Shown piece after piece: positions 1 through 64,000 of a DNA stretch of 64,000 nucleotides. A program made the translations under genes and the position numbers. The stretch spans positions 3,705 through 67,704 of the forward strand of contig PLJH01000134.1 of NCBI GenBank assembly GCA_003139615.1, written 5' to 3'. Origin of the DNA: Alphaproteobacteria bacterium. GTDB taxonomy: Bacteria > Pseudomonadota > Alphaproteobacteria > Micropepsales > Micropepsaceae. How positions within the stretch are numbered: position 1 is the first letter of the stretch; the number at the start of each line of letters is the position of its first letter. The notes below the pieces were generated by a model, which worked only from the letters and a program-made list of their open reading frames with translations, searched no databases and was not told where the DNA came from.

Positions 1-128
1 TCGATCATCCGGGAGTGGTCTGCACGGCCGATTACTACAATCGTATTCACCCGGAACTGACGAAGATGATCGGCCTTCTCGGCGCGCAGGTTCTCTACAA
101 GGAAGCACCGGAAGGTCGGGGGCGCTGA
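1..128 (+). CDS. 3' end of a CDS truncated by the window edge
   Basis: Open frame from position 3 (DHPGVVCTADYYNRIHPELTKMIGLLG...) ending at TGA 126-128; product not identifiable. Confidence 0.5.
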   Translation, partial: DHPGVVCTADYYNRIHPELTKMIGLLGAQVLYKEAPEGRGR

Positions 129-234
129 TCGCGGCGGATTTGGTCAAAACTGAGGACGCACAGCGTCATCGGCGGGATTTACCCTCGCGGCGAAACCGCC
201 GACAGTTTTGCGATCGCGCTCCGGAATGCAGCCC

Positions 235-1983
235 ATGGCTTACGACATCGTCATACGCGGCGGCAGGATCATCGACGGGACGGGCGTACCCGAGCGCGTC
301 GCCGACGTGGCCGTGCAGGGCGACCGGATCGTCGAGATCGGTGAGGTCTCGGGCGCCGCGCGCGAAACCTTTGATGCCGCTGGGCTGGTCGTCGCGCCGG
401 GCTTCGTCGACATCCACACGCATTACGACGCGCAGGCCTTCTGGGACCCCGCGCTCAGCCCGTCGTCGTTCCATGGCATCACGACAGTGGTCTGTGGCAA
501 TTGCGGCTACAGCATTGCGCCGCTGACCGGCGATCCGGCCGACAGCGATTATCTCATGCGCATGCTGGCGCGCGTCGAAGGCATGCCGATCGAAAGCCTC
601 GCTGCCGGCGTGCCTTGGAACTGGCGCTCGTTCGGCGAATATCTTGCGGCGCTGGACGGCACGCTCGCGCTCAATACGGCGTTCTTTGTCGGCCATTCCG
701 CCTTGCGCCGCGCGGTGATGGGACCGCGGGCAGTCGGCGAGTTCGCGAGCGACAACGAGATCGCGGCGATGCAATCGTTACTCCGCAAATCCATCGGCGA
801 GGGCGGGCTGGGGCTTTCGTCCACAATTGCGAAGGGCCATCTCGACGGCGACGGCAATGCCGTGCCGTCGTGCCATGCGGATGACAAAGAGCGATACGCG
901 CTCGCAAGCGTGCTCAGCGAGTTCGAAGGCACTGCCCTGGAGTTCCTCCCCAACATCTTCGCGGAATTCGACGAGAGCGAACTGGCGCGCATGACGAATA
1001 TGTCGTTGGCGGCGAAGCGCCCGCTCAACTGGAACCTGCTGCTGCCGGATTCCGCGGCACCCTCGAAACACCTTATGCAGCTTGCCGCAAGCGATTACGC
1101 GGAGGCGCGCGGCGCGCGCATTTACGCGCTGGCATCATGTCAGCCGCCGCGCGCGCGCTGCAACCTGATCAGCGGGCAGGTGTTCGAGATCCTGCCCGAA
1201 TGGGCGGAGTTGCTCGCGTTGCCTTTGCCGGAGCGCATGCGCCGCCTGCGCGATCCTGCAATTCGCAAGCTGCTGGCCGCGAGCCGGCACGAACATCTTC
1301 CGGAAGCCATGCGTGCCTATTTCGAATGGGACAAGTGGACCATCGCCGAGGCCTATCTCGCGCTCAACAAGCATCTCGAAGGCAAGACGCTCGCCGAGCT
1401 CGGTCGCGTGCAGCACAAAACCGCTCTCGATGCGCTGATCGATCTGGCATTGTCGGAAGATTTGAAGACCTCGTTCTCGCCGCCGTCGCCCGGTGAAGAC
1501 GATGAGAGCTGGCGCTTGCGTGGGCAAAGCTGGTGCGACGCGCGCACGGTGATTGGCGGCTCGGATGCGGGCGCGCATCTCGATATGCTCGACACTTTTG
1601 CGTTCACGACGAAGGTACTGGGCGAGGGCGTGCGGCGGCGCGGGCTTCTCGATCTTCCCGAAGCGGTCCGGCAGATGACGCAGGTGCCGGCCGAATATCT
1701 GGGTCTGAACGAGCGCGGGATCTTACGCGAAGGCTACAAGGCCGACATTGTGGTGTTCGACGCCGACAAAGTCGATTGCGGCCCGATCTACACGCGCTAC
1801 GACCTGCCGGCCGGCGCGCCGCGGCTCTATGCCGATGCGATCGGCATTGCGCATGTGTTCGTGAACGGTCGCGAGATCGTGCGCGGCAGGGAGTTTTTGG
1901 GCGATTTTCCGGGACGCGTGCTGCGCTCCGGTACCGACACGCACACCGTATCGATCCCCGGCGCGCCGGGACAGCGGATATGA
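235..1983 (+). CDS. N-acyl-D-amino-acid deacylase (D-aminoacylase) family amidohydrolase
   Basis: YDIVIRGGRIIDGTG start, PGFVDIHTHYD metal motif, GSDAGAH, GILREGYKADIVVFD; start could be 226 or 235. Confidence 0.9.
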   Translation: MAYDIVIRGGRIIDGTGVPERVADVAVQGDRIVEIGEVSGAARETFDAAGLVVAPGFVDIHTHYDAQAFWDPALSPSSFHGITTVVCGNCGYSIAPLTGDPADSDYLMRMLARVEGMPIESLAAGVPWNWRSFGEYLAALDGTLALNTAFFVGHSALRRAVMGPRAVGEFASDNEIAAMQSLLRKSIGEGGLGLSSTIAKGHLDGDGNAVPSCHADDKERYALASVLSEFEGTALEFLPNIFAEFDESELARMTNMSLAAKRPLNWNLLLPDSAAPSKHLMQLAASDYAEARGARIYALASCQPPRARCNLISGQVFEILPEWAELLALPLPERMRRLRDPAIRKLLAASRHEHLPEAMRAYFEWDKWTIAEAYLALNKHLEGKTLAELGRVQHKTALDALIDLALSEDLKTSFSPPSPGEDDESWRLRGQSWCDARTVIGGSDAGAHLDMLDTFAFTTKVLGEGVRRRGLLDLPEAVRQMTQVPAEYLGLNERGILREGYKADIVVFDADKVDCGPIYTRYDLPAGAPRLYADAIGIAHVFVNGREIVRGREFLGDFPGRVLRSGTDTHTVSIPGAPGQRI

Positions 1984-3155
1984 TGGAGATGACTGTGACT
2001 CAAGCTGCCAAGAAGATTTCCGTGAAACCCATCTCCGCAGATTCGCATGTCACCGAACCGCCCGGCTGTTACGTCGACCATATCGAGAAGAAATATCGCG
2101 ATACTGCGCCCCGCATCCAGCGGCGCGACGACGGTACGGAGATGTTTGTCATCGACGGCATGGCGAAGCCCGTGCCGCTGGGATTGATCTCGGCAGCCGG
2201 AAAGCCGCCTTTGGCCGCGAAGCAGGAGTTGCCGTTCTCGGAACTGCATCGCGGAGGCTGGGATCCGAAGGCGCGCACCGCCGACCAGGATCGCGACGGC
2301 ATCGCAGGCGAAGTGCTTTATGCGTCGATCGGCATGGTGCTGTGCGGCCATTCCGATCCGCATTACAAGCAGGCTTGCTTCGACGCTTACAATCGCTGGC
2401 TCTCGGAAGAGTTCGTCGCGGGCGCGCCGGACAGGCTCTATGGCATGGCGCAGACGGCGATCCTTTCGGTCGACGACGCCGTGCGCGATTTCCGCAAGTT
2501 CAAGGAGATGGGCTTCAAGGGTGTGATGATGCCGGGCGAACCGGCGACGGATGTGTCCTACGATCATCCGGATTTCGACCCCTTGTGGCGCACGGCCGTC
2601 GAGCTTGGATTGCCCATTGGATTCCACATTCTCACCACGCGGCAGGACGGGCTTTCGGCGTTGAACGAAATCGGCAAGCGCAGCGGTTCGCTGTCGCCGA
2701 TGATCGCCGGCTGGCAGCGCGGCATGTCGCTGGTGGGCGCGATCCAGAACATCATCGCGCAATTCATCTGGGGAGGCGTGTTCGAGCGTCATCCCGAATT
2801 GAAGATGATCTGTGTCGAGGCCGATGCCGGCTGGGCGCCTTACTTCGCGCATCGCATGGATCATGTTTATAACGGCTATCGTCATCTGCTCGGCGGCGAG
2901 AAGATGGCGCGACTGCCCAGCGAATATTTCTTCGAGAATGTTTATCTCACGTTTCAGAGCGACCGCATCGCGTTCCAGACCGCGCATCTCGCGAACCCGC
3001 ACCGTTTCCTGTGGGCCAGCGATTTCCCGCACGGCGATTCGACCTGGCCGAACAGCATTCAACAAATCGAATCGATGACGTCGAACTTGTCGGATGAATT
3101 GCGGAACATGATCATCCGGGAGAACGTGACGGAGTTGTATGGGTTGAAGAATTAA
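1980..3155 (+). CDS. Amidohydrolase_2 family protein
   Basis: ISADSHVTEP, GFHILT, VEADAGW and WASDFPHGD motifs; ATGA overlap with the upstream stop. Confidence 0.88.
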   Translation: MMEMTVTQAAKKISVKPISADSHVTEPPGCYVDHIEKKYRDTAPRIQRRDDGTEMFVIDGMAKPVPLGLISAAGKPPLAAKQELPFSELHRGGWDPKARTADQDRDGIAGEVLYASIGMVLCGHSDPHYKQACFDAYNRWLSEEFVAGAPDRLYGMAQTAILSVDDAVRDFRKFKEMGFKGVMMPGEPATDVSYDHPDFDPLWRTAVELGLPIGFHILTTRQDGLSALNEIGKRSGSLSPMIAGWQRGMSLVGAIQNIIAQFIWGGVFERHPELKMICVEADAGWAPYFAHRMDHVYNGYRHLLGGEKMARLPSEYFFENVYLTFQSDRIAFQTAHLANPHRFLWASDFPHGDSTWPNSIQQIESMTSNLSDELRNMIIRENVTELYGLKN

Positions 3156-3301
3156 ACCACCCGCCCCTTGAGGGCGGGTCGAAGGCTTTCTTTGAGCGAC
3201 AGCGAAAAGAAAACTTCGGGGCGGGGTGATGCTTCAACATTCTCCCTCCCCGAAAAATTCCAAAGGAATTTTTCGACCCTCCCACAATGGAGGGTGGGAA
3301 T
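3156..3301. repeat. RIME/REP-like multi-hairpin intergenic element
   Basis: Hairpins ACCCGCCCC/GGGCGGGT, GAAAAATTCC/GGAATTTTTC and ACCCTCC/GGAGGGT between convergent genes; may double as a terminator. Confidence 0.75.
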
Positions 3302-3305
3302 AAAA

Positions 3306-4652
3306 TCACGCCCCATGCGCGGCGAGGTAATGCTCCAGCCAGTGGATGTGATAGTCGCCGTTTAAGATATCCGGATCGCGAACGAGTTGCTGGAAGAGCG
3401 GGATCGTGGTGTCGATGCCGCCCACCACGAGTTCGTCGAGCGAGCGGCGCAGGCGCATCAGGCATTCGTTGCGATTCTTGCCATGCACCACAAGCTTGCC
3501 GATGAGGCTGTCGTAATAGGGCGGGACGCGATAGCCGGAATAGATTCCGGAATCGAAGCGCACGCCCAATCCGCCCGGCGCGTGGAATTGCGTGATCGTG
3601 CCGGGTGACGGCTGGAAGGTGAACGGATTTTCCGCATTGATGCGGCATTCGATGGCGTGGCCCGAAATCACGATGTCGCTTTGATCGAATTCGATCGCGC
3701 CGCCGGCCGCAATGCGGATCTGCTCGCGCACAATGTCGATGCCGGTGATCGCCTCCGACACGGGATGCTCGACCTGCAGGCGCGTATTCATCTCGATGAA
3801 ATAGAACGCACCGTCCTCGAACAGAAACTCCACCGTGCCTGCGCCCAGATAACCAAGTTTGGTGAGCGCGTTGGTGACGACTTTGCCGATGGATTCCCGC
3901 TGCGCTTCGTTGAGCGCGGGCGAGGGCGCTTCTTCCCACAGTTTCTGATGCCGGCGCTGCAGCGAGCAATCGCGCTCGCCCAGATGCACGACCTTGCCGA
4001 ACGAATCCGCCAGCACCTGCACTTCGATGTGCCGCGGCCGCTCGAGGTATTTTTCCAAATAGATTGCATCGTCGCCGAACGCGCTTTTCGCTTCGGCGCG
4101 CGCGGTGGCAAGTGCGAAACTCAGATCCTCGGGCTTGCGCGCAACCTTCATGCCGCGCCCGCCGCCGCCCGCCGCCGCCTTCACCAGAACGGGAAAGCCG
4201 ATTTCGGCAGCGATGATCTGTGCGTCGCGATCGGAGCCGACTGCGCCGTCGGAACCCGGCACGGTCGGAATACCGAGACTTTTGACGGCCTGCTTCGCCG
4301 CGATCTTGTCGCCCATCAACCTGATATGTTCGGGCCGCGGGCCGATGAAGGTGATGCCGTGCTCGGCCACGATCTCGGCGAAGCGCGCATTCTCGGAGAG
4401 GAACCCGTAACCGGGATGGATCGCTTCCGCGCCGGTGATTTCGCACGCCGCGATGATCTGCGGGATGTTGAGATAGCTCTGCGTCGCGGAAGGCGGCCCG
4501 ATGCAGACGCTCTCGTCGGCGAGGCGCACATGCATCGCTTCGGCGTCCGCGGTCGAATGCACCGCGACAGTGGAGATCCCCATCTCCTTGCAGGCGCGGT
4601 TGATGCGGAGCGCGATCTCGCCGCGATTGGCAATCAGGATTTTTTCGAACAT
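3306..4652 (-). CDS. accC: Acetyl-CoA carboxylase, biotin carboxylase subunit
   Basis: MFEKILIANRGEIA, HPGYGFLSEN, GGGGRGM, FIEMNTRLQVEHPV. Confidence 0.98.
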   Translation of the reverse strand: MFEKILIANRGEIALRINRACKEMGISTVAVHSTADAEAMHVRLADESVCIGPPSATQSYLNIPQIIAACEITGAEAIHPGYGFLSENARFAEIVAEHGITFIGPRPEHIRLMGDKIAAKQAVKSLGIPTVPGSDGAVGSDRDAQIIAAEIGFPVLVKAAAGGGGRGMKVARKPEDLSFALATARAEAKSAFGDDAIYLEKYLERPRHIEVQVLADSFGKVVHLGERDCSLQRRHQKLWEEAPSPALNEAQRESIGKVVTNALTKLGYLGAGTVEFLFEDGAFYFIEMNTRLQVEHPVSEAITGIDIVREQIRIAAGGAIEFDQSDIVISGHAIECRINAENPFTFQPSPGTITQFHAPGGLGVRFDSGIYSGYRVPPYYDSLIGKLVVHGKNRNECLMRLRRSLDELVVGGIDTTIPLFQQLVRDPDILNGDYHIHWLEHYLAAHGA

Positions 4653-4653
4653 C

Positions 4654-5169
4654 TCAGTTTATGATGAGCAGCGCCTGGCCGAATTCGATCGGTTGCGCGT
4701 CGTGAATGCAGATTTCGCTGATTGTGCCGCCGCGCGGCGCGAGAATGGGGTTCATCGTCTTCATCGCTTCGACGATGAGCAGCGTGTCGCCTTCCTTCAC
4801 CACATCGCCCACTTTGACGAAGGGCGGCTTCGAGGGTTCCGGCGCGAGATAGACCGTGCCGACCATGGGCGAGGTGACGGTGCCTGCGGAATGGCCCTCA
4901 CGTTTTGGTGCCGGCGCATCGGCGGCGGCCGCGTTCGGTGCAATCGGTGCCGCATTCGGCGCATGCCCTTCGACATGCGCAATCGGCGACAGCTGGCGCG
5001 ACACGCGAATGCGCTGGCCGTTATGCTCGACTTCGATTTCCGTCAGCCCGGTTTCGGCCAGCAGCTCTGCCAACTCGCGCACCGCGCCCGAATCGATGGC
5101 CATGTTCGCCTTCGATTTCCCGCCATTCGAAAGCCTGGCGCCTAGTTCCTTCACGTCCTTGATGTTCAT
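4654..5169 (-). CDS. accB: Acetyl-CoA carboxylase, biotin carboxyl carrier protein
   Basis: SPMVGT and EAMKTMN biotinylation motif; alternative start at 5103. Confidence 0.95.
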   Translation of the reverse strand: MNIKDVKELGARLSNGGKSKANMAIDSGAVRELAELLAETGLTEIEVEHNGQRIRVSRQLSPIAHVEGHAPNAAPIAPNAAAADAPAPKREGHSAGTVTSPMVGTVYLAPEPSKPPFVKVGDVVKEGDTLLIVEAMKTMNPILAPRGGTISEICIHDAQPIEFGQALLIIN

Positions 5170-5174
5170 TCCGT

Positions 5175-5645
5175 TCAATCCTTGAGGAGACCCGCCAGCG
5201 CGTCGATCGCCAGCAGATATCCGGTCGCGCCAAGCCCGCAGATCACTCCGGTCGCGGCCTCGCTGATATAGGAACGCCTGCGATAGGGCTCCCGCCTATA
5301 GGGATTCGAGAGGTGAACCTCAATAAGGGGCTTGTCGAGCGCCCTGGCCGCATCCAGCAGGGAAACCGAGGTATGGCTGAGGCCGGCGGCGTTTAAAATG
5401 ACCCCGGACGCCATGGTTCGGGCCTCCTGCAGCCAGTCGATCAGCTCGCCTTCGTGATTTGAGTGACGGAACGTCACCGAAAACCCGTGGGTCTTGGCCC
5501 GCTCAGCCACGGCCTTTCCGATCTCGGCCAGGGTCGCGCGGCCATAAACCTCGGGCTCGCGGGTCCCCAGGAGATTGAGATTCGGCCCATTGAGGACATA
5601 TATCGGCAAGGCCCCTGTTGTTTTGCCTGGGGTTTTGCGGGCCAC
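5175..5645 (-). CDS. aroQ: Type II 3-dehydroquinate dehydratase
   Basis: VLNGPNLNLLGTREPEVYG, SNHEGELID, EVHLSN; GTG start approximate. Confidence 0.95.
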   Translation of the reverse strand: MARKTPGKTTGALPIYVLNGPNLNLLGTREPEVYGRATLAEIGKAVAERAKTHGFSVTFRHSNHEGELIDWLQEARTMASGVILNAAGLSHTSVSLLDAARALDKPLIEVHLSNPYRREPYRRRSYISEAATGVICGLGATGYLLAIDALAGLLKD

Positions 5646-5726
5646 GGAGCCTCCGGTTAACGCTGTGCTTCGGGCGTTATAATGGTCCTTGGCGGCCACG
5701 GAAACATCAAAGCGGGAAAAGGCTTT

Positions 5727-6725
5727 ATGGCGGTGCAGGTGACCATCAACGGTGAAGACCGGCAACTCGAGGGCCCGGTGAACATCCGCGAGCTCGTTTC
5801 CGGCCTGGGCCTCGACCCCGCGAAGATCGCGGTTGAGCGCAATCTCGAGATCGTGCCGCGCTCGGCTTACGCGGCCGTGATGGTTGCGCCGGGCGACCGA
5901 TTCGAGATCGTGCATTTCATCGGCGGCGGCAACGCACCGGTCGAGCCGCCGCGTGTCGACACGCCGTTCGTCATAGCCGGCAAGACTTATCGCTCGCGCC
6001 TCATCATCGGCACAGGCAAATACAAGAACTATGCCGAGAACGCGGCGGCACTCGAAGCATCGGGTGCCGAGATCGTGACCGTCGCGGTGCGCCGCGTGAA
6101 TCTCACCGATCCAAACCAGCCGAAGCTGATCGATTTCATCGACCCGAAGAAAGTGACCTATCTGCCCAACACCGCCGGTTGCTTTACCGGCGAAGATGCC
6201 GTGCGCACCTTGCGCCTCGCGCGCGAGGCTGGCGGTTGGACTCTGGTGAAGCTGGAAGTGCTGGGCGAGAAGAAGCTGCTCTATCCCGACATGCTGGAAA
6301 CATTGCGCGCAACCGAGATGCTGACGAAAGACGGCTTCCAGGTGATGGTCTATTGCAGCGACGATCCTCTCATGGCGAAACGGCTGGAGGATATGGGCGC
6401 GGTGGCGATCATGCCGCTGGCGTCGCCCATTGGCTCCGGCATGGGCATTCAGAGCACGATCAACATCCGCATGATCATCGAGGACGCGAAAGTGCCGGTC
6501 ATCGTGGATGCGGGCATCGGCACGGCGTCGGATGCGGCGGTGGCGATGGAGCTCGGCTGCGATGCGGTGATCACAAACACCGGCATCGCGCATGCGAAAG
6601 ACCCCGTGATGATGGCCGCGGCCATGAAGCATGCGGTGGAGGCGGGCAGGCTGGCGTGGCTCGCGGGGCGTATGCCGAAGAAAGCTTACGCCGATCCCTC
6701 GAGCCCGCTCGCGGGATTGATTTGA
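5727..6725 (+). CDS. thiG: Fused ThiS-ThiG (sulfur carrier plus thiazole synthase)
   Basis: N-terminal ThiS ([11 protein letters not shown]...EIVHFIGGG) in frame with ThiG ([25 protein letters not shown]). Confidence 0.95.
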
Positions 6726-8170
6726 CGACCGAACGCGCGGCGAAGCTTGAGGCCGCGCTTGCAGCCGTGGAACACAAGCTGGTGCAGTCGCCGGATGTGC
6801 TCGATCTGTTGTTCGAGAAGGCGCAGCTGCTCTCATTGTTGGGGCAGGATGCGGACGCGCAGGCGGCCTATCTCGCCGTGTTGCAGCGCGACCAGACGCA
6901 TTTCGGCGCGCTGACGAATCTCGCATCGCTTGCGCTCTCATCCGGCCATCGCTCCGCGGCGTTGACCGCGTATCGTCAGGCGGCGGAAACGCACCCCAAT
7001 AATCCGACAGCCCTCATCAATTATGCGGGCGCATTGCTCGACGACGGCAACGCGGGTGAGGCGCGCGGGTTCTACGAGGCAGCGCTCAAGATCGGTCCCG
7101 CGTGTGCGGAAGCGCATCAGGGGCTGGCGCGCGCGCTTGAAGCGTTGGGAGACGGCGAAGCGGCCGCACCGCATTGGCGCGCGGGGTTCGCGGGGCACAA
7201 CATTGTCGAATGTCCTTATCGCGGGCGCGGCACGGCGCCGCGCGTCCTCCTTCTCGTCTCGGTTCGCAGCGGCAACATCCCGACGCATCTGATCCTCGAC
7301 GATCGGATGTTCGCCGTGACGGCGCTCTATGCCGAATTCTACGACGCGGCAAAGCCGTTGCCCGAGCACGATGTTCTGTTCAACGCGATCGGCGACGCCG
7401 ATTTGTGCGGCGAGGGGCTCGCAAAAGCGCGCGAGATCGTATCGCGCAGCCGCGCGCCCTTGATCAATCCGCCCGAAAGAGTCGTTCCCACAGGCCGCAG
7501 TGAGAATGCGAAACGTCTCGGACATCTCGACGGCGTGATCGCACCGAAGGTCGAGACGGTTTTCCGGAATATTCTTGTTTCGCCTGACGGCCCCGCACAC
7601 CTCGCGCAAGCCGGATTCGAATTCCCACTTCTGCTGCGTGCGCCGGGCTTTCACACAGGCCGGCATTTCGCGCGAGTCGAGCATGCGGATGATCTCGCCT
7701 CCGCGGCCCGACAAATGCCGGGCGAAACGGTGCTCGCGATTCAGTATCTCGACGCAGCGGGCGCGGACGGTCTTGCGCGCAAATACCGCGTGATGTTCAT
7801 CGACGGAAGATTCTATCCCGTGCACATGGCTGCGTCGCGCGACTGGAAGGTGCACTACGTCACCTCCGACATGGCAAGCCGGCTCGATCTGCGGACCGAG
7901 GAAGAAAAGTTTCTCAATGCCATGCCCGAAGTTCTCGGTCGCCGCACGATGGCTGCGCTGACGCGCATTCGCGATGCGCTTGGTCTCGACTATGGCGGCG
8001 TCGATTTTGCCGTGGCGCGTGACGGCAGCCTGCTGTTGTTCGAGGCCAACGCCACGATGACCATTCTTCCGCCCGGCCCCGACCCGATGTGGGACTATCG
8101 CCGCAGTGCCATCGCGCGCGTTCTCGATGCAGCGCGTCAGCTCGTGATCGACAGAGCGGTGTTGCGCTGA
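6722..8170 (+). CDS. TPR-repeat protein with C-terminal ATP-grasp (RimK-like) domain
   Basis: N-terminal TPR-like helices; C-terminal [10 protein letters not shown] and [10 protein letters not shown]...LFEANATM; TTG start overlaps the thiG stop. Confidence 0.8.
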
Positions 8171-8171
8171 G

Positions 8172-8570
8172 ATCACTGCGAAAAATGCGTTCCGAAAAAT
8201 ACATGCAAGAAAGCCCGAAATCTCTCGCTTTTTCGCGAAAATAACAGGCGACGGTCGCCTGTTTCTTTGCCTATTATCGGCCTGTTCGTCGCCTGTTATC
8301 CGCTTGTTTCGCAAACCGGACACAGCGATGCAATCGCGCAACAGATTCGCGTCTCGTTCGGCATTCTCCCCTGTTAAACAGGCGAAATAACAGGGGAGAC
8401 TTCTGGTGCGATGCGTGAGCGCAATTCGCACCACCGGTTTTCCTCCCCCGCATGCGGGGGAGGTGGATCGCGCGCGATAGCGCGCGAGACGAAAGGGGCC
8501 ACTCGGCGTTGGCCCCCATCGACGCGCTTCGCGCGCCACTTCCCCCGTAAACGGGGGAAGAAAAGAGATA
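8172..8570. repeat. Composite ~400-bp non-coding element (RIME-like hairpins plus ACAGGC/GCCTGT short repeats)
   Basis: Reverse-complement homologue of 45180-45555; hairpins CCCCCGCATGCGGGGG and CCCCCGTAAACGGGGG. Confidence 0.8.
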
Positions 8571-8821
8571 GCTCCATTCATCTCTTCAATGGAATAGCAA
8601 TCGTCGAAGCGGAATCAATGCAGCCGGCAAAATAAAGTTGGAACAAACCTCGCACAATTGCGAAGATTATTCTGGAAGATCAATGGGCTGGAAGTGAATC
8701 GCAAACGCCGATGCGATTGCGAACGTTGCGTGCATGATTTTGAGACGCAAGCGGTTTGCGTGCCGCTCAACCGATAGAGCCGCAATCGGATAGATGTTAC
8801 GATTGGCCCGTCGCCAAGCGT

Positions 8822-9673
8822 ATGAAGACCATGCCGGTTGTCCTCGACCCACTGCTGACGCACATCGTTCCCCGGCTGGCAGAAGTGCCGGGCGTTGTCG
8901 GTATCGTTCTCGGCGGTTCACGTGCCAGAGGCACGGCGCATGCGGCGTCCGATTACGACATCGGGATCTATTACGGTCCGGACAAGCCGCTGGACACTGC
9001 GTGCCTGTTGAACGTCGCGAGAGACCTGGTCGATGACTCCAGCGCTGCCGCGATAACGCCGGTCGGCGGCTGGGGACCTCGCATCGTCGGCGGCGGATGG
9101 TTGTCGATCGAAGGCCGTGAAGTCGACCTGTTGTATCGCGGTATTGAACCTGTTCGGGCCGTCATCTCTGCCTGCCGCGCGGGGCAAATCTCCATGGACT
9201 ACCAGCCCGGACATCCACACGGCTTTTGCTCTGCGATTTGGATGGGGGAAGTCGCACTTTGCCGGCCATTGCATGATCCCCACAGAGCGATCGCGGAACT
9301 GAAAGCCTTGACCTCGCCATATCCCGAAAAACTCAGGGAGGCCCTGCTGAAGACCTTCCTGTGGGAGGTCCTCTTCAGTATAGAGAACGGCGAGATTGCG
9401 ATTGCGCGCGGCGAGCAGACCCACATCGCCGGATGCGTATACCGGGCGCTCAGCTGCATCGGACAGGTCTTGTTCGCTCTGAACCGGCGTTACCTGATTA
9501 ACGAGAAGGGTGCTTTGGCAGAGGCGTCCGGGTTTCCTTCTACCATACCCGATCTATTGGACCGGACGAACAGCACATGGGCGGCGATTGGGCGGTCCGA
9601 GTTCGCGGCTGCTCTCTCCGATCTGAGGACACTCGATGAGGAACTGCGGGCGCTGGCGGCGACGACAGTCTGA
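8822..9673 (+). CDS. Nucleotidyltransferase (Pol-beta-like) domain protein, probably with DUF4037
   Basis: LGGSRARG...SDYDIGIY GS-x10-DxD motif; EVDLLYR. Confidence 0.85.
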   Translation: MKTMPVVLDPLLTHIVPRLAEVPGVVGIVLGGSRARGTAHAASDYDIGIYYGPDKPLDTACLLNVARDLVDDSSAAAITPVGGWGPRIVGGGWLSIEGREVDLLYRGIEPVRAVISACRAGQISMDYQPGHPHGFCSAIWMGEVALCRPLHDPHRAIAELKALTSPYPEKLREALLKTFLWEVLFSIENGEIAIARGEQTHIAGCVYRALSCIGQVLFALNRRYLINEKGALAEASGFPSTIPDLLDRTNSTWAAIGRSEFAAALSDLRTLDEELRALAATTV

Positions 9674-9876
9674 CGGAGCGAAGTTCGCAATGCCAGTTAC
9701 GGCGACATGATACAGATTTGCCTCAAACGTTGTGGTGCGATTGACGAGTCAATTCTTGATGCACTTACGTTTGCTCGTTCAATATACCCGCACCACTAAC
9801 TGGCAGCATATTCCGTATCGTGTTGCCGTAACTTATCTGCCCATAACTCCTCCGCGATGTGAAGGGCGAGCGGCTG

Positions 9877-9957
9877 TCAACGCCAGCGACGATAGCCCCA
9901 ATAGCCGCCGCCTCCGAAGAGCAGAAAGAGGACGACGATAACAAGAATGAGTTCCAT
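9877..9957 (-). CDS. 26-aa small membrane protein, DUF3309-like
   Basis: MELILVIVVLFLLFGGGGYWGYRRWR with a GGAGG Shine-Dalgarno upstream. Confidence 0.7.
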   Translation of the reverse strand: MELILVIVVLFLLFGGGGYWGYRRWR

Positions 9958-10248
9958 AGCTTCCTCCAGAACATGTGAGAGTGAACTCCACTCGGTAATC
10001 GCACATCGATTGTGAAAGCACCGCGACCGCCAATAGACGGATCCTGATGAGATAACGCGCCAATGCGGCTTTCGCCCCGTGTGACCGGCGATTTTCACTC
10101 GCTGGACGTATTGGCGGTGACCGAAACATCAAAAAGCAACGCCCTTGTCGAGGCCGGTCGCGGCGACAAGGATTCACCTTCGCTTGGTGACCGGTCATGG
10201 TGTCGGTCCAATGCGCATTAATTCAGCGGCCCGCTTACGCGCGGCAGC

Positions 10249-10467
10249 TCAAGCCACGTCGAACTTGTCCCGCAGTTCCCGCGCGATTTCGAACGCCCGA
10301 CGGCAGGCGATTTCATTGCCTTCCGTCTTCCAGGCCGCCTCCCAGTTCTGACCAAGAGGCCGGATGATCGCGACGCTGATGATGTGATCGCATGCCGGAA
10401 TCTTGCCCACTTCCGCCATGAGCAACTTGATGAGTTCGTCTTCCGTCTTCTTTTCCTTGGTCGCCAT
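10249..10467 (-). CDS. Small hypothetical protein (72 aa)
   Basis: MATKEKKTEDELIKLLMAEV...ELRDKFDVA; protein-like composition. Confidence 0.65.
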   Translation of the reverse strand: MATKEKKTEDELIKLLMAEVGKIPACDHIISVAIIRPLGQNWEAAWKTEGNEIACRRAFEIARELRDKFDVA

Positions 10468-10513
10468 CGCTGTTCCAGGCAAGGCTGCAGAAGCACTATA
10501 CGGATTTACGTGT

Positions 10514-11635
10514 TCAAGGTCCTGCCGGTTTCGCGGCGGCCAGCGGCAGCACGTCGTCGACAAGATGCATGAGAACGCGCCCGGGCTCTTCGATCTGGAC
10601 CATATGGGCGGAATTCTCGAACCAGACCAGTTTCTTGTATGGCGCGTGGACATGCGGGAACCATTGGGCCACCACCGTTGACGACGTCGTTTCGTCGTGG
10701 CGGCCCGCGAAGATCACGATGGGGCAGCGAAAGTCGGTGACATTCGTGAAATTCACCGCGCCGAAGCCTTGCACGAAGTGTGGCAGCGACAATGCCGAGC
10801 CCTTATCGATGGCATCGAGATCCGCGTCGGTGTAATCCGGGGAAAGTTGCGCAGCGTTGTAATAATAGCCGTAACCGCTTCGACGGTAGGACAGCCCACC
10901 GAAAATGACCGACCATTTGCGCTCGGTATTGACCTTGTCGAGCGACAGCGACCCATCCGCGCCCACAAAGGGCGCGATCCCCTTCAACGCCTTGACGGCC
11001 TGCGCATTGCGCGCGCCCTCGGCCGCTTCCAGAACGGCGTCATAGTCGAGGCGCTCGGCCTGGGCCGTGTCGATCATCTGGCCGATCCCGACATAGGCGT
11101 AGAGCCATTCGGGATGCCTTTGCGCAAGGCTCAGTCCCAGGAACGAGCCCCAGGAATGACCGAGAACGAAAATCTTGTCCTTGTGATAGGTGGCGCGCAG
11201 ATAGCGCACCATCGCGTCCGTGTCCTGCTGCATCTGCGGAACCGTCAGGGTCGGGCCGATTTTGCTGGGGTCGTTGGCATTGTAGGTCTTGCCGGCACCG
11301 CGCTGATCCCATTGCACGACCGTGAAGAAATCCTCCCAGCCGTTTTGGAACGTCCAGCTCGTGGGCATTTCCGGCGCCGCAGGGCCGCCATGGATGAACA
11401 GCAGGATCGGATTGTGCGAATCCCGCCCGCGCACGGCGATCCATTGCATCGTACCGTCGATGGGGACGGCGACACGCGTGTCGATGCCGTTGGGCGTGAC
11501 GATCTTCTGCACATTTTCGATGATCTTGCGCGCGGCGTCCCGGGTGAACGGCTTGGCCGGAGCGTTGTCTGCAGCGTGTGCGGAGATGGGCGCGAGCAAC
11601 ACTGTCAGATACCAGACAAGAGACCGGATTCGCAT
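10514..11635 (-). CDS. Secreted alpha/beta hydrolase (proline iminopeptidase-like)
   Basis: Signal peptide, HGGP oxyanion motif, GHSWG nucleophile elbow, C-terminal SAH. Confidence 0.9.
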   Translation of the reverse strand: MRIRSLVWYLTVLLAPISAHAADNAPAKPFTRDAARKIIENVQKIVTPNGIDTRVAVPIDGTMQWIAVRGRDSHNPILLFIHGGPAAPEMPTSWTFQNGWEDFFTVVQWDQRGAGKTYNANDPSKIGPTLTVPQMQQDTDAMVRYLRATYHKDKIFVLGHSWGSFLGLSLAQRHPEWLYAYVGIGQMIDTAQAERLDYDAVLEAAEGARNAQAVKALKGIAPFVGADGSLSLDKVNTERKWSVIFGGLSYRRSGYGYYYNAAQLSPDYTDADLDAIDKGSALSLPHFVQGFGAVNFTNVTDFRCPIVIFAGRHDETTSSTVVAQWFPHVHAPYKKLVWFENSAHMVQIEEPGRVLMHLVDDVLPLAAAKPAGP

Positions 11636-11716
11636 CGTGCAATATCTCCATGATCCGGCGATTATCGCGTCACCAGAACCATGGATTTGGGATGGCCAGT
11701 CCGGACTGTCAACGGC

Positions 11717-12481
11717 TCAGTCCGTCGAATTCCGCAGACCTGAATCGTTGCCGCCGAGCGAGTCGGCCACGATCCACGCCGCCCCTACGAGCGCCAGGTT
11801 CATGCCGTTCATCACCCAGCTGAAATGGCTGGTGGGCGTTGCCATCAACAGTGGCGCATGCACGAGGGCCTGAAACACGAGGAACATCGCCGTGAGCAGA
11901 TAGGCGGCGAGGCGGGACAGGATGCCGGAAAGGATTGCGAGACCGGCTGCGATGTGGGCTGCGCCCGTCGCGTAAGCCCAGAACAACTGGTTCGGCGGCA
12001 GCCATTTGGGGATGTAGGACGCGGTATCCACGGGATAGTGGAAGTGGACGAGGCCGAACCACACCGCGCAGACGCCGAATGCGATTCGTCCGATAAAGGC
12101 GAGACGTGCCGCGAGTGCATCGTCGATCTTTGCGGTCGATGCGAGCGCGATCAACCCGCCGGCCACGAGCGCGAGTTGTTCGGCCACGCCCGAATAGGGG
12201 TTGAACGACAGCGGATGCGCGACGACTTTCGGGATATGCAGCAACAGCACGTTGAGCGCGAACAGCGTCGTCAGCATTGCGGCGCCCAGCGCAGCGGAGC
12301 GCTTCCAGAGAATTGCCACGCCGCCAAACGCGAGGAGTGCGCCGACGGCATAAGCGAGCAGCGCGCGCCCCGGCATGCCGGCCGGCACCGGCTGCCACAC
12401 GAGCGCGAAATCGTCCCAAACGAGTCCGACGACGCCAAGCCAGATTGCAGCAGCTGCGTAAACGCGAATTCCGAATTTCAT
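11717..12481 (-). CDS. DoxX-like multi-pass membrane protein
   Basis: Two internally repeated hydrophobic halves (VWQPVP / YIPKWLP motifs). Confidence 0.8.
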   Translation of the reverse strand: MKFGIRVYAAAAIWLGVVGLVWDDFALVWQPVPAGMPGRALLAYAVGALLAFGGVAILWKRSAALGAAMLTTLFALNVLLLHIPKVVAHPLSFNPYSGVAEQLALVAGGLIALASTAKIDDALAARLAFIGRIAFGVCAVWFGLVHFHYPVDTASYIPKWLPPNQLFWAYATGAAHIAAGLAILSGILSRLAAYLLTAMFLVFQALVHAPLLMATPTSHFSWVMNGMNLALVGAAWIVADSLGGNDSGLRNSTD

Positions 12482-12539
12482 GTCGCACCCCCGAGGCGCA
12501 GCATAACGCGCCGTCGGAAACGTCAAACCGCCTGCGCGT

Positions 12540-13217
12540 TCACTTCTGCGAGATTTTGCCGGGAGGTTTTTGCGCCGGCGCGGGCGGCGGCATTGCGGGC
12601 ACGAATTCCCACGCGTCTTCGCAGCCGCTCACATAAGGATAGTAGCCGGCGGTCTTCGCGCAGTAGAGCCAATAGGGCACGGCAGCGGTTTGCTGCAGCG
12701 TCGCCGGCGCGCTCACGCCGACCGCTTTCCAATGCTTCTTGCAGCCCGCGACATAGGGATAATAGCCGTTGGGATCGGCACAATATTCCCAACTCGCAAG
12801 CGATGGTGGGGCAGACGCGTTTGGGGGCGGCGGCCCGATCGGCATGTCGCGCCATGCGCTCGCGCAAGTCTGTACATAGGGGAAGAAACCGCGCGGCTGA
12901 TCGCAGAAATGCCAGGGCGGCATCGTGGAGGTATCGCTGGGTGGGCTTTGCGTCGCATCGGCCGATGTGGGCGCCGGCGCCGGCGTATCGGGACCTGAGT
13001 CGGGATAGGGATATGTGTCCGGATAGGGATACGGATATGTGTCGGGATAAGGATAGACGTTGCCGCCCCACGTCCCGCCGGTGCCGCCGCCCCAGGTGCC
13101 GCCGTCATTGGGCGAATGGCCGCCCCCGTGCCCGCCGCCGCCACCGTGATGCCAATCGTCGGCAATGCCCGGCGCAGACATCGCCAGCAACGCAACCCAA
13201 GCTACGATCATACGCAT
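12540..13217 (-). CDS. Secreted Gly/Pro-rich protein with three W-x-Y/F-C-x4-G-Y/F-Y/F-PYV-x2-C-x3-W repeats
   Basis: Signal peptide; repeats WHFCDQPRGFFPYVQTCASAW, WEYCADPNGYYPYVAGCKKHW, WLYCAKTAGYYPYVSGCEDAW. Confidence 0.75.
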   Translation of the reverse strand: MRMIVAWVALLAMSAPGIADDWHHGGGGGHGGGHSPNDGGTWGGGTGGTWGGNVYPYPDTYPYPYPDTYPYPDSGPDTPAPAPTSADATQSPPSDTSTMPPWHFCDQPRGFFPYVQTCASAWRDMPIGPPPPNASAPPSLASWEYCADPNGYYPYVAGCKKHWKAVGVSAPATLQQTAAVPYWLYCAKTAGYYPYVSGCEDAWEFVPAMPPPAPAQKPPGKISQK

Positions 13218-13313
13218 CGTCGATACCCGTCTCGAAGCGCCCGGCAGCCTCGTGGGAACGAGTCTAGGCGCTATGGGAGCCAGGGGCGAGGGGCGACGCG
13301 GTAAACCTTTGTC

Positions 13314-14048
13314 TCAACTCTTCGCCATCTTGCTCAGGAGATCCGAATCGATGGCGCCTTCGCGGATCTTGCCGTTCACGATGAAGACGGGCGTACCCGT
13401 GACGCCGGCGGCATCCGCCAGCGCGTGCGCCGCGGTCAGAGACATGTCGATCTTGGGATCGTTCATGTCGGCCTGAAGCCTGGCCACGTCGAGGCCCGCT
13501 TTTTTCGCGTCGTCGAAAAGCAGGTTCTGGTCGACGATGTTCGCCTCGTTCATCAGCATGAAATGGAAGGCGAGATATTTGTCCGGCTGCTTGCGCGCCG
13601 CCATCGCCGCGCGCGCGGCCAAGGTCGAGTCGTTGCCCTTGATGGGAAATTCGATGAAGGCGAAACGCGCATTCTTGTGCGTCGCGTAGAAGCTCTTCAG
13701 CGCGGGCACGGATGCGCGGCAATAGGGGCAGTTGTAGTCGAAGAACTCGACCACGCTGGTTTTCGCGTTCGCGGGGCCGGTGACGAAAGCGACGCGCGGA
13801 TCGAAGAACGCCTTCAGGCCGAGTTTGTCGACGGACGCCTGTTCCGCAGTCCGCGTCGCGTCATCCTGCTGCGCCTGAAGTTCGCCCTGCATGTCCATGA
13901 GAATGCCGGGATGCGCCATCAGGTAATTGTGCATCGCTGCATCGTTGCCGGGAATGAAGCCCAACCGGATGGCGCCGAACAGCACGACGAACGCGAAGGC
14001 CGCGCCGCCGAGGCCGCCCCAGGCGGCGGATTTCCAATGATCTGTCAT
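13314..14048 (-). CDS. DsbA family thiol-disulfide oxidoreductase
   Basis: EFFDYNCPYC active site and cis-Pro motif GTP. Confidence 0.92.
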   Translation of the reverse strand: MTDHWKSAAWGGLGGAAFAFVVLFGAIRLGFIPGNDAAMHNYLMAHPGILMDMQGELQAQQDDATRTAEQASVDKLGLKAFFDPRVAFVTGPANAKTSVVEFFDYNCPYCRASVPALKSFYATHKNARFAFIEFPIKGNDSTLAARAAMAARKQPDKYLAFHFMLMNEANIVDQNLLFDDAKKAGLDVARLQADMNDPKIDMSLTAAHALADAAGVTGTPVFIVNGKIREGAIDSDLLSKMAKS

Positions 14049-14066
14049 GATGTCTCCGAGTGCCGA

Positions 14067-15503
14067 TCAACCGCCGCGTTGTTTGGCCTGTGGTCCTGCG
14101 ACCGCCAGGATATCGTTGGCGCGTTCCCATTCGGTTGATCCCTTGGGCAATTTGCGCGCCGCAAGCGCCGCGAAATGCGCCGCACCCTCCATGGCGCCGC
14201 CGCTGTAATAGCGTTCCGCCGTCGAAAGATCCGCCATGGGCTGGTTGCCGAGCGCGCTATAGGCCTGGGCCGCCTCATACCACCCGAACTCGTTATCGCC
14301 TTCCTGCTGCATCGCAACCTTGAGGTTCTGCAGTGCGGGCTGCGCCAAAGCGGGCTTGTCGGTGGCGAGTTGTGCGGCCGCGAGGCTGATCCGCAGGAGC
14401 GGCGCATCGGGCGCGAGATCGACCGATTTCTGATACGGGCCCACGCCTTTTTCCGGTAGCGCCATGTCGACGTAGATCTGGCCCAGCATTTCCCAGAAAT
14501 AGGGATTCTTCGGTTCTTCCTTGACGAGGCTGTTGGTTTCGGCAAGCGCCTGCGCCAGCTCGGGCTTGCGGAAATACGCCATGCCACGCGCATAACGCGC
14601 CTCTTCGCTCGTGTCGGAGGCAGGATAGCGCGCGAGCACGCCATCAACGTGCCCCAGATAGCCGATGAGCTTCGCCTGGATCATCTTCAGTTCGTGAACC
14701 GATTCCGGCGTGTCCTGCACGTCTTTGTAAGGCGAAGAATCGACGAGGCGCTGCAGCAGATCGATGCGTTCGCGATCGGCCGGGTGATCGGAAATGAAGT
14801 CCTTGGCATACATGCCGGACATCGCGTCTTCCTGCGCGAATTTCTCGAACACTTCGAGCATGCCGTTGCCGGATTGATGCGTGGCGCGCAGATATTTCTG
14901 ACCGCGCTGATCGGCGGTCGCTTCTTGGGCGCGGCTGAATGTTAAAAACGACTCCATCGCCGCCTGTTGGCCGAGCCCGATCGCCGCCATGCCGGCGTTG
15001 CCCGCGCCCAGCGCCATGGCGGCGACGCCCACGGCCATGCCGATCAGCATCGGGATCATGGCCTTGTTCATCACGCGTGTGTCCTTGGTCAGGTCGCCGC
15101 CCGCGATATGGCCGGTCTCGTGCGCAAGAACGCCGATCACCTGATTGGGAGTCTTGAGCTGGATGATGAGACCCGCATTGACGAATATATCTTCCTGTTC
15201 GTCATCGGCCGGCGATTGCGTGGCGAACGCGTTGATCGTGGGATCGTCCACGAGATAGAGCCTGACTGTATTCGGGTCGACGCCGGCGGCAACCAGAAGC
15301 GGTTGCTCATAGCCGCGCAACACGCGCTCGATTTCGGTATCGCGGATGATGCTGATGGCTTGCGCGGCGGCGGGCTGTACGCTCAGATTGAGCGACATCG
15401 CAATCGAAACGGCCAGAACGCCATAACGGGCGAGCCTGGTGCGCAGTGCGGCAAACCGTCCGGCAAGCTTTCCGGCCCGGCGGGCAGGGTGCAGAAACGC
15501 CAA
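14067..15503 (-). CDS. M48 family metalloprotease with TPR repeats (BepA/YfgC-like)
   Basis: INAFA, HETGH zinc motif, EATAD, SDHP; start codon uncertain. Confidence 0.92.
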   Translation of the reverse strand: MAFLHPARRAGKLAGRFAALRTRLARYGVLAVSIAMSLNLSVQPAAAQAISIIRDTEIERVLRGYEQPLLVAAGVDPNTVRLYLVDDPTINAFATQSPADDEQEDIFVNAGLIIQLKTPNQVIGVLAHETGHIAGGDLTKDTRVMNKAMIPMLIGMAVGVAAMALGAGNAGMAAIGLGQQAAMESFLTFSRAQEATADQRGQKYLRATHQSGNGMLEVFEKFAQEDAMSGMYAKDFISDHPADRERIDLLQRLVDSSPYKDVQDTPESVHELKMIQAKLIGYLGHVDGVLARYPASDTSEEARYARGMAYFRKPELAQALAETNSLVKEEPKNPYFWEMLGQIYVDMALPEKGVGPYQKSVDLAPDAPLLRISLAAAQLATDKPALAQPALQNLKVAMQQEGDNEFGWYEAAQAYSALGNQPMADLSTAERYYSGGAMEGAAHFAALAARKLPKGSTEWERANDILAVAGPQAKQRGG

Positions 15504-15620
15504 GGCTTGACTCTCCTTTAACCCCGACCCCTCATCTGGCCCGAACGGTAGGTGTGCACCGCACGGGCGTCAACGCGAGAGACCTCGTACGGTAACCATT
15601 CTAGAACATCGGACCCCAAC

Positions 15621-16970
15621 ATGCATCGATTTATCTCCCGGGCTTCATTGCTTGGCCTTGTTTTTCTTACAGGTTGTTCATGGATGGGCATCGGCGGAGA
15701 GTCCTCGCAGCCGACTGCCGGCGGATTGGTCGTGGGCGACGAGCCCTATGCGGTCAAAGCGGGGGCTGCCGTCCTGGCGGAAGGCGGAAGCGCCGCGGAC
15801 GCCGCGACCGCGACATATTTTGCGCTGGCCGCGACCTATTCGGTTGCCGCGGGAATCGGCGGCGGCGGCATCTGCATCGTGCACGAGGAGAAGACGGGCC
15901 GCTCCGAAGCGCTCTCGTTCCTGGCGCGCGATGCCGCAGGCGGGGGCGCGTTCGCCGTGCCGGGTGCGGTGCGCGGCTTCGGATTGCTGCAGGCGACCTA
16001 TGGCCATCTTCCCTGGCAGCGCGATGTGGCGCCGGGCGAAGGATTTGCCGCCACGGGATTTCCCATCTCGCGCGCGCTCTCCGTGCGCATCATCGCGGCG
16101 CAGGACGTCATCCGCCTCGATGCGAATCTGTCGTCGGAGTTTTTGAGCGAAGGCGGCTTTGTAAAGCCTGTCGGCTCGATCGTCGCCAATCCGGCACTGG
16201 GCGCGACGCTTGCCGAGATCCGCCAACAAGGACCCGATGGTTTCTATCGCGGGCAAGTGGCGTCGCAGATCGCAAAATATTCCACCGCGCAAAACGGCGC
16301 GATCACGGTTGCGGAATTGGCGAGCTATGCGCCGCAGCGCAACCCAGCTGCGACGAGGACGATCGGCAGCGAGATCGCCTATATGTCGCCGAACAATATC
16401 GGCTCGGGCGCCTTTGCGGAGTCGTTGCTGTCGCAGCTCGTCGATGCGCAGGGAAATGCGACGTCGGACGAAAACCTCACGGCGTCCGTCGCGGCCGCAA
16501 CGAAAGCGACGCTCGACAAGTACAACATCGCAAGCCTGCCGCGCGATCTGGGCGCAACGGGCTTTGCCGCCACCGACAGCAGCGGACAATCCGTGGCCTG
16601 CGCCGTGACGATGAACGGGCCGTTCGGCTCGGGTCATACGGCGGAAGGCACCGGCGTGGCGCTGGCCAAGGCGCCGTCGTCAGGGCAGGCGGGGCTATCG
16701 GCCGCGTTCCTCACGCCCGCGATCGCAACGACGTCCGGCGGATCGTTGTCTCTCGTCGGCGCAGGCGCGGGCGGCCCCAACGGAACGGCAGCCCTCGCAT
16801 TTGCGCTGATCCGGCTCGCGGCCGGACAGGACATCACCAAACCCGGCCAGATGCATTCGACCGGCATCGCGCCTTACGACACGATCAATGTGATCGCCTG
16901 TCCGGACGGCGTGTGCGCGGCCGTGTCGGATCCGGGCGCCAATGGATTGGGCGCTGCTGCGGGGCAGTGA
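15621..16970 (+). CDS. Gamma-glutamyltransferase-fold lipoprotein, probably non-catalytic
   Basis: Lipobox FLTGC; GGSAADAA, GIGGGG, VPGAVRG; small-subunit start reads ATGFAATD instead of TTHxSVVD. Confidence 0.85.
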   Translation: MHRFISRASLLGLVFLTGCSWMGIGGESSQPTAGGLVVGDEPYAVKAGAAVLAEGGSAADAATATYFALAATYSVAAGIGGGGICIVHEEKTGRSEALSFLARDAAGGGAFAVPGAVRGFGLLQATYGHLPWQRDVAPGEGFAATGFPISRALSVRIIAAQDVIRLDANLSSEFLSEGGFVKPVGSIVANPALGATLAEIRQQGPDGFYRGQVASQIAKYSTAQNGAITVAELASYAPQRNPAATRTIGSEIAYMSPNNIGSGAFAESLLSQLVDAQGNATSDENLTASVAAATKATLDKYNIASLPRDLGATGFAATDSSGQSVACAVTMNGPFGSGHTAEGTGVALAKAPSSGQAGLSAAFLTPAIATTSGGSLSLVGAGAGGPNGTAALAFALIRLAAGQDITKPGQMHSTGIAPYDTINVIACPDGVCAAVSDPGANGLGAAAGQ

Positions 16971-17069
16971 CGGCCTGCACCGTTTAAGCTCATGGATTTC
17001 CGTAAACCGGGCAAATCAACTTTTGCCCGACGCATCTGGTATGTCGGGCTTTGCAGACCAATGACGCGG

Positions 17070-20000
17070 TCATTGGTCGATCACGTTCGACCCGGAGTTC
17101 GTCTGGTCGGTTCCTATCCTGCCTATGTCATTGTTCGTGCCGTCGAGATCAATGCCCGTGTTGGCGGTCACGTTCAGCAGATTTGTAGTGATGGCACCCT
17201 TACCGGCGACCTCGCCTTGATCGGAGACGAGCGTAACGGTCGAGGCGTCGAGCCCTCCGGGTCCGTCGATTCTCAGGTCGCCGCTCGTAGTGACAAGATT
17301 GATCTTTCCCGTCTGGTCGGTGTCGTCGACGGTCCCGACGACGGACAGTGCCTGGGCGTCGGTAAGCGCGAAGTCTCCGCTCGAGATTGTGAAGGCCTTG
17401 AGATCGGAGATTTGATTTGCCGCTTTCAGCGTGACTCTGCCTGCCGAGCCTTCGAGCTTGCCGGCGGTAATCACGCCGGCGCTCGTCTGGCTGATGCCGG
17501 CTGCAGAAACGAGATCGACGGTCTGGTCTGCGTCGTTCAAAGCACCGTTGATTGCGAGACTGTTGCCCGCACCGGTCACTGTCAGAATAGTGGTTCCACC
17601 CGACACTATGAGCGGCGCGGCCACGACGAGACGGGTTGCGTCCGTCAACGAGAACTGGCCCGACGACGTGAAGCCGGCAAGATCGGCGATATTGTTGGCG
17701 GCCGTCAAATTCGTTGCGCTGTCCGACGAGCCGGTCAGCCTTTTGGCGGTGATGATCCCGGAACTGTTGCTGCCTATGGTACCCCCCGCAATCAAGGTCA
17801 ATGTATTCTGTGAACCCGCTGTGATTGCGGCGTGAATCAGAAGATTCGAAGCGGTGTCGAGGCTGACGGCGCCGCTCTCGTCGATCGCGGCGTCGACGGT
17901 GAAAGTCGGAACATTTGCCGCGATCGAGATCGAATTCAGGCCGTCGACGAGCGACTGTACTGCGCTGTTGTCGCCGATCGCGGTGGAAAGATCGGATTCG
18001 ACCGCGCTGTAGTCATCCGCGTTCGCCAGTTCGCTCAGTGTGTGGTTGGCGATGTTCACGCCCGCTAAGGAGCCTGTCATATCCTCGGCAAACGATGCAC
18101 CCGCGAATGCGCCGCCATTTCTGCCATAGACAATGACCTGACCGCCGCTCGGCGAAAACGTGCCGGGAGCGAAGAGGAGATAATAGTATCCATCGGCACC
18201 GGACGACATCGACAATGCGGCATCGATGGTCGCACCGTTTACGACGGCGTTCATCGCCTGTCCGACGACGTCGGTGCCGGCCGACGAAATCACACCAGAA
18301 ATGGCTTGCGGCGTACCGGACGGGAACTGCGAGAGAAGATAGGGGTAAAGGCCCGTGCCCGTACCCCACGCTGCATTACTGAAGCCGCTCGGCAATGTGT
18401 CTTGCAGCTGCGCCGTCGTAAGCCCGGTACCGCCGCTGCTTGCGCTTTGGCCGGTGGTCTCCGTATCCCAATAACTGTCTGTCACTGTGCCGTCGTTGTA
18501 AGACACCAAGCCGCCGACATAACCGGCGCCACGGACTACGCCCGTAGCGTAGTCATCGATAATCAGGCCGTCGTTTTCCCCGACCAACCCGCCGGCCTCG
18601 TTGCCCCCGGTCTCTGTGACGGCGCCGGTGGCATAGGAGTTCTTGATCGTTCCAATATCGCCGACATAAATCGTATTTTGCCCCACGAACCCACCAATGG
18701 TCTGAAGTCCGCTGACCGTGCCAGAAGCGTAGCTATCGGTAATGCTTCCGTAGTTTATTCCAGCAAAACCGCCAATGGCCTCGCTGCTGCTGCCGCCCCG
18801 AACTGCGCCGGTGGCATAGGAATTACTGATCGTGCCCAAAAAGTAATTCTCGGCGACCAGTCCGCCGGCCTGGTTGAACGCGACGGAGACCGCGCCGGTG
18901 GCGTAAGAGTTGGAAATCGTGGCGTCGCTGTTATTCCAACCGGCGAGACCTCCGACGTAGTACGTGCCGCTGACTGTGCCCGTCGCATGGGAATTTTCGA
19001 TCGTCCCGTCGTTTTCTCCCACCAATCCGCCGAATTCTTCATAAACATTGGTGCTGTTCCCGCCGCTCACCGGCACCGAGGCAAAGGTATTGATCACCGT
19101 CCCGGTGTTCTCACCCACAAGGGCGCCAACCGTTGAGAGGCCGTCGACGGAACCTCCGACCAAACCGAAGTCGCGAATGGTGCCGCTGGACCCACCGAAG
19201 AAACCGACATTGCTGCGCGACGGCAAATCGATTTTGAGGTTAGATATCGTATTTCCGAGACCTTCGAAGACACCGCGTAACAAGATCGGGTTAAAGTTTG
19301 AAACCGGCGACGCGTCAAACGAATTTGCGAGCGCGTAATTGTCGGAAGCGCTATTTTCGATGTTCTGTACGTCCGTCATGGAATAAAGGAGCGTGTAGAG
19401 CGTGCCGTTGATCGAGAGCGTGCCGTGGTTGTTCTTTCGCCCGTAGGAAACGTTTCCGGCGAAGCCCGTGGGCCTGAGACCGAAGGATAAGGCGCCGTCG
19501 GTCGCCGCGTCGTTGTATTGCAAGACGAGGCCGCCCGCACCCGTAATGGATATCGGCGCCATGATATTGAGCGAGTGATAGGCATCGAGTGTGAGTGTGG
19601 CAGTGGAATTCCACGACAACGCGCTTTCGACATTGATGTCGCCCAGGCCGGGCGTCTGGTTGCCGACGCCGAACGCGGCGCCGGATGTCGTCTGCTCCAG
19701 CACGCTCGTGCCACTATTGAGCGCACCGTCGATCGTCGTGGCGGCGCTCGAATCGATCGTGAGGTCTTCGGGATCGACTTTCCATTGGCCGCCTTGTCCG
19801 GCCGTGATGTGGCCGGAAATGTTGGCCGTCTCGCCGGACGTTTCAATGCGGCCGCCACCGGTCGCACCGGCTGCGTTCAACGTGCCGGTCGTCGTGAGTG
19901 TGCCATTGCCTGCGTTGAGATAGATGGTGCCGCCGACATTTTGGACGCCTTGCGCCTGAATGATGCCGCTCATGTTGACGACACCTGTTGCCACGCCATT

Positions 20001-20759
20001 TGCGGCATGCGCCGTCATCGACACATTGGTGCCGGACAACAATCCGCTGTTGACGGCAGACGCGCGCGCACTGACGTCGTCTTGTGCGGCAAACGACACG
20101 AGTCCGTCGCCTGCGAAATCGACCGTGAATTTGTTCGCGGCGCCCAGCGCAACCGTGCCGAGTTTTGCATTCACCGTACCGGTGTTCGTCACATTCGGCG
20201 CGACCAGCGCCACCATGCCGCCGCTTGCCGCCGTGATAGTTCCGTTATTGACGACAGATGCGTTTTGCTTGCCCGCTTGCGTGAACTTGCCGGACAGAAC
20301 GTCGGAATCCGAGCCGTCCGTGGATGTCGCAATCAGCGAACCGACATTGACCTGCGCGCCTTTGCCGAACAGCACGCCATTGCCGTTGATCAGAACCACA
20401 TGGCCGTTGGCATCGAGGGTACCCAGAATCTGGGAGGCATTCGCACCGCCCACGCGGTTGACAGCGATAGCCTGCGCGTTCGGCTGATAGAATTGTGTCG
20501 TCTGTCCGCTGCCGATGTTGAAGCTGGACCAGTTAATGACAACGTCTTCGGATTTCTGGTTGACGTTCGTCTTGCTCGACGATGTCGAGATCGAAGCCGA
20601 TCCCGTGGTGACCGCGCCGCCGACGGGATTTGCCTGCGCGGTGGATGGGGCGATCAGCGCAATCGCGGCGGCGCTTAAGAGGAGTCTTTTGTTGAAGGCC
20701 TTGCGGCGAGACCTGGTGTTGACGACAACGCACGCGCAATCAGACGCAACGAACGACAT
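17070..20759 (-). CDS. Filamentous haemagglutinin-like exoprotein 1 (haemagglutination-activity domain, GLUG repeats)
   Basis: NWSSFNIG...NRV...ILGTLDANGHVVLINGNG secretion-domain motif; many VGGLVG(E)N repeats; start at MSFVASD. Confidence 0.88.
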   Translation of the reverse strand: MSFVASDCACVVVNTRSRRKAFNKRLLLSAAAIALIAPSTAQANPVGGAVTTGSASISTSSSKTNVNQKSEDVVINWSSFNIGSGQTTQFYQPNAQAIAVNRVGGANASQILGTLDANGHVVLINGNGVLFGKGAQVNVGSLIATSTDGSDSDVLSGKFTQAGKQNASVVNNGTITAASGGMVALVAPNVTNTGTVNAKLGTVALGAANKFTVDFAGDGLVSFAAQDDVSARASAVNSGLLSGTNVSMTAHAANGVATGVVNMSGIIQAQGVQNVGGTIYLNAGNGTLTTTGTLNAAGATGGGRIETSGETANISGHITAGQGGQWKVDPEDLTIDSSAATTIDGALNSGTSVLEQTTSGAAFGVGNQTPGLGDINVESALSWNSTATLTLDAYHSLNIMAPISITGAGGLVLQYNDAATDGALSFGLRPTGFAGNVSYGRKNNHGTLSINGTLYTLLYSMTDVQNIENSASDNYALANSFDASPVSNFNPILLRGVFEGLGNTISNLKIDLPSRSNVGFFGGSSGTIRDFGLVGGSVDGLSTVGALVGENTGTVINTFASVPVSGGNSTNVYEEFGGLVGENDGTIENSHATGTVSGTYYVGGLAGWNNSDATISNSYATGAVSVAFNQAGGLVAENYFLGTISNSYATGAVRGGSSSEAIGGFAGINYGSITDSYASGTVSGLQTIGGFVGQNTIYVGDIGTIKNSYATGAVTETGGNEAGGLVGENDGLIIDDYATGVVRGAGYVGGLVSYNDGTVTDSYWDTETTGQSASSGGTGLTTAQLQDTLPSGFSNAAWGTGTGLYPYLLSQFPSGTPQAISGVISSAGTDVVGQAMNAVVNGATIDAALSMSSGADGYYYLLFAPGTFSPSGGQVIVYGRNGGAFAGASFAEDMTGSLAGVNIANHTLSELANADDYSAVESDLSTAIGDNSAVQSLVDGLNSISIAANVPTFTVDAAIDESGAVSLDTASNLLIHAAITAGSQNTLTLIAGGTIGSNSSGIITAKRLTGSSDSATNLTAANNIADLAGFTSSGQFSLTDATRLVVAAPLIVSGGTTILTVTGAGNSLAINGALNDADQTVDLVSAAGISQTSAGVITAGKLEGSAGRVTLKAANQISDLKAFTISSGDFALTDAQALSVVGTVDDTDQTGKINLVTTSGDLRIDGPGGLDASTVTLVSDQGEVAGKGAITTNLLNVTANTGIDLDGTNNDIGRIGTDQTNSGSNVIDQ

Positions 20760-20982
20760 GGGACCCCCAACGCAGATTGGTCTGCGTCGATGTTCTCTTC
20801 GCGAAAATCGACGCGTTGCGTCGCCACGCCCCACGGCGCCGCCCCGGTCGCCCGACCGATGACAGAAGATTAACCTGTCCGAAAACGACTGTGAAGTGGG
20901 AGAGCCCGGCCGGCCCCGAAAAAAACCAGGATATCCTATGTTGGTCGGCTGCGGACACCCGCGCGACCCGTACGGGTTCGTA

Positions 20983-23900
20983 CTAATCCGCCGTATCGTG
21001 GGTGTTGATGACGTTGGAGCCGGAGTTGGTCGTGTCGGTTTTGACGTGTTCGATGTTGTTGCTCGTGCCGTCGAGATCGATGCCTGTGTCGGCGGTGACG
21101 TTCAGAACCGTGGCGTTGATGTTGCCCGTGCCATAAATTTCGCCCAGCAGCGATGTCAGCGTCATCTCGTTGGCATGCAGCGCGCCGCTGTCGACGAGAT
21201 CGCCCGTTGTCGTGTCCAGCGATATTCCAATGGCCCCCACGGTTCCCGTGACAGTCAGGGTTTGATTGTTGGTCAGGTAGAAATTGGCATCGTTGACGTC
21301 GAATGTGCCCAGATCGGTTATCGAATTAGCGCCCTGGAGGTTCGTCGCGCCGTTTGCGCTTCCGGTGAGCGTTTCCGCCGTGATGACGCTCGATTTCGGA
21401 TCCTGCCAAATCCCGGATCCCGCTTGCAGGTCGACAGTGCCGCCGGCCGTCAAATCGCCGGCAATGACAATGCCGTTGGCTGTGGTGATCAGCGACAGAT
21501 CGCCCGTTCCGGCATTAACGGCTCCGACCACATCGAGCGTGTCGCTGTTCGTGAGCGAGAATCCGCCACTGCCGACATTGCCGAACTGACCCAATCGCGC
21601 GATGTCGTTCGCGCCGTTGAGTGTGACGCCGTTTTCCGAAGTGCCGCGTAACAGACCCGCCGTAATCGCTCCGTCGCCGCTCTCGGAAATCGAACCCGTC
21701 GGATCGTAGAGCCAGAGGGTACCTGTCCCGACATCGAGATCGGTGTTGATGTTGAACGTCGCGGCGGAGTCGTCGATGAAGAGATTTGCATTGGGGGCGA
21801 ACCCGCCAGACGTCGTGTAAAGAAAATCGGTACCGGTGTTACTGCCCACGGCGGTATTGAGCGCGCGGAAGAGTCCAGTAGCGCTGCTGGCGCCGCTCTT
21901 CACGCGCAACTGGCCTTCCTCGATTTCGAAATCGCCGTCGCTGCCGAGCATGTTCCCCGCGTACGCATTACCGGGCGTGCCGTTGGTCAGATAGGCGAAC
22001 ACCGGACTGCCGGAATTCGAAATCGTGTCCGGCGCGAGCAAGAGATAATAATAGCCGTTGGCGCCGGAGTTCATGTCGACGGCGGGCGTCACGCTTTCGC
22101 CGTTGACGAGCAGCGACACGTCGAGTCCCGAAACGTCCGTCTTGCCGTTCGACGCAACCGTAAAGCCAGCAACGACTTGCGGTGCGCCGTTGAATTGCCA
22201 TTGCAGATACGGATAGCTTACGCCCGGAACGATCGCCCACACCAAGCTGGAAAATCCACTCGGCAGGCCGGCCTGCAACGCCGCGGTCGTCTCGCCCGCG
22301 ATGCCGCTGTCGTTTGCGACATTGCCGGCGCCCTGGCTGAGGTTCGTGATCCCGCTCGCGTGGGTGTCCCAATAGGACGACGTGATGTGGCCTGCGGTGG
22401 CGAAGTCGTCGCCCACCAGCCCGCCGACGTCCGTGCTGCCGCTGACCGCACCTGCGGAGTAAGTGGCGCTGATCGTTCCGTCGTTGGTCCCGGCCAGGCC
22501 GCCGACATAATGGACGCCGCTGGCCGCGCCCAAGGCATAGGAGTCGTCGATTGTGGCATAGTTCGCTCCAATCAGACCGCCGACATCGTAGGAGCTGTTC
22601 CCGGCGCTGACGGCGCCTGTCGCATAGGAATATTCGATCACGCCTCCCTGACCGTTTCCTACCAAACCTCCGATGTCTGAATCGTTGCTTCCCGAGGCGC
22701 TGACGGCGCCTGTTGCATAGGAGTTTTCTATCGTTCCGGTGTTGTACCCTGTCACCCCTCCGATACCGGAACTGACAGAGCCGGAGCTGCCGACCGAGCC
22801 TGTTGCAAAAGAACCGTCGATCATGCCGCCATTGTTGACCCCCGCCAGCCCACCGCCATATCCGTCGCTGCTGTTGACCGCGGCCGTGGCATAGGAATCG
22901 TCGATCGTACCAAAGTTCAGTCCGACCAGCCCGCCGACATCGTCGTCTCCGCTGATCGAACCGCCAACCAGCCCGAGATCGCGGATTGTGCCGTTCGCCT
23001 TGCCGAACAGGCCAACAAGACCCGTCGTGGGCAAATCGACGGTCAGATTCGAAATTGTGTTGCCGAGGCCCTCGAAGATGCCGGTGAATCCGCTGCCACT
23101 GGCGCCAAGCGGAATCCAGCCGGTCGTGCCGGACGCATCGAGCGAATTAGCCAGCGCGTAGTTGCCGGTGAGATTGCTGTTGATCGCCTGCGTCTCGGTC
23201 ATCGAATAGACGAGGGTGTAGTTCGTGCTATTGATGGCGAGCGTGCCGCCATTGTTTGTGGTGCCGTATGACACGTTGCCGGCAAAACCACTGGAACCCA
23301 GATCGAAGCTCAAAACCCCGCCCGTGCCGCCGTCATCGGTCTTGAGCACGAGGCCGCCCGCGCCCGAGATCGTGATCGGTGCCGCGATGTTGATGGAATG
23401 ATAGGAATCGAGCGTGAGTGTAGCCGTCGAGTTCCAAGTAAGCGCGCTCGCAACCGTGATGTCGCCTTCGCCAGACGTCTGGTTGCCCGTGCCGGAAGCG
23501 GCGCCGGATGTTGTCTGTTCCAGCACGCTGGTGCCACCGTTAAGTGCCAGATCGATCGTCGTCGCCGCACTGGAATCGATGGTGAGGTCTTCGGGGTCGA
23601 CGTTCCATTGGCCGCCTTTGCCGGCAGTGATGCGGCCGGAGAAATTGGCCGTCTCACCGGAGGTCTCGATGTGTCCGCCGCCGGTTGCGCCGGCTGCGTT
23701 CAATGTTCCCGTCGTGGTCAACGTGCCGTTGCCGGCGTTGAGATAGATCGTACCGCCGACATTCTCGACGCCCTGCGCGGTGATGATGCCGCTCATGTTC
23801 ACGATGCCGGTGGCGATGCCGTTGGCGGCGCGCGCCGTCATCGAGACATTTGCGCCGGACAGGAGGCCCGTATTGATCGCGGATGCACGCGCGTTCACGT

Positions 23901-24579
23901 CACCCTGCGCGGCGAACGACACGAGCCCGTCGCCCGTGAAGTCCACGGTGAATTTGTTCGCCGCACCCAGCGCGACCGTGCCGAGCTTCGCGTTCACCGT
24001 GCCGGTGTTCGTCGCATTCGGCGCAACGAGTGCAACCACGCCGCGGCTTGCCGCAGTGATGGCGCCGTTATTGACGACGGATGCGTTCTGTTTGCCGGCT
24101 TGTGTGAATTTGCCCGAGAGCAGATCGCTGTCCGAACCGTCGGTCGACGTCGCGATCAGCGAACCGACATTGACCTGCGCGCCTTTGCCGATGACGAGGC
24201 CGTTGCCGTTGATCAATACCACGCGCCCGTTGGCATCGAGCGTGCCGAGAATCTGTGACGCGCTTGCGCCGCCGATCCGGTTGACCGCGATGGCTTGCGC
24301 ATTCGGCTGGTAGAATTGCGTCGTCTGTCCACTGCCAATGTTGAAGCTCGACCAGTCGATGACGACGTCTTCGGATTTCTGGTTGACGCTCGTCTTGTTC
24401 GACGATGTCGAGATCGAAACCGATCCCGTCGTCGCCGCGCCGCCGACAGGATTGGCGGAGGCCGGCGCGACGGAGAGAGGCGTTATCGCCAAGAGACCGA
24501 TTCCGCAGGCAACAGCTACCGGAAGGCGAAACGAGGCGGACGATTTCAACGTAACGCGCAAGGAAATGGCAGACGACAT
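20983..24579 (-). CDS. Filamentous haemagglutinin-like exoprotein 2, paralogue of 17070-20759
   Basis: Near-identical N-terminal domain, GLUG repeats, same C-terminal LNVTAxTGIDLDGT...NSGSNVI. Confidence 0.88.
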   Translation of the reverse strand: MSSAISLRVTLKSSASFRLPVAVACGIGLLAITPLSVAPASANPVGGAATTGSVSISTSSNKTSVNQKSEDVVIDWSSFNIGSGQTTQFYQPNAQAIAVNRIGGASASQILGTLDANGRVVLINGNGLVIGKGAQVNVGSLIATSTDGSDSDLLSGKFTQAGKQNASVVNNGAITAASRGVVALVAPNATNTGTVNAKLGTVALGAANKFTVDFTGDGLVSFAAQGDVNARASAINTGLLSGANVSMTARAANGIATGIVNMSGIITAQGVENVGGTIYLNAGNGTLTTTGTLNAAGATGGGHIETSGETANFSGRITAGKGGQWNVDPEDLTIDSSAATTIDLALNGGTSVLEQTTSGAASGTGNQTSGEGDITVASALTWNSTATLTLDSYHSINIAAPITISGAGGLVLKTDDGGTGGVLSFDLGSSGFAGNVSYGTTNNGGTLAINSTNYTLVYSMTETQAINSNLTGNYALANSLDASGTTGWIPLGASGSGFTGIFEGLGNTISNLTVDLPTTGLVGLFGKANGTIRDLGLVGGSISGDDDVGGLVGLNFGTIDDSYATAAVNSSDGYGGGLAGVNNGGMIDGSFATGSVGSSGSVSSGIGGVTGYNTGTIENSYATGAVSASGSNDSDIGGLVGNGQGGVIEYSYATGAVSAGNSSYDVGGLIGANYATIDDSYALGAASGVHYVGGLAGTNDGTISATYSAGAVSGSTDVGGLVGDDFATAGHITSSYWDTHASGITNLSQGAGNVANDSGIAGETTAALQAGLPSGFSSLVWAIVPGVSYPYLQWQFNGAPQVVAGFTVASNGKTDVSGLDVSLLVNGESVTPAVDMNSGANGYYYLLLAPDTISNSGSPVFAYLTNGTPGNAYAGNMLGSDGDFEIEEGQLRVKSGASSATGLFRALNTAVGSNTGTDFLYTTSGGFAPNANLFIDDSAATFNINTDLDVGTGTLWLYDPTGSISESGDGAITAGLLRGTSENGVTLNGANDIARLGQFGNVGSGGFSLTNSDTLDVVGAVNAGTGDLSLITTANGIVIAGDLTAGGTVDLQAGSGIWQDPKSSVITAETLTGSANGATNLQGANSITDLGTFDVNDANFYLTNNQTLTVTGTVGAIGISLDTTTGDLVDSGALHANEMTLTSLLGEIYGTGNINATVLNVTADTGIDLDGTSNNIEHVKTDTTNSGSNVINTHDTAD

Positions 24580-24768
24580 GAAGGCCCCCCACAAGCAGGA
24601 GCAGTCTTGCGAGTGTCGCAGGCGAGACTGCTTCCTGGATTGATTCCGGAACGGAATGCGCAATCCCACCATGCGCAACGGCAGTTCAGTCTATTCGAGC
24701 AAACTTATCAACCCTGCGGCGGGCGCCTGCGCAGGATTGCGATCGTCTTTCGGATGCTGCGTAAGTGT

Positions 24769-27672
24769 CTAATCCCGCAGGCGAAACGGACGTTGCCACC
24801 AGCCTTTGCGTGTGGGCTGCTCGGGCGCTTGCGTTGCTGCGATTTGGGTCGTGGCAACCGGCGCAGGCGCTGCGGCCAGCGTTTCCTCGACTGCCGCCAC
24901 TCTGTGAGATGTCGCGGCAACTTCGATTTTTTCCACAACAGGTGCGGCATGGCGCTCGGGCGTTGGCTGTGCGGCGAGCGACCAGACAGGCGCGGACGGC
25001 GCATTCGGAGTCACGCTGGGCGCATCGAGGTTGACGCCGACGTCTTCGTGCGCGTTGTCGGAATGCGAAGCGTCGTCTTCGAACGCCTCGTTTTCATTGG
25101 CACTCGTATCGGCGTGAGCGCCCTCAAGGTGCGGAGCATCGTTGACGCCGAAGGCCTGACCGTCGCGCTGACCGCGTCCACGCCTGCGGCGGCGGCGCTT
25201 GCGGCGACCGCCTTCCCCAGGCGCGCCCTGCGCCAATTGACCTTGAGATTGAGGGCCCTGCAATTGCGCACCGTCGCGGTGCGGCTCGAAAGGCGCGTCG
25301 ACCGGCGCTGCGCCGTTCATTTCGCTTGCAACAGGCGAGGCGTTCTCGCCTTCGCCAAAATGCTGCGGGGCGATTGACGGAGCACCGTTGTTCTCAGATC
25401 CCACGGTGGGGCGGTCGCGATCGCGTCCACGCCGACGACGGCGGCGTTTACGGCGTCCGCCTTCGCCCTGAGGCTGACCGTCTGCGCGCGGTTGTCCTTC
25501 GCGCACTGGGCCGTCGCCACGAGGCTGTGTGTCGTCATGCGCCTGTTGCGGCCGCTCTTCGCCCGCATCCTCTTCATCCTCGACGTCGACTTCTTCGACT
25601 TCCGTTTCCTCGACTGTCTCGGGTTCGAATACCGGTTCCGGCGGCGGCGCGAGTTTGGGCCGATCGTCGGGTGTGCGCTGGCCGATCCGGTCGATTTCGA
25701 AATTGCCGGCGACGACGCCCTCTTTCGGCTCGAACTGGATGATAACGCCGTTGTCGGCTTCGATGCGCGCAAGCTCGCGGCGTTTCTGGTTTAACGTATA
25801 TACGGCCACATCAACCGCCACACGCACGACAAGCGTATAAGCGCGTTGACGTTGACCCTCTTCGTCGAGCGCGCGCAACACGCGCAGCGCCGTCGATTCC
25901 ACCGAACGCACGATGCCCTGGCCGCCGCAATGGGGGCAGGGGACTGTCGATCCGGCAATGACACCCGCGCGCAAGCGTTGGCGCGACATTTCGAGAAGGC
26001 CGAACTGGCTGATCTTGCCGATCTGGATCCGGGCGCGGTCGTTCTTCACCGAGTCGCGAATGCGCTTTTCGACATTGCGGTCGTTGCGGCCGTCTTCCAT
26101 GTCGATGAAATCGATGACGATCAGGCCCGCCAGATCGCGCAGGCGGAGCTGGCGACCGATTTCGTCCGCGGCTTCGAGATTGGTCTTGTGGGCGGTTTCC
26201 TCGATCGAATGCTCGCGTGTGGCGCGGCCGGAGTTCACGTCGATCGAGACGAGAGCTTCCGTCTGATTGATCACGATATAGCCGCCGGATTTGAGCGTGA
26301 CGGTGGGCGAGAACATCGCATCGAGCTGGGCTTCGATGTGATGGCGCTGGAAGAGCGGAACGGGTTCTTTATAAGGCTTCACGTTCTTCGCATGGCTCGG
26401 CATGAGCATGCGCATGAAATCCTTGGCGTTGCGGTAGCCGTCATCGCCTTCGACGATGATCTCCGCCACATCCTTGTTGTAGAGATCGCGGATGGCGCGC
26501 TTGATCAGGTCGCCTTCCTCATAGACGCAAGCCGGCGCGTTCGATTTGAGGGTGAGCTCGCGGATCGTGTCCCACATGCGCAGCAGATATTCATAGTCGC
26601 GCTTGATCTCGACCTTGGTGCGGTTCTCGCCCGCGGTGCGGATGATCAGGCCCATGCCCTCGGGCAATTCGAGCGCCTGTGCCGCCGATTTGAGACGCTT
26701 GCGGTCATTCGCATTGGTGATCTTGCGCGAGATGCCTCCCCCGCGCGGTGTGTTCGGCATCAGCACGCAATAGCGGCCTGCGAGCGAAAGATAGGTCGTA
26801 AGAGCCGCGCCTTTGTTGCCGCGTTCTTCCTTGACCACCTGAACCAGGATGATCTGCCGGCGTTTGATCACTTCCTGGATTTTGTAATGGCGCTTGCGGG
26901 TCCAACGCTGCTGCGGCCGTGAAGACTGCAGCGGCTGGGCAGGCTGCATGTCCTGCGAGGTCTCGCCGCCGGATTCCTGCAAGCCGTCGCCGGGCATCTC
27001 GGCAAATTCGGAATGCGGGTTTTCGAGACCGCCGTTTTCCGATGGCAGTTCCGAGTCCGCTCCCGGTGTTTCGTTGCCCGCAGCCGAGGCGTCTTCGAAG
27101 TGAGGCTGCTCGTCGGTCGACGACGCGTAATGCTCGGGCTGCGAGTTTTCGTTCTCGCTGCTTTCCCCGGCCTGCGTCTCGAACGAGTCATGCCGATGCT
27201 CATCACGGTGTTCATGCCCACCATCATGGTGCTCGTGCTCGCCGGACTCGTCTTCGTCCTCGTCGCGGTCGTCGTGCTCCGAGTCGTGTTCGGATTCCGA
27301 CCCTTCCTCGGACATTGCGTTCTCCTGCGCGGGAACGCTCATGGTCTCGACGGATTCGAATTCCTCTTCCGCGTGACGGCGCGCTTCTTCCTGCTGCTCG
27401 GCGAGAAGCGCCATCCGGTCGGCGACGGGGATTTGATAATAGTCGGGATGGATTTCCGAAAAGGCCAGGAAGCCCTGGCGATTGCCGCCATATTCGACAA
27501 AGGCCGCCTGGAGCGAAGGCTCCACGCGCGTCACCTTGGCGAGATAGATGTTTCCTTTCAGCGGCCGCTTGGTTGCGGCTTCGAAATCGAACTCTTCAAC
27601 CTTTTGACCGTCCAGGACGACGACCCGGGTTTCTTCCGGGTGGCTGGCATCGATGACCATACGTTTGGGCAT
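24769..27672 (-). CDS. rne: Ribonuclease E
   Basis: MPKRMVIDASHPEETRV, GNIYLAKVTRVEPSLQAAF, IDVNSG, DFIDM, CPHC zinc link, acidic and Arg-rich tail. Confidence 0.97.
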   Translation of the reverse strand: MPKRMVIDASHPEETRVVVLDGQKVEEFDFEAATKRPLKGNIYLAKVTRVEPSLQAAFVEYGGNRQGFLAFSEIHPDYYQIPVADRMALLAEQQEEARRHAEEEFESVETMSVPAQENAMSEEGSESEHDSEHDDRDEDEDESGEHEHHDGGHEHRDEHRHDSFETQAGESSENENSQPEHYASSTDEQPHFEDASAAGNETPGADSELPSENGGLENPHSEFAEMPGDGLQESGGETSQDMQPAQPLQSSRPQQRWTRKRHYKIQEVIKRRQIILVQVVKEERGNKGAALTTYLSLAGRYCVLMPNTPRGGGISRKITNANDRKRLKSAAQALELPEGMGLIIRTAGENRTKVEIKRDYEYLLRMWDTIRELTLKSNAPACVYEEGDLIKRAIRDLYNKDVAEIIVEGDDGYRNAKDFMRMLMPSHAKNVKPYKEPVPLFQRHHIEAQLDAMFSPTVTLKSGGYIVINQTEALVSIDVNSGRATREHSIEETAHKTNLEAADEIGRQLRLRDLAGLIVIDFIDMEDGRNDRNVEKRIRDSVKNDRARIQIGKISQFGLLEMSRQRLRAGVIAGSTVPCPHCGGQGIVRSVESTALRVLRALDEEGQRQRAYTLVVRVAVDVAVYTLNQKRRELARIEADNGVIIQFEPKEGVVAGNFEIDRIGQRTPDDRPKLAPPPEPVFEPETVEETEVEEVDVEDEEDAGEERPQQAHDDTQPRGDGPVREGQPRADGQPQGEGGRRKRRRRRRGRDRDRPTVGSENNGAPSIAPQHFGEGENASPVASEMNGAAPVDAPFEPHRDGAQLQGPQSQGQLAQGAPGEGGRRKRRRRRRGRGQRDGQAFGVNDAPHLEGAHADTSANENEAFEDDASHSDNAHEDVGVNLDAPSVTPNAPSAPVWSLAAQPTPERHAAPVVEKIEVAATSHRVAAVEETLAAAPAPVATTQIAATQAPEQPTRKGWWQRPFRLRD

Positions 27673-28114
27673 AAGGATCTCCGCGCGCCGACATCGCGCA
27701 CGAGTCCGCGCCGCGCGAACGCGGGCGTCGGAGACTCAAGGGGGATGCGGGTCGCATTGTTGGGCGCCGGAGCGTCGCCGCCTGCGGCGGGGCCGCTGGA
27801 TCGGTCGAAAGGGCTCTGGCGACGTTGAACATTGAATAAATCACATGAGGGACGACGGAACTCCATCGTCCGGAAAACCTGCTTTTTGCCGGGGGTCCCG
27901 CTAGGCTCCGGGAGCCTGGGATGTTCGGGCGACCGGATGTCAACCCGAGGATATTGCCGATCACCTTGCGGCGCAGCAGGTAAGGTCCTTTTAGGTGTCA
28001 AGTTGCGGCGCGGCAAGGGCAAAAGCCGCAATTCATCGTAAATTCGAGACCTGCTAACGAGACGTAAACGGTTTAAGACCAGTTTTCGCAAACAGGGTTT
28101 GGTAAACGTCGCTC

Positions 28115-29542
28115 ATGAAAAGCCTGAAGTTCATCGCGACCGGACTGGGTTTTGTCGCGTTCTGCGCCACCGCGGCCGCGCAGGATACGCCCGCGCCTCA
28201 GCCGAATCCCACGCGTCCGGCGATCTATACCCCCGACGCAGCACCGGTTTCCACGACGCCGGCCGCGCACCCGTCGTCCACTGACACCTTGGGTACGAAT
28301 CAGCTCCTTCCCGTCGTGATCGGGGCGCGCATCGGCGAGCATGAGGACCACACCCGCTTTGTGGTCGAGATGTCGGATCCCGTGAAACTGCGCGTCTTCA
28401 CGCTGGCAAATCCGAATCGCGTGGTGATCGATCTTCCCGAAGTGCTGTGGCGTTTGTCGGCTGCCGACAAGCCCACAGGTGCCGGCGTGGTCCGAAGCTA
28501 TCGCTATGGGCTTTTCAGGCCGGGCGATTCGCGTTTCGTGATCGATCTCAACGGCCCGGTCCGGGCTGCGCAGCCTGTGATCCTTCCGCCCGAAGGCGGC
28601 AACGGCTATCGCGTGGTGCTCGATCTCTTTCCGACGACTGAGGACAAGTTCGAACAGACGGCGGGTTGGCCTGCCGATCTCAGGGCCAAGGAGGCCGCCG
28701 CCGAGAGGGTCGCCGTGCTCGCGCCGGCAACACCGGCAACCACGCCTGCGGCTCAACCGGGCGCCGTTCCCAACGGCATCACGGCAATCCTCACGCAGCA
28801 GAATGCGCAGCCCGCATCGCAGAAGAAGATCGTCGTCATCGATCCGGGACATGGCGGAATCGATTCCGGCACAGTCGGTGTCGACGGCACGATGGAGAAG
28901 AATGTCGTGCTCGCCGAGGGCCTGAAATTGCGCAAGGCGCTTCAGCAGGCGGGCTACACAGTTTTCATGACGCGCGAGACGGACATCTTCATTCCGTTGC
29001 CCGAACGCGTGAACATCTCGCGGGCGCATGGGGCCGATCTGTTCATTTCCTTGCACGCGGATTCGAACCCGGATGCGAGTGTGAACGGGGCCTCGATTTA
29101 CACGCTGTCGGCGTCCGGTTCGGACAAGGAGGCGGTCGCGCTCGCGCGCAAGGAAAACCAGTCCGACATCATTGCCGGCGTCGACCTGTCCGGGGAAAAC
29201 AGCCCCGTGGCATCCATCCTCGTCGCACTCGCCCAGCGCGATACGATGAACCGGTCGTCGCGCTTTGCCGAGATGGCGGTGTCGGAACTCTCGCGGGCGA
29301 CGGACATTTTGCCGCGCGAACCCCATCGCTCGGCCGGCTTCGCCGTCCTCAAAGCCCCCGACGTTCCTGCCGTCCTGATCGAGCTTGGCTACCTCTCGAA
29401 CAGCCATGACGACGGCCAGATGACCACGGAACGCTGGCGCGATGCCGTGGCACGCGCTATTGCCGGCGCCGTCGACCGGAATTTTGCCTCCGGGCCGTCC
29501 CCGGCTCCGCCAGGCGAAACGGCGGTCCAGGCCGATAAGTGA
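28115..29542 (+). CDS. amiC: N-acetylmuramoyl-L-alanine amidase (AMIN plus Amidase_3)
   Basis: Signal peptide, AMIN domains, IDPGHGGID, SLHAD, VLIELGYLSN. Confidence 0.95.
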   Translation: MKSLKFIATGLGFVAFCATAAAQDTPAPQPNPTRPAIYTPDAAPVSTTPAAHPSSTDTLGTNQLLPVVIGARIGEHEDHTRFVVEMSDPVKLRVFTLANPNRVVIDLPEVLWRLSAADKPTGAGVVRSYRYGLFRPGDSRFVIDLNGPVRAAQPVILPPEGGNGYRVVLDLFPTTEDKFEQTAGWPADLRAKEAAAERVAVLAPATPATTPAAQPGAVPNGITAILTQQNAQPASQKKIVVIDPGHGGIDSGTVGVDGTMEKNVVLAEGLKLRKALQQAGYTVFMTRETDIFIPLPERVNISRAHGADLFISLHADSNPDASVNGASIYTLSASGSDKEAVALARKENQSDIIAGVDLSGENSPVASILVALAQRDTMNRSSRFAEMAVSELSRATDILPREPHRSAGFAVLKAPDVPAVLIELGYLSNSHDDGQMTTERWRDAVARAIAGAVDRNFASGPSPAPPGETAVQADK

Positions 29543-29575
29543 CGGACGGCCTTGCGGGCGTCATAATCAGGCGGC

Positions 29576-32020
29576 ATGAAGCGGCATCGGAAAGGCCGTA
29601 AGGGTATGTGGCGGCGGGTACTTCTTTATACAGGGCTGCTGTTTCTGTTCGTCGTGGTCGCCGGCGGGCTGACCGCTGCTGTCTACATCTATTCGTTCAC
29701 CCGCGACCTGCCGAGCGTCGAAGCGCTCCAGAACTATCAGCCCCCCATCACCACCCGCGTCTATGCCGGTGACGGCACGTTGTTGGGCGAGTACGCCCGC
29801 GAGCGGCGAATCTTCGTGCCGATCTCCTTCGTCCCGAAACTCGTGATCGACGCGTTCACCTCCGCCGAGGACAAGAATTTCTTCAGCCATCCGGGCATCG
29901 ATCCCAGCGGCATCATGCGTGCGGCCGTAAAGGACGTGTTCAACGTCATCCAGCACAAGCGGCTCGAAGGCGCATCGACCATCACCCAGCAGGTGGCGAA
30001 GAACTTCCTGCTCAACAGCGAAGTGAAATTCTCGCGCAAGATCAAGGAAGCGATCCTCGCAGTCCGCATCGACGCGACCTATTCGAAGCAGAAGATCCTC
30101 GAACTCTATCTGAACGAGATTTTCCTCGGACAGAATTCCTATGGCGTGGCCGCGGCCGCGCTCAATTATTTCGGCAAGTCGCTCGATCAGCTCGACATCG
30201 CGGAAGTGGCGTTCCTGGCCGCGCTTCCCAAGGCGCCCAGCAATTACGATCCGCGCACCAACAAGGCTGCAGCCCTCGAGCGCCGCAACTGGGTCATCGG
30301 GCAGATGGCCGAAAACGGATACATCACGGCGGAGCAGGCGCGCGACGCGATCGCAGAACCTCTGGTGACACAGTCGCGTCCGCTGGGTATCCAGGCGGTC
30401 GACGCGGATTATTTTGTCGAGGAAACGCGCCGTATCCTTTATGCAAAATACGGCCAGGCTGCGCTTTACGATGGCGGTCTCCAGGTCCGCTCCACGCTCG
30501 ATACGCGGCTCCAGAACTACGCCGTGAACGCGCTGCGCATGGGGTTGGTGCGCTACGACCGCCGCCATGGCTGGCGCGGCGCCGTCAGCAACGTCAACAC
30601 CAATAGCGATTGGAAAGATGCGCTTGCGAGCGCGGGCAACCAATCGGGCATCGAAACGTGGCGCGTGGCCGTCGTTCTCGGCTATGGCCCGGACAAATCG
30701 ACCGAGATCGGTCTGGACGACGGCAAGCGAGCCGAGATTCCCTTCAGCGAAATCCAGTGGGCGCGCAAGGAACTGCCGGGCGCGTCGGTTGGTGCTGCGC
30801 CCACATCGCCCGAAACGGTCGTCAAGGTCGGCGACGTGATCTATGTCGAGCCGGTCGATACCGCGGGCAATTACGGTTTGCGCCAGGTGCCGGAAGTGAA
30901 TGGCGCCATCGTCGCGATGGACCCGCATACGGGGCGCGTGCTGGCGCTGTCGGGCGGTTTCAGCTTTGCCTCCAGCCAGTTCGACCGCGCCATGCAGGCG
31001 GAGCGGCAGCCGGGTTCGTCGTTCAAGCCCTTCGTGTATGCCGCCGCACTCGACAATGGCTACACGCCGGTCACCAAAGTCGACGACGCGCCGATCTCGC
31101 TGCCGCAAGGCCCGGGACTGCCGATGTGGTCGCCGAAAAACTTCGAAGGCAAGTTTGCAGGCCCCACGACCCTGCGCCGCGGTCTCGAGCTTTCGATGGA
31201 CGCGATGACCGTCCGGCTCGCGTCCCAGCTCGGGCTCGACAAGATCACGCCGATCCCGATCCGCTTCGGCGTTTACGACAGCCTGCCGCCTTATTTGTCC
31301 AATGTACTCGGCGCGCAGGAAACGACATTGATGCGCATGACGACCGGCTATTCCGAGTTCGTCAATGGCGGCAAGAAAATCAACGCGACGTTGATCGACC
31401 GCGTTCAGGATCGCAACGGCGCCACCATCTATCGCCACGATCCGCGCGCGTGCGACGGCTGCAATGTCGCGACCTGGGAAGATCAATCCGAACCGATGTT
31501 GCCCGATACGCGGCAGCAGGTTCTCGATCCCACGACCGCATTCCAGATCGTGTCGTTGCTGGAAGGTGTCGTGCAGCACGGCACCGGCGTCGCCATCAAG
31601 GCGGTCGGCAAACCGCTGGCCGGAAAAACCGGAACGTCGAACGAGGCGAAAGACGTCTGGTTCATCGGCTTCTCGCCCGATCTTGCCTGCGGCGTGTTCG
31701 TGGGCTTCGACAATCCGCGCACGCTGGGACATCGCGAGCAGGGTGCTACGGTGGCAGCACCGATCTTCCGCGACTTCATGATGGGTGCTTTGGCGGACCA
31801 GCCGGGAACGCCGTTCCGGGTACCGCCGGGCATCGATTTCGTGTCGGTGGATTCGCATTCCGGCGCGCTTGTGAGCCCCGGCGCACCCGGCGCGATCCTC
31901 GAAGCATTCAAAGCAGGTACGGAGCCGGGCGTGGCGATCACCGACGCGACCGATCAGCCCGCGCAAACCAACAACGGTCCCGGTTCCACCGTGAGCCAGG
32001 GCACGGGCGGACTATACTAA
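29576..32020 (+). CDS. mrcA: Penicillin-binding protein 1A
   Basis: SAEDKNF, GASTITQQ, RKIKE, YLNEI; transpeptidase SSFK and KTGT. Confidence 0.97.
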   Translation: MKRHRKGRKGMWRRVLLYTGLLFLFVVVAGGLTAAVYIYSFTRDLPSVEALQNYQPPITTRVYAGDGTLLGEYARERRIFVPISFVPKLVIDAFTSAEDKNFFSHPGIDPSGIMRAAVKDVFNVIQHKRLEGASTITQQVAKNFLLNSEVKFSRKIKEAILAVRIDATYSKQKILELYLNEIFLGQNSYGVAAAALNYFGKSLDQLDIAEVAFLAALPKAPSNYDPRTNKAAALERRNWVIGQMAENGYITAEQARDAIAEPLVTQSRPLGIQAVDADYFVEETRRILYAKYGQAALYDGGLQVRSTLDTRLQNYAVNALRMGLVRYDRRHGWRGAVSNVNTNSDWKDALASAGNQSGIETWRVAVVLGYGPDKSTEIGLDDGKRAEIPFSEIQWARKELPGASVGAAPTSPETVVKVGDVIYVEPVDTAGNYGLRQVPEVNGAIVAMDPHTGRVLALSGGFSFASSQFDRAMQAERQPGSSFKPFVYAAALDNGYTPVTKVDDAPISLPQGPGLPMWSPKNFEGKFAGPTTLRRGLELSMDAMTVRLASQLGLDKITPIPIRFGVYDSLPPYLSNVLGAQETTLMRMTTGYSEFVNGGKKINATLIDRVQDRNGATIYRHDPRACDGCNVATWEDQSEPMLPDTRQQVLDPTTAFQIVSLLEGVVQHGTGVAIKAVGKPLAGKTGTSNEAKDVWFIGFSPDLACGVFVGFDNPRTLGHREQGATVAAPIFRDFMMGALADQPGTPFRVPPGIDFVSVDSHSGALVSPGAPGAILEAFKAGTEPGVAITDATDQPAQTNNGPGSTVSQGTGGLY

Positions 32021-32053
32021 ACACAGCCAACGTCGCGGCGAACTCCTCATATT

Positions 32054-32129
32054 TTTCTTCCCCGTTTACAGGGGAAGTGGCGCGCGGAACGCGCGTCGAT
32101 CGGGGCCCCGCTCCGTCTCGCGCGCTATC
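32054..32129. repeat. Truncated RIME-like element
   Basis: TTCTTCCCCGTTTACAGGGGAAGTGGCGCGCG...CGTCTCGCGCGCTATC matches half of the 8440-8564 and 45183-45310 copies. Confidence 0.8.
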
Positions 32130-32150
32130 ACGGCCAAGCCGCACGGTGCC

Positions 32151-32250
32151 AATGTGGCGATGGGTTGTGTGGTGCGCCCCGAAAGGCGACGCTTTTTCGC
32201 GAAATGTGCCTCAACCACAAACCGCAACACATAACCTGTCGCCGGAATCC
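32151..32250 (+). repeat. Island direct repeat, copy A (most diverged)
   Basis: AATGTGGCGATGGGTT...AGGCGACGCTTTTTCGCGAA...CCACAAACCGCAACACATAACCTGTCGCCGGAATC. Confidence 0.85.
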
Positions 32251-32295
32251 AAAAACTGTGAAAAACTCCTGGCTTGAAGGTGCTGCAATATGGCC

Positions 32296-32790
32296 ATGAA
32301 AGTGTATTTCGCCTCGGACCATGCCGGATTTGATGCCAAAAATAAGCTTGTCGAATATGTCCGCGATCGACTCAAATGCGAAGTCGAAGACTGCGGTGCC
32401 CTGGTAAACGATCCGCAGGACGACTACCCGGGAATCATTGCCGTTGCCGCCAAAAAACTTTCGGAAGACGTCGCTGCAGGGAAAGACAGTCGTGCCATCG
32501 TTGCCGGGGCTTCCGGACAAGGCGAAGCAATCGTAGCGAACAGGTTTAAAGGCGTTCGCTGCGCGCTCTACTATGGCGACCCCGGGAACGAGCAAGTGGA
32601 CGCTTCCGGAAAACATCTGGATATTCTCATGTCGACGCGCGAACACAACAACGCAAATGCGCTCTCCCTCGGTCTTCGGTTTCTGACTCTCGATCAAGCC
32701 AAAGACGCCGTCACGCGCTGGCTCGCAGCACCGTTTCCCGGAGAAGCGCGCCACGCACGCAGGATTACCCAGATAGATCAAGTTTCGTAA
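32296..32790 (+). CDS. rpiB: RpiB/LacA/LacB family sugar-phosphate isomerase
   Basis: SDHAGF, DDYP, GASGQGE, ANRFKGVR, REHNNAN, RHARRI. Confidence 0.92.
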   Translation: MKVYFASDHAGFDAKNKLVEYVRDRLKCEVEDCGALVNDPQDDYPGIIAVAAKKLSEDVAAGKDSRAIVAGASGQGEAIVANRFKGVRCALYYGDPGNEQVDASGKHLDILMSTREHNNANALSLGLRFLTLDQAKDAVTRWLAAPFPGEARHARRITQIDQVS

Positions 32791-32801
32791 TATGTTTCTG
32801 A

Positions 32802-32884
32802 AAATAGGGCGACGGCAGCAACGTTCCCCAGCCACTACTTTGCGTCATAAAGCGGCAGGAAACATTGCTGCCATCACCCTATTT
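32802..32884. repeat. REPIN-like inverted-repeat doublet
   Basis: 27-bp arms 32802-32828 and 32857-32883; 23 of 27 positions pair. Confidence 0.85.
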
Positions 32885-32975
32885 CTTGCGAACGGCTATA
32901 TCTGCGGCATGGCGCGACCATCCCGACACTGATAATTGACGGCGCGGCATCCATCTTACGTGCACCGGAGCAGAC

Positions 32976-33533
32976 GTGATCGTCATCGAGTTTGTCGTCT
33001 TCGTCGTTTCGTCGGGGCTGTTTTACAGTGGGCGCTTTCGCCACCACCTTTGGGCGGTGCTGATCGCGGGCGGCATCGCGACGGGTTCGTCACTCCTGTT
33101 CTTCTACGATCTCTATGAAAAACTGGAGTTGCGTACCGAGGCGTCGGTCAAAGTGGTCAAGGAGGTGGTGCGCGTGCCTGTCGTGCAGCACATCTCCCGG
33201 CCGCCTGCGCTCTCAAGGCCGGAGAATTGCCGGGCAGATTACCCCCTGATCGCACGCATCTTCGGTCAGGAGGGCACGACCGAACTTGCTTTCCAGGTGA
33301 TGGCCGACGGCACTCTGAGCAGCATCAAGGTCACCAAATCCAGCGGCTCGGACCGGCTCGACGACGCGGCGATCGACTGCGTGTCCAAGTGGCACTACCG
33401 GCCGGCGATCAGCAACGATCAGCTGGCCGACATGCCGATGACGGTGAAGGTGGATTGGAATCTCAAAGACGATGATTCCGACAAGAGCGCCCCTGCAGAC
33501 AAGAAAGACACGACCGCTGGAGGGGAGAAGTAA
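32976..33533 (+). CDS. Membrane-anchored TonB C-terminal domain protein
   Basis: Two N-terminal TM segments; YPLIARIFGQEGTT...SSGSDRLDDAA...WHYRPA; GGAG before GTG. Confidence 0.85.
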   Translation: MIVIEFVVFVVSSGLFYSGRFRHHLWAVLIAGGIATGSSLLFFYDLYEKLELRTEASVKVVKEVVRVPVVQHISRPPALSRPENCRADYPLIARIFGQEGTTELAFQVMADGTLSSIKVTKSSGSDRLDDAAIDCVSKWHYRPAISNDQLADMPMTVKVDWNLKDDDSDKSAPADKKDTTAGGEK

Positions 33534-33550
33534 GTAAAATACCGGAGCAA

Positions 33551-33620
33551 AATACCGGGACAGCTACTGCATTTCGCGGCCATATAAGTGATGCAGGGAA
33601 ATGCAGTAGCTGTCCCGTAT
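33551..33620. repeat. REPIN-like inverted-repeat doublet
   Basis: Perfect 19-bp arms GGGACAGCTACTGCATTTC (33557-33575) and its reverse complement (33598-33616). Confidence 0.9.
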
Positions 33621-33671
33621 CCGGAATTCCCCCGCATCGTGTCGCCACAATTCGATCTTACGTTCGGTCGG

Positions 33672-34601
33672 CTATCCTTCTTCGAAGAAGTCCTCATCGA
33701 CACGCTGCAACTCAAATGTTTCTTCGACTTGGCAACCGACATTGAAGCGAACCATTAAGTCAGCAAGCCCCAGCCCATCGATCAGTACAATGCGCTTGCT
33801 GAGCTGCGCCGCGGTTTCTCGGGCATCTTTCGAAAAGTCAGACGTTGTAACAAACACGCCCTTCGTCGCCCTGACACGGTCTAGACCGCCGAAGAAATCC
33901 CGTATCGCGCCTGGGCCAATATTGTTGCCAGTCGCATACCGTTTGGCTTGAACATACACGCGGTCCAGTCCAAGGATGTCTTGATCGATCAGCCCGTCCA
34001 CGCCACCGTCGCCGGAGCGGCCGATCGCTTTGCCCGCATCTTCGACGCTGCCGCCATAGCCGATTTTCGTCAGTAGTCGTACAATTAGCCGCTCGAAAAA
34101 GTCCGGCTTCGCGTTTTGTATGCGATCGATCAACTCTGCCTTAAGTACGTCGGTGCTGCGGCGATGCGCACGGCGCAATAAATCTTCGGGCGTATCGGTA
34201 TCCTGATCCCGAACAGGCATCTGAGGGGTCGCGGATTCGGCGTTACGCGATTGGGACGCTCGAGTCCGCTCCTTGAATTCTTGATATTCTTTGAATTGTT
34301 CGAGATAGCGTCCGTCAATTTTTTCTAAACCGGCTTGCAGGGTGGACCGACCACGGTCAGTGAGTTGGAATACGCCCCTGCGTACATATTCAACAAGACC
34401 CGCCTGCTTCAGGTACGATTTTGCCCAATGAACTCGATTTGCAATTAACGTCTGCCGCCCGGATGGCAACATCACATTCCGTTCGTCGTCAGTCAGCCGA
34501 AGCTCCTCGGCAACGCGTTCGACGACGTCACTGATTGCTGCTGGACCACTCGCCACTGACCGCAGCACGGGAAGCATTAGCGCCTGATAGTCTGGTATCA
34601 T
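33672..34601 (-). CDS. mrr: Mrr family type IV restriction endonuclease
   Basis: MIPDYQALMLP Mrr_N start, NRVHWAKSYL, DGGVDG...VYVQAKRY catalytic D-QxK. Confidence 0.95.
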   Translation of the reverse strand: MIPDYQALMLPVLRSVASGPAAISDVVERVAEELRLTDDERNVMLPSGRQTLIANRVHWAKSYLKQAGLVEYVRRGVFQLTDRGRSTLQAGLEKIDGRYLEQFKEYQEFKERTRASQSRNAESATPQMPVRDQDTDTPEDLLRRAHRRSTDVLKAELIDRIQNAKPDFFERLIVRLLTKIGYGGSVEDAGKAIGRSGDGGVDGLIDQDILGLDRVYVQAKRYATGNNIGPGAIRDFFGGLDRVRATKGVFVTTSDFSKDARETAAQLSKRIVLIDGLGLADLMVRFNVGCQVEETFELQRVDEDFFEEG

Positions 34602-34832
34602 TTCCATCACACAATTCTGAAATGCCCTGCGTTGTATCAATTACTATAGGGGATGTCTCACGAACTAGGATCAGTCGACAGTTTGCCTATTCACCAGACG
34701 CGACGCCGCGCGAATTGATCGAGAATCCCCATCGTGTTGCCATAACCGTTTAAATTCCCCTCGTCACTTCCGCCGAGCTTGTTCCGCGGCGCCGATCGCC
34801 TGACGCATTCACAGCCCGCGACCTTCGCCTGG

Positions 34833-36011
34833 TTACGGCTTCACCCTGAAAACCGTTCCGCAGCTTCCGCCGGCGAAGCAGTCGACCTGACCTCCGCCGC
34901 CCACCGTGGTGCCGTAAAGTGTGCCGTTGACGTCGAGCAAAGCCGCCTGCGGGCCGATGCCGTCGTTGCCGCCCTTGAATGCGTAGACGACAGATTCGGC
35001 GCCTGCGGTGGTGATCGAATAGACGGTGCCGCAGCCTTCGCCGTTGCATCCGCTCCCGCCGCCGGAGTCGGTGGTGCCGTACAGCGTCCCGCCCACATCG
35101 ATCAGACCGGAATAGGGATTGGCGCCGTCGCTGCCGCCGTCGAAGACGTGAAGCGTGTTTTCCGCGCCTGCGGTCGTCACCGAATAGAAGGCGCCGCTGT
35201 CCGTCGTGCCGTAGAACACCCCGTCGACATCGATCAAGCCGCCATAGGGAAAGGAGGCGTTGCCCGAGAAGGCATAGACGATGTTCTCCTGGTCATTCGC
35301 CGTCACGGCATACACGGTGCCGCAGCCATTGCCGCCGCAGGCCGTTCCGCCGCCGTATACGGTCGTCCCGTAGAATGTTCCGCCGACATCGATCACGCCC
35401 GCATTTTCGGGTTGGCTGCCGTCGCTGCCGCCGGCAAACGCATGGATGACTTTTTCTTTGCCTTTCGGCGTGACCCAGAAAACCGTGCCGCAGCCTGCGC
35501 CGCCGCAGCCCGTTCCTCCGCCGTCCGTCGTGGTTCCGTAGAGCCGGCCTCCGACGCGCAGGAGTGTCGCGCCGGGCTGATATCCGTCGTCGCCGCCTTG
35601 GAAGGCATAGACGATCTTTTCGGTGCCATCCGGCGTCACCGAAAATACCGTCCCGCAGCCTGCGCCCCCACAGCCGGTTCCGCCCCCATAAGCCGTCGTG
35701 CCGTAGAGCAATCCGCCGACGTCGATCAGTCCGGCGCGCGGCGCCTCGCCGTCGCTTCCCCCATTGAAGGCATAGACCACATGTTCCACGCCTTTGGGTG
35801 TGACCGCGAATACGGTGCCCGAGTGGGTGGGGCCGCCTGCTTCCGTGGCGCCGTAGAGGAGTCCACCCATAGCGATCAGCTGACTCAGCGGAAGGGCTCC
35901 GTCACTGCCGTTCTTGAAATCGTAAATCGCACGTTCCGTGGCGGCGTTCGCAGGCGCAGCCATCTGGAAAACGACCGCAGCGGCACAGGCAGCCAGAATC
36001 GACTTCAACAT
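34833..36011 (-). CDS. Secreted tandem-repeat protein of the GloVer (Gloeo_Verruco) type
   Basis: Signal peptide then about 6 repeats of F.GGSDG..P...L....G.LYGTT..GG......GTVF.VT. Confidence 0.85.
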   Translation of the reverse strand: MLKSILAACAAAVVFQMAAPANAATERAIYDFKNGSDGALPLSQLIAMGGLLYGATEAGGPTHSGTVFAVTPKGVEHVVYAFNGGSDGEAPRAGLIDVGGLLYGTTAYGGGTGCGGAGCGTVFSVTPDGTEKIVYAFQGGDDGYQPGATLLRVGGRLYGTTTDGGGTGCGGAGCGTVFWVTPKGKEKVIHAFAGGSDGSQPENAGVIDVGGTFYGTTVYGGGTACGGNGCGTVYAVTANDQENIVYAFSGNASFPYGGLIDVDGVFYGTTDSGAFYSVTTAGAENTLHVFDGGSDGANPYSGLIDVGGTLYGTTDSGGGSGCNGEGCGTVYSITTAGAESVVYAFKGGNDGIGPQAALLDVNGTLYGTTVGGGGQVDCFAGGSCGTVFRVKP

Positions 36012-36339
36012 CGCGGTTGTCCTTCGTCCAAGTGTTCGCAGCGGGTCAAAGGACCCGGTCGGCGATTGCCTGCATTGTACCATGGAATGCCGAGCCGGCC
36101 TTCGTCCACGTACGAACAGCGGGACGCGCGATGATGGGAAACGCAATTGCTGTCGAGCATCAGCTCAGTCTACCAGAAAGGAAAGGTTCCTACCGGTTTT
36201 GAGTGCGAATGCTACGGAGAAATTCGAGATTGCGGAGGACGCGCATGGGGTGAACATTGGTCCAGTCACCATGAACAGCCAAGCAGCACCTCGGTCGCGA
36301 ACGGGATTTGAGCAGGAGAGAAGTACGATCGCGGGGGCT

Positions 36340-37482
36340 TCACCGGGGCCGTTCGGCTGTGTACGTGGCAGGCACCAATGGCGTTTTTTTCGCTTCGAGT
36401 TCGGCTTTCAGCGCTTCGATCTCGGCTTGCTGCGCCTTCAACGCCGCAACAAGCACGGCCGTCAGCTGCGCGTACCGGACACCTTCGAGCCTGCCATTGC
36501 TGTCATAGGCTGCCAGACGTGGGTCGATTTTCTGCACTTCTTCGGCAATCAGGCCTGGCTGCACCTTCCGGTCATAGGATGGATGTGTCTTCTGATTCCA
36601 GGTGTACCAGATCGGCTGGAGCTGCATCACTTCGGACAGCGCATCCTGGCCAATGCGCGATTTGACATTCTTGAATTCCGCCAGCGAAGAAATACAGCCC
36701 GCGGCATCCGCGCCAACCTGACCGGAAGATGCGTTCCAGCAAAGCGATTCGCCGGTTTGCGAACCCGGTGCGGAAAAGTAAATGGCGGACTTGGCCGTCA
36801 ACGACGCGATAAAAGTCGTCGGCCCGCCGAAGAGATTTTTTGCCGTGCTCGTATCGTGGACGGCATAACACGAACTGAACGTAATTGCACAATTGGTGTT
36901 GGCCTCCGAAATGTCGATTCCAAACCAGGTTTCATATCCGGAGTTATTGCCGGTCGGCATGTCGATATGCATGCCGATAAGGCCGAGCCTCTCATTTGGT
37001 CCGCTGACGGCAGGGCTGCCGCTAAGCGAGAGTTGACGTAAATCGTAAGTACAGGTCGTTGCGCAGTTCAAATTGCCGTAGGCATTGCCGAACGAGAGCG
37101 CGTTGATCTCATAGAAGTGTGGAGGAAGTGCCGCCGCTGCAACACCGGAGCCGTTCGAGAGGTCGTCTACTTCGTAATCCATCGCCGCGTAGCCACGGCC
37201 ACAGCACGAACCGGTCCAGCCGGAGCCCAGCGATAGGCCGACATCCAACCCTACATAGGAATTTAGTGCGCCGGAACCGGAGAGAACGACATGATTGTAT
37301 TGACCGAATGCAAATGCACTTGGCGCCGTCGGCGCCAAAGTAACGACTTCGTTGATTCCGTAAGCGTTATTGCTCCTTGGTGACGCCGCTCCTTGCACCG
37401 TGAACACGTCATTGGGAACATTCTGTGCGAGACACACAGGCGCGTACACGACCAGCGCCAGGGTGGCGAAAAGGACTCTCAT
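36340..37482 (-). CDS. Secreted protein with C-terminal intramolecular chaperone (Peptidase S74) domain
   Basis: Signal peptide; SSLAEFKNVK...LQPIWYTW...GLIAEEV...VRYAQLTAVLVAALK plus coiled coil. Confidence 0.85.
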   Translation of the reverse strand: MRVLFATLALVVYAPVCLAQNVPNDVFTVQGAASPRSNNAYGINEVVTLAPTAPSAFAFGQYNHVVLSGSGALNSYVGLDVGLSLGSGWTGSCCGRGYAAMDYEVDDLSNGSGVAAAALPPHFYEINALSFGNAYGNLNCATTCTYDLRQLSLSGSPAVSGPNERLGLIGMHIDMPTGNNSGYETWFGIDISEANTNCAITFSSCYAVHDTSTAKNLFGGPTTFIASLTAKSAIYFSAPGSQTGESLCWNASSGQVGADAAGCISSLAEFKNVKSRIGQDALSEVMQLQPIWYTWNQKTHPSYDRKVQPGLIAEEVQKIDPRLAAYDSNGRLEGVRYAQLTAVLVAALKAQQAEIEALKAELEAKKTPLVPATYTAERPR

Positions 37483-37591
37483 AGCGGCTCCAGCTTGTTC
37501 AGCCCTTACGGAATTTGCCGCATCAGCTGTTAAGACATAGTAACGGAGATGTACGCAATTTGAGAAACGAATTCAGAAAGAACAGAATGCG

Positions 37592-37608
37592 AATGTGGCG
37601 ACGGGTTA
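37592..37608 (+). repeat. Island direct repeat, copy B, 5' part (intron 5' exon)
   Basis: AATGTGGCGACGGGTTA directly before the intron GTGCG. Confidence 0.85.
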
Positions 37609-39547
37609 GTGCGCCGGGAGACCGGCAGAAAGTAGGCGGTGAGAGTCCGCTGCAGTGAAGGAGGAGCGATCCACACTGGCCCCGAGTCATGCGCGTTGCA
37701 TCGCGAGGTGCAGGGCGAAGCGTTGACAGGGGAAGATGCAGGCCAGCCATTGAGCGGCGAAAGCGCCTATCCCGGATGCCGATGTTGTTAACCTGATAGA
37801 AGGCGACACGGGCACGACCGATATCGCGAGGACGTGCACGATCCGGCGTCGTCTGAGACCCTGGCATGCATCGACGCTTTCTGCACGGGAACCGGGAGGT
37901 CTCCAAGCTTACCTCGCGCGGTCGTGCGCGAGGCATCAACGGGAAGGTGATGAACCGAAAGCCGATGAAACGAAGCGTGGAGAAGTCGGACACGCCGATA
38001 GTACCTGTGAAGCGTGCGAACAATGCGGACTTGTCCTCCGGAGCCTTGGCGAAGGAGGAGCAATCCGCAACGGAGTGCGTGGAGGGAAGCGGCGTGAAGG
38101 AGAGAAATGCGGACTTGCAAAGCACGCTCCGGACGCAGAGCCGGGTCGGCGTGTCACAGGCGCAGGAACGCATACGAGAAGCGATCACCAGAAACGAACA
38201 GGAGCAACTGACAGCGCTCCTCCATCACGTGACTGTCGACGGGTTGCGCGCGGCATTCTTCGGTTTGAAGCGCGATGCGGCGCCCGGCGTGGATCGCGTG
38301 ACATGGAAGGAGTACGCGGACGGGTTGGAAGAGCGGCTTGCCGATCTTCACGGCCGCGTACATCGCGGAGCGTACCGGGCGCTGCCGTCGCGACGGAAGT
38401 TCATTCCGAAGCCGGACGGCAGATTGCGACCGCTCGGCATCGCAGCTCTGGAAGACAAGATCGTCCAGTCGGCGATGGTGGCGATCCTGACGCCTGTCTA
38501 CGAGGCGGAGTTCCTGGGGTTCAGCTATGGGTTCCGGCCCGGGCGCAGCCAGCACAATGCGCTGGATGCGCTCGCATTCGGAATCGCAAGACGAAAGGTG
38601 CGATGGGTCCTCGACGCCGACATCCAGTCGTTCTTCGACCGGATCAGCCATGAATGGTTGGTCAAGTTCGTCGAACACCGGATCGGCGACAAGCGCGTCA
38701 TCCGCTTGATCCGGAAATGGCTCAAGGCAGGCGTGCTTGAGGACGGCATCGAGATCGAGACGACGCAAGGAACGCCGCAGGGCGCTGTCATCAGCCCGCT
38801 GCTGGCGAACATCTACCTGCACTATGTCTACGATCTCTGGGCTCAACAGTGGCGCAAGCGGCAGAGTAACGGCGACATGATCGTCGTGCGGTGCCGACGA
38901 CACCATCGTCGGGTTCGAGCACCGTAGTGACGCAGAGAAGTTCTTGAAAGACTTGCACATCAGACTGGCGCAGTTCGGCCTGAACTTGCACCCCGAAAAG
39001 ACACGGCTGATCGAGTTCGGCAGAGATGCCATCGACGACCGTGCCCAACGGGGCGAGGGTAAGCCCGATACGTTCGACTTCCTCGGCTTCACGCATTACT
39101 GCACGAGAAAGAAGGACGGAACGGGCTTCAAACTCGGCCGCAAGACACAGGCCAAACGCAAACGCGCCAAGCTGAAAGCGATCAAGGACGCTCTGCGAAG
39201 GAACATGCACAAGCCGATCGACGAGCAGGGGCGTTGGCTGGCGGCCGTACTGCGAGGCTACTTCGCGTACTTCGCAGTGCCGACCAACAGCCCGTCACTA
39301 TCGGCATTCCGCCAACAGGTGAAAGAACGCTGGCTTCGCGTCCTGCGACGCCGCAGTCAGCGTTCGATCCTCACGTTCGAACGGATGCAGAAAATCGTCG
39401 ACCGGTATCTGCCTGTCCCGCACGTCTTACATCCGTGGCCCGAACAACGCTTCCTCGTCACTCACTCGACTTAAGAGCCGGATGCGGGAATCCCGCCAGT
39501 CCGGATCTGTGCGGGGGGCGCTCAGCAATGAGCGTCCCTACCGCGAC
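37609..39547 (+). mobile_element. Group II intron (RT/maturase, no endonuclease domain)
   Basis: 5' GTGCG; domain V GAGCCGGATGCGGGAATCCCGCCAGTCCGGATCTG from 39475; domain VI ending CCCTACCGCGAC; excision restores the repeat sequence. Confidence 0.95.
37950..39474 (+). pseudogene. ltrA: Group II intron reverse transcriptase/maturase, frameshifted at YADD
   Basis: RPLGI, SYGFRPGR, DADI, GTPQG; CGG-T-GCC-GAC-GAC at 38889-38901 lacks 2 nt of the Tyr codon; frame continues ADDTIVGFE; start approximate. Confidence 0.9.
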
Positions 39548-39632
39548 AGCGTCGCATGTCGGTAGGCGACGCTTCTTCGCGAGCCGCGCCTCCGCCACAA
39601 ACTGCAACACATCACCCGTCGTCGGAATCTCC
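39548..39632 (+). repeat. Island direct repeat, copy B, 3' part
   Basis: AGCGTCGCATGTCGGTAGGCGACGCTTCTTCGCGA...CCGCCACAAACTGCAACACATCACCCGTCGTCGGAATCTCC. Confidence 0.9.
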
Positions 39633-39682
39633 CGCTCCCAGCGTTGTCGCCGGTCCCCGGACCGGCCGCAAGCCGACCGCAC

Positions 39683-40438
39683 TTACTGCGCGATCGCCTG
39701 TCCGGACATGACAGTGCCGGTATCGGTTTCAAGCACCAGCAGCTTCTTGCCGGCGCTCACCGCGACCGAGACGAAGTTGTAGGTCTTGCTCTTGTAGGTG
39801 ATCTGCGCACTGCCGGTGCAATTGGAGTTGGCAGTGTAGGTTCCCGTGAGCTTGTGCGACGAAATCGCGCCGTTTTCGCTGAAGGTGTCGGTGGCGGTGG
39901 CATTGCCTTTGCCATCCAGTGTCAGCCGGCCCACAACCGACACGGCGGTATCGGGCGTTGCGATCTCATGCCCGTCGACGTGCTTTGCAAAACTCTTCGT
40001 TTTTCCGGTGAGACCGCAAACGGTGACGCCCTGCGCGTATCCCTCGCCCGACTCCGTGTAGCCCGTGTCCGTGCGGATCAGCTCGAACTCCGCATTCGCA
40101 TTGTCCAGCACGATATTGTAGTGGCTGACGGCGCTTGTCTGGTCCACGAACGTAGCTGCGCCCGTGCAATCGCCGGCGATCGAATATGTACCGGTCACGG
40201 TGAGGGTTTGGATCGTTCCATTGGCGCTTTGCGTGCCGGTTCCCGTCAGTCCGCCCGAGCCGTCCGAATCGATCTGAAAGACTCCTGCGCCAAAAATCCC
40301 CGTAGAGGTGGAGCCGCTCGCAAGAACGCCGTAAATACCGCTGAAGCTCGCGTTGGTGCAAGCCGCCGCTGCGGGCTCGGCGACGGCGAACGCCGATAGC
40401 GCCATGACAGCCCAGCCGAACATTTTCCGGATATGCAT
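39683..40438 (-). CDS. Secreted hypothetical protein with two repeated beta-rich domains
   Basis: Signal peptide, SD GGAGAAGG; duplicated motif GTYSIAGDCTG / GTYTANSNCTG. Confidence 0.8.
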   Translation of the reverse strand: MHIRKMFGWAVMALSAFAVAEPAAAACTNASFSGIYGVLASGSTSTGIFGAGVFQIDSDGSGGLTGTGTQSANGTIQTLTVTGTYSIAGDCTGAATFVDQTSAVSHYNIVLDNANAEFELIRTDTGYTESGEGYAQGVTVCGLTGKTKSFAKHVDGHEIATPDTAVSVVGRLTLDGKGNATATDTFSENGAISSHKLTGTYTANSNCTGSAQITYKSKTYNFVSVAVSAGKKLLVLETDTGTVMSGQAIAQ

Positions 40439-40576
40439 ACGCCTTCTCCCCCACAAATGCTGCCAATAGATATCATCCGACACTCGCCGGACGACCCCTG
40501 ATTGAGGCAGAAAATACTGCATTTCTGAAGTACGCGGAAGCCCCAGCGGCCGTTCTCGTCGCGGCCACCGCACCCG

Positions 40577-40809
40577 AACGTGGCGACGGGTTAAGCGTTG
40601 CGCGTCGGAAGGCGACGCTTCTTCTTCGCAAACTGCGCCTCCGCCACAAACGGCAACACATCAGCTGTCGTCGGAATCTCCAGTCTCCGGAATCTCCGGT
40701 CACAGACGCAACCTGTTATTGGGACATGACGACGAGCGGCATCACCATTCCGACGCCAGCCACGGGAAACACGCGCAACGAACCCGGCATCACGGGCCCG
40801 AGCACGACG
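40577..40809 (+). repeat. Island direct repeat, copy C (long form)
   Basis: Aligns with 44574-44796 over ~230 bp including GGAATCTCCAGTCTCCGGAATCTCCGGTCACAGAC and GGGAAACACGCGCAACGAACCCGGCATCACGGG. Confidence 0.92.
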
Positions 40810-40829
40810 CGGGCGGAACACGGGGACGG

Positions 40830-40922
40830 AACACGGGGACGTGAAATCGATTTCCGAAGTTTCCCGCGGCTACGGCCGCGAATCACCGCTCCTCTTGTAA
40901 TGGATTAAACGTCCCCGCATTC
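40830..40922. mobile_element. Non-autonomous mini-element (REPIN/MITE) related to the ends of the 42042-42958 element
   Basis: Left ACACGGGGACGTGAAATCGATTTCC; right CTCTTGTAATGGATTAAACGTCCCCGCATTC mirrors CTCTTGTAACGAAATGGATTAGACGTCCCCGTATTTC at the transposase 3' end. Confidence 0.8.
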
Positions 40923-41434
40923 TTGAAGGCGTAGGCGCAGGTTTAACGTTCAATAATTCGACCGACCCTGTCACTGGTATGCCTTATTTGGGTGCAAACG
41001 GTCAAGCTATTGATGTAGTCGATGCTTATGCGGCGGGACCGTCGGCTGGAGATGGCAGCGACGTCGGAGATGTCTCGAACTTGCAATTCTTCCCTACTCG
41101 GGCCGCTCTGAACAGCTTTCTAGATGCTCAACCTCCTAATACCTGGACTGAAATATACGGCGACAGCAATGCGAACGGGCCGGGAGGGATTGGTGAGTCA
41201 TACATTTTCGCAGGTGCTGTGGACCCCGGATGGGACCCAGGCTTTACCCCGATATTTTATGCGGGCCAGAATCCCTCATTCAAATTCTCAGCGGACCAAT
41301 TGGCCAATGTTGTATATGGACACGAACTTAGCCACCTTAATTTGAATGGTGTTCCGGGCAATCTTGGGAACAAAGCAGGTGAAAAAGCGGCCTGGATTGC
41401 CGGCTTTAAATGGGCAGGTCTAACGGGCTATTAA
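40922..41434 (+). pseudogene. 5'-truncated orphan polymorphic-toxin tip with HExxH motif
   Basis: Frame is open from the mini-element end; no SD at ATG 40979; YGHELSH; AT-richer than core genes. Confidence 0.6.
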
Positions 41435-41501
41435 TTCATGCTTGCCAACAGTCGCGCTAAGTCAGAATATCTCTGGGTGGCAGACGATTGCGGGAGGAAT
41501 A

Positions 41502-42014
41502 ATGAGACCCGGTCTTGCGGCGCACTATTTCATCGACAAAGTCGGGCGTTACCTGCTTATGACGACATTGGGAATTGGAGTCGTATCTCTGCTACTTACC
41601 ACCACTTCTTCTGGACAGACTCCGGAAAAGCCCTCGCATTTTGATCAGAGACTGCTCATCCTGAGCGCCGGAGGTGCGGCGTGTTCAATTAAGCAAGACG
41701 GCAAACTGATTGAACAGCTTGTTACCCCGATTATAACGAACGAATATTCTGCAAAGATTATTACATTGCATATGTCATCGCAAGACGACATTGTCGTGAC
41801 CTGCTCCAAAGAGGGCTATGACGACCAATCGAGAGTACTTTCCTATGGTCCGGAGACATGGATTGCAGATCATGCACCCTGTCCAGCGCCGGAGCATGCC
41901 AGTACGGAGGAAATTCGAGCAGATTGCGCCAACTACAATTCAGCAACGACGAGTACAAGAATGGAATTCCCGGAAGCGACCTCGCTCCTTCTCAAACGTA
42001 GGGAAGTCAAATAG
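41502..42014 (+). CDS. Exported hypothetical protein, candidate immunity protein
   Basis: GGAGG SD, hydrophobic N-terminal stretch, four Cys, directly after the toxin tip. Confidence 0.6.
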   Translation: MRPGLAAHYFIDKVGRYLLMTTLGIGVVSLLLTTTSSGQTPEKPSHFDQRLLILSAGGAACSIKQDGKLIEQLVTPIITNEYSAKIITLHMSSQDDIVVTCSKEGYDDQSRVLSYGPETWIADHAPCPAPEHASTEEIRADCANYNSATTSTRMEFPEATSLLLKRREVK

Positions 42015-42041
42015 CGAATTCGGGTGTGTCCCTTCTTCCGG

Positions 42042-42958
42042 GAAATACGGGGACGTCTAATCTATTTCCAAATGCAACCACAGTGATGCGTTGCGATTGC
42101 TGCAGCGCAATTCGGGGGACGCTTAATCTATTTTCAAATCTTGTCGTGGTCTGCGCCGACGACAAACCGACACGGGATTCCGGCTCGATAGGCCGTCGTC
42201 GACCTTACGCCGACAAGGCGCGTGGCGATATATTTTGGTCATGGCTCGTCTCGCTCGCATCGTCGTCCCCCGATGTCCGCATCACGTTACCCAGCGCGGC
42301 AATCGGCGCGAGCCCATTTTCTTCGAGGTCGGCGACCAGGAAATCTATCGCGATCTTCTCGCCGAACATTGCAGCAAATCGTCGGTCGAGGTCTGGGCCT
42401 ATTGCTTCATGCCAAACCACGTTCACCTCATTCTCACGCCAAACGACGCCTCGGGTCTCGCGCGGGCATTGGGCGATACGCATCGACGCTACACCACGTT
42501 CGTCAACGCGCGAGGGCGCTGGAGCGGGCATCTTTTCCAGAACCGTTTCGCCTCCGTCGCGATGGACGAAGCCCATCTCATCGCCGCCGTGCGCTATGTC
42601 AGCCTCAATCCCGTGCGCGCAAGGCTGGTGGCGCGTACGGAAGAATGGCCATGGTCGAGCGTTCGCGCCCATCTCGCCGCGCAAGACGACGAACTCGTTG
42701 CGGTGGCGCCGGTTCTGTCACGCGTGCCCGATTTCGAGTCCCTCATCGCGCCGGATGACGGCGACGAGCGCGCCTTTGCGAACATTCGCGCAGCCGAAGG
42801 AACGGGCCGGCCGCTCGGCAACGCGCAATTTATCGAAGGCCTCGAGCGGATTCTCGGCCGCACCATCGCCCGGCGCGCGCCGGGTCGCAAACGAAAGAGC
42901 GGCGATGACGACACGCCGCTGCTCTTGTAACGAAATGGATTAGACGTCCCCGTATTTC
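42042..42958 (+). mobile_element. RAYT-type HUH transposase element bounded by 27-bp inverted repeats
   Basis: GAAATACGGGGACGTCTAATCTATTTC (42042-42068) versus the reverse complement of 42932-42958: one mismatch; extra degenerate copy at 42109-42135. Confidence 0.9.
42241..42930 (+). CDS. Y1 HUH transposase (REP-associated tyrosine transposase / IS200-like)
   Basis: HHVTQRGNRR, YCFMPNHVHL (HUH), LFQNRF, RYVSLNPVRA (catalytic Tyr), WPWSS; frame intact. Confidence 0.93.
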   Translation: MARLARIVVPRCPHHVTQRGNRREPIFFEVGDQEIYRDLLAEHCSKSSVEVWAYCFMPNHVHLILTPNDASGLARALGDTHRRYTTFVNARGRWSGHLFQNRFASVAMDEAHLIAAVRYVSLNPVRARLVARTEEWPWSSVRAHLAAQDDELVAVAPVLSRVPDFESLIAPDDGDERAFANIRAAEGTGRPLGNAQFIEGLERILGRTIARRAPGRKRKSGDDDTPLLL

Positions 42959-42960
42959 GG

Positions 42961-43143
42961 GTATATAACGACAACTGTGGTTGCGATGATGACAACGGAG
43001 CGCAATCTCCCCAGCCAGTACCGTCTCCGACTCCAGAATTGCCGCCGGCTTCTGACGATGAAAAAAAGGCTGTCGTCGAATTGACTGTTGGTGGTGTAAT
43101 ATTCTGGATTATTGTCATCGGGGGGCTGCCCGCCGGAATTTGA
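42961..43143 (+). pseudogene. Start-less C-terminal fragment of a putative polymorphic toxin
   Basis: YNDNCGCDDDNGAQSPQPVPSPTPELPP...VGGVIFWIIVIGGLPAGI*; begins at the element's right end; stop is 2 nt before the next ATG. Confidence 0.5.
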
Positions 43144-43145
43144 AC

Positions 43146-43613
43146 ATGATCAATATCCTAAATCGGCGTGGCGACGTGTTGTTCACATATCCGAATGCTA
43201 ACGGATTAGACTTTGATGGGGCTGATCTTCGTCACGCGACGCTCAAGGGGGCGGTGCTGAATGGAGCGAGTTTTGTCGACGCGGACCTTTCGGACGCGTG
43301 CTTGGAAAACGGCGATCTATATTGGGCAATCCTATTTAGGGCTAATTTGCAACGAGCAAATTTGCGTGGCGCTCTCCTAATGGGTTGTGATCTTAAGGAG
43401 GCAAATTTGAGTCATGCCGACCTGACCAATGCGAATCTCGGGCCAGATAACATGGGCGGATTCACTCATTTGGAAGGGGCAAATCTCTCAAGCTGTAAGA
43501 TCGACGGTGCAATATTGAATGGCGCAATCTATGACATTGCAACGATTTTTCCTGAAGGGTTCGACCCCAGGGACAGCAATATGACTAAGAGAATCCGTAG
43601 ACACGATACGTAA
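43146..43613 (+). CDS. Pentapeptide-repeat protein, candidate immunity protein
   Basis: ADLRHATLKGAVLNGASFVDADLSDACL... A(D/N)Lxx repeats. Confidence 0.88.
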   Translation: MINILNRRGDVLFTYPNANGLDFDGADLRHATLKGAVLNGASFVDADLSDACLENGDLYWAILFRANLQRANLRGALLMGCDLKEANLSHADLTNANLGPDNMGGFTHLEGANLSSCKIDGAILNGAIYDIATIFPEGFDPRDSNMTKRIRRHDT

Positions 43614-43619
43614 ACCTGA

Positions 43620-44420
43620 CAGCGCGTGCAGAAGACCGTCGGCAGGGCCGTAACGGACTTCATCTGTGACCTTTCAGCCACCTGCTCACGGAGGCGAATG
43701 GTGCTTCTGGCGCGATGCTGCTCGAATATATCTGGAACAATGATACTGCGTTTCCCGGGCCAATATACCGACACCGCGACTGCGCTGAACCAGAACTGGT
43801 TCCGCGATTACGATCCTGCGATTGGACGCTATGTCGAGAGTGATCCCGTTGGATTGTTGGGTGGTATCAACACTTACGCTTACGTCGATGGGAACCCGCT
43901 CAGTTTGAAGGACCCTTCGGGCAGATTAGGCTTGGTGGGCGCAGGCATTGGCGCGGGCATCGGCGGAGGCGGGGACCTCGCGTATCAGTTATACGAGAAC
44001 GGTGGACGACTAGGGTGCGTTAACTGGGGACAAGTTGCCGCTGCGGCGGGGATTGGCGCCTTCATCGGCTCGGGGGCCGAATTTCTTTTCGCTGGAGAGG
44101 CGTTGGCAGACACAATCCCGCTATTCAGGGCCGTAAATCCCGCCGAGCTTTCGGACATTGAGGCGACAAGAGGGTTTCGAAATCCCTTTGGTACAGAAGT
44201 TAAGTACTTTTCTACCACCGAAGAGGGCGCTTCATCTTACGCGCAGCAGACTTCCGGAACGGGCTTCTATCAAGGGCCATATACGATCGTTCAAACAACC
44301 GCTCCCGCAGATATCCTCAATAATCCATTGCTCACCAGTACTGTGGATCGTGGTATATCCACCGTGACGGATCCGACTGAAACGCTTCCGCAATTAGGAC
44401 CAATACAAATATTGCCATAA
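43620..44420 (+). pseudogene. Orphan Rhs core fragment plus C-terminal toxin domain
   Basis: LRFPGQY, RDYDPAIGRYVESDPVGLLGGINTYAYVDGNPLSLKDPSG; upstream QRVQKTVG..TDFICDLS/HLLTEANG..EYIW is frameshifted and joined directly to LRFPGQY. Confidence 0.88.
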
Positions 44421-44573
44421 GGTCTTATACGAACTGGATTCGAACTGGATTGGAGTTTGGGGTCAGCGTGCGAATTGGTAGCGTAGAAGGAGTTTGTGGC
44501 GAGGAGTTGAGAAAGCGCTTCTTTGCGAGTGCTTTGCCGGAACCGGATTTGAAGTAGCGTTCCAGACTGGGCG

Positions 44574-44796
44574 AATGTGGCGACGGGTCAGGCGTTGCAC
44601 GTCGGAAGGCGACGCTTCTTCGCGAACTGCGCCTCGGCCACAAGCTGCAGCACATCACCTGTCGTCGAAATCTCCAGTCTCCGGAATCTCCGGTCACAGA
44701 CCCACCCTGTTATTGGGACATGACGACGAGCGGCAATCCGAGCCGGGTGCGGGAAACACGCGCAACGAACCCGGCATCACGGGTCTGAGCACGACG
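44574..44796 (+). repeat. Island direct repeat, copy D (long form)
   Basis: High identity to 40577-40809. Confidence 0.92.
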
Positions 44797-45179
44797 AAGT
44801 GCAGGCGGGATTACCGGCAGGATTCAGCAGCACGATCTGGAGCGAGGGGCATCAATGGTGGGCTGCCTTGTCTCCTCGCGTTGCCGCCGGTGCGAAGCGG
44901 GGAGCGGTTTCTGACCAATTGGGTTGACAGAAGAACCGGGAGGGTCGTAGGCTTCAGAGGAACATTTCATGAACTAAACTGATGGATACGACAAAAACGC
45001 AGCAGCCGATGGACCGGGGGCGTCCTCGCCCGCCTCCTCGAAGCTTTGGCGCGCGAGCCCGCCAACGTCTGCGCAAACGTGACATTCCGGGCGGGCGAGG
45101 ACGCCCGCGGTGCATAAACAATTGCGTGCGTCTTCACGCTTGCATGTCACGTTCAGATGTTGAGCGGGGATTGCTCTCA

Positions 45180-45555
45180 ATCTTTCTTCCCCCGTTTACG
45201 GGGAAAGTACGGCCGAAGGCCGGGATGGGGGCACTCCAAGCGCCGAACGTCCCCCTTCGTCTCGCGCGCCGGCGCGCGCGATCCACTTCCCCCGCATGCG
45301 GGGGAAGAAAGAAGAACGATTCCCTGTTATTCCCTGTTTATCAGGGAATTTCATCGAACGCGGCTCGAACGGATTACGGCACGCGCGGGGCGCGTCCGTT
45401 CACGCGGAGAACGGGCGGATATCAGGCGAAAGAACAGGCGAAATATCAGGCGGAAAACAGGCGAAGATATTGCGTGTTGCTCACGCCAAAAGCCTTGCAA
45501 TCATTGGCTTATTTCTTGCCCGCGCACTGCGCGGGAATTTTTCGCGGTTGAAAGC
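45180..45555. repeat. Composite ~380-bp non-coding element (RIME-like hairpins plus ACAGGC/TCAGGC repeats)
   Basis: Colinear with the reverse complement of 8172-8570: RIME core, CCCTGTTAT..CCTGTTTA.CAGGG, four (A/T)CAGGC repeats, AATTTTTCGC tail. Confidence 0.82.
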
Positions 45556-45655
45556 AGGTTCGGGGCAGGGTCAATCCATTTCCCGGATTTCTTCCCATTG
45601 GACTGCAGCGCGGGAACATTGCCGCTGTTGTTTTATTCCGTCACGTTACTCCGCG

Positions 45656-47506
45656 ATGACCGAACATAGCGCGACGGCCAGGACGCCTGTCACGGAACGT
45701 GCCGGCCTATTGCTGCGCCGTTCCGCGATTGCGCTGACGCAACTCCGGCGTATCGTGCGTTCGAGCGAGGTCACGCAAATTTTCGCCTGCGCGTTGCTGG
45801 GCGCCGCAGTGGGCGGCATCACGGCCTTGCTGCGCGACGCCGTGGAATTCTTTCACCGCGTCGACTTTGCGCTTTCGGGTCCGACATTGCTGAGCGCCGG
45901 TCTGGGCATCGATCGCTGGAGAATTGCGCTCGTGCCTGCGCTCGGCGGTCTTTTGCTGGGGGCGATGGCGCTCGTCACGCGCCGGTTTCGCGGCGCCGAT
46001 ATCGTCGATCCCGTGGAAGCCAATGCGCTTTATGGCGGACGCATGTCGCTGGTCGACAGCCTCCGGCTTGCGCTTGCGACCTTCGTATCCAACGGCAGCG
46101 GCGCATCGCTCGGGATGGAGGCGGGTTATACGCAACTCGGTTGCGGACTCTTTTCGGCTATCGGCGGATATTTCAGCCTGCGCCGCGCAGACCGGCGGAT
46201 ATTCGTCACGGCGGGCGCCGCGGCCGCCATCGCTGCAGCATTCAACGCACCGTTGGCGGGCGCGTTTTATGGCTACGAGCTGATCCTCGGCGGCTACACG
46301 TTGAACGCGTTGGCGCCGGTTGCCGTCGCTGCGGTGTGTGGGACGTTGGCGCAAAACGCTTTGGGAGGCGACCAGGCGCTTTTTGCGGTGGCATCCGCAC
46401 AGCACGTCGATCTTCGCAGCTACGTCATATTCGGTGCGATGGGCGTATGCGCCGCGGGGCTCGGTATCTTCGCGATGATGTGCGTGACCTGGACGGAGCG
46501 CGGGCTGCGGCGCGTGTCGATTCCGGATTGGCTGAGACCGTTCATAGGCGGCATCGCGCTCTCCGCCATCGCGCTTTACGACCCGCAAGTCCTGGGAAGC
46601 GGTCACGGCGGAATCCAGTATCACCTCGAGACCCAATGGCCGCTTTTGCCGCTGGTTATCATGCTCATCGCAAAAGTGCTGGCGTCCGGAATTTCGGTCG
46701 GTTCGGGTTTTCGCGGCGGATTGTTCAGCTCGTCACTATTCATCGGTTGCCTGTTCGGCGCAGTGGCGGCGCTGGTCGCGACCGCCTTCGATCCGTCGTT
46801 CGAAGCGCAGCGCACGGCGTTTCTTCTCGTCGGAATGGCGTCGGTTGCGGCCGCGATCGTGGGCGCGCCGTTTACGATGGTGTTTCTCGTGCTGGAGGCG
46901 ACGGGCGATTTCCCGCTCACCATCGGCGTGCTCGTGAGCGTCATCACGGCGGCCACCATCGTGCGGCTCACCTTCGGATATTCGTTCTCGACCTGGCGAT
47001 TTCATGCGCGCGGGCTGGGACTTCGCGGCGCGCACGATATCGGCTGGATCGCCGATCTCAACGTCGCCCGGATGATGCGATCCGACCCGAAGGTCGTGGC
47101 AAGCGAGATGTCGCTCGCGGGGTTACGCGCCAAATATCCTCCGGGCAGCGCCAAGCGCGTCTTCGTCACGGCGCCCGACGGGCACTACGCGGGCTGGGTC
47201 GATATGGCCGCGGTACACGATCCGCAATTCGACGACGTCGTCGACGACGCGGCCGTGGCCGATATTGTCGGGCCCGCAACGTTCTATCTTCTACCGTCCG
47301 AAAATGTGCGAACGGCACTGGCGCGGTTCGAGCAGTCGCAGTCGGAGACTTTGCCCGTTCTTTCGGCACGCGCCGATCCGCGGGTCATCGGCTACATGAC
47401 CGAGGCCTTTGCGCTCAAGCGCTACGCGCAGGAGCTTGAGCGCAGGCGCAGCGCGGAACTCGGCGAAAAGGACCTGTTTTCACTCGGCCAAATGCCGAAT
47501 TCGTGA
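45656..47506 (+). CDS. CLC chloride channel/antiporter with CBS domains
   Basis: GASLGMEAG, AAAFNAPLAGAFY, GFRGGLF, MVFLVLEATG; C-terminal CBS pair. Confidence 0.92.
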   Translation: MTEHSATARTPVTERAGLLLRRSAIALTQLRRIVRSSEVTQIFACALLGAAVGGITALLRDAVEFFHRVDFALSGPTLLSAGLGIDRWRIALVPALGGLLLGAMALVTRRFRGADIVDPVEANALYGGRMSLVDSLRLALATFVSNGSGASLGMEAGYTQLGCGLFSAIGGYFSLRRADRRIFVTAGAAAAIAAAFNAPLAGAFYGYELILGGYTLNALAPVAVAAVCGTLAQNALGGDQALFAVASAQHVDLRSYVIFGAMGVCAAGLGIFAMMCVTWTERGLRRVSIPDWLRPFIGGIALSAIALYDPQVLGSGHGGIQYHLETQWPLLPLVIMLIAKVLASGISVGSGFRGGLFSSSLFIGCLFGAVAALVATAFDPSFEAQRTAFLLVGMASVAAAIVGAPFTMVFLVLEATGDFPLTIGVLVSVITAATIVRLTFGYSFSTWRFHARGLGLRGAHDIGWIADLNVARMMRSDPKVVASEMSLAGLRAKYPPGSAKRVFVTAPDGHYAGWVDMAAVHDPQFDDVVDDAAVADIVGPATFYLLPSENVRTALARFEQSQSETLPVLSARADPRVIGYMTEAFALKRYAQELERRRSAELGEKDLFSLGQMPNS

Positions 47507-47584
47507 GTTTTGGGCTTTCCGCCGCCGTTGCCTAGTTTTGCAGTCGGGATTACAGTGACCGTGGTACTTGGGGAGTCGTGAACA

Positions 47585-48016
47585 ATGCTCAAACGTCTTG
47601 GACAACTCGGAATTCTCGCGACGATTACCGGCGTTTGCTTTGCCGGCGCCCTCTCGGTGAGCGCCCAGGCGGCGGACGAGCCGGGTTATAAGCCGCCCCG
47701 GGTCGATGTCTCGGGAAACAACATGCAACCCGTCTATCCGAACACCGCTGTGTTCGGCGCGGAGCAGGGCTCGGTGGTGATGCAGGCCCTGGTGAATTCG
47801 GATGGCAAAGTCGAGCGGATGAAGCTCGCGCAGTCCAGCGGCTATGACGATCTCGACAATGCTGCGCTGGCGGCCGTGATGCGCTGGAAATTCATTCCTG
47901 CCTCGCGCGACGGCCAGTTTTACGAGATGCCGAAATGGGCGACGGTGAAGGTCGATTTCCAACTTCCGAACGCAGCGCCGGCTTACGGCGTATCGGCACC
48001 GAGTTCGGGTCACTAA
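47585..48016 (+). CDS. Signal-peptide plus TonB C-terminal domain protein
   Basis: YPNTAVFGAEQGSVV...SSGYDDLDNAALAAVMRWKFIPA. Confidence 0.85.
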   Translation: MLKRLGQLGILATITGVCFAGALSVSAQAADEPGYKPPRVDVSGNNMQPVYPNTAVFGAEQGSVVMQALVNSDGKVERMKLAQSSGYDDLDNAALAAVMRWKFIPASRDGQFYEMPKWATVKVDFQLPNAAPAYGVSAPSSGH

Positions 48017-48081
48017 CGCATAGGCTCTTTACAAGCCTCGCCGGGCGAACCATATCGGGGCGCCCGCCGAGGACTGTTGCC

Positions 48082-49213
48082 ATGCGCCCCGAGATCGAAC
48101 GGACCGTCGAAGATATCAAGCAGGCAGTGTCCCTGCTGAGGAGGCATCTTTGACTGGGACAAGTCCCTTCGCCGTCTCGACGAACTGAACGCCAAAGCCG
48201 AAGACCCTTCCATCTGGGACAAGCCGCAGGAGGCGCAAAGCCTCATGCGTGAGCGCCAGAAGCTCGAGGCCTCGCTCTCGGCCGTGCGCGGGCTTGAAAA
48301 CGAGCTGGCCGATGGGGTGGGCCTGATCGAACTCGCCGAAGCGGAAGACGACCAGAGCATTGTCGCCGATGCCGAGAAATCCATCATGCAACTCCATGCG
48401 CTGGCCGAAAACCTGCGGCTGCAGTCGATGTTGTCAGGCGAAGCAGACGCCAATGACAGCTATCTCGAGGTCCATGCCGGCGCGGGCGGCACTGAAAGCC
48501 AGGATTGGGCGGAGATGCTGTTCCGCATGTACACGCGCTGGGCGGAGCGGCACGGCTACAAGCTGCAACTGATCGAGGAAAGCGAAGGCGAGGGCGCCGG
48601 GCTCAAATCCGCGACGCTCCTCGTCAAGGGTGAGAACGCTTATGGCTGGCTCAAGTCGGAAGCGGGCGTTCATCGCCTGGTCCGCATCTCGCCGTTCGAT
48701 TCCAATGCGCGCCGCCATACGAGCTTTGCGAGCGTAACCGTGTTCCCTGTGATCGATCAAACGATCGAGATCGACATTTCGGAAAAAGATGTCCGGATCG
48801 ATACTTATCGCTCGTCCGGCGCCGGCGGCCAGCACGTCAATAAAACCGACAGTGCCGTGCGCATCACGCATTTGCCGACAGGCATTGCCGTGGCCTGCCA
48901 GACGGAGCGCTCGCAACATCAGAACAGGGCAATGTGCTGGGACATGCTGCGGTCGCGTCTCTACGAGATCGAGCTGGAAAAGAAGAAGGCCGAAACCGAC
49001 TCGCATATGGGCGAAAAGACCGACATCGGCTGGGGTCACCAAATCCGGTCCTACGTGCTGCAGCCCTACCAACTGGTCAAGGACCTGCGCACCGGCATCG
49101 AGAGCCGCGCGCCGCAGGACGTACTCGACGGCGATCTCGACCCCTTCATGGCCGCAGCCCTCGCGCAGGCAATCGGCGGCAAGCCCAAGGAAGAGATCAG
49201 GGATTTGGAGTAG
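48082..49213 (+). CDS. prfB: Peptide chain release factor 2 with programmed +1 frameshift
   Basis: MRPEIE...RRHL then CTT-TGA-C at 48148-48154 with internal AGGAGG 48139-48144; SPF and GGQ motifs. Confidence 0.98.
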
Positions 49214-49446
49214 CGAGGAATAGCGTGCAGCCTGAAATGATCTCTATTTCAAAGGCTTATCCGGGAATTCTGCATCTGCGCATGAGCAAGACTGGACATT
49301 GCCGAACACACGATTGTTTAGCCCGGTATACAACTTGAAGTTTTATCTGAATACATATTCCCTCTTGACGGGAAATTGGTCGGGCGCATCATCCTCAGTC
49401 TGACGGACTCGTGTGCGCATAGCCGCGACACCTTGAGGGGGAAACC

Positions 49447-51243
49447 ATGAAACGGATCACGCTCGGGATTGCAGCGATCGCATTCGCCGCACTGCTGTCT
49501 CTGTTGGCGTTCTATCCTTCGCATTCGATCGCCCAGGAGGGTTTAGGGTGTCAGACGCCGGCAATCGTGGTGGGTTCGACGATGCCCACGCCGCAAACCG
49601 ACGGCAGCACCGGCGGCGTCGATCTTGCCTGCGGCGCGCAATATGCCTGGAACGCCTTTATCGCAGTGAACTGGGCCGCGAAGGCCGGCGCGCGGGGCGT
49701 GCCCGATCCGCTGCAGCCTTTCGGACAGAGCGCGCCGACCGTGTGGCAAACCTTCCGGTCGAAGGACGAACTCTATCCCGGCAACGCATCCGCGAGCGTC
49801 GGTCCCCATGGCGCCGCGATCGATCCCGTCACGCACAAGGCGACCAATCCGCCGGATTATGGTTTCGGTGCACCAGCTCAATATTTCTATTCGCCCACGG
49901 CCGTGAAGACTTCCGACGGGCAGGCGATGGCGTGCAAAGGGCAGGCGCCGGTCGCGAACCCCTCGCTGATCCCGCTCGATGAGACGACAGAAATCGGCAA
50001 CAACCAGACATTCGCGGGCACAGCACCCGCCACCGATCCCAGCGGCTTCAACACCAAGCCGCAATTGATCCGCTACGCCGTTAAGATGAACGAGAACGTC
50101 TATGTGACCGTCGTCAACGGACAATATTGGTACCACGGTCCGGGAACGCCGCTCGACCAATCCAAGCAGAACTACAAAACCGCGCTCGCAAAGGGCCAAA
50201 ACGCCAATCCCGTATCGCCTTATGTCGATTTCGCCCCGCCGCCGCCTTCGAACGGCCAGCAATATCAAACCGGCATCGAAGTGAAATCTGCGTGGCGTCC
50301 GTTGAGCGCTTCGGAAGCCGCGTCGGGGCGGTTCTTCACCTCGACCGTTCGTTACTTCGAAACGGATACCGCGGGAACGCCGTGTTATCGCGAAGCCGTG
50401 TGGGGTCTCGTCGGAATGCATCTGATCACCTTTACGCCGTCGGCGCCGTGGGTGATCTGGTCGACCTTCGAGCAGGCTGACAACATTCTCTCGTCAAACG
50501 GCAAGCCCGTCGAAGACGCCAACGGCGCCGTCATCCCGAATCCGAAGCAAGTGGTCGTGGCGCCGACGTCGCCGGCCTTGTCTTCGGATCCCCAGCAGGT
50601 TGCCCCCACGGTCAAGGCGTCGGGCTCCTATTGCACCGCTCCAGGTGCGCGCTTGTATTTCCGGGAAAATCCGACCTTCGGAACGTTGCCGTCTGCAGGC
50701 AACGTCTGCGTCAACAAACGCTGGCACCCGATTCCGTCGGGCATCGTTGCGGTCAACGCGGCGGCGCACGCTGCAATCAGCGCCTACCTTGCGAAATCGG
50801 GCAAGAGCGCGACTTCGCCCTGGCTCTATTACAAGCTCGTGAACGCGCAGGCGACGCCTGTGGATGTCACGCAGATGGACAACCCGCGCTTCAGCACGCC
50901 GCAATCCTACTACATGGCGAATTCCGTGATCGAAACGGATTATTCGCTGGGAGTCTTCACGGGCGATCTCGTGAACGGCGCGCCGTCAAACGTCGCGCAA
51001 ACCGGCACGACGATCGGCCCGTATTACAACAACCGCCTGCTGCCGTTCCAGACGTCCAAGCTCAGCTTCCTCCAGCAACCTTTGCGGATGGGCGGGTGCG
51101 CGGGCTGCCACGGCTTCGCGGCGTCGATCGGGCAAGGATCGAGCTTCGCCCTTGGCGACAACGTCGCCGCGCCGGAACCGACCAACGCCTTCGCGACGGG
51201 AAAACTGTTCCGCGAATACTTCCCGCTGACGGTAAAAAAGTGA
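49447..51243 (+). CDS. Secreted protein with a single C-terminal CxxCH haem-c motif
   Basis: Signal peptide; MGGCAGCHGFA near the C-terminus. Confidence 0.8.
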   Translation: MKRITLGIAAIAFAALLSLLAFYPSHSIAQEGLGCQTPAIVVGSTMPTPQTDGSTGGVDLACGAQYAWNAFIAVNWAAKAGARGVPDPLQPFGQSAPTVWQTFRSKDELYPGNASASVGPHGAAIDPVTHKATNPPDYGFGAPAQYFYSPTAVKTSDGQAMACKGQAPVANPSLIPLDETTEIGNNQTFAGTAPATDPSGFNTKPQLIRYAVKMNENVYVTVVNGQYWYHGPGTPLDQSKQNYKTALAKGQNANPVSPYVDFAPPPPSNGQQYQTGIEVKSAWRPLSASEAASGRFFTSTVRYFETDTAGTPCYREAVWGLVGMHLITFTPSAPWVIWSTFEQADNILSSNGKPVEDANGAVIPNPKQVVVAPTSPALSSDPQQVAPTVKASGSYCTAPGARLYFRENPTFGTLPSAGNVCVNKRWHPIPSGIVAVNAAAHAAISAYLAKSGKSATSPWLYYKLVNAQATPVDVTQMDNPRFSTPQSYYMANSVIETDYSLGVFTGDLVNGAPSNVAQTGTTIGPYYNNRLLPFQTSKLSFLQQPLRMGGCAGCHGFAASIGQGSSFALGDNVAAPEPTNAFATGKLFREYFPLTVKK

Positions 51244-51316
51244 ATCCGGCGGGGAGATTGTGCCGCGTTACGTTCGTGCGCTCACTCAGGAGCGTTCGCT
51301 AACTTCCTGTCATTCA

Positions 51317-51353
51317 AATAAAAAACCCCGTTCCGCTTTCGGGGAACGGGGTT
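51317..51353 (-). terminator. Rho-independent terminator of the bactofilin gene
   Basis: AACCCCGTTCC-loop-GGAACGGGGTT stem followed by a T-run on the minus strand. Confidence 0.85.
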
Positions 51354-51378
51354 CGAATACTGAACCGATCTGAGCCGA

Positions 51379-51960
51379 TCAGCCGCCGGTCTTGAGCGGC
51401 GCGAAGGTCGCGGCCGGGCGCGGTGCCGTATCGGCCGGACGCATCATCGGCTGGGCGGCGGGAACGGGTGCAACAGGCGCAACAGCGACGGGAGCTGCCG
51501 GAGCAACGGGCGCCACAGCTGTCGGCTTGAACTCCGTCGTCTTGCGGCCGGCTTCCTCGGACAGCGGGTTGTCGGAGTGGCGGCAATTGCCCTCGAAGAA
51601 CGCACCGGTTTCGACCGAGAACGCTTCGTGCAGGATGTTGCCTTCGACATGGCAGGTCGAGCACAGGAGAACTTTGCGGGCGCGGATGCTGCCCTGGATG
51701 CGGCCGCGAACCGTCAGGTCCTCGGCCAGCACTTCGCCCTGAATGAATGCCTTGTCGCCGACAACGAGGCCCGCGCTGCGCACATCGCCTTCGACGCGGC
51801 CGTCGATCTGAATGTCGCCGGTCGAGGTCAGCGTGCCGCTCACGACCAGGTCGGCGCTGATGATCGACGGGGCCGACGAGCGCACGGCCCGCTTCTGCTG
51901 CGGAACCGGCGGCATAGGAACGGATGCCGCATCGGAATTTTTGCTCTTACTGGAGAACAT
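51379..51960 (-). CDS. bacA: Bactofilin (polymer-forming cytoskeletal protein)
   Basis: PSIISADLVVSGTL..GDIQIDGRVEGDV...GAFFEGNC beta-helix; Pro/Ala-rich tail. Confidence 0.92.
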   Translation of the reverse strand: MFSSKSKNSDAASVPMPPVPQQKRAVRSSAPSIISADLVVSGTLTSTGDIQIDGRVEGDVRSAGLVVGDKAFIQGEVLAEDLTVRGRIQGSIRARKVLLCSTCHVEGNILHEAFSVETGAFFEGNCRHSDNPLSEEAGRKTTEFKPTAVAPVAPAAPVAVAPVAPVPAAQPMMRPADTAPRPAATFAPLKTGG

Positions 51961-53404
51961 GACGCCCTGCCTCGATGAACCTGCTCGGATCCCTCACGAC
52001 GTCGGCCAGCCACACTTCGTAGTGGACATGCGGCCCCGTGCTGCGCCCGGTCGATCCGAGTTTTCCGATGGGCGAGCCTTTTTCCACTCTAGCGCCAACT
52101 CTCACCAAGATCGAGGAAAGATGGCCGTAACGGGTGTGAAATCCGTAGCCATGGTCAATTTCTACCATGTTGCCGTAACCGCCTCGATCGCCGGCCCAGA
52201 CGACAACGCCGGGCGCAGTCGATGCGACGATCGAACCCCAGGGTCCGCCGAAGTCGACGCCGGGATGAAACGCAACATGTCGCGTAAAGGGGTCGACGCG
52301 CGCGCCGAACCCGCTCGTCAGTTCGAATTGCTGGCCATGGACGGGCGTGGTGAGCGGAACGTGGCGCAGCGCCGTGAACAGCGTGTCGAGTTCTTTGACA
52401 TGCGCGGTCACGCCCGCATAAGCGCCGGTAAATCTTTGGTCGGCGATACCGTCGATGTGAAAGGCGCTGATGGGAAGCAGCGGGCCGCCGATGCCTTCGT
52501 CGGACGACGCCTTCTGCTCGAGCCCGTCGGGGTCCACGCCGACATGGCGAAGCACGGCCTGCAAATCGCCGATACGCCCGGCAACCTGTTGATCGACTCC
52601 GACGAGGAGTGCTGTCTCCTGGCCGCTCATATGCGCGATGCGGTCAGTCTGCTCGGCAAGAATTTTAAGAGCCGGCGGGTCGACGAATTTGGTCGTCGCG
52701 GCCTGCGCGAGCTTCGGGTGGAAGAGGACGCTCGCAAACTGCGTCACGGCATTGTCGAGAAAGCTCGCTTTGGTCGACTTGCCGATCCGCGGCTGCGGTT
52801 CGACATTTTGCGGCATCACACCGAGCTGCGAGTTGCCGCCGGCCGGAGGAGGGGCCGCCATTTCTCCCGGGCTGCTGGTGATCGGCGCATCGACGCCGAT
52901 GCTGTCGCTTGCTGCGCCGGCGCCTGCGGCCACCGGAATATCGCTGTCGCCGCCGCCGGTCTTCACATCACGGGCGACGCCGCCCGAATTCAGGCTGTTG
53001 AGCGTTTCGTCGACCTCCTGCTTGCGGCCGAGCAGCTTGGCGACGGTTTCCTGTTTGCGCCCAAGCTCATCCGCGGTGGACTTGAAGCGGTCTTCCGCCG
53101 AAACGAGCGAGCCCTGCAATTCGTCATAGGCGAGCTGCTGATCCGCAACCCGGTTCTCATACGTAGATTGCATTTGCTGGTAGCGGTGATCCTTGGACGC
53201 AATGATGCGGTCCTTGAAGATCACGTTGACGGACGCGAAAGCGACCCAGCCGAGGAAAATGAGGGAAAGGCCCGCCAAGGTCGCCTGCAGGGTCGGACCG
53301 AAGGTGAAGAATTGAACGCGGCCGTCGCTGCGGATGTACACCTGACGCTCAGGGAACGTCGCATGAAGCCACGCCCACGCACGCTCGACGAGCGTATCGG
53401 CCAT
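51947..53404 (-). CDS. M23 peptidase with N-terminal DUF5930/TM and coiled coil (LmdC-like)
   Basis: FHPGVD, TRYGHLS, GRSTGPHVHYE; overlaps the bactofilin start. Confidence 0.92.
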   Translation of the reverse strand: MADTLVERAWAWLHATFPERQVYIRSDGRVQFFTFGPTLQATLAGLSLIFLGWVAFASVNVIFKDRIIASKDHRYQQMQSTYENRVADQQLAYDELQGSLVSAEDRFKSTADELGRKQETVAKLLGRKQEVDETLNSLNSGGVARDVKTGGGDSDIPVAAGAGAASDSIGVDAPITSSPGEMAAPPPAGGNSQLGVMPQNVEPQPRIGKSTKASFLDNAVTQFASVLFHPKLAQAATTKFVDPPALKILAEQTDRIAHMSGQETALLVGVDQQVAGRIGDLQAVLRHVGVDPDGLEQKASSDEGIGGPLLPISAFHIDGIADQRFTGAYAGVTAHVKELDTLFTALRHVPLTTPVHGQQFELTSGFGARVDPFTRHVAFHPGVDFGGPWGSIVASTAPGVVVWAGDRGGYGNMVEIDHGYGFHTRYGHLSSILVRVGARVEKGSPIGKLGSTGRSTGPHVHYEVWLADVVRDPSRFIEAGRHVLQ

Positions 53405-53544
53405 GCCGGTACTTCCCTTTTGGGCGTCTTTCGCGCCGACCCCTGAAGGCTGCATTTCACCTAGTTCCGGCCGTTTGATCAAGCTCTTAGCCCAGAAAAA
53501 AGAACTTGAGGTTAACCGTGGCCGGAAGGGCAAATCCCGGCGAT

Positions 53545-54015
53545 TCAAAGGTTTTTTGCCGTGGCAAGCACGGCCTCCACATGGCCCGGCACTTTGACTT
53601 TACGCCAAACCTGCCGAATGACGCCCTTGGCGTCGACCAGGAACGTCGCCCGGTCCATTCCCATGTATTTGCGGCCGTATAGGCTCTTCTCCACCCAGAT
53701 GCCATAAGCATTTGCCGTCACCAGATCGGCATCCGAGCCCAGCGCTATCTTCAGTTTGTGTTTTGCCCTGAATTTTTCGTGAGACGCGAGACTGTCCTTG
53801 GAAACGCCGATAACAGTGATATCGGCTGCATCGAATTTGCGCTTGGCTTCCGAGAACTCGATAGCCTCCTTGGTACAGCCGGAGGTATCGTCTTTGGGAT
53901 AAAAGTAGAGGACGAAGGGCTTTCCCTTCAGAGATGCCTTCGAAATCTCCTCTCCTGAGTCCGTTTTAAGCTTGAACGCGGGCGCCCGGTCTCCGGGCGC
54001 GAGGTCTGTTGCCAT
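53545..54015 (-). CDS. bcp: Peroxiredoxin BCP
   Basis: YFYPKDDTSGCTKEA, RATFLVD. Confidence 0.93.
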   Translation of the reverse strand: MATDLAPGDRAPAFKLKTDSGEEISKASLKGKPFVLYFYPKDDTSGCTKEAIEFSEAKRKFDAADITVIGVSKDSLASHEKFRAKHKLKIALGSDADLVTANAYGIWVEKSLYGRKYMGMDRATFLVDAKGVIRQVWRKVKVPGHVEAVLATAKNL

Positions 54016-54175
54016 CTGGGTCTCCGGAAGGCTGGAAAAGAACTGGACGAATGCGCGTTTACCAGTTGCAAGCATTAGGCGATAAGCTGAAGCGCGGTTT
54101 GGCGCAAGGGGCAGGACGCCTCGCACCCACAAGCTCTAGGCCTAGCGTTAGTACGGTCAAAAAGGTGTACATATT

Positions 54176-57100
54176 TTGAAGCTTGTCGCGCTCCGTGCCC
54201 ATCATTTTCGTCGTGCCGGGCTTAGCGCTGCCATTTTTGTGGCGGCCATCGCGTTTTTTGTCCTCGGCGTGCTGATCCGGGTGCTGATCGGGCCGGTTTC
54301 GCTGGGTCCATTCACGGGCAATTTGCGCACGGCCCTGGAACAGACATTGCCCGGGTTGGAGGTGCGCTTCGACCATGCCGCCATCGAATGGTCGCGCGAC
54401 GAGGGGCGTGTCGATCTCGTCGTTCTGGGCGCGCGCGTCTTCGACAGCAATCAGCGCATTATCGCACAGGCGCCGAAGGCCGAGATCGGACTGGCGGCAG
54501 GCCCGTTCATCCGCGGCCACATTGTCGTGCGCAGGATTGCGCTTGTCGGCGTGGAACTGACGCTGGTGCACACCAAGGACGGCGAGTTGCGGCTCGGTGT
54601 CGAACAGGATCGCAATCAGAGCGACGTGCTCGAACGCATTCGCGACGCGCTCTCGAAAAGCGGCAGCGGCGCGTCTTCGCTCAAGACTTTCGCCATCCAT
54701 CAGGCGCGCCTGGCGTTTTACGAAGAAGAGACCGGCTTGTTTCTCGTCGCACCCGAAGCCGATCTCGAAGTCTCCACGGGACAAAACGATGTCGCGCATC
54801 GCGGCGAGGTGATCGTTGCCAATCTTAATGCGAAGGTCGAGGTATCGGGCAAGCCGGCGCATATTGTGGCCGACATCAACATTCCCCGCGATACCAGCCA
54901 TATCACGGGCGATTTGAGCGTCACGGGTCTCGATCTCGCCGCTCTGGCCGGAAACGCGAAGTTCTTTTCGTTTCTCTCGCCGTTTTTGCTGACGACCGAT
55001 ATCTCAGGCGCATTCACGCTCGATCACGGACAACGATTCACATTGTCGGATTTCGGCATCGATGCGACCGGAATCGTGAACGGACTGGGAAAACCGCTTC
55101 ATGTGAAACAGCTTCGTGTTGTGGGCCGCTTTGACGGCGCGACGGGACGGTTGCTGGTCGACGATGCAACGCTCCAGGGCGACCAGGCGCATGCGCATCT
55201 GGAGGGCTTCGGAGATCTCGATTTCGACGATCACGATACGCTCACGAAAGCGACGCTCGACCTCGCCATGGACAAGATGGGGATGGATTTTCCGGGCGTG
55301 ATGAAACAGCCCGTTACCCTCGGACGCGCGGCCCTTACCGCCAGCTACCTTTCCGCGCAGGGTCTCATATCCGTCGACAAGGCGCTTGTGTTCGGCGGTC
55401 CGCTGTCGGCGAATTTTGCGGGCAAGATCGTGCTCGCCGGTTCCCGATCGGCCGGCATCGACGTCGACGGCAAGATCGCCGCGATCGACGTGCGCGACTT
55501 GCTGCATTACTGGCCGCTGCAGATCGGCGATGGCGCGCGCAAGTGGATCGACGCGCATGTCTCGGCCGGCCGCGTGGGGCCGATCCTCCTGCACACGCAT
55601 ATCCTGCCCGGCGCACTGGATCAGCCCGCATTGCCCGAAGATGCAGTGGCGATGACGTTCCCCATTTCCGGCGCGACCGTATCTTATATGCACGGCCTGA
55701 CGCCGATGACTCGCGTCAACGGCAACGCGATTCTAACGGGAGATACATTCAAGGGCGATGTGGGGTCTGCGGTCGTCGGCCCGATCACGCTCTCGAACGG
55801 CCACGTTTCTATTCCCGGTCTTCACCTTGAGGGGCCGCCGGCGAGCATTACCGCACACGCCGAGGGCACCGTGCCCGATGTGCTCGCGCTGATCGATCAG
55901 AAACCGCTGCAATATCCTTCGCGGTTCCATGTGAAGACGCAAGGCGCGCGGGGCAATGCGAAGATCGATCTCGACTTCAAGGTACCGACGCGAAACAGCA
56001 TTTCGATGGACGAGATCGCGATTTCGGTCCACGCCAATCTGACAAATTTCGCGCTTCAGGTTGGCGAGCATACGAAGTTCACGAACGGCATGGCCAATCT
56101 TGCCATCGACAATACCACGCTCCATGCGGTGGGAACCGTGGCGCTGGGTTCCACCAACGTGGCCGTCGACTGGAACGAAGCATTCAAGGCGCAGGGGCCG
56201 ATCACGACCCGCATGATCGTCAAGGGAAATCTCGACGATGCCGCGCGGGCTTCGCTCAATCTGCGGACCGGGAATTATCTCACGGGGCCCGTCGGCGCGG
56301 TCGCGCAGCTCGAAGGCCGCCGCGGTTCGATCCAGCGTGCGCTGATCACGCTCGATCTCACGCCGGCAACGATCAATCTCGATCTGATCAACTACAAGAA
56401 GCCTGCCGGCGTGCCGGCCACGGGGCAGATCACAGCCAACCTCGACGACGCGGGCAATCTGCGCTCGGAAGATGTTTCGCTGTCGGGCGCGGGCCTTTCG
56501 GCGCACGGTACGGCAAGTGTCGGGCCGAATGGCGATCTCGAGCATCTCGATTTCCCAGTCGCGCATATCGGCCCGACGAACGATTTCGCCTTTACGATGA
56601 CACGAACGCCGATGACCGGGCTTGAGCTTGCCGTCTCGGGGCATTCGCTGGACGGAACGGCCCTGGGCCACCGCGACCCGAACGCCAACGACGCGCCGTC
56701 GAACAATGCGACACCGACTGCGAACAGCCCGTTCCACGTCGCGATTCATGTCGACCGACTTGTGTTGCGCGAAGGCGTGACGCTTTCGCCGTTTGCACTC
56801 GATGTCTCGGGGCAGGGAGATCGTCCGCGGTCATTGTCGCTGTCTGGGACATTCTCGAAAGGCATCCAGGTCACGGCGGGAATTGTGGAGAGCGATGTGG
56901 GGCGGCGTGTTGCGATCGACTCCAACGATGCCGGGCAGTTGCTGAAGGGCTTGTTCGGCCTCGATGCGATGAAAGGCGGCAAACTCAAGGTGACGGCCAC
57001 GATGCCGCCGATGTCCGCGGCGGTGGGCAAGGATCCCAATGCGATCGAATATACGGGCACGCTGACGATCGACGATTTCACGGTCGTCAATCAGCCGTTT

Positions 57101-57568
57101 CTTGCCAGGATGTTTTCGTCCGGTTCGTTCGGCGGCGTTGCCGATCTCTTGCGCGGGCAGGGAATCGTCGTCGACAAGCTGCAATTGCCCTTTGCCGTTC
57201 ACGGCGACGTTTTCGACATTCACGAAGCGCGCGCTTCGGGACCGTCGATCGGAATCACGGCCGACGGCTATGTCGACCGCCGCAACAATCAGCTCGCGCT
57301 GAAGGGCGCGTTTGCTCCGCTATACGGCATCAACAGCGTGTTGGGCGTGATCCCGATCGTGGGGCAGGTGCTCGTGTCGAAAAAAGGCGAAGGCATCATC
57401 GGCATGACCTACAGCGCGACAGGCCCCGCGGACGAACCGCAAGTGAGCATGAATCCGCTCTCCGTTCTCACGCCGGGAATCCTGCGCCGCATTTTCCAGG
57501 GCGCAATGCCGACCGCGCCGATCCAGGCGAATACAGCCGCGCCGCCAACGCCCGATAAGGTGCAGTAG
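54176..57568 (+). CDS. AsmA-like / DUF3971 (YhdP-family) protein
   Basis: 1130 aa, N-terminal TM then GPVSLG; C-terminal GITADGYVD...LKGAFAP...NPLSVLTPG. Confidence 0.85.
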   Translation: MKLVALRAHHFRRAGLSAAIFVAAIAFFVLGVLIRVLIGPVSLGPFTGNLRTALEQTLPGLEVRFDHAAIEWSRDEGRVDLVVLGARVFDSNQRIIAQAPKAEIGLAAGPFIRGHIVVRRIALVGVELTLVHTKDGELRLGVEQDRNQSDVLERIRDALSKSGSGASSLKTFAIHQARLAFYEEETGLFLVAPEADLEVSTGQNDVAHRGEVIVANLNAKVEVSGKPAHIVADINIPRDTSHITGDLSVTGLDLAALAGNAKFFSFLSPFLLTTDISGAFTLDHGQRFTLSDFGIDATGIVNGLGKPLHVKQLRVVGRFDGATGRLLVDDATLQGDQAHAHLEGFGDLDFDDHDTLTKATLDLAMDKMGMDFPGVMKQPVTLGRAALTASYLSAQGLISVDKALVFGGPLSANFAGKIVLAGSRSAGIDVDGKIAAIDVRDLLHYWPLQIGDGARKWIDAHVSAGRVGPILLHTHILPGALDQPALPEDAVAMTFPISGATVSYMHGLTPMTRVNGNAILTGDTFKGDVGSAVVGPITLSNGHVSIPGLHLEGPPASITAHAEGTVPDVLALIDQKPLQYPSRFHVKTQGARGNAKIDLDFKVPTRNSISMDEIAISVHANLTNFALQVGEHTKFTNGMANLAIDNTTLHAVGTVALGSTNVAVDWNEAFKAQGPITTRMIVKGNLDDAARASLNLRTGNYLTGPVGAVAQLEGRRGSIQRALITLDLTPATINLDLINYKKPAGVPATGQITANLDDAGNLRSEDVSLSGAGLSAHGTASVGPNGDLEHLDFPVAHIGPTNDFAFTMTRTPMTGLELAVSGHSLDGTALGHRDPNANDAPSNNATPTANSPFHVAIHVDRLVLREGVTLSPFALDVSGQGDRPRSLSLSGTFSKGIQVTAGIVESDVGRRVAIDSNDAGQLLKGLFGLDAMKGGKLKVTATMPPMSAAVGKDPNAIEYTGTLTIDDFTVVNQPFLARMFSSGSFGGVADLLRGQGIVVDKLQLPFAVHGDVFDIHEARASGPSIGITADGYVDRRNNQLALKGAFAPLYGINSVLGVIPIVGQVLVSKKGEGIIGMTYSATGPADEPQVSMNPLSVLTPGILRRIFQGAMPTAPIQANTAAPPTPDKVQ

Positions 57569-57574
57569 TGCCCG

Positions 57575-58834
57575 TCAGATCGGCTTGACAAGAATATGCT
57601 TTTTGCGGCCGACGGAGAGTTTGATCACGCCTTCGCCGGTGAGGTTGGATAAACTGACGCTTGCTTTGACATCGCTCACAGCCGCGTCGTTCACGCGTAA
57701 GCCTCCGCCCTGGATCAGACGGCGGGCTTCGCCGGAAGACGATGAGAGGCCCGCCATCTGCGCAAGATTCGCGACGAGGATTCCTTCCGCGAGTTTGTCG
57801 CGCGGAATTTCGAAGGTCGGCAATCCTTCGGCAAACGCGCCTTCCTCGAAGGTACGCCTCGCCGTTTCGGCGGCTTCGTTTGCCGCCGCGCGGCCATGGA
57901 CGATGGAAGTCGCTTCGGTGGCGAGAACCTTCTTTGCTTCGTTACGCTCATTGCCTTCGAGCTTTTCGAGGCGCGCGATTTCGTCGAGCGGCATATCGGT
58001 GAACAGGCGCAGGAAGCGGCCGACATCGCCGTCTTCCGTGTTGCGCCAGAACTGCCAGTAATCGTAAGGCGAGCGCATATCGGCGTTGAGCCACACCGCA
58101 CCCGAAACGGATTTCCCCATCTTCGCGCCGGACGAGGTCGTGATCAGTGGCGTCGAAAGCCCGAACAGCTGCGCGCTCGCGACCCGGCGGCCAAGGTCGA
58201 TGCCGCTCACCACATTGCCCCATTGGTCGGAGCCGCAAGATTGCAGGCGGCAGCCATAGCGCTTGTAGAGCTCCACGAAATCATAGGCCTGGCAGACCAT
58301 GTAATTGAATTCGAGGAACGACAGCGCCTGCTCACGCTCCAGCCGGATCTTCACGCTTTCCATCGTCAGCATGCGGTTGACGGAGAAGTGCCGCCCGATG
58401 CCGCGCAGGAACGGGATGTATTCGAGTTTGTCGAGCCATTCGGCATTGTCGATCATGATGGCGTCGCTCTCGCCTTCGCCGAATTTCAGCAAATGGCTGA
58501 TGCCTGCAACCATACTTTGCTTGTTGGCGTCGATCTGTTCTGGCGTGAGGAGCTTGCGCACTTCGTCCTTGCCGGAGGGATCGCCGAGCTTGGTCGTGCC
58601 GCCGCCCATCAGGAGGATCGGGCGATGACCCGCCTGCTGCATCCGCCGCAGGGTCATGAGCTGCACGAGATTGCCGATATGCATCGAGCTGGCCGTGCAG
58701 TCGAAGCCGATATAGGCGGTGACGCGCTCCTTCAGGAACAGCGCGTCGAGGTCCTCCGGCGCGGAGCAATCGTAATAGGCGCCGCGCTCCACGAAGGTGC
58801 GGAGGAACTCGGATTTGAAATCGGCGGCGGTCAT
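57575..58834 (-). CDS. tyrS: Tyrosyl-tRNA synthetase
   Basis: YIGFDCTA..HIGN, GSDQWGN, KMGKS, C-terminal S4 domain. Confidence 0.98.
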   Translation of the reverse strand: MTAADFKSEFLRTFVERGAYYDCSAPEDLDALFLKERVTAYIGFDCTASSMHIGNLVQLMTLRRMQQAGHRPILLMGGGTTKLGDPSGKDEVRKLLTPEQIDANKQSMVAGISHLLKFGEGESDAIMIDNAEWLDKLEYIPFLRGIGRHFSVNRMLTMESVKIRLEREQALSFLEFNYMVCQAYDFVELYKRYGCRLQSCGSDQWGNVVSGIDLGRRVASAQLFGLSTPLITTSSGAKMGKSVSGAVWLNADMRSPYDYWQFWRNTEDGDVGRFLRLFTDMPLDEIARLEKLEGNERNEAKKVLATEATSIVHGRAAANEAAETARRTFEEGAFAEGLPTFEIPRDKLAEGILVANLAQMAGLSSSSGEARRLIQGGGLRVNDAAVSDVKASVSLSNLTGEGVIKLSVGRKKHILVKPI

Positions 58835-58875
58835 ATTACGATCTCATGGAGCGAAGGGGCGGGTGTGTAACACGG

Positions 58876-60006
58876 ATGGCCGAGCTGCAGAAAGTCATCG
58901 GCCTGATGAGCGGCACGTCCCTGGACGGCATCGATGCCGCGCTGGTGGAGACGGACGGCCAGGACATCGTCCGCCCGGGCCAGGCTCTGTTCGTCGCCTA
59001 TTCCGCCGAAATGCGCGCTCTCTTGAAAGATGCGCTGGTTGCGGCCTCGGCCCTGGCGGTCGGAGGACAGGTCCCGCAATCGATCCTCGACGCAGAACAG
59101 CGCTTGACGGACGTGCATGCGGACGCCGTCGGACAGTTGCTGGCGGTCGCCGGTGTCCGGGCTGAAGCCATCGCGCTTCTGGGCTTTCACGGGCAGACGA
59201 TCCTGCACCGTCCGCAAGAGCATCGAACCTGGCAGATCGGTGATGGCGCACGGCTCGCACGGCTGACAGGCATCGATGTGGTGAACGACTTCCGCTCCGC
59301 CGACATGGACGCGGGGGGAGAGGGCGCGCCTTTTGCGCCGCTCTATCACGCCGCGCTGGCGAGACGGACGCCTGGCCTGAAATTGCCGGTTGCAGTGCTC
59401 AATGTCGGCGGCGTCGCGAATGTGACGTTCGTGGGTCGCGAAACGGTGCTTGCGTTCGACACCGGCCCCGGCAATGCGCCGATGGATGATTGGGCGATGA
59501 AGCATCTCGGCAAACCAATGGACGAAAACGGCAAGCTCGCGCGCAGCGGCAGAGTCGATGCGCGCATTCTTGCGCGGATGCTGGAGAACCCGTTCTTTGC
59601 GCGCCGGCCGCCCAAATCGCTCGACCGGATGGATTTCGGTTTCGAGCCCGTCAACGCATTGTCTCCGGCCGACGGTGCCGCGACATCGGCGGCATTCACG
59701 GCGGCGTCCATTGCGCGTGCGGCCGAGCATTTTCCGGAGCCGATTTCCGAGTGGATCATGTGCGGCGGCGGGCGGTACAATAAAGCACTCCTGGGCAGCT
59801 TGCGGATGTCCGTGCGTGTGCCGGTCAGGCCGGCCGAAGATGTGGGATGGCGCGGCGATTTTATCGAAGCGGAGGCATTCGCCTATCTCGCCGCGCGCTC
59901 TGCCAAGGGATTGCCCCTCAGCCTGCCGACGACCACGGGCGCGCCGAATCCGACGACCGGCGGGCGCCTGCATCGATATGATCGTCGTCTCACGAAAGAG
60001 GCATGA
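58876..60006 (+). CDS. anmK: Anhydro-N-acetylmuramic acid kinase
   Basis: IGLMSGTSLDG, GFHGQT, GGEGAP, DTGPGN, EAEAFAYLA. Confidence 0.96.
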   Translation: MAELQKVIGLMSGTSLDGIDAALVETDGQDIVRPGQALFVAYSAEMRALLKDALVAASALAVGGQVPQSILDAEQRLTDVHADAVGQLLAVAGVRAEAIALLGFHGQTILHRPQEHRTWQIGDGARLARLTGIDVVNDFRSADMDAGGEGAPFAPLYHAALARRTPGLKLPVAVLNVGGVANVTFVGRETVLAFDTGPGNAPMDDWAMKHLGKPMDENGKLARSGRVDARILARMLENPFFARRPPKSLDRMDFGFEPVNALSPADGAATSAAFTAASIARAAEHFPEPISEWIMCGGGRYNKALLGSLRMSVRVPVRPAEDVGWRGDFIEAEAFAYLAARSAKGLPLSLPTTTGAPNPTTGGRLHRYDRRLTKEA

Positions 60007-60007
60007 T

Positions 60008-60553
60008 ATGTTTGGGCGAGCATTTGCGGTGCTTTTTGCGGCGTTTTGCGTGAGTTCGGCTACCGCGGCCGATCTGCCGCAACCGCTCGACGGGACCAAC
60101 CGCGTCTTTCAGGACGATCTGCTCGACCGTATGACCGGGAGCTGGACGATGACGGGCTCGATTGTCGGCGCACCGGTGAAGCACCAGGTCGATGTGCACT
60201 GGATCCTCAATCACCAGTTTCTCGAAATCCACGAGCGCGATACGGCCCCGCCGAAAGGCGGCGAGCCGGCTTACGAAGCGATGCCGCTTATCGGTTACGA
60301 CAATACGAGCGAGCGCTATGTGGCCCACTGGATCGATATCTATGGCGGGCGCTATTCGGAAACGCTGGGCTACGGCAAGCGCACCGGCGACACGATCGAG
60401 TTCGTGTTCGAATATCCCGACGGCCCGTTCCACACAGCCTTCCGCTGGCTGCCGGACCGACAGCAATGGCAATGGCTCATGACGCGCAGGAACGCGACGG
60501 GCAAGTGGGTGGGATTTGCGGATATGACGTTGACGAAGCGAACGTCGGATTGA
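60008..60553 (+). CDS. Secreted beta-barrel hypothetical protein (DUF1579-like)
   Basis: Signal peptide; LDRMTGSW, IGYDNTSERYVAHWID. Confidence 0.75.
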   Translation: MFGRAFAVLFAAFCVSSATAADLPQPLDGTNRVFQDDLLDRMTGSWTMTGSIVGAPVKHQVDVHWILNHQFLEIHERDTAPPKGGEPAYEAMPLIGYDNTSERYVAHWIDIYGGRYSETLGYGKRTGDTIEFVFEYPDGPFHTAFRWLPDRQQWQWLMTRRNATGKWVGFADMTLTKRTSD

Positions 60554-60556
60554 CGT

Positions 60557-61216
60557 TTACTCTTCCTCATCCGTCTTGATGCCCATGCCCTTCGACACAT
60601 AGGCCTTGACGGATTCGACGACTTCCGCCTCGTGCTTGTCGAAGAAATGGTTCGCGCCTTCGATCTTGTCGTAGGTCACCTTGATGCCGCGCTGCGCGGA
60701 GAGGCGGTCGACAAGCTTCTGCGCGTCGGCCTCGGGCACGACCTGATCCTTCGTGCCGTGCACCATCAGGCCCGACGCCGGGCAGGGCGCGAGAAATGCG
60801 AAATCATACATGCTGGCCGGCGGCGCGATGGAGACGAAGCCGGTGATCTCGGGCCGGCGCATCAGAAGCTGCATCCCGATCCACGCGCCGAAGGAAATAC
60901 CGCACACCCACACGAAAGACGGATTGGGATAAAGCGTGTTCATCCAGTCGAGCACGGCGGCCGCATCCGACAATTCGCCTGCACCGGAATCGAACGTGCC
61001 CTGGCTGCGCCCCACGCCGCGGAAATTGAACCGCACGGTCGTGCAGCCCAGGCCGTGGAACATGTGAAACAGGTCGTAGACGAGCGGATTGTTCATCGTG
61101 CCGCCGAACTGCGGATGGGGATGCAGCACGAGCGCCATGGGGGCGCCGGGCGCCTTCTGGCGTTGGTAGCGAGCTTCAATTCGGCCGGCCGGGCCGGGGA
61201 GGATGATGTCAGGCAT
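60557..61216 (-). CDS. Alpha/beta hydrolase (COG2945-type) divergent from the isc/suf operon
   Basis: HPHPQFGGTMNN, RFNFRGVG, GISFG, GANHFF. Confidence 0.92.
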   Translation of the reverse strand: MPDIILPGPAGRIEARYQRQKAPGAPMALVLHPHPQFGGTMNNPLVYDLFHMFHGLGCTTVRFNFRGVGRSQGTFDSGAGELSDAAAVLDWMNTLYPNPSFVWVCGISFGAWIGMQLLMRRPEITGFVSIAPPASMYDFAFLAPCPASGLMVHGTKDQVVPEADAQKLVDRLSAQRGIKVTYDKIEGANHFFDKHEAEVVESVKAYVSKGMGIKTDEEE

Positions 61217-61356
61217 GGAATCCGGTTCTCGTTCTGGCTGTCAATTCGCGCCCAACCCCGTTCCCAGCGATTAACTCGGGTATAGGGAAGGCACGTTCGG
61301 ACAGAATATCCCTTGCTTTCAGGGCAATTTCGGCTGGACAGAAGGTAGCGGCGCGC

Positions 61357-61390
61357 AATTCTTGACCACGTTAGTGGGAATATCTATATC
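61357..61390 (+). promoter_or_regulatory. Sigma70-like promoter of iscR, possibly overlapping an IscR site
   Basis: TTGACC (61362-67)-N17-TATATC (61385-90); the IscR-site assignment is inference. Confidence 0.5.
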
Positions 61391-61498
61391 CGGCAGGATG
61401 ACACCCGCAGCGCCGGCAGCCCGGGGGCCCCGTTTCTACACCGAAGCGACCCCCAAGAAGCAAGCACGGAATTGTCGGGTATTGAGGAGTGACGAATT

Positions 61499-61966
61499 GT
61501 GAGGCTGAGTACAAAGGGCCGCTATGCGGTGATGGCGATGGCAGATCTGGCCGGAAACGAGGGCGGAACCCGCCCCGTATCCCTGGCTGAGATCGCCAAG
61601 CGTCAGGAGATTTCGCTGTCCTATCTGGAACAGCTTTTTGCGAAGCTGCGGAAGGGCGGGCTTGTGCGTAGCGTGCGCGGACCGGGCGGAGGCTATCGCC
61701 TGAGCCGTCCGGCATCGGAACTGCGGATTGCGGATATCATCCTTGCGGTGGACGAGCCGATTGCGACGACACGTTGCAAGACGGGCAGTCCGCTCGGTTG
61801 CACCGGTACCACGACGCGCTGCGTGACCCACGATCTATGGGAAGAACTCGGCCGGCAGATCCAGGTGTTTCTGTCGTCCGTGTCGCTGGCCGATGTGATC
61901 GAGAAACGGGTTCTCGGCCGCACGCGTCCTTGCGAAGCGAAGTCCGAAGCGCGCGAAGCCGCGTAA
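61499..61966 (+). CDS. iscR: Rrf2 family regulator IscR
   Basis: MRLSTKGRYAV, YLEQLF, RGPGGGY, C-x7-C-x6-C-x2-H cluster ligands. Confidence 0.93.
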   Translation: MRLSTKGRYAVMAMADLAGNEGGTRPVSLAEIAKRQEISLSYLEQLFAKLRKGGLVRSVRGPGGGYRLSRPASELRIADIILAVDEPIATTRCKTGSPLGCTGTTTRCVTHDLWEELGRQIQVFLSSVSLADVIEKRVLGRTRPCEAKSEAREAA

Positions 61967-61972
61967 GCACGA

Positions 61973-63127
61973 ATGACCTATCTCGATCACAATGCGACGT
62001 CGCCGTTGCGCCCGGAAGCGCGGGCCGCGATGACGCATGCGATGGAGATGGGAGGTAACCCATCCTCCGTACACGGAGCAGGTCGCGCGGGCCGCGCGCT
62101 GATAGAAGCGGCGCGCGAACAGGTGGCGGCGCTGGTGCATGCGCGGGCGCGGGATGTGATCTTCACCAGCGGCGGCACGGAGGCGAATGCGCTCACCCTT
62201 TGGGGCGCGGCTCAAGGCGCTTTGGATGCCGAAGCGCGGATCACGCGGCTGTTCGTCTCGGCCATCGAGCATGATTCCGTGCGGGCGAACGCCGAAGCAA
62301 TTGCCGAACGCGTTCCGGGCGTGCGCATGCAGATGATCCCGGTCACAAGTGCCGGCGTGGTCGATACAGAGGCCCTGCGCGTGCTGCTGCGCGAAGGCAA
62401 AGGCCGCGCAATCGTCGCAGTGATGCTCGCCAACAACGAAACGGGTGCGATTCAGCCGCTGGAGCAGATTGCAAAACTTGCGAGGGAAGCAGGTGCGCTG
62501 CTGCTCGTCGATGCGATCCAGGCAGCCGGCAAACTTGATATCGATTTCGCGGCGCGCGATGCCGATTATTTGACTCTCGCGGCGCATAAGCTCGGTGGTC
62601 CGCAAGGCGTGGGCGCGCTGATCGTGAAAGAGGGTGCTCCGTTCGTCGCGCAAATTCTCGGCGGCGGGCAAGAGCGCGGCAAGCGCGCCGGCACCGAGAA
62701 TGTCGTAGGCATCGCGGGTTTCGGCGCGGCCAGCGAAGCGTCGTTGCGCGATCTTGGATCGCTATCGCGGATCTCATTCCTGCGCGACCGCTTCGAGCAC
62801 GGGCTCAGGCAGATCGCGCCCGATGCGATCGTGTTCGGCGACACGCGCCTCGGCAACACGTCCAACTTTGCGCTGCCTGGCATCACCGCCGAAACGGCCG
62901 TCATCGCGCTCGATCTCGATGGCGTGATGATCAGTTCCGGTGCCGCGTGCTCGTCCGGCAAGGTGAAGCCGTCGCATGTGCTGCAGGCGATGGGCGTGTC
63001 GGAAGACATCGCACGCTCCGCGTTGCGCGTGAGTTTCGGCTGGAATTCCATGGATGAGGACGCCGACGCGGCGCTCGCATCGCTCCACAAACTCGTTTCG
63101 CGCGACCGTTCGCGCGCCGCGGCCTGA
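61973..63127 (+). CDS. Cysteine desulfurase (IscS/NifS-like)
   Basis: [35 protein letters not shown]. Confidence 0.95.
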
Positions 63128-63134
63128 GGCAAAC

Positions 63135-64000
63135 ATGTCCGCTATCCGCGAAACCGCAGACCAGGTCGCCACGTTAGGCGAGAAATACAAATACGGCTTC
63201 GTCACCGACATCGAGATGGAGGTGACGCCGAAGGGCTTGAATGAAGACGTGGTGCGCCTGATTTCGGGCAAGAAGAATGAGCCGGAATGGATGCTGGAAT
63301 GGCGGCTCGGCGCGTTCCGCCGCTGGAAGGAAATGACGGAGCCCAGTTGGGCGCGCGTGCATTACCCGAAGATCGATTATCAGAATTCCTCCTATTACGC
63401 CGCGCCCAAGGCAAATCCGAAACTGGAGAGCCTCGACGAAGTCGATCCCAAGCTGCTCGAAACCTATGCGAAGCTGGGCATTCCGCTGCACGAGCAGAAG
63501 CTGCTGGCGGGCGTGGCCGTCGATGCGGTGTTCGATTCCGTCTCTGTCGCCACCACCTTCAAGAAGAAGCTGGGCGAAGCGGGCGTGATCTTCTGCCCGA
63601 TCTCCGAAGCGATCCGCGAGCATCCCGAGCTCGTGAAGAAATATCTGGGCTCCGTCGTGCCGGTCAGCGACAATTTCTTCGCGACGCTCAATTCGGCGGT
63701 GTTCTCCGACGGCTCGTTCGTCTACGTGCCCAAGGGCGTGCGCTGCCCGATGGAGCTTTCGACCTATTTCCGCATCAATGCGTCGGAGACGGGCCAGTTC
63801 GAGCGCACATTGATCATCGCCGAAGAAGGCGCTTACGTCAGCTATCTCGAAGGCTGCACCGCGCCGATGCGGGATGAGAACCAGCTTCACGCCGCCGTGG
63901 TGGAGCTGGTCGCGCTCGACGGCGCGGAAATCAAATATTCCACCGTGCAGAACTGGTATCCGGGAAACGAAGAAGGGGTAGGCGGCATCTTCAATTTCGT
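63135..64000 (+). CDS. sufB: Fe-S cluster assembly protein SufB (truncated by window end)
   Basis: [52 protein letters not shown]. Confidence 0.96.

Follow-up and report, generated by a model that had tools for sequence, protein, structure and literature searches.

REPIN-like hairpin doublets with a resident RAYT as the probable source of a repeated end motif in a strain-variable alphaproteobacterial island

A 13.1-kb island (~32126–45269) separates mrcA from the CLC channel/prfB genes in the window, the whole 64-kb stretch of DNA analyzed here, and copies of one degenerate end motif are found among its genes. What are these copies doing there? The first-pass annotation regarded them as attC-like sites at which a transposase captures and stacks gene cassettes. 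We consider it probable (roughly 0.8) that they are REP sequences arranged as REPINs, with one resident RAYT, crowded in a strain-variable accessory island. REPINs are inverted doublets that form hairpins and act as non-autonomous mobile elements.

The pattern AAATASGGGGAC-N10-TTTC was searched with up to 3 mismatches across the whole window and compared to 100 shuffles. Eight matches were found against 0.54 expected by chance, a count reached in 0 of the 100 shuffles, which confirmed the repeated end motif and its strong copies. All eight were confined to 32802–42957. The range given previously thus held for the strong copies (all at 32.8–43.0 kb), although a related doublet lies beyond it. 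This hairpin doublet (9695–9833, unstranded) is the longest local inverted repeat of the window, begins 22 nt past an ORF stop, and was assigned to the family by eye from its related outer core, AGTTACGGCGAC. The weaker copies proposed at 34646–59/34721–32, 37541–60, and 44453–76 had no statistical support. The first pair may represent a decayed doublet (34646–34732, unstranded) between mrr and the next gene, based on resemblance by eye; it was not reported by the gapless repeat search and was not significant alone.

The transposase gene (42241–42930, plus strand) encodes a 229-aa Y1/HUH protein (Pfam Y1_Tnp, E = 9e-11) with its HUH motif in PNHVHLIL and its catalytic tyrosine in RYVSLNPV. It scored 70.7 bits against the NCBIfam model REP_Tyr_transpos, which is under the equivalog cut-off of 80, compared to 16.5 bits against the IS200 model (cut-off 55). 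The best PDB match was TnpAREP (4er8), with both the HUH and Tyr motifs aligned. The intact Y1 transposase described earlier was therefore upheld, and it is of the RAYT type. Plasmid copies were rare and <35% identical. The gene sits in an 850-bp unit (42109–42958, plus strand) composed of a left end, the transposase gene, and a right end. The right end is a REP (42932–42958, minus strand) located 1 nt past the stop codon, an arrangement that is the same in relatives L014, L036, L046, L050, and L051. The left end (42109–42135, plus strand) is a diverged REP, AATTCGGGGGACGCTTAATCTATTTTC; it contains the third motif copy (42109–34, plus strand), marks the point where cross-context homology begins, and matches the left-REP position in relatives, ~85–130 nt before the ATG. 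The best-preserved motif pair, 42042–68 and 42932–58 (27 nt, 96% complementary), had been taken as the transposase termini, which is correct for the right end, whereas the left terminus is the diverged copy at 42109 and not 42042. By eye, 42016–32 resembles a partial copy of the left end. In the five relatives, whose RAYTs are 78–81% identical, the same REP flanks the gene on each side in inverted orientation, which supports the earlier reading of the motif copies as the transposase's REP-type ends and REP doublets.

The unit was 99.5–100% identical in loci L002–L010 and L047, with sharp ends and ~10 different left flanks, and in a further locus (L056) its last 286 nt were 100% identical while the flanking DNA was ~96% identical. 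In the population, the 850-bp REP-RAYT-REP unit continues to act as a single block that is mobile or recombining. Near-identity in many contexts, assemblies that break at the unit, and a low REP copy number are also what would be expected of an ordinary IS200/IS605-family insertion sequence, purely selfish, with the doublets as its MITEs and no long-term association of the REPIN-RAYT type. Like IS200, IS608, and ISDra2, the element has the same catalytic fold and motifs, is small with the transposase as its only cargo, presumably relies on "peel and paste" chemistry of single strands at its hairpin ends, and occurs as multiple near-identical copies across the population. We nevertheless find this account unlikely. 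The 229-aa protein matches the IS200 model poorly, the ends are terminal 27-nt inverted repeats in contrast to the subterminal hairpins typical of the family, left flanks lack a conserved 4–5-nt target such as a tetranucleotide, and separate doublet elements accompany the unit. Furthermore, the element was single-copy by depth in run X1, was syntenic beside a pentapeptide gene in ~96% identical relatives, and its REP-RAYT-REP layout is retained in RAYTs only 78–81% identical.

Beyond the transposase ends, the motif pairs form discrete hairpin doublets (REPIN) of ~67–94 nt each, all listed without strand unless stated. Doublet A1 (32802–32884; arms 32802–28 and 32858–84) begins 12 nt past the rpiB stop (32790), has 27-nt arms that are 85% complementary, and folds more stably than shuffles (z = −3.7). 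Doublet A2 (33550–33620; arms 33556–80 and 33593–617) lies between the stop codons of TonB (33533) and mrr (33672), with arms 92% complementary and z = −8.4. Doublet A3 (40829–40922; arms 40829–52 and 40899–922), of a subfamily near the RAYT ends, has arms 79% complementary and z = −2.5. The fourth, A4, is a canonical 92-nt REPIN whose left REP and loop (42042–42105, plus strand) precede the RAYT unit and whose right REP is held in common with it; without the transposase, this form gave a fold z of −10.7. The joined form, 42105 to 42931, was found in X1, X2, and X3. The four doublets represent four sequence subfamilies that share the outer core of ~12 nt only and differ in the inner 10–14 nt, and the right-end sequence of the resident RAYT occurs in only one, A4. 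Including the second repeat family described below, at least five REP subfamilies (A1, A2, A3, A4, and B) have a common outer core of ~AAT-N-N-GG-S-GAC and different inner stems.

Peat metagenomes also contain the doublets as solitary units in many extragenic settings unrelated to one another, and both flanks switch exactly at the doublet ends, which points to REPIN or MITE behavior and not to cassette-bound sites. An A1-type hairpin was found in a different context in X6, where the flank switches at 32801; for A2, both flanks switch exactly at 33551 and 33617 in X4; and a 100% identical copy of A3 was found at L009:1764–1858 with different flanks, with a 77% identical copy in the Rhizomicrobium MAG locus L053. 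The 92-nt doublet, its loop conserved, was present without the RAYT in about a dozen JGI contigs, and REP ends had many different loose flanks. Depth in X1 was 50.7 for the joined form compared to 9.5 for the RAYT, ~5x single-copy, which suggests about five copies, low for a classical REPIN system. The exact pattern matched once in a related complete chromosome of 4.96 Mb and 5 times across all representative genomes.

Could the hairpins instead be functional terminators or mRNA-stabilizing stem-loops, selected after stop codons and not mobile? The positions of A1 and A2 just past stop codons, and of several metagenome copies 24–30 nt past an ORF stop, are consistent with this. However, identical 67–95-nt units, loops included, lie between unrelated genes by start and stop codons alike, the 24–27-bp stems have no T-run after them, and a transposase gene has the same sequence at its ends. 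We consider such a function highly improbable as the explanation, and the dispersal of identical copies contradicts it as the sole one. The hairpins could conceivably play a secondary part in transcription.

The REPIN-RAYT systems compared were groups GI–GIII of P. fluorescens SBW25 and the REP/BIME of E. coli with TnpAREP/YafM. Shared features include a Y1/HUH transposase that carries the HUH and Tyr motifs between inverted flanking REPs, REPs that also occur as extragenic hairpin doublets outnumbering the gene, several REP flavors matched to RAYT paralogues, and REPINs clustered near the RAYT and each other (PMC3116915, PMC5581495, PMC3479197). The resident RAYT would mobilize REPINs here, and A1, A2, and A3 may be moved by it, by another RAYT, or by none. 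An analogy to IS608 and E. coli TnpAREP suggests that the RAYT may bind a folded REP on single-stranded DNA and nick beside it via the HUH/Tyr center, and the nicked REP could then be re-joined elsewhere in extragenic DNA. The present system differs in several ways, some of which run counter to this explanation. Copies number a handful here, compared to tens to hundreds, a GTAG-type 5' tag is lacking, the protein scores just below the NCBIfam RAYT cut-off (70.7 vs. 80), and the organism is a peat alphaproteobacterium resembling Rhizomicrobium. A single copy and vertical inheritance are typical of classical RAYTs (PMC5581495), and an identical unit in many contexts is more insertion-sequence-like. 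Finally, apart from 9695–9833, the ~50 kb of flanking core DNA in the window is free of elements despite several intergenic gaps of 78–233 nt.

A second repeat, B, absent from the first-pass annotation, is present in four copies. Judged by sequence, it is a REPIN family sister to A, with its RAYT paralogue outside the window in a Rhizomicrobium MAG. In L050, a RAYT paralogue lies between perfect 27-nt inverted repeats matching the B ends, and B doublets were also present in L031 and L052. All four copies are on the plus strand: B1 (32151–32248), whose ends match the L050 repeat; B2 (37592–39628); B3 (40577–40677), followed by a conserved tail up to 40809; and B4 (44574–44671), followed by a conserved tail up to 44796. 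B2 is split into halves (37592–37608 and 39548–39628) by a plus-strand group II intron in its 5' REP (37609–39547; Rfam RF02005, 189 bits; RF00029, 41.6 bits). With the intron removed, the halves align gaplessly with B3 (GGGTTA^AGCG). The intron reverse-transcriptase ORF is broken, with RVT_1 and GIIM on two ORFs, and other intron copies have 2 extra nt at 38890.

GC content is lower across 32–45 kb, and the island is absent from some strains. In an empty-site contig of X2, 32093 is joined to 45275, and a loose end of this type also occurs in X6, in agreement with the earlier expectation that content at the mrcA-prfB locus varies between strains. The gap is bounded not by the motif but by P, a third palindrome family, and the 12-bp direct repeat CGTCTCGCGCGC. 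The left border (32056–32125, unstranded) comprises a P palindrome at 32056–77 and CGTCTCGCGCGC at 32114–25; at the right border (45186–45307, unstranded; fold z = −5.6), P palindromes at 45186–207 and 45286–307 surround CGTCTCGCGCGC at 45258–69. Some structural variants do have their junctions exactly at REP ends, but the border of the island as a whole is not at the motif.

These results bear directly on whether the RAYT captures and stacks single-gene cassettes at attC-like REP ends, so as to form an integron-like array that lacks a tyrosine integrase, which we regard as very unlikely. In favor of this model, the motif is found only within the island, where it flanks rpiB, TonB, and mrr, an ORF lies between two inverted REPINs in L025, and variant junctions at exact REP ends include a RAYT right end followed by at least five different sequences and, in L009, an A3 right end that abuts window position 43002. 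As in integrons and CALINs (integrase-less attC clusters), imperfect palindromes with single-strand folding lie between functionally unrelated genes in a strain-variable region. In contrast to those systems, the ORFs and gene calls examined included no IntI, in line with the absence of a tyrosine integrase remarked on previously, and no attC-type sites were found, the palindrome ends being without R''/R' core sites (RYYYAAC...GTTRRRY). The sites are not one-to-one with genes, gene orientation is mixed, several blocks are multi-gene, and the motif is absent at some gene junctions. The palindromes are themselves mobile and also solitary, one array holds four subfamilies, and a contig of a diverged strain in X2 is colinear from rpiB through A1 to the start of TonB. 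In relatives, rpiB and TonB homologues continue into other sequence without a doublet. No circle or excision joint was seen in the contig data, which are insensitive to rare ones. The central inference of capture sites is unsupported, with every testable integron feature failing, and the crowding of elements does not establish the motif as a site of cassette capture. Given the exact coincidence of some variant junctions with REP ends, the repeats could still have a role in shuffling neighboring genes.

IS91/ISCR-type HUH elements capture flanking genes via one-ended transposition. The present locus resembles them in having an HUH enzyme, nearby alternative end-like copies that could in principle mobilize adjacent DNA, and DNA on each side of the unit that differs by context. 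It differs in its single-Tyr Y1 enzyme, compared to a Y2 rolling-circle transposase, and in that an adjacent gene was never seen to travel along; the unit's left border (42109) is sharp in ~10 contexts.

Under the REPIN-RAYT explanation, the crowding most likely arises because REPINs cluster by RAYT genes and one another, accessory DNA tolerates insertions, and repeats favor rearrangement. A possible, if tentative, addition to that explanation, and no replacement for it, is that the repeats (A, B, P, and the 850-bp unit) serve as portable homology and preferred landing pads and not as catalytic capture sites, the island being a mosaic produced at these repeats by recombination (homologous or illegitimate), deletion of adjacent DNA, and nested insertion. 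Microhomology at the L009 junction is only ~5 nt, so this junction is not a product of homologous recombination between REPs, and assembly chimeras across the 850-bp repeat could account for some flank combinations. Flank mixing was observed around the RAYT unit: in three cases a single right flank was paired with two left flanks, and one left flank was paired with two right flanks. ISPpu9 is described as inserting within REP sequences in Pseudomonas putida (PMC8450116). Insertions and borders within repeats were found here as well, namely the group II intron in B2, the island border within a P doublet, an IS3-family element within the right end in L004, and a RAYT gene truncated by a REPIN in L005. 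The window itself carries a 122-nt deletion directly beside the RAYT right end compared to 7 other contigs.

The window was scanned for the end motif (AAATASGGGGAC-N10-TTTC, up to three mismatches), which gave eight matches against 0.54 expected from shuffled sequence, all confined to 32802-42957. A shorter core, AATNNGGSGAC, gave six exact matches against 1.46 expected, all within 32.8-44.6 kb. Enrichment of the motif in accessory over core intergenic DNA was judged inside the 64-kb window only. The copies form inverted pairs, namely A1 (32802-28/32858-84), A2 (33556-80/33593-617), A3 (40829-52/40899-922) and a 27-nt pair of 96% complementarity at 42042-68/42932-58, and a third copy near the transposase lies on the + strand at 42109-34. 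The positions and inverted pairing reported in the first-pass annotation hold. Its weaker copies at 34646-59/34721-32, 37541-60 and 44453-76 lacked statistical support, and the one at 42016-32, judged by eye, repeats part of the left end.

The A doublets begin AAATAC and end GTATTT, and folded as single strands far better than shuffled sequence (z −2.5 to −8.4). The inner stems of A1, A2 and A3 differ from each other and from that of the type carrying the RAYT right-end REP, and each is a discrete repeated unit. A3 has a 100% identical copy with other flanks (L009:1764-1858), and a Rhizomicrobium MAG contains a relative at 77%. An A2-type unit in sequencing run X4 showed flanks that switched on both sides exactly at 33551 and 33617, and an A1-type hairpin was present in another context in run X6. 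In relatives, homologues of the rpiB and TonB 3' ends run into unrelated sequence without the doublet. Partial tandem copies of the REP 5' end were observed directly upstream of several elements: GGAACACGGGGAC before A3 (40816-40828), GAATTCGGGTG... before the 42042 REP (42016-42032), and in the left flanks of loci L002 and L004, with GAATTCGGGGGACGCTTGCGCGCGAATTCGGGGCGCG before the RAYT unit in L002. Such partial copies may have been left behind when ends were processed repeatedly or abortively. The longest local hairpin of the window (9695-9833; 45-nt arms, 71% complementary) lies outside the island, starting 22 nt past a nucleotidyltransferase stop codon. The hairpin has an outer core, AGTTACGGCGAC, similar to that of the REPs and may represent another REPIN subfamily.

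The transposase (42241-42930, + strand) carried the HUH motif in PNHVHLIL and the catalytic tyrosine in RYVSLNPV, and matched Pfam Y1_Tnp at E = 9e-11. It scored 70.7 bits against the NCBIfam REP_Tyr_transpos model (REP-associated tyrosine transposase), under the cut-off of 80, and 16.5 bits against the IS200 model NF033573, for which the cut-off is 55. The best PDB match was E. coli TnpAREP (4er8), with both the HUH and Tyr motifs aligned. The family is very large, with at least 8000 candidates scored, and its members are named "REP-associated tyrosine transposase" or "putative transposase" in the sources. Among the matches listed was a relative of 78% identity from a Rhizomicrobium MAG; plasmid-borne relatives were rare and less than 35% identical. 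In an exact protein look-up, the TTG-start form of the RAYT and mrcA returned no record, and the RAYT form with the ATG start at 42241 gave a match. By these domain, motif and model matches, the enzyme belongs to the RAYT clade of Y1/HUH transposases, nearer to RAYTs than to IS200. The original family assignment, a RAYT with REP ends, is right. Inverted REPs lie around the gene (42109-35, and 42042-68, against 42932-58). RAYTs of 78-81% identity at loci L014, L036, L046, L050 and L051 had the same REP, inverted, on both sides, a layout seen both in JGI loci (L014, L036, L046; 79-81% identity) and in Rhizomicrobium and palsa alphaproteobacterial MAGs.

The RAYT gene is dispersed as a unit. The identical 229-aa protein was found on at least 24 contigs, and their alignment showed a single conserved block with sharp ends (42109-42958, 850 bp, 99.5-100% identical), which is flanked by approximately 10 different left sequences and several right ones and at which assemblies break. 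Imperfect 27-nt terminal inverted repeats close the unit. The first-pass annotation had taken the 42042/42932 pair as the transposase termini; the right end stands, but the left end is the diverged REP copy at 42109, where the conserved block begins, and the 42042 copy lies outside. RAYTs of the known systems are present once per genome and inherited vertically. Here the gene was at single-copy depth in run X1 and is syntenic in relatives of ~96% identity, but the identical unit has the many left contexts and assembly breaks just described. In relatives whose flanks are ~96% identical, the final 286 nt of the unit are 100% identical, which points to recent spread or homogenization. Given this difference, the REP-RAYT-REP unit appears still to move or spread. 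No target consensus was found in the last bases of nine left flanks. Among the contigs, which drop rare forms, there was neither a circle junction (42958->42109) nor any REP-end joint that goes back, and no neighboring gene travelled with the unit among the contexts compared.

REPINs were also found without the gene. The 42042 REP, the following 37 nt and the right end at 42932-58 make up a canonical 92-nt doublet (fold z = −10.7), and the corresponding gene-less joint (42105->42931) was present in three runs. In X1 its depth was 50.7 against 9.5 for the RAYT gene (~5 times), which suggests about five REP copies rather than the tens to hundreds expected of a REPIN-RAYT system. A REP scan of JGI metagenomes yielded 37 loci, and the 92-nt doublet, loop included, lay on approximately 12 JGI contigs with no transposase nearby. 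All of these copies were extragenic, some 24-30 nt past an ORF stop and some ahead of a start. REP ends showed many different loose flanks in the run contigs. The exact REP pattern had one match in a complete related 4.96-Mb chromosome and five across all representative genomes. A RAYT flanked by inverted REPs, together with gene-less extragenic doublets, is what defines a REPIN-RAYT system (PMC3116915; PMC5581495). Two things set the system described here apart from the textbook case: its copy number is low, and the unit as a whole appears mobile. RAYT groups with low flanking 16-mer counts exist (PMC5581495).

Most work on RAYTs has been done in Pseudomonas and enterobacteria; the REPIN-RAYT system of the window comes from a Rhizomicrobium-like alphaproteobacterium of peat that is uncultured. 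IS200/IS605 elements lack terminal inverted repeats and insert 3' of a fixed 4-5-nt target; the RAYT unit differs in the family model, in having terminal repeats and in showing no target consensus at its left flanks. With its apparent spread, the unit stands between "domesticated" RAYTs and true insertion sequences.

A second REP family, B, overlooked in the first-pass annotation, is a ~100-nt repeat with four + strand copies in the window: B1 (32151-32248), B2 (37592-39628, split by a group II intron), B3 (40577-40677) and B4 (44574-44671). Two adjacent RAYT paralogues, 78% and 64.6% identical to the window RAYT, were found in the Rhizomicrobium MAG locus L050. The former is bracketed by A-type REPs and the latter by a perfect 27-nt inverted repeat, AGAATCCGGCGACAGGTTAAGTGTTGC, which is the sequence of the B ends. 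By this match, B is a REPIN that belongs to a sister RAYT, one not encoded in the window. Loci L031 and L052 also carry B-type doublets, and the outer core approximated by the first-pass motif is common to A and B REPs. Several REP subfamilies with one outer core and paired RAYT paralogues are well suited to the study of how a RAYT recognizes its own REP.

Because the intron interrupts B2 exactly at GGGTTA^AGCG, in its 5' REP and inside a GTTRRRY-like heptamer, B was also considered as an attC site of an integron or CALIN. This was rejected, as the heptamer GTTAAGC lies near the 5' end, the order 5'-GTT...AAC-3' on both strands is the reverse of attC, and the B ends match the inverted repeats around the RAYT paralogue. 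B as a structured RNA was set aside as well, with no Rfam match up to E = 1 and folds of B3 and B4 no better than shuffles. A conserved tail of ~125-130 nt follows B3 (40678-40809) and B4 (44672-44796); the gapped alignment of B plus tail gives 87%, and the two tails have no conserved ORF in common. On an X4 contig whose left flank matches L002, the RAYT unit runs into this tail at 44697, with TC between.

A group II intron comprises a domain I-VI RNA with an RT/maturase ORF in domain IV. The intron itself (37609-39547, + strand) has both the RNA (RF02005 189 bits, RF00029 41.6 bits) and the ORF, with RVT_1 and GIIM domains. The reading frame breaks near 38890-38927, which by eye is the YADD motif, and copies in X2 and X3 have two extra nucleotides (CT) at 38890 and G>A at 38891. 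The absent CT and the split ORF make the window copy look defective. Intron depth several to ~20 times that of the flanks indicates a multi-copy element, and other copies have different 3' flanks.

The block in which these elements lie is polymorphic between strains. It is preceded by mrcA (PBP1A; 29576-32020, +) and contains rpiB (32290-32790, +), a TonB C-terminal domain protein (32976-33533, +), an Mrr restriction endonuclease (33672-34640, −), a GloVer-repeat protein (34833-36146, −), a protein with a weak Peptidase_S74 chaperone match (36340-37482, −), three unknown ORFs (39683-40573, −; 40979-41434, +; 41442-42014, +), the RAYT, a pentapeptide-repeat protein (43140-43613, +) and an orphan RHS core-associated C-terminal piece (43626-44420, +). 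A CLC channel (45656-47506, +), a second TonB_C gene and prfB follow. GC content is 0.51-0.60 over 32-45 kb against ~0.62 outside. One X2 contig links 32093 to 45275 through 33 nt matching the left border, an allele without the whole block, and a loose end that resembles this junction occurs in X6. The mrcA-prfB locus, at which the first-pass annotation had asked for a test of strain variation, does vary between strains, and its repeats tag a hypervariable site for which an empty allele exists. In relatives of ~96% identity the order RAYT unit, pentapeptide gene, RHS piece, B4, P (a third palindrome family), CLC is kept. The RHS piece comprises the RHS-associated core (aa 40-99) and a C-terminal domain without a family match, like a displaced toxin tip, and with the pentapeptide-repeat gene (43140-44420) it is conserved in L056-L062.

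The island (~32126-45269) is bounded by a direct repeat, CGTCTCGCGCGC, at 32114-25 and 45258-69, embedded in copies of P (CTTCCCCCGNNNNCGGGGGAAG), which lie at both borders (32056-32077 and 45186-45307). P was also observed at 8439-8563, next to another patch of low GC (8.7-11 kb), and in L021, L022 and L052; its depth reached 70-100x in runs X6 and X7. P is probably the main REP family of the genome; its transposase was not seen. The right border has a third allele, in which 31 unrelated nt replace 45121-45318 (the P doublet and direct repeat) in X2 and X4. L058 had suggested horizontal transfer of the island onto a backbone of 78-90% identity; this reading was rejected, since the apparent junction consists of Ns in a scaffolded contig of a MAG.

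Integrons have the tyrosine recombinase IntI, attI and Pc beside their array, an attC at each cassette 3' end, and cassettes that are mostly single promoterless ORFs in one orientation and that excise as circles and reinsert. No Phage_integrase match was found among the ORFs scanned (250 aa or longer in 1-29.5 kb) and the precomputed calls for 32.2-57.5 kb, in agreement with the earlier statement that no tyrosine integrase is present. The A and B doublets showed no attC sites (imperfect palindromes ending RYYYAAC ... GTTRRRY, one per cassette 3' end). Gene orientations are mixed (+ + - - - (intron) - + + + + +), and several neighboring genes have no motif between them. The proposed integron-like capture by the REP ends is not supported, and the comparison fails in every testable feature: IntI, RYYYAAC/GTTRRRY sites, one site per gene and single orientation.

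The first-pass idea of recombination at REP ends fared differently from the capture model: variant junctions at these ends do exist. The right end of the RAYT unit continues into the window sequence, into three other flanks (R2, R3 and R4), or into TC plus 44697. Three right flanks were each paired with two left flanks, and one left flank with two right flanks; some of these combinations may be assembly chimeras across the 850-bp repeat. In seven contigs (L056-L062), 122 nt directly follow the right end before TATAACGACAAC; these are absent from the window (42958/42964) and from L064, both of which carry a deletion that abuts the REP end. At L009, the A3 doublet runs straight into window position 43002 onward, which makes 40924-43001 an indel that begins where A3 ends. 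An origin of this arrangement by homologous recombination of the right REP of A3 with the right end of the RAYT unit was rejected, as the junction skips 43 nt with only ~5 nt of microhomology. At L004 (~899-2250), the right-end REP of a RAYT unit is interrupted by an element of the IS3 family (HTH_Tnp_1 plus rve), and at L005 (1028-1423) a 92-nt REPIN, with a partial REP repeat ahead of it, truncates a RAYT copy at window position 42401. Insertion of IS elements into REPs is already known (PMC8450116). Such junctions are expected for mobile repeats that draw insertions and rearrangements. The analysis shows what the parts are, how they are dispersed, that the island is polymorphic and where the junctions fall; nicking and joining of single strands by the RAYT is inferred by analogy with E. 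coli TnpAREP and IS608, and the reasons for the local crowding of elements are likewise presumptive.

With a probability of roughly one in ten, the REP ends would be more than selfish repeats and would act as breakpoints for the exchange of neighboring gene blocks. RAYT nicking and strand transfer at a REP, or recourse to a distant REP as the other end, would then exchange adjacent DNA or take it along, and REPIN-dense islands would be assembled at REP sites. The recombined flanks of the RAYT unit, the indel at the A3 end (40924-43001) and the 122-nt deletion flush with the right end keep this improbable role in consideration. If it were true, HUH enzymes would join integrases as organizers of accessory gene arrays; the present evidence falls short of that.

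Two further features were observed outside the island. A 2.1-kb segment with a 598-aa ORF (49216-51320), between prfB and a bactofilin gene, is missing from L056-L060, which match at ~96-97% on both sides, making it a second strain-variable insertion. In the left flank, two large adjoining minus-strand ORFs (17070-24678) carry TPS secretion domains and GLUG motifs and look like two-partner-secretion exoproteins.

Follow-up and report, generated by a model that had tools for sequence, protein, structure and literature searches.

In a peat Rhizomicrobium, a repeat unit of about 100 nt marks the boundaries of gene cassettes within a strain-specific island of 13 kb. Four copies in the same orientation (+ strand) are found in the 64-kb stretch of DNA analysed here (the window), and in other contigs of the same population the DNA between copies differs or is missing, with breakpoints at the repeat edges. 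This supports the proposal, made in the preliminary description of this DNA, that the repeats mark cassette boundaries. The functions proposed with it, a recombination site, a structured non-coding RNA or a promoter module, are not fully separable: the best fit is given by a site of recombination or junction, an RNA role of the + strand is possible, and the units showed no internal promoter consensus. Our tentative reading, to which we give somewhat less than an even chance, is that the unit is a single-strand hairpin that serves as junction site in a cassette array resembling an integron.

Repeat finding and pattern searches recovered the four copies at exactly the positions first given for them (Table 1). 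With a 35-nt core pattern and up to 3 mismatches, 4 matches were obtained in the window for 0.00 expected, and none lay beyond 32.1-44.8 kb, in agreement with the claim that the repeat is present only inside the island. The core is about 102 nt long, 77-93% identical between copies, and runs from AATGTGGCGAC to GTCGYCGGAATC. It has sharp edges, with AATGTGG at the left and GGAATC at the right, and the edge nucleotide does not vary over at least 8 contexts on the left side and at least 6 on the right. Terminal inverted repeats of 10-11 bp were detected (GGCGACGGGT/ACCYGTCGYC), and GAAT flanks both sides of every copy; being identical in all copies, it may belong to the element rather than represent a target-site duplication. 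Copy A lies within the island, 26 nt from its left boundary, and is followed 40 nt downstream by rpiB.

Copies C and D have an extra tail of about 130 nt in common, also found in contig L033, and share 235 nt (87.7% identity between D and C over core and tail, gaps counted). The tail of copy C opens with a second copy of the unit right end (CTCCGGAATCTCC), and its right end is the breakpoint of a 3,987-bp indel. It also contains CCGGTCACAGAC, which among the copies is present in C and D only, as reported initially. The likeness then seen between this string and a REP-like end family is unsupported, because the actual REP family of the island, of the GGGGACGT type and placed around the RAYT gene, differs in sequence; it is unrelated to the unit as well. 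When 2 mismatches were allowed, CCGGTCACAGAC was found 5 times in the window versus 5.7 expected, i.e. without enrichment. In the source sample, contig depth over the core was about 40-50x versus 9x, which fits some 4-5 unit copies in the source genome, and the 19.4x depth of the tail corresponds to 2 tail copies. The unit sequences are mosaics of one another: copy B of L022, for instance, has its left part as in the L141 copy and its right part as in copy B of the window.

Table 1. Positions in the window of the repeat copies and of the features around them
Feature	Position	Strand	Remarks
Left island-bounding direct repeat	32046-32125	+	imperfect, ~80 bp; hairpin 32053-32078; core CGTCTCGCGCGC at 32114-32125
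Copy A	32151-32250	+	core unit alone; most divergent, 77-84% to other copies
Copy B	37592-37608 + 39548-39632	+	two exons around group II intron
Copy B, left 17 nt	37592-37608	+	AATGTGGCGACGGGTTA; 5′ exon, predicted IBS2+IBS1 homing site
Group II intron	37609-39547	+	1,939 nt, GUGCG...AC; Rfam match at gathering threshold
Copy B, right 85 nt	39548-39632	+	intron 3′ exon
Single-gene cassette between B and C	39683-40438	-	251 aa; no family match
Copy C	40577-40809	+	core 40577-40678, tail 40679-40809
Variable block between C and D	40810-44573		missing, along with one copy of the repeat, from L022 and L128
REPIN	40827-40922		in C-D block
HExxH protein	40979-41434		in C-D block
ORF	41442-42014		in C-D block
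RAYT	42235-42930		in C-D block; REPs at 42042-42068 and 42932-42958
Pentapeptide protein	43140-43613		in C-D block
Rhs core + C-terminal fragment	43626-44420		in C-D block
Copy D	44574-44796	+	core 44574-44672, tail 44673-44796
Right island-bounding direct repeat	45176-45270	+	core CGTCTCGCGCGC at 45259-45270

As had been noticed, copies B and C enclose a single called gene. It is one of three unrelated single-gene cassettes, encoding proteins of 251 aa (window), 645 aa (L033) and 108 aa (L141), all with signal-peptide-like N-termini. In each of the three, a unit is present on both sides and the gene is antisense to it; the stop codon is 8, 50 or 249 nt away from the unit (50 nt, up to the right part of copy B, for the 251-aa gene), and the distance from a unit to the start of the following gene is large, 110-344 nt. 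Two of the 4 intervals, A-B and C-D, are multi-gene, with 5-6 genes each in both orientations. As for variation, the block 40810-44796 (3,987 bp) is missing in two independent contigs, L022 and L128, where the remaining copy is C-like until the last ~10-15 nt of its right end, and in run X4 the left flank of copy D enters other DNA exactly at the unit start. Neither a circular cassette junction nor an excision product was seen in the contigs, which would miss rare forms, and an empty site for a single unit was not seen either.

We asked how far these data could be accounted for by a passive low-copy repeat, either a decayed miniature element or a duplicated intergenic segment, undergoing ordinary homologous recombination and gene conversion with no dedicated enzyme. 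The unit does resemble a MITE, including those of MITE-flanked gene modules, by its length of about 100 bp, its TIR-like ends with GAAT beside both of them, and its sharp edges; its mosaic copies are as expected from gene conversion; the 235 nt shared by C and D suffice for a RecA-type crossover, and the window contains no recombinase. Moreover, the island also varies without unit boundaries, as Mrr is replaced in L004 and some joints are REP-linked. On its left side, the 3,987-bp indel itself adjoins a REPIN, so that a RAYT/REP-linked event could account for it. However, copies of a MITE would be scattered and in either orientation, whereas the 4-5 copies per genome have one orientation and lie within 12.6 kb of one island, and no parent IS was seen. 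As the copy left in L022 and L128 is C-like almost throughout, a crossover would need to be confined to the last ~10-15 of 235 nt. Homologous recombination cannot account for unrelated genes with a unit on either side, and homologues of the 645-aa gene (73%) are found elsewhere in ordinary chromosomal contexts without units. A purely passive repeat is thus doubtful in our view. Part of the shuffling is probably due to homologous recombination among units and among copies of the intron.

The hairpin AGCGTYGC-N10-GCRACGCT described earlier for copies B, C and D is indeed present in these three copies, and weaker in A. In copy C, it forms between 40594-40601 and 40612-40619 (hairpin Ha), within an 11-bp outer stem pairing 40581-40591 with 40663-40673. 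An alternative, terminator-like hairpin at 40602-40618, followed by TTCTTCTTCG, uses the same 3′ arm, and the two hairpins are mutually exclusive. Read as the + strand, 118 of 122 cells are paired (97%, 25 of them being G.T), against 93 of 122 (76%) for the - strand. Pairing is therefore strand-specific, being good on the + strand alone. G.T was found at seven pair positions and A.C at none, an excess which points to selection on one strand and argues against neutral decay, hence also against a passive repeat. By GC skew, the + strand is the lagging-strand template. Covariation over three candidate structures and 7 sequences was not above shuffle controls, and fold z-scores were weak (-0.15 for copy C, -1.1 for copy D).

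These pairing data also bear on a second possibility, namely that the unit is a + strand cis-acting structured RNA (a terminator, an insulator, an element for processing or stability, or, as in front of rpiB, a leader). Such an element would travel with the cassettes, and its boundary position would result from this RNA role without being what causes the exchange of cassettes. G.U-rich pairing is typical of RNA, a U-rich run follows the terminator-like hairpin (GCGUCGGAAGGCGACGC UUCUUCUUCG in C, CUUUUUCG in A), the mutually exclusive hairpins with their common 3′ arm fit as well, and metatranscriptome contigs cover the units, copy C in 6 runs, A in X15 and B in X18. But these contigs are unstranded, and could equally stem from DNA carry-over or from the 5′ and 3′ UTRs of the cassette gene on the - strand. 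No conserved promoter, nor anything else conserved, was found upstream of the units, copy B has no + strand gene downstream, and covariation was not significant. A search of Rfam 15 at the gathering threshold returned the intron alone, and for the units there was no match even at E<=10 apart from chance ones in E-value mode, for copies A and C (E~4); Rfam contains no attC family. Finally, an RNA role leaves the array structure unexplained, and we judge it rather unlikely.

It is highly improbable that the unit is a coding remnant, whether a gene 3′ end (- frame ...GDVLQFVAEAQFAKKRRLPTCNA*) or a short reading frame on the + strand that begins with the ATG of AATGTGG. Copies C and D keep a stop codon at one place of the - frame, C has a 3-nt indel, and one + frame is open across all four copies. 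Yet the 76-aa ORF has no match among 1.84 billion representative proteins, variable columns are spread 11/8/14 over the three codon phases, i.e. without periodicity, non-synonymous substitutions predominate whichever frame is read, copy C has ACG in place of the ATG, and the tail is frameshifted between C and D. Given the empty protein search and the lack of codon periodicity, codon-type conservation of the sort that the preliminary description had set against its own proposal was not found, and the coding reading is close to refuted.

Nor was there any sign that the unit is a known IS end or a sequence common genome-wide, the other outcomes that would have spoken against that proposal. Blastn of the unit against plasmid and phage collections, an indirect check for IS ends, gave no match. 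The exact unit pattern had 0 matches in 185,579 species-representative genomes, and a scan of viral contigs yielded one chance match only. A looser pattern retrieved 46 stretches from JGI metagenomes, 3 of which are genuine, all from the source population. By profile search, no copy was detected in ~26 Rhizomicrobium and ~55 other alphaproteobacterial mrcA loci; the ~26 homologous Rhizomicrobium loci are devoid of both the unit and the entire 13-kb island. The unit was likewise absent from 0.5 Mb of related Rhizomicrobium DNA, and from 126 loci (1.77 Mb) except for the same-population contigs. All copies coming from one population, the unit family is tiny.

Among known systems, the closest parallel is the attC site of integrons, including CALINs, which are attC clusters without integrase, IntI and attI not being required. 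Like attC, the unit is an imperfect hairpin of about 100 nt, present in co-oriented copies, which folds strand-specifically on the lagging-strand template, and the array consists mostly of single, promoter-less-looking ORFs of uniform orientation, with a strain-variable content. The attC sites, 57-141 nt long, carry RYYYAAC (R″) at one end and GTTRRRY (R′) at the other, which pair with each other. In contrast, the unit ends in AATGTGG and GGAATC, and no RYYYAAC/GTTRRRY boxes were found in any copy on either strand. The sole GTTRRRY-like string, GTTAAGC, is situated 13 nt from the left end in B and C only, is not kept in A or D, and has no RYYYAAC partner. Other differences are the long unit-to-gene gaps, the multi-gene intervals with genes in both orientations, and the lack of IntI in the 64-kb window. 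With the R″/R′ boxes missing and no integrase in the window, the unit is not attC, and this identity was rejected on the absence of the consensus boxes.

Pfam and NCBIfam scans of the ~50 ORFs of the window revealed no tyrosine or serine recombinase. The sole recombinase-type candidate is the RAYT, a Y1 HUH transposase. REP/REPIN repeats act as single strands and, like the unit, are hairpin-forming intergenic repeats, here with a RAYT in the same island. Unlike REPs, the unit is low-copy, co-oriented and island-confined, with no GTAG-type head followed by a short palindrome, and the RAYT has inverted REPs of its own on both sides (GAAATACGGGGACGTCTAATCTATTTC), which bear no sequence relationship to the unit. 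A link to the 'orphan module' repeats of Rhs/TPS toxins was also examined and rejected, as the D region showed no similarity to the TPS genes in tblastn.

If the units are the junction sites of an integron-like array, each would be a discrete non-coding hairpin element, whose + strand would fold as single-stranded DNA into the 11-bp outer stem around the inner hairpin. A recombinase encoded outside the window may act on it, and a gene segment together with one unit would be inserted or excised beside an existing unit, following the logic of attC x attC exchange in integrons. It is a doubtful prospect that we are dealing with a previously undescribed, integron-analogous cassette-capture system, with its own kind of ~100-nt single-strand hairpin site, a recombinase elsewhere in the Rhizomicrobium genome, and an intron lineage targeting the site.

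The island as a whole is bounded by its own imperfect direct repeats of about 80 bp with an identical core of 12 bp, and a contig of the population has an empty site, in which 32093 is joined to 45275. Together, outer repeats and empty site show that site-specific-looking integration occurs at this locus. One may then imagine that the units, direct and co-oriented as well, are att-site scars of tandemly accreted integrative elements (CIME-like) whose integrases have since been lost. This is improbable: the internal units differ in sequence from the outer repeats, one-gene cassettes of 0.5-1 kb are much smaller than integrative elements, and there is no integrase remnant. A tRNA or tmRNA att site was rejected, as no tRNA or tmRNA was found, and comparison of the unit with gene 3′ ends gave no match.

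The split of copy B is not a rearrangement, since the gap is filled by a group II intron, which had gone unrecognised in the preliminary description; once its two exons are joined, a full copy colinear with copy C is restored. The RT/maturase ORF of the intron is itself split in two (37866-38927 and 38944-39474). Read from the alignment, EBS1 UUAACC (37788-37793) pairs with IBS1 GGUUA(A), and a candidate EBS2, GUCGUC (37848-37853), with IBS2 GGCGAC. On this pairing, the left 17 nt of the unit are the predicted homing site of the intron, much as in the sites used by RmInt1 and the IIC-attC introns, with the unit left end matching EBS1 and probably EBS2. Group II introns are known to home into repeated DNA, e.g. 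RmInt1 in ISRm2011-2 and IIC-attC introns in attC. Homing would require only these 17 nt and the first base of the 3′ exon; it accounts for the presence of the intron, and not for the other 85 conserved nt. An upstream partner hairpin at the left end, as in the target of IIC-type introns, was rejected, because it was found at copy C only.

To our knowledge, integrons are the only well-understood system that hoards genes one by one as cassettes, and even for them it is not yet settled by what route a gene comes to carry its recombination site. The array described here has the outward anatomy of an integron (co-oriented hairpins, single antisense genes, cassette turnover, and an antisense intron in the site), with a non-attC sequence and no nearby integrase, in an uncultured soil alphaproteobacterium. 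Should the units be true recombination sites, searches with attC models overlook such cassette arrays; should they be passive repeats or an RNA element, they are a local curiosity of one hypervariable island. A role of introns in joining the site to genes was proposed for integron cassette genesis, and the group II intron lineage could likewise help join the unit to new genes. In L141, two consecutive units carry the intron at the identical position, where it is antisense to the cassette gene; if the units are recombination sites, these would be a concrete test case of intron-assisted cassette formation. The group IIC-attC introns of integrons are, as here, inserted in the site and antisense to the cassette genes (PMC3001079, PMC7923331). 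In the L137 intron, the EBS1 loop differs, and the 5′ exon differs too. A related intron, with 89% IEP identity, is inserted in unrelated DNA with a similar 5′ exon.

The unit, a non-coding hairpin repeat of ~100 nt, was recovered by repeat finding, alignment and pattern searches in the four co-oriented copies of the preliminary description, and its core pattern gave 0 matches in the window outside 32.1-44.8 kb, in line with the claim that it is confined to the island, a strain-specific segment of ~13 kb. Using a 35-nt core pattern with at most 3 mismatches, 4 matches were found against 0.00 expected from shuffles. The common core is ~100-102 nt long, from AATGTGGCGAC to GTCGYCGGAATC, with pairwise identities of 77-93%, and a conserved tail of ~130 nt is added on its right in C, D and one copy of L033, a same-population contig. 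Assembler depth in the source sample is ~40-50x for the core, 19.4x for the tail and 9x for single-copy DNA; a genome therefore has ~4-5 cores and 2 tails, not dozens. The main limitation is that all evidence on the unit comes from one population of an uncultured organism, and from fewer than 12 distinct copies. Contigs of runs X1 and X9 match only 44614-44663, a 50-nt core piece (CGCGAACTGCGCCTC..CCACAA..CACATCACCTGTCG) placed in another context (...GGTCGATGCAAT before, ACCGGATTATCTGAAG... after) with a depth near that of single-copy DNA. This piece is probably a truncated fifth copy, located elsewhere in the genome or in a relative.

Copies of the unit, parts of the intron and gene content of the island
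Feature	Position	Strand	Basis
Copy A	32151-32250	+	repeat finding, alignment, pattern search
Copy B	37592-37608 plus 39548-39632	+	repeat finding, alignment, pattern search
Copy C	40577-40809	+	repeat finding, alignment, pattern search
Copy D	44574-44796	+	repeat finding, alignment, pattern search
Group II intron	37609-39547	+	
Intron domains I-IV	37642-37861		Rfam RF02005, 189 bits
Intron domains V-VI	39473-39547		Rfam RF00029 match
Intron RT ORF	37866-38927		
Intron maturase-domain ORF	38944-39474		
RpiB			
TonB_C protein			
Mrr-type type IV restriction enzyme	within 33532-34817		
GloVer-repeat protein	34833-36146	-	NCBIfam TIGR03803, 6 stretches
Peptidase_S74-domain protein			
251-aa secreted-looking protein			
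Small HExxH protein			
RAYT with own REPs	42235-42930		NF047646 E=1e-19, PF01797
Pentapeptide-repeat protein	43140-43613		
Rhs core plus C-terminal fragment			

Copies B and C enclose exactly one gene, as first described; it encodes 251 aa on the strand opposite to the units. In L033 and run X5, a D-like core comes first and a full unit with tail last; the 2.5 kb between them are unrelated DNA carrying one oppositely oriented gene of 645 aa. The order in L141, of the same population, is intron, right part of a unit, 108-aa gene (opposite strand), left 17 nt of the next unit, second intron. Three unrelated single-gene cassettes are flanked by units, all genes being antisense to the units and all products having a signal-peptide-like start. 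The 645-aa gene has homologues of 73% identity, which occupy ordinary chromosomal surroundings free of nearby units. The segment 40810-44796 is missing from L022 and L128, two independent contigs: their single copy is C-like, indels included, up to ~10-15 nt from the right end of the tail, and D's right flank follows. In run X4, D's left flank passes into other DNA exactly at the unit start, and in run X7 a different sequence comes after GGAAT. Wherever the unit was seen, its edges fall at the same nucleotide (left, 8 or more contexts; right, 6 or more). The main new evidence is thus that contigs of one population differ in content between copies, with breakpoints at unit edges, which supports the proposal that the repeat marks cassette boundaries.

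Units are mosaics: copy B of L022 shares its hairpin region with the L141 unit and its right half with window B; it differs from window B by ~12%, and the flanks by ~2%. Alongside this mosaicism we considered that the units are passive repeats shuffled by homologous recombination, or the relic of a MITE, and judge this rather unlikely; the behaviour of the unit does not fit a dispersed MITE. Other changes in the island proceed without units, which speaks against a simple picture. Several joints involve REPs, and the REPIN lies directly at the left junction of the 3,987-bp indel. In L004, another contig from this population, the Mrr gene is replaced by a second GloVer-repeat gene (452 aa, L004 4707-6484) between flanks 98% identical, with no units at the bounds of the swap; an inverted repeat (33556-33617) is found at one edge. 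L135 has a 100-nt deletion between rpiB and the TonB_C gene, also without units. D's right flank (44797-44982) diverges unusually strongly among strains: it is ~85% identical in L128, and the DNA left of the repeat 99.8%; other community contigs share 40-nt stretches with this flank, next to ATCAATGGCGGC-type motifs, and the flank may be a piece of an exoprotein gene rich in repeats. A contig of run X2 joins 32246 directly to 37592, bringing an A-like unit's right end against the left end of an intron-bearing unit (...GTCGCCGGA|AATGTGGCGACGG...), a joint with 23 nt on one side that we tentatively read as two head-to-tail units sharing GAAT, with no cassette.

The + strand can form an outer stem of 11 bp (UGGCGACGGGU with ACCYGUCGYCG) enclosing ~70 nt, inside which lies the hairpin already noticed in the preliminary description, AGCGUYGC-N10-GCRACGCU. 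A shorter terminator-like hairpin (GCGUCG-GAAGG-CGACGC, then UUCUUCUUCG, or CUUUUUCG in A) competes with it for one 3′ arm. Among 7 distinct copies, 97% of the cells of outer stem and hairpin are standard pairs on the + strand (118/122, 25 of them G.T), and 93/122 are paired on the - strand. One paired position is C-G, U.G or U-A depending on the copy; formal covariation over the 7 copies was not above the shuffle control, and single-sequence fold z-scores were -4.2 for A, -3.1 for B and poor for C and D. This strand asymmetry is the most telling feature: G.T is present in some copy at seven pair positions, and A.C at none, whereas neutral decay of a double-stranded inverted repeat is expected to yield about as many G.T as A.C; we ourselves calculate a probability of ~0.008 for 7 to 0. 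The + strand, as RNA or DNA, thus appears to be the one that functions single-stranded. The cumulative GC skew rises across the whole window, meaning that the + strand is leading-strand sequence, and so the single-stranded template in lagging-strand synthesis. We conclude that a discrete non-coding unit, apparently under selection as + single strand, sits at the joints of a strain-variable cassette array.

Words from 40440-40980 were present in nine metatranscriptome runs, and metatranscriptome contigs covered 40449-40712 (six runs), the right half of A with the rpiB start (one run), and B with the 3′ end of the cassette gene (two runs). These contigs are assembled, with a depth of 2-5, and unstranded; they demonstrate either transcription of the units or DNA carry-over, and give no direction. 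A + strand RNA element (terminator, insulator or leader) travelling with the cassettes is in our view unlikely; the RNA and recombination readings are compatible, and not mutually exclusive. The best-fitting mechanism, which we put forward tentatively, is a recombination or junction site that acts as a single strand, following integron attC logic. The + strand would fold as DNA and be handled by a dedicated recombinase, and a segment would travel with one unit and be inserted, with a polarity, beside an existing unit.

Copy B is split by 1,939 nt, a group II intron with ends GUGCG to AC. Joining the exons gives a complete unit colinear with copy C, and both exon junctions are intact. The EBS1 loop, UUAACC at 37788-37793, complements the final 5′ exon bases, GGTTA|A, and GUCGUC (37848-37853) is able to pair with GGCGAC further upstream. 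In the related L137 intron (89% identity of the intron-encoded protein), the EBS1 loop is another one and the end of the 5′ exon differs to match, with the GGYGAC part kept. This complementarity and comparison place the predicted homing site in the leftmost 17 nt of the unit, which would explain that these 17 nt plus intron are found in other metagenome contexts, and that L141 has the intron at the identical position in both of two successive units. The RT/maturase frame is broken into two ORFs; intron copies of runs X2 and X3 have CT (2 extra bases) after 38890, so that the window intron is probably frameshifted and non-autonomous. Some samples cover the intron 3-10 times as deeply as its flanks, and the 3′ flanks there are diverse, indicating that this lineage is multicopy in the community. 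Over its full length the intron is 67-70% identical to introns on Skermanella, Ralstonia and Klebsiella replicons.

In working and outward look, the array is similar to an integron cassette array or CALIN (cluster of attC sites lacking integrase). Group IIC-attC introns likewise have a group II intron inside the repeat, antisense to the cassette genes (PMC3001079, PMC7923331), which is the arrangement found here. However, the RYYYAAC/GTTRRRY boxes of attC are absent from the unit and no IntI is near the array, so that membership of integrons fails. That the array is a separate cassette-capture system is a doubtful proposal.

Other identities of the unit were examined. Its best-looking - strand frame, in which C and D share a stop codon and C has a 3-nt indel, is without homologues among 1.84 billion representative proteins. 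Variable columns are distributed 11/8/14 over the codon phases, with no codon pattern, and substitutions are mostly non-synonymous in every frame. On these grounds a coding remnant was rejected, and we regard it as highly improbable. Rfam had no match at the gathering threshold and only chance hits (E ~4) in permissive mode; a tRNA or tmRNA piece was also rejected. Plasmid and phage collections, an indirect check against known IS ends, did not contain the unit. A profile search of 126 fetched loci (1.77 Mb, ~26 of Rhizomicrobium) found copies only in same-population contigs, and 185,579 representative genomes, scanned for the exact pattern, yielded none; the unit is not a common genome-wide repeat.

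The island's RAYT (REP-associated tyrosine transposase) lies between inverted 27-nt GAAATACGGGGACGTCTAATCTATTTC copies (42042-42068, 42932-42958), and a REPIN-like doublet is at 40827-40922. These REPs and the REPIN are unrelated to the unit, and the resemblance of the ends of C and D to a REP-like family was not supported. The unit as REP/REPIN of the local RAYT is ruled out, the flanking REPs being different in sequence. A further REP-associated stretch is at 42110-42138, and contigs joining 42105 to 42931 (REP doublet without the RAYT gene) reach ~5 times the single-copy depth in the source sample.

The host is a Rhizomicrobium sp. (Alphaproteobacteria) from peat: its PBP1A shares 93% identity with the PBP1A of a SPRUCE peat MAG, and all runs containing the region come from peat or soil. 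Genes follow the order rne-amiC-mrcA-[island]-clc-tonB-prfB. At six loci of related Rhizomicrobium, clc or prfB comes 130-300 nt after mrcA, so that ~32.04-45.3 kb is an insertion; the empty site exists in the population, as a run X2 contig joins 32093 to 45275 with 33 nt between. An imperfect direct repeat of ~80 bp with a hairpin (32046-32125 and 45176-45270), with an identical 12-bp core, CGTCTCGCGCGC, bounds the island. It looks like attL/attR of an integrated element without remaining integrase, and no tyrosine or serine recombinase was found in the window (Pfam and NCBIfam, ~50 ORFs). That the units themselves are att scars of accreted integrative elements seems improbable.

The GloVer 'choice-of-anchor' gene consists of 165-nt (55-aa) tandem repeats, which account for the direct-repeat families D1-D3, D7 and D8 of repeat finding. 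In the ORF that follows the pentapeptide-repeat gene (the two span 43140-44420), residues 40-99 match the Rhs core end (TIGR03696) and are followed by ~165 C-terminal residues without family assignment: an orphan Rhs toxin-tip-like fragment, the full rhs gene being absent nearby. Finally, 17070-24678 (- strand) holds two adjacent genes for two-partner-secretion exoproteins of ~1,250 aa, which have GLUG motifs and a TPS secretion domain. This pair is a second strain-specific insertion: related Rhizomicrobium MAGs lack it at the homologous loci, and there window position ~16970 directly adjoins ~25640.

Follow-up and report, generated by a model that had tools for sequence, protein, structure and literature searches.

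We report a complete group II intron of mobile type, compact, IIC-like and without an endonuclease domain, in the window (the whole 64,000-nt stretch of DNA that was analysed, in whose numbering all positions are given). Comparison of its flanks with unoccupied copies and relatives indicates that this element very probably retrohomed into one arm of an imperfect palindrome of about 105 nt, which is an inverted REP-like doublet.

Boundaries and ribozyme domains of the intron

The intron opens with GTGCG at 37609 and closes with CCGCGAC at 39547, the terminal GAC occupying 39545-39547, and in an alignment its ends line up with the boundaries of approximately 160 relatives. The ends and structure follow the group II pattern of 5′ GUGYG, 3′ AY, an AGC triad in domain V and a bulged A in domain VI (Table 1). 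Domains D1-D4 were matched by the full length of Rfam model RF02005 (model positions 1-225; 37642-37861) at 189.2 bits, for a gathering score of 49, and D5/D6 by RF00029 (39473-39547) at 41.6 bits, for a gathering score of 40. The ribozyme is compact, with 341 nt before the ATG and 73 nt past the stop codon, and the intron lies antisense to the flanking genes within an intergenic spacer; a GC-skew hint on strand was weak. A peat-metagenome contig obtained independently (run X1) matches 37000-40200 without a single difference, and the 5′ junction is found in contigs of runs X2 and X6 as well, which rules out an assembly artefact as the source of the insertion.

Table 1. Coordinates of the intron, its recognition elements and the copies of the palindromic repeat in the window. 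A stroke marks the insertion point.
Feature	Position	Strand	Basis or remark
Complete group II intron	37609-39547	+	1939 nt, GTGCG...CGCGAC; Rfam RF02005 and RF00029
EBS1 UAACCU (8-nt loop; hairpin 37778-37804)	37789-37794	+	Rfam structure, fold, covariation
EBS3 U, single unpaired base on the 3′ strand of the basal D1 stem	37854	+	Covariation; Rfam structure
RT/maturase frame, 508 aa if read through, no endonuclease domain	37950-39474	+	Pfam RVT_1; broken at 38890/38891
Domain V, 33 nt, AGC triad	39475-39507	+	RF00029 and fold
Domain VI, bulged branch-point A at 39540	39510-39547	+	RF00029 and fold
Conserved 5′-exon motif GAATGTGGCGAC, positions -18 to -7, outer end of repeat arm	37591-37602	+	Common to targets of close relatives
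IBS1 GGGTTA, six final 5′-exon bases	37603-37608	+	Pairs with EBS1 (37794-37789); covariation
IBS3 A, 3′-exon base +1	39548	+	Covariation with EBS3
Repeat copy A, unoccupied, target degraded (GGGTTG/T)	32149-32255	+	Best hairpin, with an outer stem of 17 bp
Repeat copy B, left 19 nt (5′-exon side)	37590-37608	+	
Repeat copy B, other 89 nt (3′-exon side)	39548-39636	+	
Repeat copy C, unoccupied, perfect target GGCGACGGGTTA/A	40575-40683	+	Also empty in run X2
Repeat copy D, unoccupied, target degraded (GGGTCA/G)	44572-44678	+	

The intron-encoded protein

The reading frame of the RT is interrupted at 38890/38891 by a 2-nt deletion and one substitution in the Tyr codon of YADD, where relatives have GTGCGCTATGCCGACGAC and the window copy has GTGCGGTGCCGACGAC, leaving ORFs 37866-38927 and 38944-39474 in different frames. 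Having lost these 2 nt in the YADD codon, the window copy should no longer be able to move unaided; in its intergenic spacer, on the strand opposite to the flanking genes, it should also do little harm. The intron-encoded protein measures about 493-508 aa, with an N-terminal extension of roughly 90 aa. A Pfam search with the read-through protein returned RVT_1 (2e-41) as the only domain and hence no endonuclease domain, the protein stopping soon after the X/thumb region.

The closest solved relatives in a PDB search were IIC RTs, GsI-IIC being first at 1.5e-46; the IIC RTs scored 162, 145, 144 and 138 bits, with T.el4h (133 bits) and LtrA (123 bits) near, in a set of structures in which classes A, B, D, E, F and g1-g4 are not represented. 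Relatives in S. meliloti and B. cenocepacia are suggestive of class C. The ribozyme of the O. iheyensis IIC intron is D1D4-3, Rfam RF02001 and not RF02005 (PMC3965019), and the present intron, with D1-D4 of RF02005, differs from it in this respect; in the literature we found no mapping of Rfam D1D4-6 to an intron class.

The occupied element is a short intergenic palindrome

Removal of the intron joins the exons as GTGGCGACGGGTTA/AGCGT, which is identical at 19 of 19 positions to copy C (40580-40598), for a chance expectation of 0.02 for a 19-mer match with up to three mismatches. An earlier sequence-only reading of this DNA had described the intron as inserted precisely into an "island repeat" of which copy C keeps the unoccupied target, and both statements hold. 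Across about 105 nt the spliced copy B is 71-87% identical to copies A, C and D, and all four are co-oriented within 12.5 kb and lie between ORFs. Their RNAalifold consensus is a 10-bp outer stem plus an inner stem with five compensated pairs, and each copy carries the arm motif on both of its strands (nine matches vs 0.68 expected). The insertion point falls 18-19 nt into the 5′ arm. The sequence-only reading had suggested that the repeat may often be single-stranded; a palindrome it is, but in the hairpin form four of the six IBS1 bases would be paired in the stem, in competition with EBS1. The copy alignment reveals no target-site duplication.

With at least one more copy outside the four clustered in the window, about five or six copies of the repeat were seen. 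Neither a RAYT nor another transposase linked to the repeat was identified, no similar repeat was found in the plasmid collection, no Rfam family matched even at E<5, and approximately 1.2 Mb of retrieved loci contained no further copies beyond the one described below (L142). In consisting of two inverted short units that form a hairpin of about 100 nt between genes, the element corresponds to a REP doublet. The island repeat is an imperfect palindrome of about 105 nt that resembles a REP doublet (REPIN) or a MITE and not an attC site.

Two other interpretations of the repeat locus were considered and discarded. One took the repeat for the terminal part of a gene, since its minus strand reads ...EIPTTGDVLQFVAEAQFAKKRRLPTRNA*; this peptide is not kept in the L142 homologue, and conservation is palindromic rather than codon-wise. 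Joints that skip 1939 nt in the metagenome runs, which resembled an empty copy-B allele, proved to stem from copy D or other paralogues aligned to copy B.

Exon recognition by EBS1 and EBS3

The hexamer TAACCT pairs with GGGTTA over 6 bp, the sole G-U pair being at exon position -6. All six EBS1 columns covary with exon positions -1 to -6 (MI 1.0-1.2 bits, 84-95% paired, over 166 distinct intron/exon pairs), and both the Rfam structure and folding put the hexamer in the terminal loop of its hairpin; the sequence-only reading, which had picked out this hexamer and its one G-U pair, was right on the pairing and on the loop. On the other side of the insertion point, U37854 covaries with exon base +1 (MI 0.99 bits, 95% paired, 85 intron/3′-exon pairs).

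A scan of every D1 column against exon positions -7 to -14 gave no covariation that would mark an EBS2 (MI ≤0.37, approximately 50% paired). The same reading had suggested that a TCGC loop near 37700 could pair with upstream GCGA. This candidate EBS2 was rejected, as TCGC is part of a hairpin with a GCGA (GNRA) tetraloop that shows no exon covariation and is invariant though the exons of the relatives differ. A second AUCGCGAGG loop, at 37822-37830, did not covary with the exon either. Covariation shows that the intron RNA specifies its site through seven predicted base pairs, those of EBS1 and EBS3, with no EBS2.

Upstream of IBS1, the targets of all close relatives contain GAAW-N2-GGYGAC at positions -18 to -7, even where IBS1 differs, and the repeat copies carry the motif on both arms. 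No RNA covariation with the intron was found for it. The motif may be nothing more than a conserved terminus of homologous target elements, one that the intron does not read.

Evidence for homing to the repeat family

The window by itself makes a weak case for a repeat preference: it holds one intron only, and the seven-nucleotide code GGGTTAA occurs at chance frequency (three intact sites vs 2.3 expected), two of the sites lying outside the repeats. These figures would fit a chance landing, in which any GGGTTA/A heptamer serves and the repeat is incidental. What makes such a landing improbable is the record from other copies and relatives. An HMM of the repeat built from copies A-D alone recovered, at E=1.5e-18 and in opposite orientation, a repeat member on an unrelated metagenome contig (L142) that is 59% identical to copy B and is occupied in its opposite arm by an intron that matches ours at 99.74% identity across 1941 nt and whose 508-aa ORF is intact. 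Members of the repeat family that have diverged in sequence thus harbour near-identical introns at the same position, in either arm. In run X2 the intron contig has a depth of 28 vs 9.5 for the flank (about three-fold), with YADD intact, and peat-metagenome runs yield a second 5′ junction, ...CTGGACGACGGGTTA/GTGCG, and another 3′ junction, CGCGAC/AGTGTTGCAGTTGCGGT; at least one further occupied site shares ten or more arm nucleotides beyond IBS1. A sister intron of 90% nucleotide identity occupies approximately six distinct loci, always as GAATNCGGTGACAGCGGC/AAYGTT inside an analogous palindrome at the equivalent position. Conservation of the -18 to -7 motif across targets with different IBS1 sequences likewise speaks against chance.

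Taken over these copies, sequence comparison supports the view that the intron homes to this palindromic repeat family, as the sequence-only reading had proposed for the lineage. That reading had also proposed, as a check, that the flanks of homologous introns be examined for the same repeat. Close relatives keep it; distant ones (≤60% identity) lie in unrelated DNA, and every one of them has an EBS1 that fits its own site.

Comparison with class IIC and IIC-attC introns

In several respects the element resembles group IIC introns such as B.h.I1, that of O. iheyensis and GsI-IIC: a compact ribozyme (here some 340 nt upstream of the ORF and 73 nt downstream), no endonuclease domain, a 5′ exon read by EBS1 only and a 3′ exon read by a single EBS3 base, an intergenic palindrome-associated location, and IIC RTs as the closest solved proteins. 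We considered a canonical IIC insertion behind an intrinsic terminator or inverted repeat, a reading favoured by the IIC-like recognition through EBS1 and EBS3 without EBS2 and by a small hairpin followed by a T-rich run within the repeat (GCGTCGGAAGGCGACGC TTCTTCTTCG). A 58%-identical relative on pBCJ2315 directly follows a palindromic SOS-box-like sequence. However, the hairpin and T-run sit in the 3′ exon (+2 to +30), downstream of the insertion point, and no stem-loop-like sequence ends at IBS1 in the 5′ exon, its stem partner being downstream; the insertion is inside the 5′ arm of the palindrome and not after a stem-loop. IIC introns, moreover, have IBS1-EBS1 pairings of 3-4 bp (PMC7923331), whereas here there are 6 bp, all covarying. 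We regard a canonical insertion as quite unlikely, less probable even than a chance landing.

Slightly less probable again is an integron reading, with the repeat as an attC site or a piece of a CALIN array and the intron as a member of the IIC-attC lineage. The resemblance is real: like the S.ma.I2 lineage, this is an endonuclease-less IIC-type intron in an imperfect palindromic repeat that recurs between genes, and it is antisense to neighbouring genes, as IIC-attC introns are (PMC7923331); in addition, the repeat has an attC-like length of about 105 nt, contains GTTAAGC, which fits GTTRRRY, and is present as four same-orientation copies within 12.5 kb. The core sites, however, are in reversed order, the GTTRRRY-like heptamer being in the 5′ arm on either strand while attC has RYYYAAC 5′ and GTTRRRY 3′. 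The insertion motif is GGGTTA/A instead of the IIC-attC consensus TTGT/T (PMC7923331), EBS1 pairs over 6 bp and not 3-4 with a correspondingly longer IBS1, up to four genes on both strands separate the repeats, and no integrase or recombinase domain was found in the ORFs scanned (some small ORFs left out). The attC likeness implied by the sequence-only reading is not borne out.

Finally, group II introns can in principle be lost precisely through cDNA recombination, and an intron present in an ancestral repeat might have been copied along with it and then lost from copies A, C and D; this is scarcely credible, since introns that are 99.7% identical in host repeats that are 59% identical and oppositely oriented require recent movement of the intron.

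Retrohoming into one arm of the REP-like doublet, which we prefer to all of these, has partial parallels elsewhere. For RmInt2 of Sinorhizobium meliloti, the homing targets are the two terminal inverted repeats of ISRm17 (PMC5894124), much as the window copy and L142 occupy opposite arms, but RmInt2 is of class D with a IIB-type RNA, also uses EBS2, and has a full insertion sequence as its host where ours has a 105-nt palindrome. In Pseudomonas putida KT2440, two of nine copies of a group II intron are located at REPs (PMC1525189); there as here a mobile element is tied to short extragenic palindromes in direct and inverted clusters, although the association in the present case is base-exact and explained by EBS1/EBS3. 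The repeat also differs from REP systems in that no RAYT or other transposase could be tied to it and in the small number of copies seen (about five or six).

Proposed mechanism and implications

Under the retrohoming model, an excised lariat bound by the RT would reverse-splice into the DNA strand carrying GGCGAC-GGGTTA/A. With no endonuclease domain in the protein, the primer for cDNA synthesis would be a nascent strand at a replication fork. Specificity beyond the seven-nucleotide code may come from GAAW-N2-GGYGAC at -18 to -7, probably read by the protein, or from the structure of the arm. Sister introns with an altered EBS1 are found at the equivalent position in related palindromes. The loss of 2 nt from the YADD codon of the window copy was, on this model, a later step.

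A broader reading, which we put forward tentatively and consider doubtful, is that the lineage has departed from classical IIC targeting. It would combine a 6-bp EBS1 with EBS3, no EBS2 and a 12-nt motif read by the protein, track a superfamily of REP-like palindrome arms on either strand and retarget by EBS1 alone; in distant members of the clade the new targets would be domain I of other introns, RT genes and, for many genes, the antisense side of the Shine-Dalgarno sequence.

The case is a clear yet fairly ordinary one of a bacterial retroelement homing into repetitive DNA, and for genome annotation the window copy is an ordinary decaying retroelement in an intergenic repeat. Its value is as a worked natural example of site choice by an endonuclease-less IIC-like intron, in which covariation across more than 150 relatives pins down the positions of EBS1 and EBS3. 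With copy C as an empty target, L142 as an intact donor sequence and the window intron as a dead copy, the system is suited to a mobility assay. Of use for group II biology are a 6-bp EBS1 without EBS2, insertion into either arm of a palindrome, and the conserved -18 to -7 motif as a possible protein-DNA contact; annotators should be cautious not to assume an EBS2 in IIC-like introns.

Structure and insertion point of the intron

The element is a complete group II intron whose parts, with the repeat copies and neighbouring genes, are listed in the table. The Rfam D1-D4 model RF02005 aligned end to end at 37642-37861 (189 bits) and the D5/D6 model RF00029 matched 39473-39547 (41.6 bits). With the reverse transcriptase (RT) frame read through, the protein is 508 aa long; a Pfam scan detected an RVT_1 domain (2e-41) in it and no endonuclease domain. 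The closest solved structures were the group IIC RTs GsI-IIC (1.5e-46), Eubacterium rectale and Roseburia intestinalis, with the IIB (T.el4h) and IIA (LtrA) proteins ranking not far below.

Deletion of the intron in silico produced GTGGCGACGGGTTA/AGCGT (slash, insertion point), which equals repeat copy C (40580-40598) at 19/19 positions, against a chance expectation of 0.02 for a 19-mer match with three mismatches permitted. The spliced copy (B) aligned with copies A, C and D over ~105 nt at 71-87% identity. An independent peat-metagenome contig (run X1) covered 37000-40200 with zero differences and contigs of two further metagenome runs crossed the 5′ junction, so the arrangement is real, and the precise insertion proposed in the sequence-only reading was confirmed.

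Features of the intron, the repeat copies and their surroundings (window coordinates unless stated)
Feature	Position	Strand	Remarks
Group II intron, complete, 1939 nt	37609-39547	+	starts GTGCG, ends CGCGAC
RT reading frame, domain IV	37950-39474	+	divided over two frames
Domain V	39475-39507	+	AGC triad present
Domain VI	bulged A at 39540	+	bulged A eight bases before intron 3′ end
Repeat copy A	32149-32255		aligns with spliced copy B
Repeat copy C	40575-40683		aligns with spliced copy B
Repeat copy D	44572-44678		aligns with spliced copy B
Two neighbouring ~1250-aa genes	17070-20834, 20983-24678	-	each TPS secretion domain and GLUG motifs
rne (RNase E)	24769-27672		adjoins TPS/GLUG gene pair
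Mrr-type nuclease gene	33672-34640		adjoins 437-aa ORF
437-aa ORF	34833-36146	-	~165-nt (55-aa) units in tandem, rich in GG/YG motifs
Gene with phage tail-fibre C-terminal chaperone domain	36340-37482	-	adjoins 437-aa ORF; flanks intron, which is antisense to it
Other flanking gene	39683-40573	-	intron antisense to it
Rhizomicrobium array units carrying GAAAYCGGCGACGCCTWA	5539-5556, 5628-5645, 7613-7630 of L091		

Target recognition by the intron RNA

Relatives were collected by a protein search with one genome per species (80 loci), from closer proteins plus the contigs carrying them, and by scanning metagenome contigs for the exact first 20 intron bases (120 stretches); the covariation set comprised 166 distinct intron/5′-exon pairs with very diverse exons. 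Across these pairs each exon position from -1 to -6 covaried with one intron column, 37789 to 37794 in order, with a mutual information of 1.0-1.2 bits and 84-95% Watson-Crick or G-U pairing. The six bases, TAACCT, form part of the 8-nt terminal loop of a short domain I hairpin in the Rfam structure, and the EBS1 assigned from the sequence was thus exact to the base. Exon positions -7 to -14 reached at best ≤0.37 bits with any intron column in the same 166 pairs and were about half complementary, which is background level, and the intron therefore lacks an EBS2. The TCGC near 37700 that had been suggested for this role belongs to a GCGA tetraloop hairpin that is constant irrespective of the exon. 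Exon +1 covaried with a single column, 37854 (0.99 bits, 95% paired, 85 pairs with a 3′ exon). In the Rfam structure this column is the only base left unpaired on the 3′ side of the domain I basal stem, the position at which EBS3 is located in IIB and IIC introns. As EBS1 covers exon -1 to -6 and EBS3 exon +1, seven bases, GGGTTA/A, are read by the intron RNA.

Nature of the target repeat

Copies A-D and the homologue in L142, a metagenome contig with a near-identical intact intron, share a common long-hairpin fold, with an outer stem of GGCGACGGGT against ACC(Y)GTCGYC, an inner stem of G.GTTGC against GCAAC.C, and five pairs maintained through double changes. Nine occurrences of the arm motif GAWYNNGRCGAYRG were counted in the window (0.68 expected); seven of them are arms of repeat copies, the two arms of a copy lying on opposite strands. 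The repeat is intergenic. The variable stretch that holds it is bounded by mrcA (PBP1A, 29576-32020) on one side and by a ClC channel gene, with prfB behind it, on the other, and also contains the Mrr nuclease gene, the tail-fibre-like gene and several genes lacking known domains. Beyond the window, the same metagenomes contain at least one more copy, which is similar in depth. It has no match in Rfam or in the plasmid collection, and is best described as a doublet of inverted REP-like units or a MITE-like palindrome.

An attC site was the analogy offered by the sequence-only reading, and a GTTRRRY-like heptamer, GTTAAGC, is indeed found in the 5′ arm on either strand. In attC sites RYYYAAC comes first and GTTRRRY last, and the core-site order in the repeat is the reverse. 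IIC-attC introns insert at TTGT/T (PMC7923331), as against GGGTTA/A here, and domain scans of ORFs found no integrase in the stretch from mrcA to ClC/prfB, so the analogy missed its target. A coding element is ruled out, since the minus-strand open frame of the repeat is unconserved in L142.

Copies C and D have a further ~170 nt in common downstream of the repeat (40621-40809 and 44615-44796, 93-96% identity), and the 4-kb segment between them is thereby bounded by ~235-nt direct repeats; no recombinase gene was found in this segment by ORF scans.

Evidence for homing of the intron and state of the window's copy

From the window alone the case for homing is thin; GGGTTAA occurs there at chance frequency, with two intact sites outside the repeats. 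Much stronger evidence comes from outside the window. The same intron is present, at 99.74% identity over 1941 nt, in L142, which comes from a different metagenome; the L142 copy differs only at 37797 (T>C), at 38922 (C>T) and at 38890/91, where it has two additional bases and one substitution, and its ORF of 508 aa is intact. Its exons, CAATGAGGCGACAGGTTA/AGTGTTGCA..., lie within a palindrome that has just 59% identity with copy B and was detected by an HMM of copies A-D alone (E=1.5e-18) in the opposite orientation, placing the L142 intron in the arm equivalent to the window's right arm. Because near-identical introns sit in such strongly diverged repeats, the intron must have moved recently and was not co-inherited with the repeat. 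The intron contig of metagenome run X2 has an intact YADD motif in its RT and a depth of 28 compared with 9.5 for its flank, which suggests about three intron copies; X2 also contains a second 5′ junction, ...CTGGACGACGGGTTA/GTGCG, and both X2 and X4 another 3′ junction, CGCGAC/AGTGTTGCAGTTGCGGT, that continues into repeat-like sequence.

The closest sister intron, P0001, which is 92% identical in protein and 90% in nucleotide sequence, was present on ten contigs with ~six distinct 5′ flanks, all converging on GAATNCGGTGACAGCGGC/AAYGTTCCCC, a sequence that forms the 5′ arm of a different palindrome (...GGGGAACGYTGCYGCTGTCACCGWATTC). The EBS1 loop of P0001 is altered in step with this target, and direct and inverted clusters of the target unit lie close by. 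Introns at 85-86% identity occupy other sites with the same layout. The 86%-identical Rhizomicrobium intron (L091-L094) has GAAATCGGCGACGCCTTA/C as its site and interrupts the central unit of a tandem direct-repeat array (~89-nt units) whose units on both sides are empty targets; a forest-soil contig (L095) has an intron at GTGGCGTCGCCTTA/C and, near this full copy, a second, inverted 5′ (domain I) fragment (7773-8027, minus strand) with its own 5′ exon, AATTTGGTGACGCCTTA/. Among the window intron, L142, P0001 and the 85-86% relatives, the six IBS1 bases vary with EBS1 following, and GAAW-N2-GGYGAC at -18 to -7 is constant. This motif, together with the L142 copy, the X2 and X4 junctions and the P0001 flanks, bears out the suggestion that the intron homes to the repeat.

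The YADD region of the window's copy reads GTGCGGTGCCGACGAC as against GTGCGCTATGCCGACGAC in all relatives, a 2-nt loss in the Tyr codon that shifts the frame, so this copy is unable to make its own RT. The X1 contig has the same lesion, and the intron there is not collapsed with other copies. The ribozyme differs from that of L142 at one base, 37797, giving a G-U instead of a G-C pair in the EBS1 stem. Mobilisation or splicing of the window's copy would at most be possible in trans.

Proposed mechanism

Insertion geometry is constant at many independent sites: whichever arm is used, the insertion point is 18-19 nt within the 5′ arm on the recipient strand. By analogy with endonuclease-less introns, the mobility of which has been reviewed (PMC4424553, PMC5894124), a lariat-RT particle would reverse-splice into a DNA strand and cDNA synthesis would be primed by the nascent strand at a replication fork. 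Seven bases are insufficient for the observed specificity, so an extra determinant is needed; the -18 to -7 motif would be the obvious candidate, read by the protein or via the arm structure, but its conservation may equally reflect simple homology of the target elements. Exposure of the palindrome as a single strand, suggested to be frequent by the sequence-only reading, may help insertion, but the hairpin form pairs four of the six IBS1 bases within the repeat. The plus strand has a mildly positive GC skew, a weak indication that the intron lies in the lagging-strand template, where an endonuclease-less intron would be expected.

Other relatives and genomic neighbourhood

Relatives of ~55% identity in Acidobacteriota MAGs (L005-L080) occur in many copies per genome. 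Their 5′ ends lie ~340 nt before the RT match; the 5′ exons have the ending CAT-N5-9-(T)TCTCCT(T)/ and the 3′ exons begin with T. CTCC was found within the last 8 nt of the 5′ exon at 57 of 66 distinct Acidobacteriota sites, and 49 of these 57 have an opposite-strand ORF of at least 80 codons starting 12-14 nt away (ATG in 47). Many different genes thus carry an insertion of this lineage in antisense orientation just upstream of their Shine-Dalgarno sequence, the EBS1 being AAGGAG(A); no description of such insertion was found in the literature searched.

Relatives with the window intron's first 20 bases were also nested in mobile elements (L111, L133, L138, L156, L167, L172, L183 and others; L104, L113, L122, L171, L213; L047, L053), some within domain I of another same-family intron (...GGCCAGCCATTGAGCCGCG/), some within the conserved motif ...D(I/L)xxFF of another RT gene and some directly after another intron as tandem pairs. 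In L142 (reverse complement) the repeat is followed, ~110-210 nt after the intron, by a stray D5-D6 fragment from a related intron. In peat metagenome runs X2, X6, X9 and X15 the domain V/VI region (39461-39567) reached depths of up to ~1000 compared with ~10-60 for the remaining intron; a very large population of related introns in these communities has this segment in common.

Inverted repeats of 27 nt (42042-42068 and 42932-42958, 96% complementary) flank an 863-nt segment with an ORF (42026-42943) in which a domain scan found no known domain. The L142 5′ flank is 76-92% similar to the ends of this segment, which thus looks like a small mobile element common to both organisms. The 437-aa ORF had no Pfam match, and the TPS/GLUG genes are predicted two-partner-secretion exoproteins.

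Comparison with known systems

The intron is IIC-like in being compact, without an endonuclease domain, dependent on EBS1 and EBS3 only and palindrome-associated, but unlike textbook IIC introns it neither has a 3-4-bp IBS1 nor inserts after a 5′-exon stem-loop, and its D1-D4 RNA and the Oceanobacillus IIC ribozyme fall into separate Rfam families. Assignment of the protein to class C is likely but unproven. A 58%-identical intron on plasmid pBCJ2315 of Burkholderia cenocepacia J2315 (L217; 5′ end ~1144) directly follows TACTGTATGTTTGTACAGT, a palindrome resembling a LexA/SOS box, between imuA and an SOS-response-associated peptidase gene; class C introns have been catalogued for this species (PMC3001079). 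RmInt2, for which both inverted repeats of ISRm17 serve as targets (PMC5894124), comes closest in behaviour, and an association of a group II intron with REP elements is on record for Pseudomonas putida (PMC1525189). Both the type of element and the type of location are thus already known, and the window intron is an additional example; its value is as a clean natural system for IIC-like target choice, together with the by-findings of the survey of its relatives.

What the first reader, a model, noticed from the sequence alone, without database searches (positions are those of the whole stretch)
40899..43143. Two orphan toxin tips begin exactly at right ends of the transposase-family element
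Seen: after ...ATGGATTAAACGTCCCCGCATT (40899-40922) and after ...ATGGATTAGACGTCCCCGTATTTC (42932-42958) a start-less, AT-richer reading frame begins immediately. Each is in the same frame as the upstream CTCTTG-TAA stop and is followed by a small gene. Inference: the end motif is the junction at which toxin-tip/immunity fragments were captured or truncated, linking a RAYT-like element to polymorphic-toxin tip shuffling. This would be independent of the Rhs-core homology usually invoked.
Basis: partly seen in the sequence, partly recalled or inferred. Interest (0 to 1): 0.75.

Follow-up and report, generated by a model that had tools for sequence, protein, structure and literature searches.

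The report
Transposon ends cut off toxin genes
In a peat bacterium related to Rhizomicrobium, a small mobile element and its miniature hairpin copies sit exactly where two or more bacterial toxin genes were cut, leaving dead toxin tails beside intact, presumed antidote genes. This is a clear and repeated example of transposon-driven decay and reshuffling, but there is no proof of a new mechanism for capturing toxin genes.

Summary
The first motif is the right end of a 95-nt hairpin derivative (40829-40923). The second is the right end of an 850-bp insertion sequence (42109-42958) that encodes a tyrosine (Y1/HUH) transposase resembling the REP-associated kind (RAYT).

Contigs from related strains settle tip 1. 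Window 40925-42040 is 100% identical to the last 170 codons of a 908-codon toxin gene (LysM, polymorphic toxin family) plus its downstream gene. Identity stops 1-2 nt from the element's end.

Tip 2 is also a truncated coding remnant. Other strains keep 133 nt more of it, again abutting the same insertion-sequence end. Whether tip 2 is a toxin is unproven.

I found about eight independent junctions of the form "right end | start-less toxin tail". One is a classical Rhs orphan beside a diverged relative of the transposase in a different metagenome. The same ends also truncate a copy of the insertion sequence itself, and all three reading phases occur.

The best reading is repeated insertion followed by deletions anchored at the element's end, in a strain-variable toxin islet. 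Capture or shuffling by the element is not shown. The only Rhs-core orphan in the window is 43626-44420, and it has no such junction. Interest is moderate.

The parts
40829..40923 (+). 95-nt non-autonomous derivative ('mini-B'). It has a left inverted REP-like end (40829-40858), a short spacer, the last 15 nt of a transposase gene (CCGCTCCTCTTGTAA) and a right end (40899-40923). A 13-nt duplication of its left tip lies just upstream (40816-40828).
   Evidence: Repeat families D3, D19 and I8. It is 100% identical over 95 nt to L009:1764-1858, where it has different flanks on both sides. It folds as a long hairpin, -22 kcal/mol, z -3.5.
40925..41434 (+). Tip 1: the 5'-truncated last 170 codons of a polymorphic toxin gene. 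It encodes a C-terminal domain with a conserved HExxH motif. It has no start codon at its 5' edge and no recognisable ribosome-binding site before the internal ATG at 40979.
   Evidence: It is 100% identical to L025:3512-4021, the 3' end of a 908-codon gene. Five distant homologues all carry this domain at their C-terminus. The parent family has RHS-repeat/LysM plus variable toxin domains. Pfam and NCBIfam give no match.
41502..42014 (+). 170-aa gene 68 nt downstream of tip 1, the presumed cognate immunity gene. It is intact.
   Evidence: The identical protein sits at the same 68-nt spacing after the full-length toxin gene in L025 and L026. It has no family match. Its immunity function is inferred from position only.
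42041..42108 (.). Left REP (42042-42068, inverted, 96% complementary to the insertion sequence's right end) plus the 39-nt spacer of a REPIN-like doublet ('REPIN-A'). In the window, the insertion sequence stands where the doublet's right REP would be.
   Evidence: Repeat pair I1. The complete doublet is seen at L025:4943-5037 and 6273-6367, and in L029 at this same junction after imm1. The doublet folds at -24.9 kcal/mol, z -6.2. The REP word is about 10-fold over-represented in depth in peat runs.
42109..42958 (+). 850-bp insertion sequence with imperfect terminal inverted repeats of about 27 nt (AATTCGGGGGACGCTTAATCTATTTTC ... GAAATGGATTAGACGTCCCCGTATTTC).
   Evidence: The boundaries are defined by at least 9 different left flanks and at least 5 different right flanks around copies that are 99.6-100% identical.
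42241..42930 (+). tnpA: a 229-aa Y1 (HUH) transposase, with HUH = HVH in ..MPNHVHLIL.. and the catalytic Tyr in ..AVRYVSLNPV..
   Evidence: Pfam Y1_Tnp 42.4 bits (cut-off 23). NCBIfam REP_Tyr_transpos 70.6 bits (cut-off 80). The best solved relative is E. coli TnpA-REP, 4ER8, E 0.0035. The identical protein is found on 24 or more contigs.
42959..43143 (+). Tip 2: a start-less 3' remnant of an unknown gene, ending in a predicted membrane helix. Bases 42959-42963 (GGGTA) are not part of the remnant and look like a duplication of the element's tip.
   Evidence: Contigs L015-L021 carry the same insertion-sequence end followed by 133 nt more of the same frame. L009 has a third breakpoint behind a mini-B element. 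With the insertion sequence removed, the frame runs only 9 codons further upstream. There is no homologue and no family match.
43146..43613 (+). 155-aa pentapeptide-repeat protein starting 2 nt after the tip 2 stop. It may be the immunity partner of the lost gene.
   Evidence: Pfam Pentapeptide 3.6e-26. The identical protein is found on 16 contigs, always behind tip 2.
43626..44420 (+). The only classical Rhs orphan in the window. It keeps about 60 residues of the Rhs core (…YDPAIGRYVESDPVGL…DPSG) followed by a 165-aa tail. No REP junction lies at its 5' edge, and no obvious immunity gene lies downstream.
   Evidence: TIGR03696 Rhs_assc_core 2.5e-20, residues 40-99.
40585..40818 (.). Copy of a separate dispersed repeat of about 230 nt. 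Its partner at 44582-44796 (87.6% identical) lies at the other edge, so the two copies bracket the 3.8-kb islet. Further partial copies are at 39548-39638 and 32173-32249.
   Evidence: In runs X2 and X5 a contig follows the window to 40809 and then continues with sequence resembling 44797 onward. This looks like an islet-free allele.

Best explanation
**What it is.** Window 40.8-44.6 kb is a strain-variable islet of polymorphic toxin debris. It has been colonised by an active insertion sequence with a Y1 transposase (850 bp) and by that element's non-autonomous hairpin derivatives. These derivatives are doublets of two inverted REPs, like REPINs.

**How it works.** The elements insert into or beside toxin/immunity modules. 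These modules are lower in GC, dispensable and probably horizontally acquired. A later deletion with one boundary fixed at the element's terminus removes the 5' part of the toxin gene. What remains is a silent toxin tail that abuts the element's right end, plus an intact downstream gene. That gene is presumably kept because immunity remains useful.

**Most likely route of deletion.** I favour recombination between two same-orientation copies. The insertion sequence, mini-B and REPIN-A share ends of 25-95 nt. Breaks made or provoked at the ends themselves may also contribute, because duplicated tips are seen at many junctions.

**Shown.**
- The identity and mobility of the element.
- Tip 1 is a truncated copy of a known full-length gene.
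- Breakpoints coincide with element ends at many independent junctions.
- The states differ between strains.

**Inferred.**
- The order of events.
- The molecular route of deletion.
- The immunity function, and selection acting on it.
For: **The element is mobile.**
- An identical 229-aa transposase occurs on 24 or more contigs. Copies are 99.6-100% identical in nucleotide sequence and sit in at least 9 different flanks.
- Two copies lie on one 2.9-kb contig, L005.

**Tip 1.**
- Window 40925-42040 equals L025:3512-4627 at 100%. This is the last 170 codons of a 908-codon toxin gene plus the identical downstream gene.
- Identity ends 1-2 nt after the mini-element's right end.

**Breakpoints also sit at REP left edges.**
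- The window lacks 315 nt that L025 has, and the break lies exactly at the REP left edge, 42040/42041.
- In L005 a copy of the insertion sequence itself is cut at the position equivalent to window 42401, about 10 nt from a REPIN left edge, with a duplicated element tip in between.

**Tip 2.** It has three different breakpoints, each against a right end: the window, L015-L021 and L009.

**Further junctions of the form 'right end | start-less toxin tail'.**
- L025 orphans A and B.
- The L005 lipase-like tail, 36% identical to the C-terminus of a 1373-aa RHS/LysM protein.
- The L052 Rhs orphan, whose homology to the main gene starts at the first base after the right end.

**No translational role.** All three phases relative to the REP are used, so the REP is not translated as part of the tails.

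**The states segregate.**
- Runs X1 and X3 hold the truncated junction.
- Run X2 holds the parent junction and an islet-free allele.

**Precedent.** Orphan toxin modules interrupted by insertion sequences, and orphans lacking upstream homology, are already recorded (PMC3150448).
Against: - No intermediate was found. I did not see a toxin gene simply interrupted by the element with both halves present.
- No reciprocal product was found either.
- Duplications of the outermost 6-13 nt at many ends are not what plain homologous recombination predicts. GTATTTC is 42-fold enriched just outside right ends. This points to processing at the ends.
- About eight toxin junctions among 46-68 distinct right-end junctions looks like more than a random scatter of insertions would give. 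However, the sample is biased, because many contigs were fetched through this islet's own proteins.
- In the unbiased metagenome scan, only L052 is clearly a toxin orphan.
- Contigs show presence, not absence, so co-residence of the parent and truncated forms in one genome is not excluded.
Confidence: 0.6

Rival explanations
1. Portable homology. The element copies and REPIN doublets between modules act as ready-made homology arms. Homologous recombination, either within an array or with incoming DNA, then swaps, adds or deletes whole toxin-immunity modules. The element end takes the place of the downstream arm or of the Rhs-core arm. This would be a functional by-product of the elements, not just decay.
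For: - The same imm1 + left REP + spacer (100% identical) is followed by three different continuations: the window, L025 and L029/L057.
- In L025 two 98.9%-identical doublets in direct orientation bracket one module.
- In L052 the element lies exactly between a main Rhs tip/immunity pair and the displaced orphan. That is where a right-hand crossover would be needed.
- The whole islet is bracketed by another dispersed repeat and is absent from a related strain.
Against: - The main toxin gene has no REP at the breakpoint, so a tip preceded by a REP cannot be recombined back into frame.
- Tips 1 and 2 lack starts and any upstream homology, so they look like dead ends.
- No two arrays were seen sharing a module in different order.
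Confidence: 0.2
2. Transposase-driven capture. The Y1 transposase cleaves at right ends and mobilises or copies the adjacent tip-immunity DNA, by one-ended or end-to-end events. REP-bounded modules would then be cassettes, loosely like integron cassettes or DNA captured by ISCR elements.
For: - The tip 1-imm1 segment is bounded on both sides, to the base, by REP ends (40924/5 and 42040/1). It is 100% identical to the parent locus, so the event is recent.
- Duplicated tips at ends suggest repeated cleavage and joining there.
- Right ends are over-represented next to toxin tails in this lineage.
Against: - The REPs flanking tip 1-imm1 face inward, which is the reverse of a REPIN or of the insertion sequence. 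The segment is simply the DNA between two neighbouring elements.
- The module was not seen at any third site.
- The parent and truncated forms were found in different runs.
- The ends also truncate the insertion sequence itself (L005).
- From my own knowledge, no such activity is known for IS200/IS605 or RAYT enzymes, which excise precisely.
Confidence: 0.12
3. Coincidence. REPs merely settled in non-coding gaps in front of orphans that already existed, and the open frames reach the motif by chance.
For: - REPs are typically extragenic.
- In DNA of 50-60% GC, open frames often run on for tens of codons.
- Being in frame with the TAA is uninformative.
Against: - Homology to full-length or longer versions stops within 0-2 nt of the element's end at tip 1, at L052 and at 42040/1.
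- Tip 2 shows different amounts of remnant against the same end.
- The chance of one such coincidence is about 3 in 1000 per junction (my estimate: a 2-3 nt window within roughly 1 kb).
Confidence: 0.03

Closest known systems
Orphan toxin/immunity modules of CDI and Rhs systems (Poole et al. 2011, PMC3150448)
   Same: Start-less C-terminal toxin fragments, each followed by a small gene, arrayed in one orientation. That paper already notes orphans disrupted by insertion sequences or transposons, and orphans that lack the upstream conserved sequence. Window 43626-44420 and L052:3315-4224 are ordinary members with an Rhs-core remnant.
   Different: Tips 1 and 2 keep no conserved upstream sequence at all. 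Their 5' edge is the end of a mobile element. The parent of tip 1 is an RHS-repeat/LysM protein without the Rhs-core motif.
REPINs and REP-associated tyrosine transposases (RAYTs) (Bertels et al. 2017, PMC5581495; E. coli TnpA-REP, PDB 4ER8)
   Same: A Y1/HUH transposase flanked by inverted REP-like ends. There are 95-nt doublets of two inverted REPs that fold into long hairpins and occur in many copies.
   Different: RAYTs are described as mostly single-copy, vertically inherited and housekeeping-like. Here, identical copies sit at 9 or more sites. The NCBIfam RAYT model scores below its cut-off (70.6 against 80). No link between RAYTs or REPINs and toxin orphans was found in the literature searched.
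IS200/IS605-family insertion sequences (IS608, ISDra2; PDB 2XM3)
   Same: The same catalytic family (Pfam Y1_Tnp). A small, multi-copy element with only a transposase gene.
   Different: This element has imperfect terminal inverted repeats of about 27 nt, rather than distinct subterminal hairpins. No conserved target sequence was seen beside the left end. The protein is 229 aa, against about 140-165 aa for the solved relatives.
Deletions mediated by insertion sequences, and repeats linked to silent cassettes (H-rpt/ISAs1 inside E. coli Rhs elements; Neisseria dRS3/NIME repeats beside silent maf/tps/pilS cassettes). This entry rests on my own knowledge and was not tested here.
   Same: Mobile or dispersed repeats lie at the boundaries of toxin or surface-protein cassettes and mark rearrangement points.
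   Different: The repeats there come from different transposase families. A boundary at the exact end of an element, recurring at many junctions, has not to my knowledge been described for them.

Membership tests
Y1 (HUH) transposase, IS200/IS605 superfamily | Pfam Y1_Tnp domain above its curated cut-off | tested here: met
   PF01797, 42.4 bits against a cut-off of 23, residues 12-123.
Y1 (HUH) transposase, IS200/IS605 superfamily | HUH motif and a single catalytic tyrosine | tested here: met
   ..MPNHVHLIL.. and ..AVRYVSLNPV.. align with the HmH and dYiyiNPV motifs of 4ER8.
RAYT (REP-associated tyrosine transposase) | Matches the curated RAYT model | tested here: not met
   NF047646 scores 70.6 bits and the cut-off is 80. 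It is still the best NCBIfam hit.
RAYT (REP-associated tyrosine transposase) | Gene flanked by inverted REP sequences, with REP doublets (REPINs) dispersed in the genome | tested here: met
   Inverted pair I1, 27 nt at 96%. Doublets occur in L025, L029, L005 and many metagenome loci. Hairpin z scores are -6.2 and -3.5.
RAYT (REP-associated tyrosine transposase) | Single copy per genome, behaving like a housekeeping gene (PMC5581495) | tested here: not met
   Identical copies lie in 9 or more flanks, with two on one contig.
IS200/IS605-type insertion sequence | Multi-copy mobile unit with defined ends | tested here: met
   The ends at 42109 and 42958 are defined by flank divergence.
IS200/IS605-type insertion sequence | Subterminal hairpins, no terminal inverted repeats, and insertion 3' of a fixed tetra- or pentanucleotide next to the left end | tested here: inconclusive
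   The ends are imperfect inverted repeats. Single ends fold no better than shuffled sequence. The left flanks show no consensus.
Rhs orphan toxin module | Remnant of the Rhs core (TIGR03696; PxxxxDPxGL region) upstream of the variable tail | tested here: not met
   Tips 1 and 2 have no hit. The feature is met only by 43626-44420 (2.5e-20) and by L052 (4.8e-16).
Polymorphic toxin C-terminal domain (any delivery type) | The same domain is found as the variable C-terminus of larger proteins that share a conserved N-terminal region | tested here: met
   Tip 1 equals residues 740-908 of the L025 protein. The family of that protein carries PF05593 and LysM with many different toxin domains at the C-terminus. 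Distant homologues carry the tip 1 domain C-terminally. For tip 2 this is not met: it has no homologue.
Polymorphic toxin C-terminal domain (any delivery type) | Toxicity that is neutralised by the downstream gene's product | not testable with these tools
   Only the conserved gene order and the 68-nt spacing support this.

The most novel reading that the evidence does not exclude
The ends of this family of RAYT-like elements may be true recombination junctions. The tyrosine transposase, or the hairpin ends themselves, would repeatedly join right ends to internal points of toxin genes. REP-bounded tip-immunity modules would then be created and moved as cassettes. That would be a route to toxin and immunity diversification that does not rely on Rhs-core or VENN homology.
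Probability: 0.12. Interest if true: 0.85.

Novelty: new variant of a known kind. Interest (0 to 1): 0.5.

Why it matters
**For polymorphic toxins.** Orphan arrays are usually explained by recombination in the conserved core. Here several orphans, mapped to the base against their parents, were made at the ends of one family of mobile elements. They left immunity genes intact. This is a concrete alternative route to immunity-only islands and to dead toxin tails.

**For REPINs and RAYTs.** This is a multi-copy member that appears to be currently mobile. It comes with two kinds of hairpin derivative and with strain-level presence/absence variation in public peat metagenomes. It sits between insertion sequences of the IS200 type and domesticated RAYTs, and it offers natural junctions (duplicated tips, nested breakpoints) from which the end chemistry could be worked out.

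**Limit.** If the mechanism is only recombination between repeats, the finding is a well-documented instance of a known process.

Tried and rejected
**Searches that gave nothing.**
- Pfam and NCBIfam on tips 1 and 2, imm1, and L025 orphans A and B gave no match.
- The word-indexed protein search found only self for tip 1 and for the longer form of tip 2.
- The full HMMER scan was needed to find five distant relatives of tip 1.
- The AlphaFold model of tip 1 is poor (pLDDT 61). Foldseek against PDB gave nothing below E = 1, so the HExxH 'metallopeptidase' idea remains a sequence motif only.

**Ideas rejected.**
- A shared 'F-E-G' junction motif at the start of tips. The L005 example is in the wrong frame, and the family's conserved part ends 55-150 residues upstream of the tip 1 break.
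- Translation of the REP as a linker (WI(K/R)RPRI). All three phases occur, and the doublet carries a stop.
- The ~230-nt repeats at 40585 and 44582 as duplications made by insertion. They are 87.6% identical and have other copies, so they are a separate dispersed repeat family.
- Micro-homology (TTTC) at breakpoints. It is present at tip 1 but absent at L052.
- A specific tie between the insertion sequence and Rhs arrays. Other copies lie beside unrelated genes, such as an intact RNA 2'-phosphotransferase gene and an IS3 element.

**Limits of the tools.**
- The scan of species-representative genomes found one relative only, in a Rhizomicrobium sp. MAG.
- Metatranscriptome contigs give only 2-6x patches over imm1, tnpA, tip 1 and tip 2/PRP. 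That is too weak to claim expression.
Full report
**1. What is in the sequence**

They belong to a five-member cluster of one motif confined to 40.83-42.95 kb.
- The copy at 42932-42958 is the right end of an 850-bp element.
- I could fix that element's limits precisely. The 229-aa protein it encodes (42241-42930) occurs, residue for residue, on 24 or more public contigs.
- The DNA is 99.6-100% identical from AATTCGGGGGACGC (window 42109) to ...GACGTCCCCGTATTTC (42958). Beyond these points it is unrelated, in at least nine left flanks and five right flanks.

The protein is a Y1/HUH transposase.
- Pfam Y1_Tnp scores 42.4 bits.
- The HVH motif and the RYxxxNP tyrosine are present.
- The best solved relative is E. 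coli TnpA-REP, 4ER8, but the match is weak at E 0.0035.
- The NCBIfam RAYT model is the top hit but falls below its cut-off, 70.6 against 80.
- The ends are imperfect inverted repeats of about 27 nt.

The copy at 40899-40923 is the right end of a 95-nt derivative that I call mini-B (40829-40923).
- It keeps a left REP-like end, a short spacer and the last 15 nt of a transposase gene.
- It is 100% identical to a copy in L009 that has different flanks on both sides.

A second derivative type, REPIN-A, is an inverted REP, a 39-nt spacer and a REP.
- It is complete in L025 (twice), L029, L005 and many metagenome loci.
- In the window only its left REP and spacer remain (42041-42108), with the insertion sequence in place of the right REP.
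- Both doublets fold into long hairpins (z -6.2 and -3.5). Single ends do not fold better than shuffled sequence.
- In peat runs the REP word is about ten-fold deeper than the flanking DNA.

**2. Tip 1**

The frame 40901-41431 has no family match and no word-level homologue. An exhaustive HMMER scan found five distant relatives (182-431 aa). All of them carry the domain at their C-terminus, with a conserved HExxH motif.

The decisive result came from looking up the neighbouring 170-aa protein.
- In L025 and L026 the identical protein follows, at the same 68-nt spacing, a 908-codon gene.
- Window 40925-42040 is 100% identical to L025:3512-4627.
- At the protein level the parent reads ...ASSRF|EGVGAGLTFNNS and the window reads ...WIKRPRIL|EGVGAGLTFNNS.
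- Identity therefore ends 1-2 nt after the last base of mini-B.

The parent belongs to a polymorphic toxin family.
- Relatives are named 'LysM peptidoglycan-binding domain-containing protein [Rhizomicrobium sp.]'.
- They carry RHS repeats, LysM, a glycine-rich region and many different known toxin domains at the C-terminus.
- The conserved part of the family ends at parent residues about 580-685. The cut is at residue 740, so it is not the family's usual swap point.

Tip 1 is thus a genuine toxin C-terminal domain whose gene lost its first 739 or more codons at the element's end.

**3. Tip 2**

The 70-codon frame has no start, no family match and no homologue.
- Removing the insertion sequence in silico extends the frame by only nine codons. 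So the window's insertion-sequence junction does not result from a simple insertion into a longer gene.
- Contigs L015-L021, which carry the same downstream pentapeptide-repeat gene, show the same right end followed by 133 nt more of the same frame (…NPLALPYDPPYPGAP…KKDYNDNCGC…).
- L023 has the window's form.
- L009 has a mini-B right end joined to a 93%-similar copy further in (…|QPVPSPTPEL).

That makes three breakpoints in one remnant, each against a right end. Tip 2 is therefore a truncated coding remnant. Its stop lies 2 nt before the pentapeptide-repeat gene, which suggests a coupled pair. It ends in a membrane helix, and its toxin nature is not shown.

**4. The pattern recurs, but it is not specific to toxins**

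I scanned all loci for the right-end motif: 46 distinct junctions with the strict pattern and 68 with a looser one. Start-less coding tails reach the element's end at these places:
- window tip 1;
- three tip 2 variants;
- L025 orphan A, whose domain recurs at the C-terminus of a longer ORF in L007;
- L025 orphan B, which keeps a VETVIVDG stretch like the parent's VETVVVTG;
- an L005 lipase-like tail (GHSLGG), 36% identical to the C-terminus of a 1373-aa RHS/LysM protein;
- L052.

L052 comes from a different metagenome. It has a diverged 239-aa relative of the transposase. Its tail is a classical Rhs orphan (TIGR03696, 4.8e-16). That orphan's 81.6%-identical match to the upstream main Rhs gene starts at the first base after the right end.

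Other observations limit the claim.
- All three reading phases relative to the REP are used, so the REP is not translated as part of the tails.
- The same ends also cut other things. One is a copy of the insertion sequence itself (L005). Another is the 315 nt missing from the window exactly at 42040/42041.
- Other copies of the insertion sequence lie beside unrelated genes.
- The sample is biased towards this islet. In the unbiased metagenome scan only L052 is a clear toxin orphan.

**5. Population context**

- A scan of one genome per species found the motif in one relative only, a Rhizomicrobium sp. MAG carrying a 75%-identical element.
- In public peat runs, X1 and X3 contain the window's mini-B|tip 1 junction.
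- X2 instead contains the parent junction. The loose end before 40925 reads ...GCAAGTTCTCGTTTC.
- At higher depth, X2 also holds a contig that leaves the window at 40809 and continues with sequence resembling 44797 onward. This is an allele without the 3.8-kb islet.
- The islet is bracketed by two copies (87.6% identical) of another dispersed repeat, which has further copies in the window.
- The window has no large Rhs gene. The nearest large secreted proteins are two TpsA-like genes about 20 kb upstream.

**6. Mechanism**

The simplest account that covers every junction is insertion of the element (or a derivative) into or beside dispensable toxin modules, followed by deletions with one boundary at the element's terminus. 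I favour recombination between same-orientation copies as the main route, for three reasons:
- many copies lie close together in direct orientation;
- one flank is often conserved while the other varies;
- it is the standard way insertion sequences cause deletions.

Against this, many ends carry duplications of their outermost 6-13 nt. Examples are window 40816-40841, L004, L005 and L033, and GTATTTC is 42-fold enriched just outside right ends. This hints at cleavage, slippage and repair at the ends themselves.

I found no simple-insertion intermediate and no evidence that tip-immunity DNA is copied or moved by the transposase. The main gene has no REP at the breakpoint, so REP-preceded tips cannot be swapped back into it through the REP. 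The 'capture/shuffling' reading therefore remains a minority possibility. A 'portable homology' role for the repeats in gaining and losing modules is compatible with the data but is not shown.

**7. Comparison and verdict**

- Orphan toxin modules are known, as are orphans interrupted by insertion sequences and orphans lacking upstream homology (PMC3150448).
- REPINs and RAYTs are known, but they are described as single-copy and housekeeping-like (PMC5581495).
- No paper in the searched library links the two.

What is new is a multi-copy, apparently active element that resembles a RAYT and has REPIN-like derivatives. Its exact ends recur as the 5' boundaries of toxin tails in at least two lineages, and one parent is mapped to the base. 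I rate this a new variant of known kinds, of moderate interest.

Noticed in passing
window 17070-20834 and 20983-24678 (minus strand): Two adjacent proteins of about 1250 aa, each with an N-terminal TPS secretion domain and GLUG motifs (TpsA-like exoproteins of two-partner secretion). They are the only large secreted-toxin-like genes in the window.
   Followed up: partly
window 33672-34640, 37866-38927, 38944-39474: An Mrr-type restriction enzyme, a reverse transcriptase (RVT_1, 1.9e-26) and an ORF with a weak match to the group II intron maturase domain lie just upstream of the islet. The neighbourhood looks like a variable or defence region.
   Followed up: no
window 32173-32249, 39548-39638, 40585-40818, 44582-44796: A separate dispersed repeat of about 230 nt (81-88% between copies). 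On the minus strand it ends in a conserved peptide-like stretch..EIPTT.DVL.FVAEAQFAKK(K)RRLPT.NA*. Two copies bracket the toxin islet.
   Followed up: partly
window 45403-45467; L025:1037-1263 and 4700-4935: A third repeat family contains tandem (A)ACAGGCG units. It lies upstream of the chloride-channel gene in the window. In L025 it lies upstream of the full-length toxin gene and again in front of the REPIN that precedes orphan A.
   Followed up: no
window 40816-40841; L004, L005, L033, L034 and other junctions: The outermost 6-13 nt of REP ends are often directly duplicated (for example GGAACACGGGGACGGAACACGGGGACG). GTATTTC is 42-fold enriched in the 25 nt outside right ends.
   Followed up: partly
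first 25 nt after right ends (window 40922-40930, L005, L040, L036, L052): TTGAAGG occurs three times where 0.11 is expected, and GAAGG occurs in 8 of 68 flanks. This may be a target preference, but the motif was chosen after seeing the data.
   Followed up: partly
window 42074-42084 and 42974-42984: A perfect 11-nt inverted match, GCAACCACAGT / ACTGTGGTTGC, links the REPIN-A spacer and tip 2. The two sites are exactly 900 nt apart, on either side of the insertion sequence.
   Followed up: no
window 40809 / about 44797 (runs X2, X5): A related strain (about 95% identical) appears to lack the whole 3.8-kb islet. Its contig leaves the window at 40809 and continues with sequence resembling 44797 onward.
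   Followed up: partly
window 43626-44420 and 44420-45650: The Rhs-core orphan has no obvious immunity gene downstream. The next 1.2 kb is high in GC and holds long inverted repeats (45009-45115, 45181-45312) and dispersed repeats.
   Followed up: no
L027:~1280-1330: A left end of the insertion sequence follows directly on the sequence equivalent to window ~42770 inside another copy's tnpA. This may be a nested or tandem insertion, or a misassembly at the contig end.
   Followed up: no
L055:1668-2114 (minus strand): A start-less 149-codon frame abuts a REPIN right end. To my eye it resembles the C-terminal part of a DNA methyltransferase, but Pfam and NCBIfam gave no match, so this is a guess.
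   Followed up: partly
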